Assembly: GCF_036971445.1 (NCBI RefSeq)
Contig: NC_091471.1
Span: forward strand, 370,698,001 to 370,762,000
From: Narcine bancroftii
Taxonomy: Eukaryota
DNA: 64,000 bases
Direction: 5' to 3'
Under the pieces are notes generated by a model. The model did not search any database. It had not been told where the DNA came from and saw only the letters and a list, made by a program, of their open reading frames with translations. The translations under genes were made by a program, and so were the position numbers. This document shows, piece by piece, positions 1 to 64,000 of this stretch. The first letter of the stretch is position 1; every line of letters begins with the position of its first letter.

Positions 1-12600: not shown

Positions 12601-15600
12601 TAAAAGGTAACAAATGTGGCTATATTCTTCAGAAAGTAGAAAAGCAGATGTCGAATGATTAAAACTTTTTGAAATAAAGAATGTCAAATGAAAGAGAAGC
12701 ATTTTATGGTTAAGAAAGTCACATTGTGATCAATTAATTTCTTGAATTGTTTTAGGAGGTTTGAGCTTGTTCAGCTACAAATATTAATCAACCAGATTTT
12801 TCATAGTCACTTGACATAACTGGCTAATTTTCAGGATGTGTGGCCATGATAAACTTAGCACCAAGTCAAAGTGAATATATTTCTGGTTTATAAATATTGT
12901 TAGGAGATAACAATGTGGAAAACTGTCATTAGTGGAATCCTTGAGAACCCCATTCTGAGCTGATTGGAATTAGAATTGAATGTCATCTTAAATCTAAGTC
13001 AAAATCTAAGTTTGTGAATGACATCTAGCAGGAACAATTGCCAAAGTCTTTAACCAGCTTGCAATAAACGAGGTCTGAACAGGTTATGTTGATGAGTATC
13101 AAGTTCCAAGTAGAACATAAAAGGTGAAACAAACACTTGTAGGAAAAGAGAGTTGGAATTTGGTTTGAGAGCCAAGTCAAACACAAGGAAAGATTTTGGG
13201 GTGAGGAACTGCAATCTCTGTGGGGCAAGAGGATGAGGAGAAACATAGATCTGAAAAATTTAGATCCACAGATTTCTCCTAACAATCCACAAGATTCATG
13301 ATTGCAAGAAACAATTTAAGATGAAAGTACCAGAAGAAATGAGTAGAATTTTTGAACATATCTCCAGCAGGAGCGGCAAAATTAAAAATCATCTTTGTTT
13401 TAAGAAGTCAGAATCCTAAATTTACTTTCAAATAAATTCAGCTTACACGTTCTGACATCACAAATCAAATTGATGGGATTGTTCTAAGAGAATCCATGAA
13501 ATAGTGCAACGAAACACACCACCAGATAATTAATGGATTTCTTGTGCTGAAGTAGGCTTTGGGATTAATAATGGTTACATAGTCCAGCTGACCGGTGAGA
13601 AGATGCAGCATTTAACACCTCATCCAAAAATACAATACTTTCTGTCAATCCACTACCAGAGACTCAATATGGAGCATGTGCTCAAGCCAATGTGAACTGG
13701 GTCTTTGAATTTAGAATCTTTTCACTTCGTGCCATGCTTCCTCGGTCTAAAGTATTAGTACAATACCATGCTGTATCATTTTTTATAGATCGCCAAAGAG
13801 AATTCAGACTAATGGAAGGCAAGAAAAGAAAATGGAGTGTTGGTATCATGCTTGGAATAAACTACAGTCTCTCAAGAATTAAAGTTATTTTTAATTGACC
13901 AGTGATGCTTTGTTTATTTAATGTCACATTAAATGACAGTGATTCTGCCTGGATAAAGAGTGTAATAATACAGGACATCAGCATTTTCATATCTGCAATA
14001 TCTCATGGAATCTTTATGATGTCATGGAAGAATGTTGATATAAATTGAACATCCCATTCATGATGCAAAAACGAAAGCTTAATTTTTTTTGACAGAAAAA
14101 TTGTCCACTAACATTTTGGTAACCAATTCCCCTGGGATAAATAATTTGAAGTAATGGAATTCATATGTCTCTTTGACACCAGTGCCATAATAATCAAAGG
14201 GAACCAGCCCATGTCCATGCTTATCTATGGATAGTTATTTAATATGCAGAATTCTTTCAGCAGGATAATAGCAGGTAAAGAATTGATGCATAAAACATAC
14301 CTGATACAATAAGGAAAGTTCCTTTTCCAGTGACATCCAATAGTCGACCATTTTTTACTCCAGCAATGCAAAAGTAAGCTCCTGAGTCATTCACCTGGAG
14401 ATTGCTAAAGGTAATATTGATGGCTTTTCCATCTTCCTTTCCAATATCACACTCAAGACGATTCTTATATTGTTCGGCAATATGCTTGGTTTTTGCTGAG
14501 ACATAACACAGATCTACTTGAGATGAACTGTCTTTCTCAAATCTAGTACCTAGTAGGTTTCCTTGTGTAAATGTAATTTCACAGTTTATTGTAATGGATT
14601 CTCCTTTTATTGCTTGTTGGAAGCGTGGAGACTGGACAACAGAAACATCTGTAAAATACATGATTGAAGGTGTAGTCAGTACAGGCAGAAGGGGGCCAGT
14701 AAGCACGAAATAACATTTTGATTAATACAATTCATTATTTAAAAATGGATACTGAGAAGGTGAGAATCAACTCTCTGATCACTGGAGAAAACTGGTTCAA
14801 CAATTGAAGCTCTATTGGACCATGCTGGATAATGTNNNNNNNNNNNNNNNNNNNNNNNNNNNNNNNNNNNNNNNNNNNNNNNNNNNNNNNNNNNNNNNNN
14901 NNNNNNNNNNNNNNNNNNNNNNNNNNNNNNNNNNNNNNNNNNNNNNNNNNNNNNNNNNNNNNNNNNNNNNNNNNNNNNNNNNNNNNNNNNNNNNNNNNNN
15001 NNNNNNNNNNNNNNNNNNNNNNNNNNNNNNNNNNNNNNNNNNNNNNNNNNNNNNNNNNNNNNNNNNNNNNNNNNNNNNNNNNNNNNNNNNNNNNNNNATT
15101 ATCAGCATTATAAGGTATTAAAAAAGCTGTACTCTGTTTTCACATTCATGAAGGAAACGAGCAGTGATGATGTCAGGCTCCACTCTGCCTGTTTCTATTG
15201 TAAGATGCCGTTAAATAAGGTCTTTTATTTTCAAAAAAGTCATCATGGTCCGTGACAAATACAGGCTCATCAATATTCTGACGTGGCTTGGTACGAGGAT
15301 AAGGGAACCTCAGCAGCCCGTAGTAATGCAGGAACCTATGACAATTAGAAGAAATAAAGCTCAAGGTAGAAGCCAAGTGAAGCCTGAGGAACAGGGCTAG
15401 AATGTAAAAGATTTAATGATCAGTTTATTGTCAAACACACAAGTACAATGTGCATCTACTTGCTGCAGGTATTCAGGTATTTTGGGAAAATCTCCAACAG
15501 AATACATTAAATTAGCACAGTATGGAAACAGATAGTGATGAGGTAAAAGATAGATAATAAATCTTGACAGATACAGTTGGTGCAAAAACTAAAGTGGAAT

Positions 15601-17697
15601 TTCAGTCGTGCAGACAGGTCTTTTTGTGGTACCAGAGTAATTCATGATTAAGGTACTAAGAGGAAGTTCAAGAGCCTGATAGATGATGGAATGAGAGCGT
15701 TCTTGAACCTAGAGGTGCTGGACTTCTCGTAGTGATAAGAGGTTTTCAGCTCCGTCAATGCAACATGAAACCCTTTCTTCAAACACCTAGATCACTAACC
15801 CATATGCTGCACAATACCATGTTGCTTAGCTTGTAGCCATCCCCCTTGGTCAGGAACATGACCAAACATTTGTGTGCCTTACTTTGCCATATTTCAACAC
15901 TAATCTCACACCTCACATTTCCATTCATACCAAACTGTACAATCATGTACATTTCAAATAAGTTCAGAACACATTTTCCTCAATGGCAACTTGTATACAT
16001 TGATGTTTTTTAGACTCAAATAGGTTTATAAATAAAGTTCTGAATTAATGACATTATAACGGATCAATACTGAAATATTCAGCTGGCCATTAACCTAGAA
16101 ACCTACGACATGATATCTGGCTGGAATGGAGGGAGAAAGATTTCAGATCACTTCATCACTTATATTTATTGTCTCTTTTTCATTCAATGAAGTTCTGTAT
16201 ATGATTGTAGATTTTTTTGGACAAAGTACCTGTTCGATTGTAGCAAGTAAAAATCTCGGTACATATGCACATTGTATAACATATATAACAATAATGAGTT
16301 TATCATCAAATACATGATACAATAAGCATATTTGCACTGAGATTTTTACTTGCGAGAACTTGAAAAAGAGATCTGAAATCTTTCTCTCTCCATTCCAGAC
16401 AGATACCGTGTAGTAGGTTTCTACTTAAAACAGATTAAGACACTAAGACTTAAAACATGCAAATCATACATTTTCAGAAAAGTTACATTTCTCCCCCTGA
16501 TCCCTGGATCAGGAATACCCAATTATTTGAATAGGATTCAAGTGGTCCTTCAACTCATTCGAGACGCAACATTTCTGGAACCACCAGGTTAGTTGGCCTC
16601 TAACTTATGGGTGGTAAGGATCAGAAAGTAGGACAGCCCAGAACTCATGGCAATGATTCTGTCCACGAGCCATGGAGTAAAGGACAGAGGAAAGCAGATG
16701 AAAATTTGTGTTGAGTGATGGGGAAAGGAGCCCAAATGATAGCCCTCTTGAGCCCAAAAGGAAAGCTCAACATTCACACTTGTCTAAACTTTCTTGTTTG
16801 AAGATCTTCTGGTCTCAGGTCTTGTCATGATCGGTTTGCTGTAATTGGTATAGTCTCTGGATAAAATACCAGGTAAGACTGGCAATGTTTCAAAAGATTG
16901 ATCTGCAGATTTAAATTGACCACATAACACAGATAAGCAAGGGGTAGGCAATTTAAAAATAACCTTGCTTATGTTTCTTTCTGTTGATCTGATTACCTTT
17001 TCCATTATAAATCCATTGCATAAAATAGTGTGATTAGTAAAAACACACTGAAATGTTAGAGGAATTCAGCCAGTTTTACTACAATCACAGTGACTTCAGA
17101 CTTCCACCTTTCACTTCGTGCATCTAGTACCTTCCATTCAAAATGACATTATGAATTAAGCTGTGTAAGAAATCCACAGTTAAAATTTTTTTTTTTAACA
17201 ATTTCCTTCCGGCTGTGAAACAGTTGCAGTATGTTTTAAATAACGATTATAGTTCAAGATAAAACAAAGCAAGAACAGCTTGCATTTTTATAATTCCCCA
17301 CCACAAAAGTATGAAGAAATTAATCGCTGTCACAAAGCCCAGATCAACTAAAATTATTCTGAACTTTACTTAAGAGAAGAGTTTTAAGGAGAATCAGAGC
17401 AGAAGGAAACAGTGCAGTGATAATGTTTCTGAAAGGCAATCCAAAAGGTGGACTGAATGTGTCAGATCATTTTAGACAATTTACATTCCTCAGCAACTCT
17501 AAACCTAAAGAGGAGAAGGATATGAAAAATACACAATATTCTTGAGGACGAAGCACATGTTGTGATAAACATTTTTGGTGTACAAGTACGATTTAAAAGT
17601 TGAAAGATTTTGTAAGGAAACATTTCTTACCTGACTTTCCTTCAGTAGCTGTTACAAAGAACATCAGTGGAAGGCAAAGGAACATCGGTCCAGCCAT
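9516..17697 (-). CDS. CD7: T-cell antigen CD7-like type I membrane protein; 4 coding exons join(17631-17697,14301-14648,11333-11460,9516-9614), 213 aa
   Basis: Spliced by hand; all introns GT-AG with compatible phases (1,1,0); 642 nt including stop. Protein: MAGPMFLCLPLMFFVTATEGKS|DVSVVQSP...INC...LLGTRF...YKNRLEC...INITFSNLQVNDSGAYFC...DVTGKGTFLIVS|DPNSQ...ISCFKDPLLITMIILAVVGLLSTIVLLLWN|TRNHSQHKKSTLMQVPNLVYEDMNLVRTQSTA*. Shares recalled human CD7 hallmarks: MAGP start, QSP, no C-strand Trp, GxGT G-strand, VYEDM tail, 4 exons. Confidence 0.85.
10438..10955. repeat. G-rich minisatellite, ~26-30 bp unit (GGGATCCTGGAGTTCAGGTCCGTGGGGG), CD7-like intron 3
   Basis: Roughly 18 imperfect tandem copies; explains ORFs 10435..10999. 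Confidence 0.9.
11333..11460 (-). CDS. CD7: CD7-like exon: stalk plus transmembrane segment
   Basis: Acceptor ctttttccAG, donor AAT|GTAAGT; encodes DPNSQSNGEDNVKISCFKDPLLITMIILAVVGLLSTIVLLLWN; too short to appear in the ORF track. Confidence 0.88.
11504..12589. mobile_element. Solo LTR family A, in CD7-like intron 2, containing a (CA)n/(CACACG)n microsatellite at ~12196-12281
   Basis: TGT...ACA termini, near-TSD TGTT/TGCT, colinear with 2021-3032; one end lies 43 bp from the TM-exon acceptor. Confidence 0.75.
14301..14648 (-). CDS. CD7: CD7-like exon: IgV domain (116 codons)
   Basis: Acceptor ttttacAG, donor G|GTATGT, phase 1-1; B-strand Cys (INC), DSGAYFC, J-like GKGT; lies within ORF 14257..14706. 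Confidence 0.92.
14836..15097. other. Assembly gap (262 N) in the intron between the CD7-like leader and IgV exons
   Basis: Run of N. Confidence 1.
17631..17697 (-). CDS. CD7: CD7-like exon: signal peptide MAGPMFLCLPLMFFVTATEGKS
   Basis: ATG at 17697, hydrophobic core, phase-1 donor CAG|GTAAGA. A possible upstream acceptor (TTTATTTACACAG at 17800) suggests a further 5' UTR exon. Confidence 0.8.
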
Positions 17698-17938
17698 CTC
17701 TCTCTCTCTTGCAGTTTCCTTTTGTCAAAAGATTTTGAAACCACTGTGAAACATTGGTCCAAGTCCCATGATGCCTAATTCTGAACCCACATCAGAAACC
17801 TGTGTAAATAAAGGTCTGTCTTGTTGAGACTGATCCTGATTATACAACTTGATTAATTCTTATTCTGGGAATGCAGATACCTAAGGGCAGTGGGGACAGG
17901 ACTGACAATGACACCAAAGCTGAGAAACGTCCACCAGC

Positions 17939-20900
17939 TGCTGGGTGTAAGCCCGCCCTCTGCTGGACATCTTGACACCCACATCTTGATGTCACCCTCC
18001 CATATATATAACCCTGTGTGTCAGAAGCCATGTTAGTCTAATAGAAGTAAAGGGTGAGAAAGCAGCACATCTCTGAGTCTTAATTGTGTGAGTGCCAACA
18101 CAACAGTGGTGATGGAGAATGAAACAAACCCACCACATACTCCATGCTCCAACTGTGCGAAGGAAAACAACAGAAGGTAGGAGACGACTACCTAACAACC
18201 CCAATAAATTTCCGCCAAAAGATCGAGGTGAAAGAGCGCCAAGATGGTGGAGGGAAAGTTTGGGGAATTCAACGAGGTAGAAGAAAGTTGGGATAACTAG
18301 CTAGAATGGTTTAACTACCACTGCATAGCCTACAATATCGTGGAAGGTCCAGTACACTGCAAATGTGCCCTCTTCCTCAGTATTATGGGCAGCAAAACAT
18401 TCAACCTCCTTAAGACTTTGCAGGCCCCAGAGGATCCAGGAACAAATCCAGGGATAAATCAGCCACTGCGAGATAGATAAGTGATGGGGCTGGCAAATCG
18501 ACAAGCAAAGCAAAAATTATTAGCAATGGATGAAGACGTTACATTACAAATTGCATACAGAGCTGCCTGCAGCTCTGAAATGGCAGATAAAGACTTGGAT
18601 GTGGGTCAAACAAACCAACTGCTCAGGAGGTCTTTCCCTCACCCCCCCCCCCAACCCCCTGGCCAACAATCCATCCATTGTGGGAAATATAACCACTGAC
18701 CAGAAAACTGCTTCTTCAGAAATTCTAAATGCAACCAGAAGGACATATCAAAGCTAAATATTCACTTCTAAAGTGCAGGTGGCCTGAAAATAAACAGGCA
18801 GCTAAAGTCAAAACAATTGCAGAAAGGGAGAGAGGCAACCTAGCAATGACGATGATGACAGCCCAACGGCTGGCCTTCACGCTCCTGAAATTTCAGCTCC
18901 TGAGATATTACACATCCGAGGAATGAACGAAGGAAACACAGCAATCTTTATACAGCTAAAAATGGACACCTCCTGAAGATGGAGTTAGACACGGGTAGAG
19001 GTGTCTGTAATGCTGTTACATGGAAAGGAATGCTTGCTGCCATGCCTCCCGGTAAAAAGAACAGAAATAACTCTAAAATCTGTTACAGGAGACAGAATCA
19101 AAGTGTTTGGAAGAAGTATGAACTAAGTACAATACAAGCATCAGCAACCAAAAACACTCACTCTCTACGTTGTAGATAGCCAGGGACCAACACTCTTCGA
19201 AAGAAACTGGCTACAACACATTCCCCTAGATTGGCTGGAAATCGGTTCAATACTAAATGTAAACCACACGGACACCTCCCAGCCAGAACTCAACCAAATC
19301 CTCAACAACCATGGAATGGTTTGCCAATATGAATTGGGGAAAATCAAAGATCTTCAAGCCAAACGGCAATTAAAAGATAATGCAGAATAAAATTCTTCAA
19401 AGCCAGAACAGTCCCATTTGCTATGAAAGGGAAAATTGAGGTTGAATTAAACAGTAAAACATGAAGGCCCATCGTACCTGTACAAAAAGCAAACGGTGAG
19501 ATTCTCATTTGCTGTGACTACAAAGTCACCATCAATCCATCACTTAAAATTCCCAAACACCCCATGCCCAAGGCAGAAGAATTGTTCCAACCACTAAACA
19601 GAGGGCAAAATTTACAAAACTAGATTTGTCACAAGCATATCAATAGATAGAATTGGACAAAAAACAAGGGAATATGAGACAATCAATCCCCATCTGGGAC
19701 GATTCACTATACACGGGCCTTACGGAATATCAGTAGTACCTGCGATTTTACAAGCAACAATTGATTCTCAGTTGGGTGTTACCTAGATGACATCATCATC
19801 ATGGGCCAAAACAATACTCAACACTTACAAAACCTTGAAAAGGTTTTAACCAGACCACAACAGGCTAATATACAATTTTGAAAGGACAAATGTGTCATCA
19901 TGTGCCTGTCAGTAACATATTTTGAGTTTACAATTGACAACGAGGGGGCACCAATTAATCCAGCAGGAACAGAAGCCGTTCACAAGGCCCCATACCCAAC
20001 CAGCAAATCGAAATTACAGTCCTTCCTAGGACTTGTTAATCACGACCGAAAAAATATCTTTAATGTCTTCACTATGCAGCCCGCTGAACCAATTACTGAA
20101 GAAAGATCAAACATGGTATTGGACACAGAAAACAAAAACACAGTCGATCAACTAAAGGCAATAGTAATGTCAATAAATAAGGTGCTGATCCATTATGATC
20201 CTAGTAAAGAAGTTACACCAGCCGTGATACTTCACCAGCGGGACTAGGAGCGGTACTATCCCAAATCACAGAAAAAGGTGAGCAACCAGTAGCGTATGCT
20301 TCGTGAACATTAACCACAAGCGAATGCAATTACGCCCAACTAGAAAAAGAAGGATTGGCAATAATTTTAGGTGTAAACAAATTCCACCAATTTCTTTAAA
20401 GAAAAATAATTCACTCTCATCACAGACAACAAGCCTCTTAGTTTAATCCTGGGGCCACACAAAGGTCGACCAGTATTAGCTGCGGCCTGAATTCAAAGAT
20501 GGGCCATGCTACTGGTGGAGTATAACTATGATCTAAAACATAAACCAGGAACACTCACTCAACGGCCATGCAGGTGCCTTATCACGCCTGCCATTACCTG
20601 AGACAGAACAACGAGAATAAATTATTAAATGGACAGTAGAGGCAGCACCCATTAACCAAGAACAACTTCAACAACTGCCCAGGACCTTGAGAGAAGTTAG
20701 AGAGGAAATAGCGGAGGCTCTGGCGGTGATTTTTCAAATGTCATTAGAGACGGGTATTGTGCCGGAGGATTGGCGTGTTGTGCACGTGGTTCCTTTGTTT
20801 AAAAAGGGTTTGAGGAGCAAGCCTAGCAATTTTCAGCCTGTAAGTTTGACGTCTGTAGTAGGTAAATTGATGGAAAGCATTCTTAGAGATAGTATATATA

Positions 20901-23776
20901 AGTATATGGAGGGACAAGGTCTGATCAGGGACACTCAACACGGATTTGTGCGTGGAAGGTCGTGTTTGACCAATCTTGTTGAATTTTTTGAAGAGGGGAC
21001 TAGGAATGTTCATGAGAGTAGAGCAGTGGATGTTGTCTTTATGGACTTCAGTAAGGCCTTCGATAAGGTTCCGCATGGGAAGTTAGTTAGGAAGGCTAAG
21101 TCCTTGGGTATTGATTTGGAGATAGTCAAATGGATTCAACAGTGGCTGGAAGGAAGGTGCCAGAGAGTAGTAGTAGATAATTGTTTGTCAGGATTGAGGC
21201 CGGTGACAAGTGGTGTACCTCAGGGTTCAGTATTGGGACCGTTGCTGTTTTTCATATATATTAATGATCTGGAGGATGGGGCGGTAAATTGGATTAGTAA
21301 ATATGCAGATGATACTAAAATAGGTGGGATTGTGGATGATGAAGAGGGTTTTCAAAGATTGCAGAGGGATTTAAACTGCTTAGAGGAGTGGGCAGAAAGA
21401 TGGCAGATGGAGCTTAATGCTGATAAGTGTGAGGTGCTTCATTTTGGAAAGAATAATCAAAGCAAGACATATGTGGTCAATGGGAGGCCGTTGAAGAATG
21501 CAGTGGAGCAGAAAGATCTAGGAATAACGGTGCATTGTTCCCTGAAGGTAGGAGCACTTGTGGATAGGGTGGTGAAGAAGGCCTTTAGTAGGCTTGTCTA
21601 TATAAATCAGTGCATAGAATCTAGGAGTTGGGAAGTAATGATGCAACTGTATAAAGTATTGGTGAGGCCAAATTTAGAGAACTGTGTGCAGTTCTGGTCA
21701 CCGATTTATAGGAAGGATATTAACAAGATAGAGAGAGTGCAAAGAAGATTTACAAAAATGTTGCCTGGGTTTCAGCATCTGGAATAGAAGGAAAGATTGA
21801 GCAAATTAGGTCTTTATTCCTTGGATTGTAGAAGACTGAGAGGAGATTTGATAGAGGTGTTTAAGATAATGAGAGGGATAGATAGAGTTGATGTGGAAAG
21901 GCTTTTCCCATTGACAGTAGAGGAGATGGGTACAAGAGGTCATGGGTTGAGAGTTGACGGGCAAAGGTTTAGGAGTAACATGAGGGGGAACCTCTTTACT
22001 CAAGAGAGTGGTTACTGTGTGGAATGGGCTTCCGGGAAAGGTGGTGGAGGCAGGGTCAATTTTGTCATTTAAGAAAGAGTTGAATAAGTATATGGATGAG
22101 AGGGGGATGGAGGGATATGGGCAGAGCGCTGGTAAATGGAATTAGAGGAGGGTACTTGGACCAGTGAGGACTAGAAGGGTCAAAATGGCCTGTTTCCATG
22201 CTGTAATTGTTATATGGTTATATGGTTATTACAGCCCAGATGATTGGAAAGGAAACCCAAAAAGAGGCAACATTAAACAAGATCCTAATCCTATACTTCA
22301 ACCTGAATGGATGGCCCGAATCTGAAGTCATTCTAGAAGATCTAAAACCTTACCACACACACCACCATGAACTATCAATTGAAAAAAGATGTTTACTTTC
22401 AGGTACCTGAACAATTATTCCAGCCAAATGTTATTAGTATTGCACCACAACCATCTGGGAATGGTACAAATGAAGGCACTGGGCCAGACGCATGTCTGGT
22501 GGCCCTTCATAGACAGAGACATTGAAACAACAGTAAGAGAATGCAAAGTACGTCAGTCAATGCAGCCAAAAATGCCGCAAGGCGAAGTTAACCCATGGAA
22601 ATGGCCATCCAAACCCTGGCATCGGATTCATGTCGACTTCGCTGGACCATTCATGGGTGAGACTTTCCGAATAGCTGTGGACCCACACTCCAAAGGGCCA
22701 GTATCTTTGCCAATAATGGATTGCCTCAATTTACATCAGAACATTTTTTTAAAAATAGTCTGTACCCTATCACCCAAGTGCTAATGGGGAAGCAGAACAT
22801 TTTGTACAAACATTCAAAAAAGCAATGAAAACCATGAAATTTCTAAATGCCTTCTGGCAGATTTCCTGTTGGGATACAGAAACACGCTGCATTCTACCAC
22901 AAAACACACGCCAGGAGTATTAATGTTTGGCTGCAACCTGCAGACCAGGCTGTTCACAGATCATCCAGATCTGGGTCTCTGACAGCAAAAAACAGCATCA
23001 CCAAAAACCTCACCGAGGGTTCTGGTACAAGATTATAGACAATATAAAGACCCATGGGTGTTAGGAGTAATCTTACTAACATTGAGCCCCTGCTCATACT
23101 CTGTTCGAGTGGGGGGACAGATTATGGAAGTGACACATTGAGCAATTACAAGCATTAACTGACACTAAGGTCCATGAATTGCCTCATGAATTGGAGGAGG
23201 TGGAACCGGACCTGCCATGGCCTGCCCCGACTACCCCAGCCATCAGGCCATGGGGTGGGGGAGGTGGGCAGAGACGGTTGCAGAGCTGAGCAATCCAGTG
23301 AGAAGTGCAGTTTACTGAGACACTCACCAGGAGGGCAGCATAGACGGGCAGTCACCGCCGACCTGAATAGTTACAGGTCCCGAGCAAAGACCGGCACAGC
23401 AACCCACACCGAGGCGGTCCAAAAGAGAAAGAAGACCACCCGAACGCTTTAAGGGCTATGTGCCCTGATTATTATTAAATACTTTCCCTTTTAGAATTAT
23501 AATTACTCATGAGATGTATTCTAATTCTCACTGGTAGTCCTGGGCCCAATGTAATCTCATTAGTTCGAAGGGACCCAGTCAGCATTTATTGACGGGGGGG
23601 GGGGGTGGAAATGTTGGGTGTCAGCCCACCCTCTGCTGGACATTATGATGCCCTCGTCATGATGTCACCCTCCCATATATAACCCTGTGTGTCAGTAGCC
23701 ATGTTAGTCTAATAGAAGTAAAGGGTGAGAAAGCATCAAGTCTCCAAGTCTTAATTGTGTGAGTGCATACACATCA
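17939..23776 (+). mobile_element. Full-length but decayed Gypsy (Mag-like) LTR retrotransposon with a nested CR1
   Basis: LTRs at 17939-18105 and 23612-23776 (TG...CA), PBS-like TGGTGA, poly-G PPT at ~23594-23611, decayed TSD CCAGC/CTAAC. Protease MELDTG, RT YLDD (~19779), RNase H, integrase H..H..C / WHRIHVDFAGPF in RT-RH-IN order. Confidence 0.85.
20681..22229 (+). mobile_element. CR1 LINE (5'-truncated) inserted into the Gypsy pol
   Basis: 366-aa RT ORF (DFSKAFDKV, GVPQGSVLGP, YADD) and (GGTTATAT)n tail; the flanks rejoin as Gypsy QQLP|ITAQMI. Confidence 0.9.
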
Positions 23777-24864
23777 CTAACTCTTATTTCTTCAAAATCA
23801 TGTGACTTACAAGATCTCTCACAAACTTGTGTATCAAATGAAGGGATTTGGCTGATGAAGACATGCACAGACCCTTCATTCCACAGCACAATAAACATTT
23901 GATTGAGATTTCAACCCAGAACCTGGTTGATATCGATATCAATCCTCAACAAATCCACTTCAAAGGTCTACACCTGCTGATAGAAATGCCGGGAGAATTG
24001 AATAAAATAGAAACAATAAGCAATTATTTCATAGTAAACAAAAATTTAAATTATATAATTATTTGAGTCACATAGATAAATACATAAATTCTAAATAGAG
24101 AATAAAGTGTATAAAATATAGTTTCTAAAATTGAATGAAGATCAACAAAATAATTTTACATCTGGTTAAAATAGTTAGAAAGAAAATGACTGTTGTTCAA
24201 GTTTGTGTGGGTCCCACAGGTTAAGAACCAGACCAAAGTTGAGGTACAAAGCACACGTTTATTTCGGGGATGCAAACGGGATCACAGGGTCAATATGCCT
24301 GGCAAACCTATACACACATAAATACACAATACACAAGGTGTAAATATACACTTCAAATAATGAGGGAGGAACCAACAGAGACTGGGGGAAATTACATGAA
24401 CATACACATTCAACAATCAGATCAAGGTGATACTACATGCTCCCATCCGTTGTCCAGTTTGGACACGGCTCTAGCTACCTCGCCTCGAGACTCACCCCAA
24501 CCCAGTGTGAAAGGTGATACTTACATGCCACGAGGAGTCCAAAGAGGCAGAACAAAGGGGTACATGGTTCTTTATAATTCTTCATGCAGCACTGGGGGTG
24601 GGGCAATGGTAAAGGTCAGTATGGGCCCCATTGGTTGCTGTGGCCAATGGCTCGAAGCCAAGTGCAGGGACTCAGCAGGGGTGAACTGAGGTGATTCACC
24701 TGGGCCAATTGCGTGAAGGTCAGATCTAAGTCCAGGCGGGCTGTGTGGACTGCAGCACCTGGTGATTTAGGTGGGCCAATTGCAAGGGTCACCTTGATGG
24801 CTTGGGATGAGTCTTTGACCTTGATTGGCAGGTAGTGTGTCCTCCGAACAGGAGCGCAGCAGTG

Positions 24865-25885
24865 CCAAGACACAAGAGAAACTTGTCCGTGAACTACTCT
24901 TTGCAGACGATGCCGCTTTAGTTGCCCATTCAGAGCCAGCTCTTCAGCGCTTGACGTCCTGCTTTGCGGAAACTGCCAAAATGTTTGGCCTGGAAGTCAG
25001 CCTGAAGAAAACTGAGGTCCTCCATCAGCCAGCTCCCCACCATGACTACCAGCCCCCCCACATCTCCATCGGGCACACAAAACTCAAAACGGTCAACCAG
25101 TTTAGCTATCTCGGCTGCACCATTTCATCAGATGCAAGGATCGACAACGAGATAGACAATGGACTCGCCAAGGCAAATAGCGCCTTTGGAAGACTACACA
25201 AAAGAGTCTGGAAAAACAACCAACTGAAAAACCTCACAAAGATAAGCGTATACAGAGCCGTTGTCATACCCACACTCCTGTTCAGCTCCGAATCATGGGT
25301 CCTCTACCGGCATCACCTACGGCTTCCACCAGTGTTGTCTCCGCTTCATCCTCAACATTCATTGGAGCGCTTTCATCCCTAACGTCGAAGTACTCGAGAT
25401 GGCAGAGGTCAACAGCATCGAGTCCACGCTGCTGAAGATCCAGCTGCGCTGGGTGGGTCACGTCTCCAGAATGGAGGACCAACGCCTTCCCAAGATCGTG
25501 TTATATGGCGAGCTCTCCACTGGCCAGCATGACAGAGGTGCACCAAAGAAAAGGTACAAGGACTGCCTAAAGAAATCTCTTGGTGCCTTCCCCATTGACC
25601 ACCGCCAGTGGGCTGATATTGCCTCAAACCGTGCATCTTGGCGCCTCACAGTTTGGCGGGCAGCAACCTCCTTTGAAGAAGACCGCAGAGCCCACCTCAC
25701 TGACAAAAGACAAAGGAGGAAAAACCCAACACCCAACCCCAACCAACCAATTTTCCCCTGCAACCGCTGCAACCGTGTCTGCCTGTCCCGCATCGGACTT
25801 GTCAGCCACAAACGAGCCTGCAGCTGACGTGGACATTACCCCTCCATAAATCTTCGTCCGCGAAGTCAAGCCAAAGAAGAAGAAG
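24865..25885 (+). mobile_element. RTE-clade LINE, 5'-truncated copy
   Basis: LLFADD, C-terminal CNRCNRVCLSRIGLVSHKRAC, (GAA)n tail; near-identical to 29087-31379. Confidence 0.92.
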
Positions 25886-26759
25886 TATTTTGGTGAAGCT
25901 GAGGGCTCGTGTAAAGAAGAGCCAACAGGGCTGTTTTCTCAACAGTCTAAGATCCACCTTCCCCATCTGGTAATCAGAAAGATACCACATTAAGGAAGGG
26001 CATTATGTGTGAATACTTGCCTTTGACATGCCCTCCAAAAAATCCTATTAAAATTCTTCAGTTCATAGTTGGGTTAAACAGTGGGAAAGTTCACATTATT
26101 TTCCTTCAGTTGAGATCAATGGAACTTGAATGGAAGGGTCCCTCTCCCCTTGATTTCTGCCATTCAAAGAAACTGTGATGTAGATATGTTCATTTATCTC
26201 TACTTCTGAATGGCCAGATTATTTTTGAGATTTTGATACTTGGTTTCAGATATCCCATCCAGGGAAGACCTTAACTCTACATCTACCCTGCCATGCCTGA
26301 TAAGAGGTTTGCATATTTCAATCAGATCAATACTCATTATTCAAAACTGTAAGTAGTAGAGTTGGCTTAATCCCTTCTTGACGAACCTCATCCTGGGAAG
26401 CAATCAGGTGAACCTTCAATCCTTCTGTTCAAAGTATGTACCTCTTAAGTGAAGATCAAACTTGTATAAAATATTCCATGTCCAAATTCACACTGATTTT
26501 ACATCATTGCAGTAAGACTATTTTTACTTTTGTACTCAAATCCCTTGTGATTAAAACAATGAACCAATGAACTCCCCAACTGTTTGCTTCACTTGCAAGT
26601 GCACTTTGGCTTCTTGGAACACCAACATTTTTCTATTTTTCCGACAAAAGTTTACAATTTTTCTTTTTACGTTTCGTTTCTCATATCCTTGCCAGATGCT
26701 GGAAATACTATGTTTCAGGTTGAAGAAGCTGTCAAAACACTGCTACAGTATCTGGTACA

Positions 26760-26835
26760 CACCTGCAAATAACAGCTGTCGTGCTGTTGGTTTCTGAAAG
26801 TGTAGTATAAGCCTTTGACAGGAAGGAAAACCACA
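26760..26835. promoter_or_regulatory. Candidate lymphoid enhancer or distal promoter motif cluster upstream of the CD7-like gene
   Basis: Within 76 bp: E-boxes CACCTG (26760) and CAGCTG (26773), TCF-like CCTTTGA (26812), ETS ACAGGAAG (26818), RUNX AACCACA (26829). These short motifs could co-occur by chance. Confidence 0.3.
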
Positions 26836-27211
26836 ATGACCCGTTATTACTTTCTAGAAGAAGAGGCTTAAGAAAAGGTTTCTTAAAAAATAGAATATGG
26901 AAAATGCATAAACAAAGAAACAGGGTAATGTAGTTTCACAGTTAAAGTGTCCAAGAAAACAATGAAGACATTTATTGCAGAATGGTTGAAGGAGAATGTT
27001 TGATGTGGTCTCCTGTCAGGTTTAATGCTTTGAGGCAGTTATGTTTTAGCTGTTTGATTAATCTGTTTATTACATTACACATGTGTGTATATGAGTGCAT
27101 GTTCATGAAGAAGCATAGACATACGTGTGAGGGAGTGTGTGCCTATGTATATGCGTGTGCACGTATGGCTGTGTTTTTGGCGAAGAATGTGCGTTTATGT
27201 GTATGGACCTG

Positions 27212-27244
27212 ATCGCTTCTTGGCCTTTTGGCCAAGATCAAATG
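27212..27244 (+). pseudogene. U2 snRNA 5' fragment (first ~33 nt)
   Basis: ATCGCTTCTTGGCCTTTTGGCCAAGATCAAATG versus U2 ATCGCTTCTCGGCCTTTTGGCTAAGATCAAGTG (3 mismatches). Confidence 0.85.
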
Positions 27245-30200
27245 CGGATCATCTCATGTGAGCTGATCAACTGGATCTGTGGGAAAATGTAACATCAAGA
27301 AGGAAGAGGAAGACAATTGACAGGACCCTTGGTGTGGAAGAAATAGTTTGGTGTGAGCTTACCTGGTGATGTAGGGTCTGTGCCATGCTGATTGGGGACC
27401 AATCTAATGCCCTTTCCAACAGTAAACCAACCACCAGTCTCATGAGGATGTCTGCTACAGCGACCTTCTCTGGAGGTTGAAGAATCCAGAACACTGTCAG
27501 GGTGGCAGTGAAGGACCAAAGGGAAGTTTTCCTTTTTCCTGGGAACTTTTCATTCAGAAGATCTTGACGGAATGCTGCAAGTTTTAGGAAAGGACATCTA
27601 CAGTCTGCAGGACACAGTGGATCACAGTCATTTCAACAGGATGACAAGAGTTTGCTCTGGGACATCCAGAACAAAGGGAACATGGCTCCCATCTCACTCT
27701 TCATGATACAGCCACTCTTCATCCATCCAATATACAAGGTGCAAGTGATAACTGTTGCTCATTTAACCCACACGTGCCAGTTGTGGATGTTCTCACCTTC
27801 CTGGGCAGTTCAGTTGAGGGAACAAGGACCCGTGTGGATGTCAAAGTCATGTTTGGAATCTAGACCAGCAAACACCAAGTGAGGATGAGGCTGAGATTCC
27901 TTTTATCTGTGGGCACAGCAGAATTACCACTAATTAATTGGTAGTGCAAATAATAAACTGTACACATCATGAACATGTAAACAAACTGACTGTGCAATAC
28001 AGGAAGAGCAAAGCAAGTCAATAAAGTGCACGAGTCTCTGATTGAGATGCAGCTAGTCAGTACACTTTCCACCACACATCATCCACCTCTTCGCCCCCTG
28101 CCCCCTCCTCCATGCATGCCATTGATGGGAACCATGAGTACTTGATTTATGCTGGTCAGCTCAGAGTGTGCAAACAGGAAGGCTACCAGACCAAGGACTT
28201 TGCAGAAAGCAAGGGCTGCAATTTGCATGGGAAAGCAGGTACCTACACAGAACCTGCCAAAATGTGTAGCTATCTATGTACAGGCAAACGGCCAACATCA
28301 CCACCTCCAGTGAGGTCAACATCCCCTCAACCTCAACTGCAACAGAGACCCAGTAGTGATAAAGACCAGGGAGTGAGGAGCCCCAAAGCCTCAATCCCCA
28401 GCCATGAGGCCAGAAGTCCCACCCGAATAAGAAGAGTCAATGGAGGAGGGAGCTGCAGAGGAAAAATGGTAACATTGAAGAAAAGAAAGAAAAGGAAAAA
28501 ACCCCATGGAAGAAACTGGCAATCGACATTACAAACAGAGGGAATAGAAGAGTCAAGTTGGAAGCACAAGTGTCTAAGGATAAAGCCAGCATGAACTGGA
28601 CGAAGACAGAGGAAGTGCAAAGACAGTGGGGAAAGAAATGAGGTTAATGGGCTACGAGTAAGCCCAATGGTGCAAGGTACAGCATTCAGCAATCTCAGCT
28701 CCGTGAGAAGTGCGAGGTTGTCACCCCTTCAAATCTGGGAGACCAAGTGCAGTGCAACGGCAGATGCTGCCCTCCCGCTGACCCCACAACCCCACTGCCC
28801 CTCCTCAATTTTGGGGAAAAAATACAAGCCAGCAAGGAGATGGAGAAGGAGTATAGTGAATCTCCCCACAGCGACATGACCAGCCCTTCCTAAAGAGACC
28901 CAATTCCTAGTGGTCGATCACACCCTGTTCCTGAGCCTGAAATCAGTGCTGGAGTTCACTAAAGTGGTGGGCATGAGGGCACAGGCTGATTGACACTGAA
29001 CCTTAAGGATTGTGAACTTGAGACTCCATTAATCAACAATGGAGATTAAAATAGCAACCCTCAATGTGCACACAGTCAAACACATTCTTCTTTGGCTTGG
29101 CTTCGTGGACGAAGATTTATGGAGGGGGTAAAAGTCCACGTCAGCTGCAGGCTCGTTTGTGGCTGACAAGTCCGATGCGGGACAGGCAGACACGATTGCA
29201 GCGGTTGCAAGGGAAAATTGGTTGGTTGGGGTTGGGTGTTGGGTTTTTCCTCCTTTGCCTTTTGTCAGTGAGGTGGGCTCTGCGGTCTTCTTCAAAGGAG
29301 GCTGCTGCCCGCCAAACTGTGAGGCGCCAAGATGCACGGTTTGAGGCGTTATCAGCCCACTGGCGGTGGTCAATGTGGCAGGCACCAAGAGATTTCTTTA
29401 GGCAGTCCTTGTACCTTTTCTTTGGTGCACCTCTGTCACGGTGGCCAGTGGAGAGCTCGCCATATAATACGATCTTGGGAAGGCGATGGTCCTCCATTCT
29501 GGAGACGTGACCCATCCAGCGCAGCTGGATCTTCAGCAGCGTGGACTCGAATCTGTCGACCTCTGCCATCTCGAGTACCTCGACGTTAGGGGTGTGAGCG
29601 CTCCAATGGATGTTGAGGATGGAGCGGAGACAACGCTGGTGGAAGCGTTCTAGGAGCCGTAGGTGGTGCCGGTAGAGGACCCATGATTCGGAGCCGAACA
29701 GGAGTGTGGGTATGACAACGGCTCTGTATACGCTTATCTTTGTGAGGTTTTTCAGTTGGTTGTTTTTCCAGACTCTTTTGTGTAGTCTTCCAAAGGCGCT
29801 ATTTGCCTTGGCGAGTCTGTTGTCTATCTCGTTGTCGATCCTTGCATCTGATGAAATGGTGCAGCCGAGATAGGTAAACTGGTTGACCGTTTTGAGTTTT
29901 GTGTGCCCGATGGAGATGTGGGGGGGCTGGTAGTCATGGTGGGGAGCTGGCTGATGGAGGACCTCAGTTTTCTTCAGGCTGACTTCCAGGCCAAACATTT
30001 TGGCAGTTTCCGCAAAGCAGGACGTCAAGCGCTGAAGAGCTGGCTCTGAATGGGCAACTAAAGCGGCATCATCTGCAAAGAGTAGTTCACGGACAAGTTT
30101 CTCTTGTGTCTTGGTGTGAGCTTGCAGGCGCCTCAGATTGAAGAGACTGCCATCCGTGCGGTACCGGATGTAAACAGCGTCTTCATTGTTGGGGTCTTTC

Positions 30201-31625
30201 ATGGCTTGGTTCAGCATCATGCTGAAGAAGATTGAAAAGAGGGTTGGTGCGAGAACACAGCCTTGCTTCACGCCATTGTTAATGGAGAAGGGTTCAGAGA
30301 GCTCATTGCTGTATCTGACCCGACCTTGTTGGTTTTCGTGCAGTTGGATAATCATGTTGAGGAACTTTGGGGGACATCCGATGCGCTCTAGTATTTGCCA
30401 AAGCCCTTTCCTGCTCACGGTGTCGAAGGCTTTGGTGAGGTCAACAAAGGTGATGTAGAGTCCTTTGTTTTGTTCTCTACACTTTTCTTGGAGCTGTCTG
30501 AGGGCAAAGACCATGTCAGTGGTTCCTCTGTTAGCGCGAAAGCCGCACTGTGATTCTGGGAGAATATTCTCAGTGACACTAGGTATTATTCTATTTAGTA
30601 GAATCCTAGCGAAGATTTTGCCTGCAATGGAGAGCAACGTGATTCCCCTGTAGTTTGAGCAGTCTGATTTCTCGCCTTTGTTTTTGTACAGGGTGATGAT
30701 GGTGGCATCACGAAGATCCTGAGGCAGTTTACCTTGGTCCCAACAAAGCTTGAAAAACTCATGCAGTTTGGCATGCAGAGTTTTGCCGCCAGCCTTCCAG
30801 ACTTCTGGGGGGATTCCATCCATACCTGCTGCTTTGCCACTTTTCAGTTGTTCGATTGCCTTATATGTCTCATCCAGGGTGGGAACCTCATCCAGCTCTA
30901 GCCTTAGGGGCTGTTGAGGGAGCTGGAGCAGGGCGGAATCTTGGACTGAGCGGTTGGTACTGAAAAGAGATTGGAAGTGTTCTGACCATCGGTTGAGGAT
31001 GGAGATCTTGTCGCTGAGGAGGACTTTGCCGTCTGAGCTGCGCAGCGGGCTTTGGACTTGGGGTGAGGGGCCGTACACAGCCTTTAGAGCCTCGTAGAAA
31101 CCCCTGAAGTCGCCAATGTCCGCGCTGAGCTGTGTTCGTTTGGCGAGGCTAGTCCACCACTCATTTTGGATCTCCCGGAGTTTGCGCTGAAGATGGCTGC
31201 ATGCGCGACGGAAGGCTTGTTTCTTCTCTGGACAGGACGGCTTTGTAAGGTGAGCCTGGTGGGCAGCTCGCTTCTTTGCCAGCAGCTCCTGGATTTCCTG
31301 GCTGTTTTCGTCAAACCAGTCCTTGTTTTTCCTGGAGGAGAAGCCCAGTACCTCTTCAGTGGATTGCAGTATTGCAGTATGCACACAGTCAAACACATTA
31401 TACAATGTGTAAATGCCTTGCCAAAGTCAAGCCAGATGTTACTATCATACAGGAGTTTCATCAGGTGGTCACAATGATGGCCCCATAGGTTGTCTGTATG
31501 GCCGCACATCTAGTCTTGGTATCTTGCTGCAGAGAGGCAACTTTGTAATCACCAAGGCTAAAGAGGTGGTTGAGGGGACGTCTCTTCATTGTGGACTTCG
31601 CCTTTCTCTTAGGGAATTCATTCAA
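27245..31625 (+). mobile_element. Degenerate Tx1-group (Keno-like) LINE: 5' region, ORF1 remnants and start of the ORF2 endonuclease; interrupted by a Rex-Babar fragment (~27880-28075) and an RTE
   Basis: ORF1-like NTVRVAVK, IYSLQD and YAGQLRVC..C with decayed zinc knuckles; ORF2 start MEIKIATLNV (29039) continues past the RTE into PDVTIIQEFH (APE motifs). A second fragment lies on the minus strand at ~32190-32360. Confidence 0.6.
29087..31379 (-). mobile_element. Young RTE-clade LINE with intact RT reading frame, 5'-truncated (no endonuclease)
   Basis: Uninterrupted 754-aa ORF (NYRGITLL, FVDLTKAFD, GVKQGC, LLFADD); perfect 20-bp TSD TGCACACAGTCAAACACATT at 29067-29086 and 31380-31399; (GAA)n tail. 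Confidence 0.95.
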
Positions 31626-33019
31626 TAAGTAGTCAACCTAATATATAATGTAAAAAGCATAAATGTTTAAATTCTGCATCAAATAGTTAGAACCAATAGA
31701 ATGCTACAGCACAGAAAACAGGCCTTTCAGCCCTTCTATCTGTGCCAACCATCATCCTGCTAGTCCCATTAACCTACTCCGTAACCCTCCAGACCTTTCC
31801 CATCATGTAGTTATCCAATTTATTCTTAAAACTTAAGATCAAGGCCACATTCACCACATCAGATGGAAGCTCATTCCACACTCCCACAACTCTCTGAGTG
31901 AAGAACCTTCCCCTAATGCTTCCCCTAAACCTCTCCCCTTTCAGCTCAAAACTGAGTTTTAGAGTTTATGTTCCTTGACATAATTATTTCCTCGGTTGAG
32001 GTGTAATTAGAGATGGATAATAATTGCAGATATTCCAAACATCCATGTCTCATGAACAAATAAATGAATATACAGTACAATTCCGATTATCTGAAATTGG
32101 ATTCTCCAAAGTATTTTGGAGCCAAATTGACCTCACAGGTTGAAAAAAAATTAACTCGACATGAAATTAGAACAACGATTGACCTTGGTTCAGGAAACTC
32201 CCTTCCCTCTCTCATTCCATGTCTTCTTTACCTTCCCCTATTGACATTTCTCCAACTCTCCCCCTCAAACCGCACTTGGTCTCCCGGATTTGAAGGTGTG
32301 ACAATCTCTTAATTCTTGCAGAGCTGAGGTTGCAAAGTGGTGTACCTTGCACCATCTGGCTTACATCACAGAGGCAATGGCCATCATCCATAGAGCTGTT
32401 GGTTCTGTATGCAAACTGCAGGGGATCCAGTGATGGGGGCAACAGGGTCTTGATGTGGCTCATGACAAGCCTCTTGAACGTGAGTGCAACATTCTCATAC
32501 ATTCTCGTGAGAATAAATTCAGCCAATCCTATCTCTCCTTGTAACTACTACAGCTGTCCAGTCCAGACAATGCCCTGGTGAACCTTGTCTGCACTTTCTG
32601 TTGTTACAGTATCCTTCCAGTTGTCAAATCTGACAGAAACTTGAATCTCCTGTTCCCCTTCCATTGCCATCCTAAGTTCATAGTAAGAATGCACTGTTTC
32701 AATAGTAGCTCTGTGTTCAACTCCACTTCCAGAATATGATGCTCAGGTTTTGAAATGGTCCCTCAGAGAATGGACTATTTTTGACTCCAACAACCAGTTC
32801 TCAAGTGGACCAGCTTATCACTCATTCCTTGAAGAAGGGCTTAGGCCCGAAACATCAATGATACATTACCTCCTCAGACACTGCGAGGCCAGTGGAGTTC
32901 CTCTAGAATTTCTGTGTTTTGACAGTTCACAAGCGGAGAACTATTTTCACTGTATTTCATATTCAGTACTACTCCTGGAGCTCATTTTTTAAAATTTAAA
33001 TTTAGACATATAGCACAGT

Positions 33020-33205
33020 AACAAGCCCTTTCAGCCCACAAGCCCGTGACGCCCAATTACATCTAATTGAGATACACCCCAGTAACCTGGAAGAAACTCA
33101 CGCAGACATGAGGAGAATGGACAAACCATGGGATTAAAACCCCAGTTCTGGTCACTGGCACTGTAACAGCGTTGTGCTAACACTACACTAACCATGCTGC
33201 CCATT
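33020..33205 (-). mobile_element. tRNA-derived V-SINE-like element
   Basis: A/B-box-like head and GTTTGTCCATTCTCC..GTCTGCGTGAGTTTC core; similar to 39358-39530. Confidence 0.6.
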
Positions 33206-34734
33206 TGTAGGCAGCCATCTTCCAACTTAGAGACAAGACTGCTGTCAACTGAACCGTGAAGGAATGGCCTTTCTTGGAGTATAATTGAGGAGTCTGAGGA
33301 GATTTTGTACGTCATCAAGATTCTCAAAAACTTCTACAGGTATACCGTGGAGAGCATTCTGGCTGGTTGCATCACTGTCTGGTCTGGAGGTTCCCATGCA
33401 CCATGATGACTTGTTCATAACAATAAATTCTGATTCTCCTTCTATGAGGGAGAAGTTATAGCCTCATATCCTCACAGTGTTAACACTAGGTGGAGTGTGA
33501 TACCAATGAAAGCAAGTCCTCAGATGCAAAATAGTTGTGACAATACACCACTGTTTCCACGCTCATTCTCACAGTTGAGGTACAATGTCCTTGGGCTACA
33601 AATGTCCTCAGAATATACAGGCACTCTCCACATTTATGGACAAGCTGTCGACCATTGTTGCAAAATACTGGAGGCCAAGTATATCCTGTGAAACAAAATT
33701 GCAACCCAATCTGCGGACCCAATGTTGTTAGTCAGCATTTCCCAACTTTGTCATTTTCACCAGCTTGTGGCTTGTGTCGTGGTTTTCCCAAAGCCTAATA
33801 ATGAGTCTGGAGATGCGGAGAATTCTTCAGTAGCAAAATACCTTTATTTGCAAACAAAGGTCTGAGACAATTCAGAGAAGCAAGTTCTCAGAAAGTCTAC
33901 CTGTGGCTTGAGTTGGGCTGTTTTTATGCTAAAATCTTATCTGTCCTCATCACTTCATCGTCCCTTTCGTTAACTGGATCCAACTCCTTCTCCTCTTATC
34001 TCGGTGCATTCCCATCCCGCCTTCACCAGTTATAATACATTCATTGTCTTATCCACGTGTTACATCGTCAGTTCTGGCCCCTTATCTTTCACTTTTCTGT
34101 CTCTCCAGTCCTTGTATGGAGTGTTACATTGTTTTGCCACTATTATCTTTTTTATTCAAATAGTTTGTTCATTTCTAGAATATTTACAGAGAGTTCCCTA
34201 CATAGGAGTTTGCATACCAAGCCATATATAGAAAGTTTACAGAGGGTACACATAGAAAAGGTCATTAGCTAAGTCTGTACAGCATTTAATTGTGAAAAAT
34301 GTTGGGATCATGTATCATTAGGTGCAAAGTTAATAAAAGTACAAAGTCATATATTTTTATATTCCATACTTGTCTGGAAAACAGAAAGGGAAGAGGAGAT
34401 TTAGAAGTGGATGGAACAGCAAAGGTGACTACCTCTGGGAGAAAGGTCAAGTGATGCAAGGGGGAGAAGGGATGAGAGTGGAGCTGACTGGGGATTGGAG
34501 GAATTAGGAAGCAGAATTGAGGGAGGCGAATTAGAATGGTGAAAAGGGAGGTTCAGATGGGAATGCAGAGGGTGTCAGATGAGGATGAAGAAGCGACAGG
34601 TGGAAAGTGAAAAGGAATTGATGAGGTCAAGAGATTAAAGGGGAGAGGATTTGCGGAGGGTGAAAAGAGGAGAGTGAAATTGGTAAAAGATTGGAGGGGA
34701 ATGGAAAGTGGATTGAGTAAAAATGAGAAGGGTC

Positions 34735-34912
34735 AGCAGGTAATGAAGAGTCAGAGGTTAATGAGGAGGAACAGAGAGAAGAGTCAGAGGGTAATGAGGA
34801 GGAACAGAGAGAAGAGTCAGAGGGTAATGAGGAGGAACAGAGAGAAGAGTCAGAGGGTAATGTGGAGGAACAGAGGGAAGAGAGAAGAGTCAGAGGGTAA
34901 TGAGGAGGAACA
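34735..34912. repeat. Purine-rich minisatellite, 33-bp unit AGAGAGAAGAGTCAGAGGGTAATGAGGAGGAAC
   Basis: About 5 tandem copies. Confidence 0.85.
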
Positions 34913-35661
34913 GATGGAAGAGTGAAGACTAGACCAGAGAATGATAAGGGATGAATGATGCATAGTAGTTTAGTAAACATAGTATTTGTGTTGACACTCA
35001 ATTGACCAGTTCTCTTCTCAGTCAAGATCTTAAGTTAACTCTGTTACAATAAAACCCTTATTGTAGAGAGATATTAACCTACAAAGACGAGATGACAACT
35101 ACTTTTGTCAGTTTCCCGAATGAATTTAATAATGTATTTTCCAGACATTCACCTCCTTCTCCCATCCACTGAGGAGCTTCTTAAAGCAGTTTAAACAAAA
35201 TTATTTTATTTTTAAGTGAAATTATAACTTTAAACAGCATTTCCAGAACACAAGTACAATTTTTATAAAGCATACCACTAAGATAGAGATGAACAAGTCA
35301 TGTGACTCAAAGAAACCCTGGAGGAGATCCTACTAGGACCAAGACTAAGGGGAGAAAAAAATCAGGTTCAAGTTTAAGTTTATTCTAATCGGAGAGTCCA
35401 TATACAACCCAACATAAAGACTTTTCTCCGGACTACGGAGCACAAAACATGGAGACCCAGTCCAGGATAATCACACGTGTAAAGATATAACTCTGGGCCT
35501 TTTTATAGTTGCAACTCTTACTGCCTTCTAATCTTTACAGTTGTTCTATCTTCATGTCTTTATTAATCATCTTGTAATCACATTATCTGAAGATTTTGTT
35601 GCTTTTGCTGAATGGATATAGCATTGCTCTCCTTTCCCTTGTTGACATGAATGGGAACAGG

Positions 35662-35851
35662 TTCTTCTTCTTTGGCTTGGCTTCGCGGACGAAGATTTAT
35701 GGAGGGGGTAAATGTCCACGTCAGCTGCAGGCTCATTTGTGGCTGACAAGTCCGATGCGGGACAGGCAGACACGGTTGCAGCGGTTGCAGGGGAAAATTG
35801 GTGGGTTGGGGTTGGGTGTTGGGGTTTTCCTCCTTTGTCTTTTGTCAGTGA
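35662..35851 (-). mobile_element. RTE-clade LINE, short 3' end
   Basis: Same 3' end as the other RTE copies; near-TSD GAACAGGTT/GAATAGGTT. Confidence 0.9.
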
Positions 35852-37749
35852 ATAGGTTACTGATTAGAGATATGACCAGATTTCCGTTTTGCTTGAAAAC
35901 GGAGGTGAGCAAAATGGTTACAATATTGTTTCCAGAATAGGCACTTCAATGGTTCTATTCAGTGAACTATACAGAGGAGGGGAGGATGGTCAGCAATTAG
36001 GTGAGGGATAAGACAAGGGGATAGAAAGGAGAAATGCCCTCATCTCTCAGTTTTGTGCTCTGAACAAACTTGGTAATATTACATGGTTTTCTCATCTGTA
36101 TTACTGTTATAGAACAGAGAACGCTACAACAATAGGCCCTTCGGCCCTCAATGTTGTGCTGACCTACTGTACATATTCCTACCCAAAAAAAGCTAAACCC
36201 TTCCTACTTCACAAACTCTCTTTCTTAATGTTCCAGACTCCACCATCATCCCTGGCAAAGGCATTCCAGGCACCCACAACTCTCTTTGCCAAAAAAAACT
36301 GATGTCTCCCCCAAACTTTCCTCCATTCACTTGATACAGATGTCCACTGGTGTTTGCATACTCCCACCCTGGGAAAAAGGCACTGGCTGTCCACCTTATC
36401 TACATTATATATTGTGAATAGCTGAAGCTCTGTTCTATGCAATAGCTCACTCCTCACTGCTTGCCTTTGTCTTCTATTCATCTCGTCCAGTTGAACTCAG
36501 TTTAATGTTCTGACATCTCAACGTTTGTAATTACTCTTCTGTGCCTGTGGTGTATGCTCAACACAAGAACTGCTACACTCTACAAACCATCTGAAGTGTT
36601 GCCTAATTTTTCCGGAAAGATGTCACTCTGCATAATGAAATATTTCATCAGAAAAATAAACATCAGAAAATGGAGCCTAATCATCCAAAGGCCCAGACCA
36701 TCTGGAATCACAAAATATAAATCCCATCATGGATGTTTGGGAATGGAATGGGCGTGATGAAATCGTGATCAATTCAAGATGCAGGCCAAACATCTCCAGG
36801 TGGAGACTGGGGAAAAGATCACATCAGCAAAGTATCCTGGAACAGAGGAGAAGCAAAGGTGGCGCCAAAATATTTCCTGAACAAAAGCAGTTTCTTCACC
36901 TACACCACAAAATAACTAAAAGCAACATACATTTTTCACAACTTTTCAGAATGTAAAAATAATCAAAATAAACTCAACTAGGCCCACCCTGACCTAACAG
37001 GCTCTTCCTGATGGTCAGACCTCACTTTGCATATAAATTTCACGACATTCACTTTCATTGAATCAGATTCGATCACTTCACCTGAATAGTGGATCTTTGT
37101 TAAAATACTGGAAGCACTGATCTTACTTGTGTTTTAAAGGTTTCAGTAACCCAGTCTCACTGGAATCTCCAAGTGTTAGGGACTGATCATGAAACAGTAC
37201 AATATCAAGTCGCCAGTTCACTTTCCATTTACATGGCTCATATAAGCAGTTGTGGAGGCTGGTAAGTAAGCTGGTCTGTAAGTCTGTCCTCAGTTTGATG
37301 TCTGAAGCCCACTGCCCCGCTCCCCCACCGACAGCCCACCACCAGGCCCCAACAATAGACAGTGGTGATTAGCAAGGTATTGCTTAAGGTGGTATGTGAC
37401 CGCTTTTTCCCATGCTACTTTATATATTGTGAGCATGTGTTTTATTCCCGCTATGATTTTCCCATGCTCTTCTATTAATTGTTGTGTGTTAATAAAAGTG
37501 AGGTTTGATAGCAAACCCTTGTGTCCAGACTCATCTCTCATGGACTTTCTCAGTACAACAGTGACCAGTGCGGGGATTGACAGTGTTACTGTCGGCAATA
37601 TTCAACATTATCACCCTAATTTCAACCTGCCTCCAAGACAGGGGGAATATTTTTGAGCCATTGTTTGGGGAAAAAACAAGTGGGTCTAAAATGCCATTAA
37701 ATATAGTATGTTACACATGACTCTAGATGCAGACGCTGTTGAGTAACAC

Positions 37750-37941
37750 CTTTTTTTGTCACATAATACTACATTCAGAATGTTATACATGAAATTCTTT
37801 AATTTTGTCATCTGTAAGGAAGACAGAGTCGCCACTTTGTCCAGTGCCCCCTCACAGAAACCTACAGCACCTGGTGTTCCCAGGCGGTCTCCCCTCCAAC
37901 TACTGACCAATCCTGAGCCTGCTTAGCTTCCGAGATCAGAC
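37750..37941 (-). mobile_element. 5S rRNA-derived SINE (SINE3-like), 5'-truncated
   Basis: 37858-37941 matches 5S rRNA nt ~37-120 (GTCTGATCTCGGAAGCTAAGCAGG...GGAGACCGCCTGGGAA...GGTGCTGTAGG) and is fused to a non-5S body resembling 44765-44860. Confidence 0.75.
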
Positions 37942-38935
37942 CATCACATCCTGCCCCTTTTGTTTGTGGAACCCCATCTTGCTGTGAAAAAATGAGCCAG
38001 AAAAATGCCGATTTTGTTCATTTCGGAGTGAACAACAAATGCTGGCATACTGGATGGTCTTCATTGCAAAAATATTGTGGGATTGCTGTGTAAAAAACAT
38101 GAGATGGTTCAATCTCTTAAAGAATTGAAATATTTTGGGAGAAAAATTTTTGTCCTGAAAATAGCCAGAAATTTTAATACACGTCGCACAAATCAAAACA
38201 GCTTTGCAAGTGGATTATTACATACAACCAGATCAAAGTAGAAACTTAATGATACTTCGTAAAAGTAAATTTAGACATTCTACTCCTTAAATTCAAAACA
38301 ATGATCACTAGTCAAATGTGTCCAATATTGCTAATAGAATATATTTCATCTGCATCTGACTCCAACTGTATAAAGCAACAAAGCAGAAAAACAACAGAAT
38401 ATACATGAATGGTATAAACGCGAGATATATTTTTTTATTTACACATTTCTAAAACTATAGACAGCTCCCCTTCTCCTTATGTTTTCTATTAAAGTTGACT
38501 GAAAACCACATTTCCTTTTTTATTTCATGAAAAATACATTTCCGCAAACTTCTCACGAGTGTTTTTGTAATAAGCCAACAGGAAGCAAACTTTCAAAGTG
38601 CAACTTCGCCCGAGAATTTCTTTTCATAGGTATTTTGTTATATTACACATTGATCCATACAGTGTTCCCAGTATAAAATAGTGCCATTCCTTGGGACTAA
38701 AGACCAATCATTTCAGTGTCAAATCTTTTGGTGATTTTCCAATGTGCAAATTTTTAAAAAGTGATCTCATCTTTCTGGTGAAGAGCAAAGTGCACGAGCT
38801 AAAAACTAGATTCATATTCTGCTAAATAACTGAATTATAAAAACACATTTTTTGCATTCAATTTATTGAAGAAGAGGTTTGTCAGATGGAGAGTCAAGTT
38901 TCACAATGAGAAAAACAAATTTTGGAAATATCTCA

Positions 38936-39866
38936 TCAAAATATGAATAATTGTTGATGTGATGTAGTCTCATGTGAGGAGACCAGATTACCTTCAGATT
39001 TGTTGAATTAAAGGCAAAAAAGGAAAACAAGTCATTTGTTATTCATGTGATATCTCATTGAAGTTAATATTTCTGGATTCAAAAGATTCAGTTAATTTTT
39101 CTAATAGTTATTAAACTCCTAATCATGCATAGTTAGATTGCGATAATAACAATTCGTACACATTTTGTTTCCTTCGAGTCATTCCAATTATAAAAATGGT
39201 TAAAAAAACAATCTGAATACCAAGTAGAGGAAACTTTAACACTGGGACCATCGTACATACAATGCGTTCCTCCCTCTATTCAATAGGAATGGAAACTATG
39301 TTAACAATTCACCAGTTCAAAGAGCTTAGTTTATAATCCAGATGAATGGTTAGTGAAGGGGGCAGCATAGTTCGCGCCATGTTATTACAACGCCAGCAGC
39401 CCAGGTTCGAATCCAGTGCTGTCTGAAAGGAGTTTGTATGTTCTCCCCGTGACTGCACTTTCCTCCCACACTTCAAAACATATCAGGGCTCTATGTTAAT
39501 TCAGTTAATCGTGAGGCCCTGTTACCATACTTCTAAAAAATGTAAATAAACTAATTCAACTCATCGCCCAGCAATGTGGGAATTGGAATCCAGCTCAAGA
39601 GATATCATCTGCTACCAGTCAATGAGACCATGAAGATTTAATCATCTTTGGATCTTTGTGGGAAAGAACTAATTTGCTTATTCAGGTCTTTAAGCAAAGA
39701 AAAGCAACAACCCCTATCTAATCTGTCCTTTACCTGACAACATTCCTACACTACTCTCAGAACTACTCGACGAACTAGCAAGTGACTCCGTAAACTCGTA
39801 TAGACAGCCATAAACACTTACTCATGCAGTAATTCAGTTGAAGATTTTCTTCTCTGGCACCATTTT
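38936..39866 (-). CDS. Tentative cytoplasmic exons of the SECTM1/B7-like gene: 39822-39866 (ENGAREENLQLNYCM) and 38936-38991 (SNLVSSHETTSHQQLFIF*)
   Basis: Phase-compatible and open, with a strong donor GTAAGT at 39821, but both acceptors are weak (AAG). Read-through of the TM exon to the stop at 40929 is an alternative. Confidence 0.3.
39358..39530 (+). mobile_element. tRNA-derived V-SINE-like element
   Basis: B box GGTTCGAATCC, then GGAGTTTGTATGTTCTCCCCGTG and TTTCCTCCCACA. Confidence 0.65.
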
Positions 39867-40996
39867 CTTTTGACAATATACAATTTAAACCAGATAAGTG
39901 AATTTTCCAGATGCTTGAGATTGTGTGTTTCATGATTAGCGAACTGCCCACTAGAGGACACCAAATCTAAATTTTTGCCTTTTTTACCTACTTATTTTCA
40001 GTGATTTATTTTTGGCCAGTTGTTTCAGGATGCCTGTTGCTTGATTTCTGGATTATGGAGATGTACTGTGTTCATGAAGTCTTCTGCAGACAGTGGTCAA
40101 TGCCATATCCACACCTGCCTCCTGAAGTGTGTTTCTGATCTGTTGGGCATATGTCTTGGATTTTTTTCTTCATTTATAATGAGAATTTTTCTGTCCTCGG
40201 CAGTGGAGGTTTTGGAATTCCAGTCCCTTTATGATTATTGAGTTTCCCAGTACGCTCTATCATCTTAGCGATGTTCCAAACTCTTGATTTTGGTCAACCA
40301 AAGGTTTGGGCAATGTTGCTTCCTGTTTCTTTCTTATTTTTCAGCTCACAGTGGCTTCTCTAACGTTTAATGACACAACTCTGGTCCTCATGTAGAAAAA
40401 TGGCAACTACAGACTCCAAAGGTGATCAAAAGCTTAGAAGCAAGCCTAGCTCTCTTACACTTGCATCAATGAAGCCAAGGGTCCCAAACATTATGCTGCC
40501 CTGAAATGAGGAGTCTATGTCTAAAAATTCCTGTGGTTTCTACATGGTCAAATCAAAATGGCACCAACAATCTTGAATAAAGTCTGGAATGTGCACTTTA
40601 ATCACAGAGGAATGACTTGATTACAAATTTAAATTGATGCAGCAAAGTGCCAAATAAAGGTAAAGAAAAAGTATCTTTGTCCCAAACATCATGGAGGGCC
40701 CTGGATGTGCATCCACATGCTCTTGCTGGACATATTTTCTTTAATCATTACTGAGTGCCTAAAGTCCATGCTCGCTCTGTCCTGAAACTCAGCTCTACCA
40801 ATTACTTTCTCCAAACATCGAAAGACTATAATAAACTTAATTTTTTTAAGTATTTCACATCACCAAATTATATTTTACATTAAAGATTGGTTATCCTTGG
40901 GTATTTTAATTCCAGAAATTAAAACAGTTCATATTTTATGCAAAAAAGATTCAAAAAGTTCACTTGGAATCAGAAGCATTTGCTGAAACATCGTAC

Positions 40997-41140
40997 CACG
41001 AAAATACTTTCTCCTGAGTCTGCAACCAACAAGGATAAATATCGCTGCTAACAGGCCTCCAAAAACAATGCAGACCACAGTAATATCTTTCTTCTTCTTT
41101 GCTTCATTTTGCTGATGACTTGATTTATTCAAGCTTGAAT
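40997..41140 (-). CDS. SECTM1/B7-like gene: stalk plus transmembrane exon
   Basis: Acceptor tttttAG at 41141, phase 1; DSSLNKSSHQQNEAKKKKDITVVCIVFGGLLAAIFILVGCRLRRKYFR; probable donor G|GTACGA. Confidence 0.8.
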
Positions 41141-44100
41141 CTAAAAATGTAAAGAAATTGTAAATTTCAGCATCAATCTTTGTCAGAGCACAAATGTTAT
41201 TTACTCCCAAGACAGCTAAATTAATTATATGTTGATGTTCAAACAAAACTGAGGGAAAAGGTTGCAACGGTTGACAAAGATTCTCAAAACCATTCCAGGA
41301 CAAATACTCAGAGGTTTTAAATATAGTCAGAATCAGAATTTATTGTCATGAGCAAGTCACAAAATTGGTTGTTTTTCAGCGCCACCACTGGTTCTAAAGG
41401 TTGTCATGGCTGAAGGGTGGTGGGGGGACGAGCTTCCACTGTTACACAAACGCCCTTCATGGCGTGCGCCTCGAACAGCCTCTGACAACCTAAATCCAAC
41501 TCATGGCATTGTCCTTGCGCCCAGCGGAGCTGTTCTCACTGACAGAAGGGACCAAAGCGGGTCACTGGCACCTTGAAACCAGTTGCTCTGGGCAGATGGG
41601 GCTCGTCAACCATCTAGGAGAGGGAAAAGTTCAATTTCAAACCTCCGCTGCCTTGTGGCTCTACCCACTCACAGGAGTAAACCCCCCCAAAAAAACCGAA
41701 GTTGGAGTGCTGAAGGCGGCTGCCTGTTATACCCAGCACTGCCTCAGCAACTCCTGCGATCCTGCTGGCATTAAATTGTATCAGACAAACACAAGAGCAG
41801 CACCTACCAGTTATGCCATAATGATTGGTTGGCAGAGAGCATTGGCACCAGAGGTTGCATCCAATGGAGGGAGAGACCATTGCATTTCATTTCACTGGAC
41901 AGCTACCACCTGCCTCAAGCTGGGCAGCCCCCCAGCCAATAAGATGCTTTCCCGCCAAAGTCAGTCTTCCTCATTGGGTGCATGGGGATAATGGATCATA
42001 GTGCAAATGTTCATATAAATGACCTTACAAAAAAAAATAGTGCCTGAAAAGTTAAAGTGAGGCAGTGTCTTTGGTTCATTGATTATTCAGGAATCTGATG
42101 GCAGTGGGGAAGCTGTCCTTGTGCTACTGAGCACTTGTCTTTAGGCTCCTGTACCATTTCCCCCAATGGTCGCAGAGTGAAGAGGGCATGGCCTGGGTGG
42201 TGGGGGTTCGTGAGAATAGAGGTTGCTTTCTTAAGATACCACCTATTGTAGATGTTCTTGAGTGAGTGGAGTCTGGTGCCTGTGATGTCGCAGGCTGAGT
42301 TAACAACCCTCTGGAATATTTTTCTTGTCCTGACCATTGGCACCTCCATACCAGACAATAATGCAACCAGCCAGAATGCTCTCCAAGGTATAGGTGTAGA
42401 AGTTTGAGTGTCTTCAGTGATGTACCGAATCTCTGCAAACACCTCACAAACTATAGCCTTCTTCATGGTTGCATCAACATGGACAGATCTTTGGAGATGT
42501 TGACACCCAGGAATTTGAAGTACTTGATCCCTCGATGAGGACTGGAGTCCACAATCACCTCCTTGGCTTTGCTAACATTTTTTTTTTAAATTATTTAATT
42601 GTTGGGATCATTATTAGGAAAAAATTGAATAAAACATCAATCAAATATCCATAGCCAATAATACAAAAAATATTTTTAAATATTTTCTCCCCATCCCCTC
42701 TCATACCCAAAAGTAAGAAAAGGAAATTGATCATTTTTAATTCCTCTCTCAATATGAATTCTGTTCCATATGTTTAAAATATGTTTCAAAAATCTTTAGT
42801 TCCTTTAAACGACTCACTATTCCATTTATACAGAATTAACTCTGGAATAGTTTCACCAATTTTATTCATTTCTATTTGAATCCAAGCTGGTTTTTCATTT
42901 GTAGGTAACAGGAGGACAAGGTTTTGCTAACATTGAGTGCAGGTTGTTGTGACACCATTCAACGAGCTGATCTTTCTCCCTCCTGTACACTTACTCATTG
43001 CCGTTTGTGATTCTGCCGACAACTGTGATGTCATTGACAAATTTGTAACATTGGAATTGCACCTGTCCACACAATTGTGGGTGTATAATGAGTAGGACAG
43101 TGGGCATCCTTGGGGTGTTCCTGTGTTGATAGTCTGTAAGGAGGAGGAGGAGGAGTCTTCAGGACAGATAAACATATCATTAGAAATAAAATAGTGAAAT
43201 AATTAGATCTTGATTTTTTTTCTGCCACTCAGATCGATCTTGACTTTTCCCCCAACTCTTCTTTTCCAATGTAATCCATGATTCTGAAAATATCCAGTAA
43301 AATACACAAAAGTGCTGGAGAAACTCAGCAAGTCACACAACATCTAAAGGAAGTAAAGGATAACTAACGTTTCCGGACTAAGCCCTTTGCCAGCTCATAC
43401 TTCGTCGGTGCAATTTTATCTAACTCTGAGGAGTCATATTTCAAAACTGCTGGCCCAGGAAGTAACTTGGTGATCTTTGCACCAGTATCCCTATTACAAA
43501 TAATCTATACTGTCTCTTGGGTATTTAAATAATATTCCAAAAGTATTCTCACCAGAGCCTGGCAATAATTGGAGCAAGACATTCATATTGCTGAACTCAA
43601 AACATCATTCAGTAAGAACTCAGCAATCACTTGGCTTCTCTCTTATTGGATGTTAAACTTTTAAGTTTCTGTGTAAAAGTATTATAATGTTCCTCTGTGA
43701 TCGAAGAACTCACACCAGTCTGCGGGCTGCTAGGGACTAGCTCATGGGAAACAGATATCAGAACCAGAATTCGAGAGGGTGCTGAGGGCAAGAAGGGTCT
43801 TTAGTCCTGAAATGTACCTGCTTGCATTGGAGGTTTGGAACCAGAGCTCAATACGATACCTTTATTGTCATTTAAGACCAGACTGTAAAACAGCACACAG
43901 TAAAAAAAAAGAGATAACATTCTTCCCAACCATACTGGTACCTACTCATCATGAGATTACACAAAAACAACGTAGGCCACACAAGACTACACCATTCCTA
44001 CACCTACACCAAACCTCTACAAGACTGAAACATGCCAACACAGAGCTGCATCGTGAATAAAAAGAGTACAAACAGCGCAGTAAATGAAACAAGTTACATT

Positions 44101-47100
44101 TTCGTAGACTTAGATTTTCAAAAATCTAGTAGTTTGAAGTGAAGAACCGCCACACAGTTCACATATTCATACAGTCCTGCAAGCTTCGGCACCATAGCGA
44201 CCTCCTCACAGACCCCGCCATCCTCCGCAGGGCCCTGCTCTCCAAGATGGCACAGCTTCCAGAATCTCTGGGCCAAGCACTCGAAACGGCTCTGCAACAC
44301 TTCCACCGCAGAACACACAGACCTCCAAATCCTCCCAGCCAGGCACACGACACAGACCGCTCCAGCACACCTCTGCAAAACCTGCCATAGCGTCTCCTCC
44401 TCGGCCACCAGCTGCAAACGATGTCGAAGTTTAAAGGCCTCGTCTCCATAACAGAGGCCCAATCACCACAGCAGACCAGGCTGCGCAGCCTGCATCCACT
44501 GGTCTGTACCTTATTTCACGTTTCTCACATTTCCACAGTGCTCTACTGTCCAATTAAGAATTGTTGCACGGCACTTAACCATTGCAGTAGCATCAGGTCT
44601 GGAGAAGCCGCTGCAGCCACTGCCACGTGGCTATCACCAGAATCAGCTCAGGTTGCTAATGGATTAAACAGGCATCCGTGAGGCTGCGGGGGCACAGCAG
44701 GTGAATCCACAGACATTCGGGGTCTCTGAAGGGATTCTATTTTGCTTCTCTTTCTCTTATTGTTAGGGGCACCAGGCAATGCCAATTGTGACTCTTTGTT
44801 TGCCTTGCAGCAGGCAAAAGATAACAAATTTGTGTATATTACATTTTTACATGACAATAAAAAAGAATCTTGAATCTTAAGTCTTGACCATCCAGAGCTT
44901 TCCGAAATGGGATCTTAAATATTTTCACATCACATTCCATTTGCCACGCTCTTAACCTTTCACCCATATCCCTTTCAATCCAATTCAGAAACCTTTTTGC
45001 ATCCTCCTAATAGTGGAACCTTCTCATTTTTGTATCTTCAGGAAATTTGAAGATGTGCAACTTGATTCCTTCATTCAAGTCATTGAAGCACATTGTGAAT
45101 AGCTCGTGTCCCAGCACTGGTTCCTGGCAGATCTCACTTATTGTGGCCTCTCAGCCTAAAAATGACCAACTTATTCCTATTTTCTGATGTTTTGTCCTCA
45201 GATCAGGCTAATACATTTTATCATAATGTGTGGTTAAATCCGTTTAATACTTATGTGTAATGGCTGATCAAAGATCTTCTGGAAGTTCAAACCCACCAAT
45301 TATTTCAATAGTGAAGTGCCAATTAGTGAAGAAACTGAAGGCTGTGTAGCTAACCAGTAATCATGGCTTTTATTAATAGAAACTCAGTAGTACAATAATG
45401 AATGATAATGGGTGCATACATAGTTATAGCCAAGGGGACTGTCTTTAGTGGTAGAGATAATACACGTCCAATACCAGTTGAGTAGACTAAGCACAGCGAA
45501 AGAATGACAGCATGACACAGATTCATTACAGTCTCCCCCCGGCAAAAGTTGCATTAATATTAAAAGAACAACTTCTAGACTATCAATCAAGCAATTCTAG
45601 TGTAAACATAACACAAAACAGTCAAAGAAATGGCATTGAGAATTTACTGACAGAGCCAAAACAAGGCTAGCAACTATCAGCGCAATCAGAATATAACGAG
45701 ATGTTTATGAATAGGGGAGCCTCTCGGTGTTTTCAAACACGAGAAGACCTCCCTAGCGGAGCAGGTGGAGGCTTTGCAGGAGTGATGACCTTGGGAACTG
45801 GCGGCGTTGATACAGTTCCCTGGTCTGTAGTGTGAGACGGCAGGACTTCTGGACCTGCTCCAGAATCACTAGCGTGAGGCTGTGGGGCCTCAGCGTGGCC
45901 ATCTGAATGCTTACTAGGGGTCGCAGGTTGGGGTGGTGCGTCCATCCTCTCAAGATCACTCTGAGTGGGGGCGTGTGGAGGCTCCACAGCCTCACGATGG
46001 TGATTCTGGAGCGGGTCCAGAAGTCCTGGGCCAAGAAAATTAGAGGAACAAATTTGTAGGGACATAACGTATATGTGTGAGAATCATAAGGTAGTGATCA
46101 TGGGAGATTTTAACTTCCCTCACATTGATTGGGATATCCTACAATTAGAGGGCTGGATGGGCTAGAGTTCATTAAATGTGTTCAAGATTGTTTTCTAAAT
46201 CAATTAGTAGAAGAACCGACTCGGGACAGTGTAATACTAGATTTCCTGTTAGGGAATGAGCTAGGTCAGGTATCGGACATTAAGGTCGGAGAACAAATTG
46301 GGTCTAGTCTCCAAGAAAATAACTCTGTTAGTTTTCGGGTAGTTTTAGGGAAAGCAAGGAGGGGCCTAAAGTTGAGGTTCTGGATTGGAGAGGAGCAAAT
46401 TTCGAAGGAATAAGATGAGATTTGGGGAGTATTGAGTGGGACAGGATATTTTCAGGTAAGGATGTAAATGAAAAATGGAGGATATTCAAAAAAAAATTTG
46501 AGGGTACAGAGTAGATATGTCCCAGTGAGGATCAAAGGAAAGGCTGGAAGTCATAGGGAGGCTTGGTTTTTGAGGAATATTAGAAATTTGGTTAGGAGAA
46601 AAAGGGAGGTGTACAAGAGGTATAAAGAGCAGGGAGCTGAGAGTTTGAAGGAGGACTACAAGGAGTGTAGAAGGAATCTTAAGAAAGAAATTAGAAAGAC
46701 TAAAAAAAGGCACGGAGAGGCTTTGGCAGACAGAGTAAAAATAAATCCGAAGGGTTTCTATAGGTACATTAAAAGTAAAAGATTAGTGAGGGATAAAATT
46801 GGACCCCTTGTAGATAGCGAGGGTAGGCTGAGTGAGAAGTCAGAGGAAATGGGAGAAATTTTGAATGATTTCTTTGCCTTGGTATTCACTAGGGAAAAAA
46901 AAATATTGAACCAGTTGAAGTAAAGAAAAATGGTGGGGAGGTCATGAAGCATATAAGGATAACCGAGGAGATAGTGATGGCTGTGTTGAAAAAGATAAAG
47001 GTGGATAAATCTCCAGGACCGGACAAAATATTCCCAAGGACACTCAGGGAGGCTTGTGGACAGATAGTGGGGCCATTAACAGAGATATTTAGGATGTCAC

Positions 47101-50100
47101 TGGTTATGGGGGTAGTGCCAAAGGATTGGAAGGTGGCGCATCTGGTTCCACTGTTTAAGAAAGGGTCCAAATGTAAACCTGGGAATTATAGGCCCGTGAG
47201 TCTGACGTCTGTGGTGGGTAAGTTGATGGAAAGTGTTCTGAGGGATGGTATTTACAAATATTTGGAGGTACAGGGATTGATAGGGAGTAATCAGCATGGT
47301 TTTGTCAGGGGTAGATCATGCCTGACAAACCTGATTGAGTTTTTCGAGGGGGTTACAAGAAAGGTTGATGAAGGGAAAGCTGTGGATGTTGTCTATTTAG
47401 ACTTTAGTAAATCTTTTGACAAAGTTCCCCACAGGAGGTTAGGAAAAAGGTGGAGGCATTAGGTATAAATAAGGAGGTAGTGAAATGGATTCAGCAATGG
47501 TTGGATGGGAGGTGTCAGAGAGTAGTGGTAGAAAATTGTTTGTCCAATTGGAGGCCGGTGACTAGTGGAGTTCCTCAGGGATCGGTCCTGGGTCCACTAT
47601 TGTTTGTTATATATATTAATGATATTGAAGTAGGGGTGGAGAATTGGATAAGCAAGTTTGCGGATGATGCAAAGATTGGTGATGTTGTGGACAGTGAGGA
47701 AGAATACTGTAGATTAAAAGGTGATTTAGGAAGGCCGGAGGTGTGGGCTGAAAAATGGCTGATGGAATTTAATACAGAGAAGTGTGAGGTGTTACATTTT
47801 GGAAAGGCAAATCTAAATAGGTCATATGCATTAAATGGTAGGCTATTGAGATGTGCAGAGCAACAAAGGGATTTAGGAGTTATGGTAAATAGTACCCTCA
47901 AGACTGATACTCAGGTAGATGGGGTGGTGAAGAAGGCATTTGGAATGTTGGCCTTCATAAATTGGAGTATTGAATTCAAGAGTAGGGAGGCTATGATGAA
48001 ATTGTACAAGGCATTGGTGAGGCCAAATTTCGAGTACTGTGTACAGTTTTGGTCACCAAATTATAGGAAAGATATAAACAAAATAGAGAGAGTGGAGAGA
48101 AGGTTCACGAGAATGTTGACAGGATTTCAAGGTTTGAGTTACAGGGAAAGGTTGTGCAGATTGGGGCTTTTTCTCTGGAGCGTAGAAGATTGAGGGGGGA
48201 CTTGATAGAGGTGTTTAAGATTTTAAAAGAGACAGACAGAGTAAATGTGGATAGGCTTTTTCAATTAAGAGTGGGGGAGATTCAAACTTGAGGCCATGGT
48301 TTAAGATTGAAGGGGGAAAATTATAAAGGGAGCATGAGGGGAAATTTCTTTATGCAAAGGGTAGTAGGGATGTGGAATGAGCTTCTGGCAGACGTGGTCG
48401 AGGCGGGATCATTGGTTACATTTAAGGAAAGACTGGATAGTTACATGGAGAGGAGGGGACTGGAGGGGTATGGACTGGGTGCTGGTCAGTGGGACTAGGA
48501 GGGTGGGGATTTGTTACGGCATGGACTAGTAGGGCCGAACTGGCCTGTTCTGTGCTGTAAGTGGTTATATGGTTATATGGTTATATGGGTCCAGAAGCCC
48601 TGCCATCTGTGGTAAGACCCAGACCGAGCATGATAACGACCTAAAAAAATTCTAGTATTGGACAAAGAACGCAATCTTACATTTATCTAGGGTAAATGTG
48701 TTTTCAATGCAACAGAACTACCCATTCTGGGCTACATTGTTCGCGAGGGCAAAATCCACCCCGATCCTGAAAGAATGGTACCCCTTAAGAAGTTGCCACC
48801 CCAAGACTCCGCAAAAGCTCTTAAGAGGTGTATGGGATTCTTTTCCTACTACTGCAAATGAGTACGTGACTACGCTACGAAGGCACACTCCTTGTTTGAC
48901 ACAAAATCTTTCCCTCTCTCTCCAGCAGCCCTGAAAGCTTTCAAGAGAATTAAAACTGATATTGCCAAAGCTGCACTCTCGTCCATCGACAAGGATTTTC
49001 TGCTCCGTGGAAACTGATGCCTCAGATTGTGCTTTAGCAAGAACCTTAATCTAAAGGATTAATCTTCGCTAGGATTCTACTAAATTGAATAATACCTAGT
49101 GTCGCCGAGAATATTCTCCCAGAATCACAGTGCGGCTTTCGCGCAAACAGAGGAACTACTGACATGGTCTTTGCCCTCAGACAGCTCCAAGAAAAGTGCA
49201 GAGAACAAAACAAAGGACTCTACATCACCTTTGTTGACCTCACCAAAGCCTTCAACACCGTGAGCAGGAAAGGGCTTTGGCAAATACTAGAGCGCACCGG
49301 ATGTCCCCCAAAGTTCCTCAACATGATTATCCAACTGCATGAAAACCAACAAGGTAGGGTCAGATACAGCAATGAGCTCTCTGAACCCTTCTCCATTAAC
49401 AATGGCATGAAGCAAGGCTGTGTTCTCGCACCAACCCTCTTTTCAATCTTCTTCAGCATGATGCTGAACCAAGCCATGAAAGACCCCAACAATGAAGACG
49501 CTGTTTACATCCAGTACCGCACGGATGGCAGTCTCTTCAATCTGAGGCGCCTGCAAGCTCACACCAAGACACAAGAGAAACTTGTCCGTGAACTACTCTT
49601 TGCAGACGATGCCGCTTTAGTTGCCCATTCAGAGCCAGCTCTTCAGCGCTTGACGTCCTGCTTTACGGAAACTGCCAAAATGTTTGGCCTGGAAGTCAGC
49701 CTGAAGAAAACTGAGGTCCTCCATCAGCCAGCTCCCCACCATGACTACCAGCCCCCCCACATCTCCATCGGGCACACAAAACTCAAAACGGTCAACCAGT
49801 TTACCTATCTCGGCTGCACCATTTCATCAGATGCAAGGATCGACAACGAGATAGACAACAGACTCGCCAAGGCAAATAGCGCCTTTGGAAGACTACACAA
49901 AAGAGTCTGGAAAAACAACCAACTGAAAAACCTCACAAAGATAAGCGTATACAGAGCCGTTGTCATACCCACACTCCTGTTCGGCTCCGAATCATGGGTC
50001 CTCTACCGGCACCACCTACGGCTCCTAGAACGCTTCCACCAGCGTTGTCTCCGCTCCATCCTCAACATCCATTGGAGCGCTTTCATCCCTAACGTCGAAG

Positions 50101-53100
50101 TACTCGAGATGGCAGAGGTCGACAGCATCGAGTCCACGCTGCTGAAGATCCAGCTGCGCTGGATGGGTCACGTCTCCAGAATGGAGGACCATCGCCTTCC
50201 CAAGATCGTGTTATATGGCGAGCTCTCCACTGGCCACCGTGACAGAGGTGCACCAAAGAAAAGGTACAAGGACTGCCTAAAGAAATCTCTTGGTGCCTGC
50301 CACATTGACCACCGCCAGTGGGCTGATAGCGCCTCAAACCGTGCATCTTGGCGCCTCACAGTTTGGCGGGCAGCAACCTCCTTTGAAGAAGACCGCAGAG
50401 CCCACCTCACTGACAAAAGGCAAAGGAGGAAAAACCCAACACCCAACCCCAACCAACCAATTTTCCCCTGCAACCGCTTCAACCGTGTCTGCCTGTCCCG
50501 CATCGGACTTGTCAGCCACAAACGAGCCTGCAGCTGACGTGGACTTTTTACCCCCTCCATAAATCTTCGTCCGCGAAGCCTAGCCAAAGAAATCAACAAA
50601 TATTCAAGGTTTCCCTTCACGATATCCTGCCCTGACATCTCGTCATCGTCTGTTATTAAAGCACTTAACTGAATCTTCAGTATTTTTGTTTTTCCCAGTT
50701 ACATTCATACAGAGGCTCAGCATTTATGAGCGCAGAGCTACGCCAGGCTCTGTTACACAAGGGGATTTCCACCAGCCGCCCCACGAGCTACAACCCCCAG
50801 GGCAATCGGCAGGTCGAAAGGGCTAACGCCACTGTCTGGAAGACTGTTAACCTCGCGCTAAAGACACATGGTTACCCTGTTACCCGGTGGCAGGAGGTGC
50901 TGCCTGAGGCGCTACATTCTATTTGGTCCCTATTATGTACAACCACAAATCAAACACCTTATGTTTACTTTTCCTAGGAAATCAGGGACTGTGATGGACT
51001 GGCCAGCCTGTCTATCTGAACCTGGAACCATGCTGCTGAAGAGACACGCTCGGAAGCGTAAAACGGACCCTCTAGTCCAGCCAGTTCAACTACTGCACAC
51101 TAATCCCAATTATGTCCATGTTAAATTTCCAGATGGGAGCACGGACACAGTACCCCTAAGAGATCTAGCCCCGCCTAGTTCACCCTCTCTGCTCGCCTTC
51201 TACCAATAAAATTGAAGTGCCAGTTAATTAAGAAATCTATGTAATTAACCTGTAATCATGGCTTTTATTAGTAGAAACTCAGTAGTACAATAATGAATGA
51301 TGATGGGCCAAGGGGAGTGTCTTTAGTGGTAGAGATAATACATGTCCAATGTCAGTAGAGCAGTCTAAGCACAGTGAAAGACTGACAGCTCGACACCGAT
51401 TCATCACAAATATTTATCATGAAAATGTTTATGAACACAGAGGTATATCCCACTTTACAAAACTAGAGTGCTCCTACGGAACCTTTCAAAAGCTGAAATG
51501 GTGGAAAGCAAAGAAGTAATTATCATTGATTTCCATGGGAAAAATTTTTTTTAGTGTTCCCAGACCCAAAAAACAGCACAACAAATCCTACCAAATAACA
51601 CCTAAAACCTAAAATAATATAGTAAAAGCAGGAATTATGTGATAAATACACAGCCTATATAAAGTAGAAATAATGTACATACCGTGTAGTTTCACTTACC
51701 AAAATCAGGAAGACAGCGAGTTTTGACAGCCCTGTGGCCACCCCACCACCACCCCACATGGACCGCCCCACCACTGCCCCACACTGACTGCCCCACCACC
51801 ACCCTGTGGCCACCCCATCACCACCCCACATGGACCGCCCCACCACTGCCCCACACTGACTGCCCCACCACCACCCTGTGGCAACCTGCCACCACCCCAC
51901 ATGGACCCGGCCCATCACTGCCCCACACTGACTGCCCCACCGCCACCCTGTGGCAACCTGCCACCACCCCACACAGACCGCCTCACCACTCCCCCACACT
52001 GACTGCCCCACCATCACCCCACACGGACCTCCCCACCACTGCCCCACACTGACTCTCCCGCCAGCCGCCCTGTAACTGCCCTGCCGGCCACCCTGTGACC
52101 ACCCCACTGGCCAACATGTGACAACCCCGTGACCTCCCCCTACCCCCACTACCCAAGTAGCCCGATAACAGCTCCACTGGCTGCTTTTTCATAAAATGAA
52201 AATCTTTTTGTAAAACCAAACACATTTCTTAGTAAAAAGAGAATTTGCATAAACCAAGTATTCATAAAGCAGGGTATGTCTGTCGTAAAATGGGGTATAC
52301 CTGTACTTGAGAAATATTTCTTCACTTCATATTTATTCTCAGCATCATTCCACACGGCACAGGTATAGTTATGCTCTGAGTTGCTATCCGATATTCCGAT
52401 TGGAAGTACGCTGGTGATATTGAACAGCCCTTGAGAGGTTTCTTCTATATTGGTTTCTACATCAGGTGCGAAGCTCCTTCTTCCATCAACACTCCAGTGA
52501 ATCTGAGCAGAAGGATATCCAATTGTCTGACAAAAGATCGCTTTTTCCATTTTTCTGAAATTTTGGATTGTCATTTTTGGCAAAGTGTACGGAGCTAAAA
52601 AAGGATCACATCTTGTTACTGAATAACATTGGCCAGATATTTCACTACCTCAAACTCTGGAACAATTAGGAGTAGCCAGTTTTCAAAAAGAAAAATAATC
52701 ACGGGGAAGTAGGACCATTACCCACCTTTAAATGTTACACTGATAGCAGCAGAGTTGAAGCCAAGGTTTGTTTCCAAATCATAGTGGTATCTCCCTCCGT
52801 CAGAGACTTGTGTTTTCTGAATTACCAGCGATATATTTTGTAAATCTTGACAAAGTAATTTAATTCGATTCTGTTTTTCGCTGCCACTTTCAAGAGTGTT
52901 AAAGTAAAAAACAGACTCATTTCCTTCATCTTTAAATAGTTGAAGTTTTATAAATGTACTTGGCTTTATTGTTTCCAAACTGCATGGTAGAATAGTATCC
53001 TCATTAAATGTTCCTGTCACAGTCTTGTCGCACTTCAAAGTCATGAACTCTGAAAATCAACAACTTCCATTAACATCTATCTTCTGTTTACAATTAGTGG

Positions 53101-53202
53101 AGAATGAGCCATTGATCGAGAAGTGGTTCACTACTTACGTTGTGCAGATTGAGTACTTGCATACAGCATGAAAACAAAGCATATTTTTAGGTCTACGTCC
53201 AT
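40997..53202 (-). CDS. SECTM1-like / B7-family-like type I membrane protein (leader-IgV-IgC-TM); join(53139-53202,52726-53049,52301-52594,40997-41140) plus an unresolved cytoplasmic end
   Basis: Four GT-AG exons, all phase 1, giving 275 open codons. IgV has C-x15-C and DGGRYHY (no F-strand Cys). IgC has APYTLP..C..GYP..W..GLFNITS.L..NYTC, as in B7 proteins. TM ITVVCIVFGGLLAAIFILVGC is followed by RLRRK. Lies upstream of the CD7-like gene on the same strand. Confidence 0.8.
41328..43140 (-). mobile_element. Rex1/Babar LINE remnant with internal insertions
   Basis: (AGAATC)n tail at 41328, HPGHALFTL, NTGTPQGC; colinear with 3580-5125. Confidence 0.65.
46029..48586 (+). mobile_element. CR1 LINE (partial endonuclease plus RT, frameshifted)
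   Basis: RT motifs in ORFs 46944..48193, (GGTTATAT)n tail, 16-bp near-TSD GGGTCCAGAAG(T/C)CCTG at 46013-46028 and 48587-48602. Confidence 0.9.
49061..50591 (+). mobile_element. Young RTE-clade LINE, 5'-truncated, 457-aa open RT frame
   Basis: Near-identical protein to the 29087-31379 copy. Confidence 0.93.
51728..52060. repeat. C-rich minisatellite, ~70-bp compound unit (CCCTGTGGCCACCCCACCACCACCCCACATGGACCGCCCCACCACTGCCCCACACTGACTGCCCCACCACCA)
   Basis: About 5 imperfect copies; explains ORFs 51655..52149. Confidence 0.85.
52301..52594 (-). CDS. SECTM1/B7-like gene: B7-type IgC exon (98 codons)
   Basis: Acceptor ccttttttAG, donor G|GTATAC; APYTLPKMT...IFCQTIGYPSAQIHW...GLFNITSVL...NYTCAVWN. 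Confidence 0.9.
52726..53049 (-). CDS. SECTM1/B7-like gene: atypical IgV exon (108 codons)
   Basis: Acceptor ttttcAG, donor G|GTGGGT; QFMTLKCDKTVTGTFNEDTILPC...IKLQLFKDEGNESVFY...NISLVIQKTQVSDGGRYHYDLET...ISVTFK. Confidence 0.88.
53139..53202 (-). CDS. SECTM1/B7-like gene: signal peptide exon MDVDLKICFVFMLYASTQSAQ
   Basis: ATG at 53202, donor C|GTAAGT (phase 1), 89-nt intron to the V exon. An acceptor (ttttttgtgtatcagcAG, ~53221) lies just upstream, implying a non-coding first exon. Confidence 0.8.
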
Positions 53203-54899
53203 TTACAGAATTCAGTTCTCCTGCTGATACACAAAAAACATTAAACATCCAGAAATCAAACAAAGCCTCTTTTTGTTTTGCTTGTGTGACACAGTATATT
53301 GCATATCATAAGGAACATATAAGGAACAATAAATCACGTCAACTACATTGGTGTTGCTAAAAAAAATGACTGATCAGAATTAATAACTACGGTTAAATCA
53401 AATAATTTTATTTGTTGCTTTCCTAAAAGTATCACAGCAAGATCCCTACATCAACACAAACAGTTAATAACTTGTATTTCTCCAAGAGAATTTCCCATCC
53501 ACCAACTATTGGCTTCAGACGCTTTATTCAACTCGCCGTGAGTACTTGAGTTAGCTCTAACAGGAAGTGGCAGAATTTCCTTCCATAACTCAAATGGAAT
53601 ATTAGAAAAACAGATTAATTTCTGGTCATGTTATTCCATGATATCCTATCAGAATCTTGGGTTTCTCATTCAAGAATAAACAATATACTTCCCTAGACTG
53701 ACGTGAGCTGAGACAAATATTGGACAAGCAACTTGAGCAATCAGGAAAGCCTCCATAAAGTAACCCTCCAGTTTTCTCAGCATTTAATGATCTCCTTGAG
53801 GCTCCTGGAAGTTTCATTTGCTGTGTGACTTCAAAGTGCAGATGCAAACATTCAAATCAGGTGCAATTCACCATGATTTGCTTTATTGTAACATCATCTC
53901 TGCATTCCCAATCACACCAAGTAACTTTTCACCCCTCGCTTCATATCGAGAATTGGCTAACTCTTCCTAAAAAATATTCCATGTCTCTGTTTATCACTCT
54001 TTGATGAAGAGGCTCCGAGAGACCCACACCTTCAGAGAAAAATAAAATTCACCTCATTTCTTTCTTTAGATTCAACTTTAGATTCTCCTGCAAGAGGAAA
54101 CATCCTTTCTCTATCACATGAGGAAAACTCAAGATATTATACCTTTTAACTAATATCCCTCTCATTCTTTGAACTTCCAGCAAAGATTTGTCTTGTCTGT
54201 CTAACTTCACCTGCTCATTACTAGATTTAGGGTTTGGGTCTTTAAAAATATTGAATAAAATAAATTAGATAAAGTTGTGTTCCTTTAACTTGAAAATATT
54301 GCTCAGTCATTGTCACAGTGGGCCAAGGCATGTTAGGCCAGAAGCCACGTGGGCCTTAGACTGAAAAGATGAGAACCACTGGGCCTAATGAATCTTCTTT
54401 GGAGAACCCCAAACATTTGCATTCTTTCTTAAATCCTCACAATAATTTGGATTTTGAATCACTGATACCCTATTATCACTGAAGCATTACCTCTCCACTT
54501 TTCATACAATTATAGAGAGCTCCACAGCACAGAAGCAGTCCGCAAGCCCCAACTTGTGCCCGCTGACCAAGCTAGTTGCATTTGCCTCATTCCACTGGGG
54601 GCTTATATCCTTCTAACCCTTTCCTGCCTTTACCCAAGTGTCTTTTAAACATTACAATTTTACTTGCCTTTATTACTTCCTCTGGCAATTCATTCCATAC
54701 ACCCATCACCATCTGCACCGTTCAAGTCCCTAATAAATCTTTCCAGTCCCACCTTAAGTCTGTGCCTTGAGTTTTATATTCCCTTATTCTGGGGAAAAAA
54801 AGACTATGACTATTTAACCTATCTCTGCTCCTCAAGATTTTATGAGATCCCCTGAGATTCCGATGCTTCAGAGCACAGTCCTATCCAGAACTTGTAAGA

Positions 54900-57800
54900 A
54901 CATATTTAACCATATAACAGTTTATGGGATGGAAACAGGCCATCTCGGCTCTTCAAGTCCACGCCGATTCACTCAAACAACTCCACTAGATCCCCCCACC
55001 TATTCTCCGCCCATAACCCTCCAACTCCCTCCTATCCACGTATATATCCAGCCTCCTCTTAAATGAAAGAATTGATTCTGCCTCAACTATTTCCTCCAGA
55101 AGATTATTCCATTCAGTCACCAATCCTTGAGGCACACTGCTCGTCACAGGCTTCCATCCTGACAGACAGTTGTCCACCATGACCCTCTGCTGTCTCTCCT
55201 CCAGCCACCTCTGAACCCATCTTGCTATTTCTCTATTAATCCCTAGTGATTGAACCTTCCTGACTAACCTTTCATGTTGAACCTTATTAAAAGCTTGCTA
55301 AAATCCAGATAGACTACATCAACTGCCCTACCTTCATCCACCTTTCTTGTCACTTCTTCAAAAAACTCAACAGGTTTGTCAAACGTGACTTCCCCTTCAC
55401 AAACCCATGCTAGGTGCTCCTGATCAATCCCTGCTTATCTAGATATTTATACACACCATCTCTAAGAATACCCTCCATAACTTTCCCTACCACCGAAGTC
55501 AAGCTTACAGGCCTATAATTATTTGGCCGACACCTCGTGCCTTTTTTAAACAATGGAACTACATTAGCAACCCTCCAATCCCACGGCACCACACTCTCCT
55601 CCAGTGATTGTTGAAAAATCACTGACACTGCCTCCGCTATTTGCTCCCTGACCTCCCTTAATGTCCTGGGGAAAATCCCATCAGGACCGGAGTCTTATCC
55701 ACTTTTACTGACCCTAGAAGCTCCAAAACCCTCTCTTTACTAATCCCTATCTTTTCTCCATAACTAAGCCATTTACCTCACTTATCTCACTTAGTCCAAT
55801 GTCCTTTTCCTTCATGAACACAGATGAGAAAATATCGTTTAATATCTCTCCCATCTGATACGGTTCCTCGCACAGTTCACCGCTCTCATTTTCCAGCGGT
55901 CTTATTCTATCCTTAACCCTCCTTTTACTATTCACATATCTGTAAAAACCCTTAGATTCACTTCTACCTTATCAGCTATTGACAGCTATGTGAGCCAGAT
56001 AAATATACCCACATGGTGTGCTGCCTCCCTGGTGCAAGGGTACGAGATATCACAAATCAGGTCCAAAATATTCTGAGAGGAGAGGGAGAGCAGCCTGATG
56101 TCTTGGTACATGTGTGTACAAATGACATTGACAAGAAAAGGGAGGAGGTAATGGAAAGGGATTACAGTGAGCTGGGACGAAAGCTGAAAGACAGGAACGC
56201 TAGGGTGGTGATCTCGGGATTACTACCTGTTCCAAATGCAAGAGATGAAAAGAATGTAAGGATAAGGAAAATGAACGTGTGGCTGAGGGGCTGGTGTACA
56301 AGGCAAGGATTTGGATTCTTGGATCATTGGGATCTCTTTTGGGGAAGGCATGATCTTTACAAGAGGGACGGGTTGCACCTAAATCCAAAAGGTGTCAACA
56401 TTTTGGCAAGTATGTTTGGTACAGCAGTGGGGCAAGGTTTAAACTAATTTGGCAGGGGTATGGGAACCTGAGTGATAGGGAAAAGGGTAGGGAAGACAAA
56501 GAAATGGCCAGGAAAAGTAAAATAGGAAAAGTAATGTTGGGAGGAGAAAGTAAAAAATCAGATGGTGCAGTGAGTTTTCGGGTCAATGAGAGTGTTAAGA
56601 AAATTACAAAGAAAAATAGTGGGCAGAAAAATCAAAAGGAAAGGTTACAGAAGTCACTAGATATTAAAAGGACAAAGAGCATAAGGGCACTTTATCTGAA
56701 TGCCAGCAGTATTAGAAATAAGGTTAGTAAACTTGAGACGCAAATCGGTACCCATGCCTATGATTGGGTAGCCATCACGGAAACATGGCTACAAGCTGAC
56801 CCTAAATGGGAATTAAACTTTCAAAGGTATCAGGTGGTGCAAAGAGATAGACAGGATGGTAAGGGAAGTGGAGTTGCACTCTTTATCAGAGATGATCTCC
56901 AGGCAATAGTGAAGGATGATATAAGATCTAAAGAGCATAATGTTGAGTCCATTTGGATAGAGATAAAGAATAACAAAGGGAAAAATTATTGGTGGGTGTT
57001 ATCTATTGCCCACCAAATAACAATAGTTTAGTGGCACAAGAAATAAATAGAGAGATAAGTGAGGCATTTAATAATGATACAGCAGTAGTCATGAGGAACT
57101 TTAACTTTCACATAGATTGGGAAAGTCAAGTTGGTCATGGGAGTCTGGAAGAGGACTTCATGGAATGCATCCGCGATAGCTTTCTTGAGCAGCAGGTTAA
57201 GGAACCCACAAGAGAAAATGCTCTCCTGGATCTCGTGTTGTGCAATGAGATAGGTGAGTAAATGATGTAATCGTCAGAGATCATCTGGGAAATAGCGATC
57301 ATAGTCGGATTGAATTTCCCATTCAGATGGAAGGGGAAATAGTTAGATCTAAAACTAATATATTATGCTTAAACAGGGGTGACTAGGATGAGGGAGCAAT
57401 TGGGCAGAGTGGACTGGGAGCACAGGCTAATTGATGAAACAGTTGAGGAACCGTGGAAGATTTTCAAAGAAATATTTTGTAATGTTCAACAAAAATATAT
57501 TCCGGTCAGGAAAAAGGGCTGCAAGGGAGGGAAAAATCAACCGTGGTTAACAAAGGAAATAAAGGAGAGTATAAAATTGAAGGCGCAGGTGTACAAAGCT
57601 GCAAAGAGCAGTGGGAAACTGGAAGATTGGGAAAACTTTAAGAGACAACAAGGGGTTACAAAGCGGGTAATAAGAAATGGGATAAAGGATTATGAAAGTA
57701 AATTGGCACAAAATATAAAAACAGAAAGCAAAAAATTTTATAAATGTATAAAATGGAAGAGGGTGGCCAGAGTTAACGTAGGACCCTTGGAGGGTGAGAA

Positions 57801-60800
57801 AGGAAAACTGGTAGCAAAACATGAGGAAATGGCCGAGGCATTAAACAAATATTTTGTGTCAGTCTTTACGGTGGAAGACACGTCCAGCATGCCCAAGTGC
57901 GGAGTTAAGGATGCGAATGTTGGGGAGGGCCTTGATAAAATAGTTGTTACAAAGGAAGTAGTGATGGAGAAACTAATGGGACGAAAGCCAGACAAATCAC
58001 CTGGTCCTGATGATATGCATCCAAGGGTTCTGAAGGAAATGGCACAAGTTAGAGTTGATGCATTGGTGGTCATAGACCAAAATTCCTTGGATTCTGGGCA
58101 GGTCCTGGCAGACTGGAAAACAGCAAATGTCACGCCACTTTTTAAGAAGGGATGTAGGGAGAAGACTGGAAATTATCGGCCAATTAGCTTGACGTCTGTA
58201 GTTGGAAAAATGCTTGAAGCCGTCATTAAAGATGAAATAGTGAAACTTTTGGAACGTAAGGGTTCAATCAGGCAGACGCAGCATGGTTTTAGTAAGGCAA
58301 GATCTTGTTTGACAAACTTGTTAGGATTCTTTGAGGATATAATGGGTGCGGTGGATAGAGGGGAACAGGTTGATGTTGTCTATTTGGATTTCCAGAAAGC
58401 GTTTGATAAGATGACACACAAGAGACTTATCAGTAAGTTACAGGAAAGTGGAGTCCGGGGAAGTCTATTAGCATGGATCGAAAATTGGTTGTCTGACAGG
58501 AGGCAGAGAGTTGGGATAAATGGGAGTTTTTCAGGTTGGCAGAGAGTGGTAAGTGGGGTGCCGCAGGGGTCAGTGTTAGGCCCACAACTGTTCACCATTT
58601 ACATTGATGACTTGGAGGAGGGGACAAAATGTGCTGTAGCCAAGTTTGCGGATGACACCAAATTGAGTGGAAGAGCAAACTGTAATGAGGATGTGGAGAG
58701 TCTGCAGAGGGATAGAGTTAAGCTGGATGAGTGGGCAAAGGTCTGGCAGATGGAGTTCAATGTTAGTAAGTGTGAGGTTATCCACTTTGGCAAGAAAAAT
58801 AAAAGAGCTGAATATTATTTAAAGGGTGAAAAACTACAGCATGCTGTTGTACAGAGGGACTTGGGAGGGCTTGTGCATGAATCGCAAAAAGTTAGATTGC
58901 AGGTGCAGCAGGTTATTAAGAAGGCAAGTGGAATGTTGGCCTTCATCGCGAGAGGAATTGAATTCAGGAGTAGGGAGGTAATGTTACAACTGTATAAGGT
59001 ACTGGTGAGACCGCACCTGGAGGACTGTGTCCAGTTCTGATCTCCATATTTGAGGAAGGATACACTGGCTTTGGAGACGGTCCAGAGGAGGTTTATTAGG
59101 TTGATCCCTGGGATGAAGGGGTTGACTTATGATGAAAGATTAAATCGTCTCAGATTGTATTTGCTCGAGTTCAGAAGAATGAGAGGAGATCTTATAGAAA
59201 CATATAGGATTATGAAGGGTATGGATAGGATAGATGTAGGAAGGTTTTTTGAGCTGGCCGGGGAAACTAAAATGAGAGGACACAGTCTCAAGATTCGGGG
59301 GAGTAGATTTAGGACAGAGATGAAGAAAAATAGTTTTTCTCAGAGTAGTGAATGTTTGGAGTTCTCTATCCAGGGAAGTAGTTGAGGCTGCCTCATTAAA
59401 CATACTTAAAATTCAGTTAGATACATTTTTACAAGATAGAGGAATTAGGGGATACGGGGAGAAGGCAGGTAGGTGGAGTTAGGTCATAAATTGGATCAGC
59501 CATGATCTTATTGAATGGCAGAGCAGGCTCGATGGGCCATTTTTGGCCTACTCCTGTTCCTACTTCCTATGTCCTATGTATCCCTTCTTTTTGCCTTTCT
59601 AATTTCCTTCTTAAGGTTTTTTCTGCAATCTATGTAATAATTATATCTTATCCATTTTTTGCTTCTTAAATTTAATAAATGTCCCCCTCTTATCCCGAAC
59701 CAACTTCGTTTTTTTCCCAGAAAACCACGGTTCCCTTAGGCTTTTGACCTTGCCTTTCGATCTGACTGGCACGTAAAGATCCCGAACTCACAATATCTCT
59801 TCTTTAAATACCCTCCAAATCTCCTCTACATCCTTTCCAGCAAAAAAGATCAGCCTATATAATTTTCAGCAAATCCCTTCTAATTTCTTCAAATCTAGCC
59901 TACCCCCACTCGAAGACCTTCAACCTCGGACCTGACCTATCTCTTTCCATATTTAAGTTGAAGCCATGATCAGTGGATCCAAAGTTCTCACCAATCTGCC
60001 CTATTCCGTTCCCTAACAATAGATCTAACTCTGCCTCCCCTCTAGTAGACACTTCAACCTACTGGTGTATAAAGCAATCCTGCACAAAGACTAAGCCAAC
60101 CTGCCCTCTCACTGATTGTGTTTCCCAATCAATGTTCAGAAAATTGAAATCCCCAACTATCAAAACCCTATTTCTACTGTACATCTCAGTTATTTCCCTG
60201 CACATTTGCTCTTCCGGTTCCCTATCCTTTTTTGGTGGCCTATAATAGACCCCTATATTTGTAGCCTCACCTTTCTTATTTTTTAGTTCAACCCACAGAG
60301 CCTCGCGCGATGAGTCTACCTCAGGACCGCTGTAATATCTTCCCTGACAAGCAACGCCACACCTCCCCCTCGTACCCCGCCAATTCTGTCATGTCTAAAG
60401 CAGCGAAATCCCGGAATATTTAGATGCCAGTCACAACCTTCCTTCAACCACGTCTCACAAATTGCTCTCAGATCATAAGGCCACGTGTCAATCCACACCA
60501 TTAGTTCATCCACCTTATTTACCACACTCCTTGCATTGAAATAAATGCATCTCAGAGATCTTTCACCTTTAACTTCCTGCCTCTCACCCTCTCTACAATT
60601 GTTACTACGGCCACTATTTATTACCTGCTGCTGTTCCACCTCCAGATCGTAAAAAAGCCATTTTTCTTTGCCTAAAGACTTTGTTCTTGCTATCCTCCCT
60701 GACACGAACCCTGGTCCCCAACCTTACTGGTTTAAAGCCCTTGCCAGGAGACTGGTACCTCTGGGATTTAGATGTAACCCATCCTGACAGTCGAGGTCCC

Positions 60801-60860
60801 ATCTCCCCCAGAAACGGTCCCAGTGTCCAAGAACAGTGCATTCCAATTCCCTGAGCAAAA
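54900..60860 (-). mobile_element. Older CR1 LINE (ORF1 esterase remnant, endonuclease, deleted RT, 3' tail), split by a younger CR1
   Basis: Pieces 54900-55977 and 59580-60860 join in ORF2 (IRKAKRR|ADKVEVN); CIYFNARS..ICETWL at 60316..60705; DGLHLN at ~60770; AACCATAT tail at ~54905. Confidence 0.8.
55985..59579 (+). mobile_element. Near full-length CR1 LINE (ORF1 SGNH esterase, ORF2 APE plus RT, disrupted)
   Basis: VCCLPGA..HVCTND..DGLHLN; LYLNASSI..AITETW; 553-aa RT ORF with FADD; (CCTATGT)n tail. Confidence 0.92.
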
Positions 60861-61369
60861 CTTTCCGCATTGTTCCCTCCAGCTGATTGGTGCATTTGTG
60901 GTCACCACTCTCTAATTGCTCAACAATGGATGGCAGAGCGTCTGCTTCTCAATCACCCAACTTGACAGGAGAACTGTGTTGGGAATTTTGAAGCAGGAGT
61001 TTGCCGAGATGATGGAAAACAAATAGAGGGCAAGGGTCGGGAATGAGAGGACACGTTAATATTTGAAAGTTCTCACTTCCAGTGCTCTTGAACAGCCCAG
61101 TCAAGCCACCCACTCATCTGCACAAGTTCCAACCGCGGTCTGGCATGTCACCTTCATCATTCGCAAGCCCAGCTGTCGAGAGAGACAAACATTGTTGAAA
61201 TGGAAGCCAAACGCTTCCAGTTTCTCTCCTTGGGGCGTGGAGTGTGAGCCGACTTGACCTGGGCAGAGCAGCGCCGTCAGATGCTGCGATTGCGTGAATC
61301 GGACCCAGCCGACCTCTTCCTCTCCGACTTGCTCTTTCGCTGCCAAAACGCGATCCCGAAGCTTTGTAC

Positions 61370-61600
61370 CTGACCTTGAACTTCCCCAGTTGTCCGGCCG
61401 CAACTCCCGTCACTCGCTGCCCACCAGACCGCTCCAGGAAATGGGAGCCTGGAAATGATCCAGGACACCAGCAAAAAGTGCAGGAAATCCCCAGCATTGG
61501 GCAAGTTCGCAAACCACTCCCATTTCTTGAAACAACTCGCTTTTCCCAGCCTGGCCGCACTTCTCCCGCTTTCACTTTCCGAGAAGACGGAGACCAGATG
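61370..61600 (-). promoter_or_regulatory. Putative interferon/NF-kB-responsive promoter and non-coding exon 1 of the SECTM1/B7-like gene
   Basis: CpG-rich segment not recognisable as a repeat (~61100-61760). Donor CAG|GTACAA at 61370/61369; kB site GGGGATTTCC (61483-61492, minus strand); ISRE/IRF-E GGAAAGTGAAAG (61569-61580, minus) overlapping GAS TTCCGAGAA (61577-61585); near-GAS TTCTTGAAA (61524-61532). Confidence 0.6.
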
Positions 61601-61939
61601 CAGGGTCCATCCGAAGTCCGACAACTGAGCTTGCGGATTGACCTCAGCCTTTGCAAACAGGCTGCGGATCCCAACACCTGACGGCGGGAGGTAGGGCGAA
61701 TTTGTGGCAGAAACCACATCCCATGTCAACAGTCAAAACTCAAGGGGACGCCAACGTTCTCGTTCAGTCCAGCACATTGTAATGTTAACCATTTCTTTCC
61801 ATCTGTGCCACTGGAAAGCCCATCAAGGCTGAGAGCTCAATCCCTCCCTCAGGACCGACCTTGCAACAGTTTATGGTGATTCAAGCCGATCAATGGTGAC
61901 TCTTGGTCTGAGACGAGTCATTGATATCAATTTAATTCT

Positions 61940-64000
61940 GTGTCGTGGACAAGGCGATCCAGGTGGATAAACTAGGCACCGACCCTGAAGCTCTGGAGGC
62001 CTCCAGAAAACTCAACCGGTGGCTGCACTGCCTCATCGTCTTCACGAGTCAAAACAAGAAGAGAAACAGGTCCAGCTCTTTGCACGGGTCAGATGACACC
62101 GCCGGCCAGTGCCTGGTGGATCCGTGGACAAGGATCTGGGAGCTGGGGCGAGCCTGTGGCTGCAGTCCACTTGAAGGAGATGATCCAACACCCGTGCGGA
62201 GTCGGCTTGAGGTCAGATCACGTCCGCCAGAGCCTCCTGGAAAAGGGTGACCGGAGCCTCCGGGAGGTCATGGACCTGGCCAAATTGCCTGTAGCAAAAT
62301 GGAGAGGTCTTCTCTGGCAACTGGCTGCTGCCTGGGGAACATGGGCACTGTCATCTTGGAAGACAGGATTCCCAAGACACTGCAGCCACATGAGGCATCC
62401 ACAGAGGAGCTGCCCAGCCAGAGACGCGACTTGCTCCGGCTCCGGGGCACTTTGAAAGGGGATGAGGGTCCAAACTCTCCTCCAGCAGGCAGCCGTCGAC
62501 ATCTTGGACCCGGTGCCACCTCTCGTCGGGGAGGACGGCTCAGCAGGACCTTGGGAATGAGAACCTGGGCCAGCACTACTGCCATCTTGGAAAGCGCCCC
62601 CAACTCAGTACAGGAGCAGCGAATTGGACAGTGTCCAGACGTTGGCCTCGATTATCCTGGGCCAGAACCCCTGCATCGACTCGCCAGGTCGATGACGGTC
62701 ACATTACGGGCTGCCTGTTTGATCCCAGGAGCGCAGAGACCTTCATTCGCCCAGTCACAGATCGGCACGACTCCCTTGTGGTAACCCCAGCGAACTGGGA
62801 AGTTTCTTCGGCTTCCAGATCCCACTCGATTGAGATTCATGGCAACTGGACGATGACATTGACCTCGTGTGGCAATAAATGCCAAAACTTTAAACTCCTT
62901 GTTATGCCCGCCAGTCATCTTGGGACCTGAGTGTCAATTCAAGAGTGTTCACGATGACCGAATTTTAAAACCCCCTGCCCTCCCCTTCAAACGTGGCCAA
63001 TTGGCAACCTGAAGCCTGCCCATCGCACATGACCAGTGGTTTGTCCACTCTTTGGGTCCCACCACTGCCCCTGTTTGAGAATCACACCCCTGACTGCAAG
63101 CCTGTGAGAAACAGAAGTACCTTCACAGAATTTGCTCCAGACAAAAATTGAGAACAAAGAACATTTATTATACAACAATGCAAAGTTGGGTGCTTCCCCT
63201 TACCCTGGGAATACACACAGATACTGGGGCTGACCCAACTTTTATACATTTCATTTCAGTACAGAGATACCTTCCCCCCAACATTCTTCTGCCTCCTGGA
63301 TTGGTTTAGCATTAGGTAATTCTGCCCACGTGGATTCTAACTTCTTCTCAGTTTATGTGCCTTCCTGCAAACTTGTTAGCCAGGAAATATCATGTCTTTG
63401 TTCTTTACTCATTAATCAATCCCCAAGACACTTGCTAAAGCTATCTACTTGTTATCCTGTTTTCAAGATCCTTATTTTATTATACTTTTATAACCCTTCC
63501 TAACCCTCTCATTCCAGCATCCCTTCACCCTGATTTAACCCATAATACTTCATCTCTAATGAGCACTTGCTTGACTCCTCCCATTCCAGTAACCCTTACA
63601 AGCCTGTCACCACCAAAGGCCTGGGGAACCTTCATTCATGCAGAAGTTATGAATGAAGGTTCATAACTTCATTATGAACATCAATAGACTTTTGGCTGAA
63701 GGGGTCAGAGAACCCAGCACCAGCCCCTGGAGGGCACAGGTGGTAGTGGTAAAGAGCAGGAAGAGGCACCACTTCATCCTAGACTACAATCAGACCATCA
63801 ACTGATACACCCAACTGGATGCCTATCCACTCCCTCACATAGCTGACTTGGTGAACAAGATCACAAAGTACTGGGTCTTCTCAACCTTAAGTCAGCAGAC
63901 CACCAGCTCCCGATCTGCCCAGAGGACAGCCAGTACACTTTCTGCCTCTTTCACTTCCTCCAGGTCCCCTTTGGGGTCACCAACTGAGTCTCTGGAAGAT
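61940..64000 (+). mobile_element. Degenerate Gypsy gag-pro-RT remnant, related to the element at 1-1924
   Basis: Gag-like DPEALEAS..WLHC, protease-like CLFD, RT start LDYNQTIN..TQLDAYPLP..PFGV; an unrelated insertion at ~63100-63600. Confidence 0.65.

What the first reader, a model, noticed from the sequence alone, without database searches (positions are those of the whole stretch)
52301..53049. SECTM1-type V domain joined to a classical B7 IgC domain: a possible link placing SECTM1 in the B7 family
Seen: the V exon has A-strand and B-strand Cys (KCDKTVTGTFNEDTILPC, C-x15-C), no C-strand Trp, and Tyr in place of the F-strand Cys (DGGRYHYDL). Recalled human SECTM1 shows the same pattern (ICTEGVVSVSWGENTVMSC, C-x16-C; IKLRAHGQESAIF vs IKLQLFKDEGNESVFY; LVIKGARDSHAGLYMWHL vs LVIQKTQVSDGGRYHYDL). 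The next exon is a typical B7/PD-L1 IgC (APY..C..GYP.A...W...LFNITS.L...YTC), which mammalian SECTM1 lacks. Inference: ancestral SECTM1 was a V+C B7-family molecule that lost a symmetric phase 1-1 C exon in the lineage to mammals. CD7/SECTM1 would then be a divergent counterpart of CD28/B7.
Basis: partly seen in the sequence, partly recalled or inferred. Interest (0 to 1): 0.85.

Follow-up and report, generated by a model that had tools for sequence, protein, structure and literature searches.

The report
Ray B7-type ligand gene beside CD7
An electric-ray gene next to a CD7-like receptor gene encodes an expressed B7-family surface ligand whose outer domain has the unusual cysteine pattern published for mammalian SECTM1, so SECTM1 (described as placental-mammal-only) may be an old B7-family gene, although no direct SECTM1 comparison could be run.

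Summary
On the minus strand lie a V exon (53049-52726) and a B7-type IgC exon (52594-52301), both phase 1-1. Transcript contigs from four runs of one study splice them leader-V-C-TM. The V domain has Cys6 and Cys22 (C-x15-C), Leu at the C-strand Trp position and Tyr at the F-strand Cys position.

This is not species-specific decay. All 26 elasmobranch and otocephalan-teleost V domains placed on the tree lack the F-strand Cys, and the A-strand Cys is invariant in 38 of 38 family domains. An eel and percomorph clade keeps the canonical disulfide as well.

Both domains match B7/butyrophilin proteins (CD276, PD-L1, BTN2A1). The downstream neighbour is a CD7 orthologue: it has a V-J domain and a VYEDM tail, and its catshark orthologue matches solved CD7 at E 2.9e-11.

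The SECTM1 link rests on published SECTM1 hallmarks, the CD7 neighbourhood and natural C-less skate forms. No SECTM1 sequence was available by reference, so direct homology is untested, and no tetrapod intermediate was found.

Verdict: certainly a B7-family member; a SECTM1 counterpart with probability about 0.6. The scan has not noted this on other DNA.

The parts
61077..61106 (-). 3' end of an upstream non-coding exon of the ligand gene. Only the last 30 nt are verified and the exon start is not determined.
   Evidence: The loose end beyond 53223 in the transcript contigs of all 4 runs maps uniquely to 61077-61106.
53139..53223 (-). Leader exon of the ligand gene. ATG at 53202, signal peptide MDVDLKICFVFMLYASTQSAQ, ends in phase 1.
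   Evidence: Contig pieces 53139-53223 and the joint 53139|53049; translation; aligns to the leader of skate P0004.
52726..53049 (-). IgV exon, phase 1-1. It has an A-strand Cys6 and a B-strand Cys22, no C-strand Trp, Tyr89 in place of the F-strand Cys, and an extra Cys66.
   Evidence: AF2 model with mean pLDDT 87.5 and IgV strand order. Nearest folds are nectin/CD155, VSIG4, B7-H6, B7-H3, BTN and B7-H4 V domains.
52301..52594 (-). B7-type IgC exon, phase 1-1 ((A)PY...C...GYPxAxIHW...YTC).
   Evidence: CD276 7e-10, PD-L2 5.7e-4, PD-L1 8e-4; joints.
40997..41140 (-). Stalk and transmembrane exon, phase 1-1 (SSLNKSSHQQNEAKKKKDITVVCIVFGGLLAAIFILVGCRLRRKYFR).
   Evidence: The transcript loose end after 52301 maps to 41111-41140. 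Translation. The exon end is inferred from the GT donor. The sequence resembles the TM regions of P0003 and P0004.
17632..17697 (-). CD7-like gene, coding part of the leader exon (MAGPMFLCLPLMFFVTATEGKS).
   Evidence: tblastn of P0080, 100% identity.
14301..14648 (-). CD7-like gene, V-J type Ig exon (..DSGAYFC..TGKGTFLIVS), phase 1-1.
   Evidence: It is 100% identical to Narcine bancroftii P0079 and P0080.
11333..11460 (-). CD7-like gene, stalk and transmembrane exon.
9519..9614 (-). CD7-like gene, cytoplasmic exon with the PI3K-type motif (..PNLVYEDMNLVRTQSTA).
   Evidence: The stretch VYEDMNLVRTQS is identical in catshark P0081.

Best explanation
The two exons belong to an expressed type I membrane protein of the lesser electric ray (Narcine bancroftii) with the B7 layout: signal peptide, IgV, IgC, TM and a short tail, one domain per phase-1 exon. 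It belongs to a fish-wide B7-family branch with an invariant extra Cys on the A strand. Automatic pipelines name its members PD-L2-like, CD276-like, butyrophilin-like or zgc:174863. In elasmobranchs and otocephalan teleosts the canonical B-F disulfide and the C-strand Trp are gone, so the B-strand Cys is most likely bridged to the A-strand Cys within one sheet (inferred). The gene lies head-to-tail upstream of a CD7 orthologue. The most likely function is therefore a cell-surface ligand whose V domain engages the V domain of the neighbouring CD7, which signals through its YEDM motif (inferred). On this reading the gene is the fish counterpart of mammalian SECTM1. SECTM1 would be a B7-family gene that lost its symmetric IgC exon on the way to mammals, as some skate paralogues have done independently.
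For: Gene model and expression: spliced contigs in 4 runs.

B7 membership: Pfam. C exon against the PDB gives CD276 7e-10, then PD-L2 and PD-L1. The family profile matches CD276 across V+C at about 1e-21 per unit, PD-L1 at 4.8e-24, BTN1A1, PD-L2 and CD80. The V-only profile gives BTN2A1 5.5e-5, BTN3A and B7-H4. The fold is closest to nectin, VSIG4, B7-H6, B7-H3, BTN and PD-L1 V domains, Z 13-16.

Family conservation: C6, G12, C22, L74, G85, Y87 and G96 are invariant in 29 sequences. The A-strand Cys is present in 38 of 38 domains. The family is monophyletic against BTN-like V domains, support 99/95.

CD7 neighbour: V-J exon, stalk/TM exon and a tail reading PNLVYEDMNLVRTQS, conserved between ray and catshark. 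Catshark P0081 matches the solved 'T-cell antigen CD7' chain at E 2.9e-11 (46 bits), and that chain is the only single-V chain in the top 60. The two-species profile gives 1.5e-11. CD7 binds PI3-kinase through YEDM (Lee et al. 1996, as cited in PMC2193045).

Linkage in a second species: the catshark ligand is GCB61899.1 and the catshark CD7-like is GCB61903.1, four accession numbers apart, and both RefSeq proteins lie on a contig of the same length, 170,482,615 bp.

SECTM1 hallmarks from PMC4603632: invariant Cys38 and Cys55, no classical disulfide, G113xYxWxLxGxQ123, one Ig-like region followed by a TM, and CD7 as neighbour and receptor. The window has C6/C22 and GxYxYxL at comparable spacing (C22 to G85 is 63 residues, against 58 in SECTM1).

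Precedent for loss of the C domain: skate V-TM and V-V-TM forms.

Complex prediction of ligand V with CD7-like V gave weak support. The score was 0.45 and the best of 3 controls 0.00. The mark was reached by 51 of 78 solved complexes and 2 of 108 mismatched pairs. At 0.60 or under it was reached by only 5 of those 78 solved complexes and by all 4 mismatches that passed (of 180). The runs agree in at least 88% of their contacts and the partner's pLDDT is at least 81.
Against: No SECTM1 sequence could be compared, so homology to SECTM1 rests on motifs, spacing and synteny. The phmmer search of 1.8 billion representatives gave only fish family members and BTN-like proteins at E <= 1e-3. The word-based profile search found no tetrapod member. 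The SECTM1 motif matches only in part (W to Y, G to T, Q to L), and G-x-Y is generic to V domains. The eel and percomorph clade keeps the canonical disulfide, so loss of the F-strand Cys can recur or marks an old paralogue. The complex score is in the weak band, and two IgV domains can be paired from memory by the model. Gene order in human (SECTM1 upstream of CD7 on the same strand) comes from my own recollection. The paper's text says only that the two genes are neighbours.
Confidence: 0.6

Rival explanations
1. It is a fish-lineage B7/butyrophilin-family ligand with no orthology to SECTM1. The A-B cysteine pair and the missing F-strand Cys resemble SECTM1 by convergence. Mammalian SECTM1 arose separately, for example from another V-set gene near CD7. 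The ray protein may still bind the neighbouring CD7-like receptor or some other receptor.
For: No SECTM1 was retrieved by sequence search. The published view is that SECTM1 is eutherian-specific, with tBLASTn negatives in fish and birds (PMC4603632). Within the family the canonical disulfide state differs between clades, which shows that this character is labile. Many B7 and CD28 family members present in fish have been lost in mammals (PMC11599192).
Against: The combination is rare: an A-strand Cys, loss of the F-strand Cys and of the Trp, a Gx YxAromatic xL motif, and a position directly upstream of CD7. In about 170 related V domains examined, the A-strand Cys occurred only in this family. 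Convergence in the fold and in the genomic neighbour at once is the less economical explanation.
Confidence: 0.32
2. The neighbour is not CD7 but another CD28-family receptor (CD28X, CD28H or a CD28H-like gene, some of which also carry YEDM). The pair would then be an ordinary B7/CD28-type pair unrelated to CD7 and SECTM1.
For: YEDM also occurs in CD28H and, as EYEDM, in CD28X (PMC11599192). The Narcine V exon alone did not bring CD7 into the top 60 PDB hits.
Against: The diagnostic CDR3 motifs of all described CD28-family members are absent from both the ray and the catshark protein. These are PPP in CD28, CTLA4, ICOS and CD28X, and E-I-P in CD28H, CD28HL1 and CD28HL2. The ITIM/ITSM tails of PD-1 and CD28HL3 are also absent. 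A full J motif (GxGTxLxV) is present, which that paper says is generally absent from the CD28 family. Solved CD7 is the best single-V match for the catshark orthologue.
Confidence: 0.06
3. The odd cysteine pattern reflects a decaying or non-functional gene copy in this species.
For: Loss of the canonical Ig disulfide is often seen in pseudogenes.
Against: The frames are open and the splice sites intact. Spliced transcript contigs are abundant in 4 runs. The same pattern is conserved in species of sharks, rays, skates and otocephalan teleosts. The V exon folds confidently as an IgV.
Confidence: 0.01

Closest known systems
SECTM1 (K12), the CD7 ligand of eutherian mammals
   Same: Type I membrane protein. 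Its N-terminal Ig-like domain has two closely spaced invariant Cys (17 residues apart; 16 here), no classical B-F disulfide and a GxYx(W/Y)xL F-strand motif. The gene lies next to CD7 (PMC4603632).
   Different: SECTM1 has a single Ig-like region and no IgC. It is described as eutherian-specific. The rest of its motif (xGxQ) is not matched here.
B7-H3 (CD276), PD-L1 and PD-L2
   Same: IgV-IgC-TM layout. The IgC begins APY and carries GYPxAxxxW and YxC. These are the best PDB matches for the C exon and for the V+C family profile.
   Different: These proteins keep the canonical V disulfide and the Trp, and they lack the A-strand Cys. Identity is only about 20-25%, so the ray gene is not an orthologue, despite automatic names such as 'CD276 antigen' or 'PD-L2-like' given to its relatives. 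Their receptor genes are not adjacent to them.
Butyrophilins (BTN2A1, BTN3A, BTN1A1) and fish BTN-like genes
   Same: These are the closest V domains by sequence. The IgC matches the Pfam butyrophilin Ig-C model.
   Different: There is no B30.2 domain or long tail here. The family forms a separate clade, support 99/95, with its own cysteine pattern.
Teleost zgc:174863 genes (uncharacterised)
   Same: Same family by profile search (1.8e-87 to 1.6e-29). They have the V-C-TM layout and the invariant A-strand Cys.
   Different: Percomorph and eel members keep the canonical disulfide and Trp, while otocephalan members share the ray's atypical pattern. No paper holding the name was found.
CD7 (for the neighbouring gene)
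   Same: A single V-J domain, a short stalk, a TM and a short tail with VYEDM. The solved CD7 chain is the best single-V PDB match for the catshark orthologue.
   Different: The ray and catshark proteins are annotated as 'Ig kappa chain V region' or 'uncharacterized'. The ray V domain has an extra Cys pair, and the stalk is short rather than proline-rich.

Membership tests
B7 family (B7/butyrophilin superfamily) | Type I membrane protein with an N-terminal IgV and a membrane-proximal IgC, one domain per exon | tested here: met
   Exons leader, V, C and TM are spliced in transcripts. Pfam gives V-set and Ig-C. The TM exon is translated.
B7 family (B7/butyrophilin superfamily) | Phase-1 introns flanking the Ig exons | tested here: met
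   The V exon is 324 nt and the C exon 294 nt, each 2 nt + whole codons + 1 nt. The joints are confirmed by contigs.
B7 family (B7/butyrophilin superfamily) | Sequence similarity of the IgC to B7 IgC domains | tested here: met
   CD276 7e-10, PD-L2 5.7e-4, PD-L1 8e-4. Pfam C2-set_3 3.6e-7 and CD80-like C2-set 3.5e-5.
B7 family (B7/butyrophilin superfamily) | Sequence or fold similarity of the IgV to B7/BTN V domains | tested here: met
   V-only profile: BTN2A1 5.5e-5, BTN1A1, BTN3A, B7-H4. V+C profile: CD276 about 1e-21 per unit. VIA Z scores: B7-H6 15.1, B7-H3 14.4, BTN 13.8, with nectins and VSIG4 equally high.
B7 family (B7/butyrophilin superfamily) | Canonical B-F disulfide and C-strand Trp in the V domain | tested here: not met
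   Tyr89 and Leu37 occupy those positions. This is a general Ig feature rather than one specific to B7.
B7 family (B7/butyrophilin superfamily) | Binds a single-V receptor on lymphocytes | tested here: inconclusive
   Complex prediction with the neighbouring CD7-like V gave weak support: 0.45 against a best control of 0.00.
SECTM1 | Two invariant Cys about 17 residues apart at the N-terminal side of the Ig-like domain (Cys38, Cys55) | tested here: met
   C6 and C22 are 16 apart and invariant in the family. The SECTM1 feature is taken from PMC4603632.
SECTM1 | No classical inter-sheet disulfide | tested here: met
   Tyr stands at the F-strand Cys position. SECTM1 has W117 there.
SECTM1 | Motif G113xYxWxLxGxQ123 | tested here: inconclusive
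   The window reads G85-R-Y-H-Y-D-L-E-T-N-L. G, Y and L match, W becomes Y, and G and Q do not match. Hypanus P0003 has GxYxYxLxTxQ. G-x-Y is generic to V domains.
SECTM1 | A single Ig-like region followed directly by a TM (no IgC) | tested here: not met
   An IgC exon is present and spliced in. Skate paralogues P0012 and P0068 do have V-TM.
SECTM1 | Gene adjacent to CD7 | tested here: met
   The CD7-like gene lies at 17697-9519 on the same strand, downstream of the ligand gene. CD7 identity is supported.
SECTM1 | Significant sequence similarity to SECTM1 proteins | not testable with these tools
   No SECTM1 sequence was available by reference. None appeared.
SECTM1 | Binds CD7; interferon-inducible | not tested
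   Only the weak complex prediction is available. The promoter was not examined.
CD7 (neighbouring gene) | Single V-J type domain, stalk, TM and a short tail with YEDM | tested here: met
   P0080 is identical to the window's exons. It has GKGTFLIVS and LVYEDM. YEDM is the PI3K site of CD7 (reference in PMC2193045).
CD7 (neighbouring gene) | Sequence similarity to CD7 | tested here: met
   Solved 'T-cell antigen CD7' chain 12hp_C: E 2.9e-11 with catshark P0081 and 1.5e-11 with the ray+catshark profile. It is the only single-V chain in the top 60. The ray V exon alone did not bring CD7 into the top 60.
CD28X / CD28 family (neighbouring gene) | CDR3 motif: YxCx6PPPx4/5GxG in CD28X, PPP or E-I-P in the other members | tested here: not met
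   YFCIAGVKNGRLLDVTGKG and YYCVFGIRHPTISDKYGQG contain neither PPP nor EIP. The motifs are taken from PMC11599192.

The most novel reading that the evidence does not exclude
SECTM1 and CD7 form an ancient, physically linked B7-type ligand and V-J receptor pair that predates the split of cartilaginous and bony vertebrates. SECTM1 would then not be eutherian-specific. It would be a B7-family gene, marked by an A-strand Cys, that lost its IgC exon on the lineage to mammals, and CD7 would be a CD28-like costimulatory receptor whose ligand gene has stayed next to it for more than 400 million years.
Probability: 0.55. Interest if true: 0.75.

Novelty: new variant of a known kind. Interest (0 to 1): 0.65.

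Why it matters
SECTM1 is the only known protein ligand of CD7, a clinically important T and NK cell marker and CAR-T target. Its origin is unexplained. The one dedicated phylogenetic study calls it eutherian-specific and could relate its Ig-like domain only weakly to CD79A and to an antibody light chain. A fish V-C-TM gene with the same rare cysteine pattern, sitting beside a CD7 orthologue, would place SECTM1 in the B7 family. It would add CD7/SECTM1 to the costimulatory ligand-receptor pairs present in early jawed vertebrates. It would also give an example of a receptor and ligand gene pair held in linkage over deep time. Finally, it names a family of fish genes (zgc:174863 and the 'PD-L2-like' or 'CD276-like' models) that are currently mis-annotated or unnamed, and it predicts their receptor. 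That prediction can be tested directly with recombinant proteins.

Tried and rejected
The gene next to CD7 or next to the ligand could therefore not be inspected in other species. Only accession order and shared chromosome in the catshark were available.

2. The ESM Atlas gave only generic V-set clusters for the V exon. For the skate V-TM form, with Ig Pfam families skipped, it gave unrelated viral and other Ig-like clusters. No SECTM1 cluster was shown, so this was uninformative.

3. Foldseek against viral structures was tried because a SECTM1 homologue is reported in an equine molluscum contagiosum-like virus (PMC13223139). It returned only generic viral Ig proteins.

4. The word-based profile search with the family alignment found 18 proteins, all skates and teleosts, and no tetrapods. 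It even missed known shark members.

5. tblastn of the two exons against the window found no paralogous V or C exon.

6. The window ends (1-9500 and 60500-64000) hold retroelement ORFs only. No conserved flanking gene is there to anchor synteny.

7. A structure of the CD7-like protein from a two-sequence alignment was too poor to use (pLDDT 44.6).

8. Searching papers for a printed human SECTM1 peptide found none.

9. Identity of the neighbour as CD28X, CD28H or another CD28-family member was rejected on the CDR3 motifs.

Full report
**What is in the sequence.** The finding lies on the minus strand. Reading the reverse complement gives four coding exons:
- A leader exon. Its ATG is at 53202 and it encodes MDVDLKICFVFMLYASTQSAQ.
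- A V exon at 53049-52726, 324 nt, with 107 whole codons.
- An IgC exon at 52594-52301, 294 nt, with 97 whole codons.
- A stalk/TM exon 11 kb further on, at 41140-40997.

All Ig exons are phase 1-1. The C exon reads (A)PY...FCQTIGYPSAQIHW...GLFNITSVL...YTCAVWN. Pfam calls the first exon V-set (1.6e-7). It calls the second a butyrophilin-type Ig-C (3.6e-7) or CD80-like C2-set (3.5e-5).

**The gene is real and expressed.** Four public runs from one study hold 68% of the sampled words of the 903-base stretch. That is the share expected if only exons are present. When laid on the window, their contigs cover exactly 53223-53139, 53049-52726 and 52594-52301. The joints are 53139|53049 and 52726|52594, with GT..AG introns on the minus strand, and the introns have zero depth. 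The loose end after 52301 maps uniquely to 41111-41140, the predicted TM exon. The loose end before 53223 maps to 61077-61106, an upstream non-coding exon. The runs' RNA label is the tool's guess, but the intron-less joined form at contig depths of 68 to 551 over empty introns is what cDNA gives. I did not build or search a joined protein.

**Species.** The CD7-like V exon in the window is 100% identical to two RefSeq proteins of Narcine bancroftii, the lesser electric ray. The window therefore comes from that genome.

**The family.**
- phmmer of the V exon against 1.8 billion representative proteins found 53 hits at E <= 1e-3. The best are 285-300 residue proteins of sharks, rays and skates, at 40-54% identity.
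- Their source names differ from one another: PD-L2-like, PD-L1-like, CD276 antigen, butyrophilin 1A1-like, uncharacterized. None is a clear orthologue of a named B7.
- Teleost members carry the name zgc:174863. No paper holding that name was found.
- In an alignment of 29 members, the invariant residues are C6, G12, C22, L74, G85, Y87 and G96.
- Over 38 family V domains the A-strand Cys is invariant. The F-strand position is Tyr in 26, Phe in 5 and Cys in 7.
- Among about 170 V domains from the hit list, the A-strand Cys occurs only in this family.
- A maximum-likelihood tree, built with the trait columns masked, separates the family from BTN-like V domains with support 99/95.
An eel plus percomorph clade (support 99/97) keeps the canonical B-F cysteines and the Trp in addition to the A-strand Cys. 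Elasmobranchs and otocephalan teleosts lack them. One skate domain (P0067) also has Cys at the F-strand position.
- The atypical pattern is therefore old and widespread, not a species-specific decay. It either arose more than once or marks an old paralogue. The A-strand Cys is the real hallmark of the family.

**B7 membership.**
- The C exon alone matches human B7-H3 (CD276) at 7e-10, then PD-L2 and PD-L1.
- A profile of the whole family matches each V-C unit of B7-H3 across both domains at about 1e-21. It matches PD-L1 from signal peptide to TM at 4.8e-24, and then BTN1A1, PD-L2 and CD80.
- A V-centred profile has BTN2A1 as its best solved relative (5.5e-5), followed by VSIG4, TIM-1, BTN1A1, BTN3A and B7-H4.
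- An AlphaFold model of the V exon is confident (mean pLDDT 87.5) and has the IgV strand order.
- That model superposes best on 'ligand-type' V domains: CD155 and the nectins, VSIG4, B7-H6, B7-H3, BTN, B7-H4 and PD-L1, at Z 13-16.
- Layout, exon phases and both domains therefore place the gene in the B7/butyrophilin superfamily. Within it the gene forms a branch of its own.

**The neighbour is CD7.**
- Downstream on the same strand lies a four-exon gene: leader 17697-17632, V-J exon 14648-14301, stalk/TM exon 11460-11333 and tail exon 9614-9519.
- Its product (P0080, 213 residues) ends ...PNLVYEDMNLVRTQSTA.
- The catshark orthologue (P0081, 39% identical) keeps VYEDMNLVRTQS exactly. It has GVYLRR on the C strand and the J-like motif GQGTMLLVS.
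- YEDM is the PI3-kinase site of CD7 (Lee et al. 1996, as cited in PMC2193045). YEDM also occurs in CD28H and CD28X (PMC11599192).
- The diagnostic CDR3 motifs of all nine CD28-family members (PPP or E-I-P) and the ITIM/ITSM tails are absent here. A full J motif is present, which that paper says is generally missing from the CD28 family.
- The decisive test was the PDB sequence search. Catshark P0081 matches the solved 'T-cell antigen CD7' chain over the whole V domain at E 2.9e-11 (46 bits). That is the only single-V chain in the top 60; every hit ranked above it carries two or more V domains (scFv, diabody and similar constructs).
- The ray+catshark profile gives 1.5e-11. The ray V exon alone is more divergent and did not bring CD7 into its top 60.
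- I take the neighbour to be a CD7 orthologue, with probability about 0.8.
- In the catshark, the ligand (GCB61899.1) and the CD7-like protein (GCB61903.1) are four accession numbers apart. Both RefSeq proteins lie on a contig of the same length, 170,482,615 bp. This suggests the linkage is conserved between sharks and rays, but it is an inference from numbering.

**The link to SECTM1.**
- I could not obtain any SECTM1 sequence by reference, so no direct comparison was run. This is the main gap.
- What can be tested is the published description (PMC4603632). SECTM1 has one Ig-like region (residues 33-133) with two invariant cysteines, Cys38 and Cys55, and no classical disulfide. It has the invariant motif G113xYxWxLxGxQ123, then a TM. 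Its gene neighbours CD7, its receptor.
- The ray V domain has C6 and C22, one residue closer together. An aromatic residue stands where the F-strand Cys should be, and the motif reads GxYxYxLxTxL.
- The spacings are similar. From the second Cys to the motif Gly is 63 residues here against 58 in SECTM1. From the motif Gly to the domain end is 22 against 20.
They could not be verified letter by letter.
- Against the link, G-x-Y is generic to V domains and only part of the motif matches.
- No sequence search retrieved SECTM1. At roughly 25-30% identity over 100 residues, a miss in a library of 1.8 billion is expected and says little.
- The 2015 study reports no SECTM1 homologue outside eutherians.
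- No paper in the searchable library links SECTM1 to the B7 or butyrophilin families or describes a fish SECTM1. A 2026 SECTM1 review holds neither 'B7 family' nor 'eutherian'.

**Loss of the C exon.** The C exon is symmetric (phase 1-1), so removing it keeps the reading frame. The family shows that this happens in nature. Skates have paralogues with V-TM (P0012, P0068) and V-V-TM (P0001, P0064 to P0067) and no IgC. A basking-shark isoform is V-only. This makes the proposed history plausible but does not show it for mammals.

**Mechanism.**
- Shown: an expressed V-C-TM B7-family protein, and a CD7 orthologue with a conserved YEDM tail encoded next to it.
- Inferred: Cys6 at the end of strand A and Cys22 on strand B lie on neighbouring strands of one sheet (DSSP). 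They probably form an intra-sheet disulfide that replaces the lost B-F bridge. This is the arrangement the 2015 authors modelled for SECTM1.
- Inferred: the V domain binds the V domain of CD7 in trans and triggers PI3K signalling.
- A complex prediction of the two V domains gave weak support. The score was 0.45 and the best of 3 controls 0.00. The mark was reached by 51 of 78 solved complexes and 2 of 108 mismatched pairs. At 0.60 or under it was reached by only 5 of those 78 solved complexes and by all 4 mismatches that passed (of 180). The runs agree in at least 88% of their contacts and the partner's pLDDT is at least 81. The controls were not Ig domains, so this moves my odds only slightly.

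**Verdict.**
- The B7 reading is secure, about 0.95.
- The SECTM1 reading is the best available explanation, about 0.6. It rests on a rare combination of structural features plus conserved linkage to CD7, not on a direct homology test.
- The main rival is a fish B7 branch that resembles SECTM1 by convergence, about 0.3.
- If the SECTM1 reading holds, it overturns the 'eutherian-specific' description of SECTM1 and adds CD7/SECTM1 to the ancient B7-type costimulatory pairs.

**Limits.**
- The word-based protein search was shallow.
- The scan's earlier notes on this locus are from this same window only.

Noticed in passing
window 52850-52852 (codon of Cys66 in the V exon): The V exon has a third Cys (KLLCQD) besides the A- and B-strand Cys. 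It is shared with skate V-only paralogues and the basking-shark form, but not with other sharks or the stingray orthologue. This gives an odd number of Cys, so it may be a free thiol or an interchain bond.
   Followed up: partly
proteins P0015, P0069, P0071-P0075 (eel and percomorph fishes): One clade of the family keeps the canonical B-F cysteines and the C-strand Trp together with the A-strand Cys, which makes three Cys in the V domain. One skate domain (P0067) also has Cys at the F-strand position.
   Followed up: yes
window 11911-12048 and 2419-2580: The annotated isoform X2 of the CD7-like gene (P0079) replaces the stalk/TM exon with an exon at 12048-11911, giving a TM-less product. A 72% identical copy of that stretch lies at 2580-2419, so the alternative exon looks repeat-derived.
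   Followed up: partly
window 51655-52150: A minisatellite of CCCCACCAC-rich units about 60 nt long lies directly downstream of the IgC exon, at the start of the 11-kb intron.
   Followed up: no
window 29141-31405 (-), 49089-50537 (+), 24825-25827 (+): Several near-identical LINE reverse-transcriptase ORFs lie inside the ligand gene's large intron and in the intergenic region between the ligand gene and the CD7-like gene. They look like a young retrotransposon family.
   Followed up: no
window 472-900 and 61945-62784: Gag-like ORFs with a CCHC zinc knuckle, and related ORFs at both window ends, are LTR-retroelement remnants. No conserved flanking host gene was seen in the window.
   Followed up: partly
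window 14836-15097: An assembly gap (262 N) lies in intron 1 of the CD7-like gene. It was left untouched.
   Followed up: no
window 61077-61106 versus 61370-61600: Transcript contigs show that the exon spliced to the leader exon ends at 61077. One contig (run X1) carries 2053 letters upstream of the leader exon, so the 5' structure may be longer or alternative.
   Followed up: partly
window ~12250-12300: A (TG/CA)n microsatellite lies in the intron between the V exon and the stalk/TM exon of the CD7-like gene.
   Followed up: no
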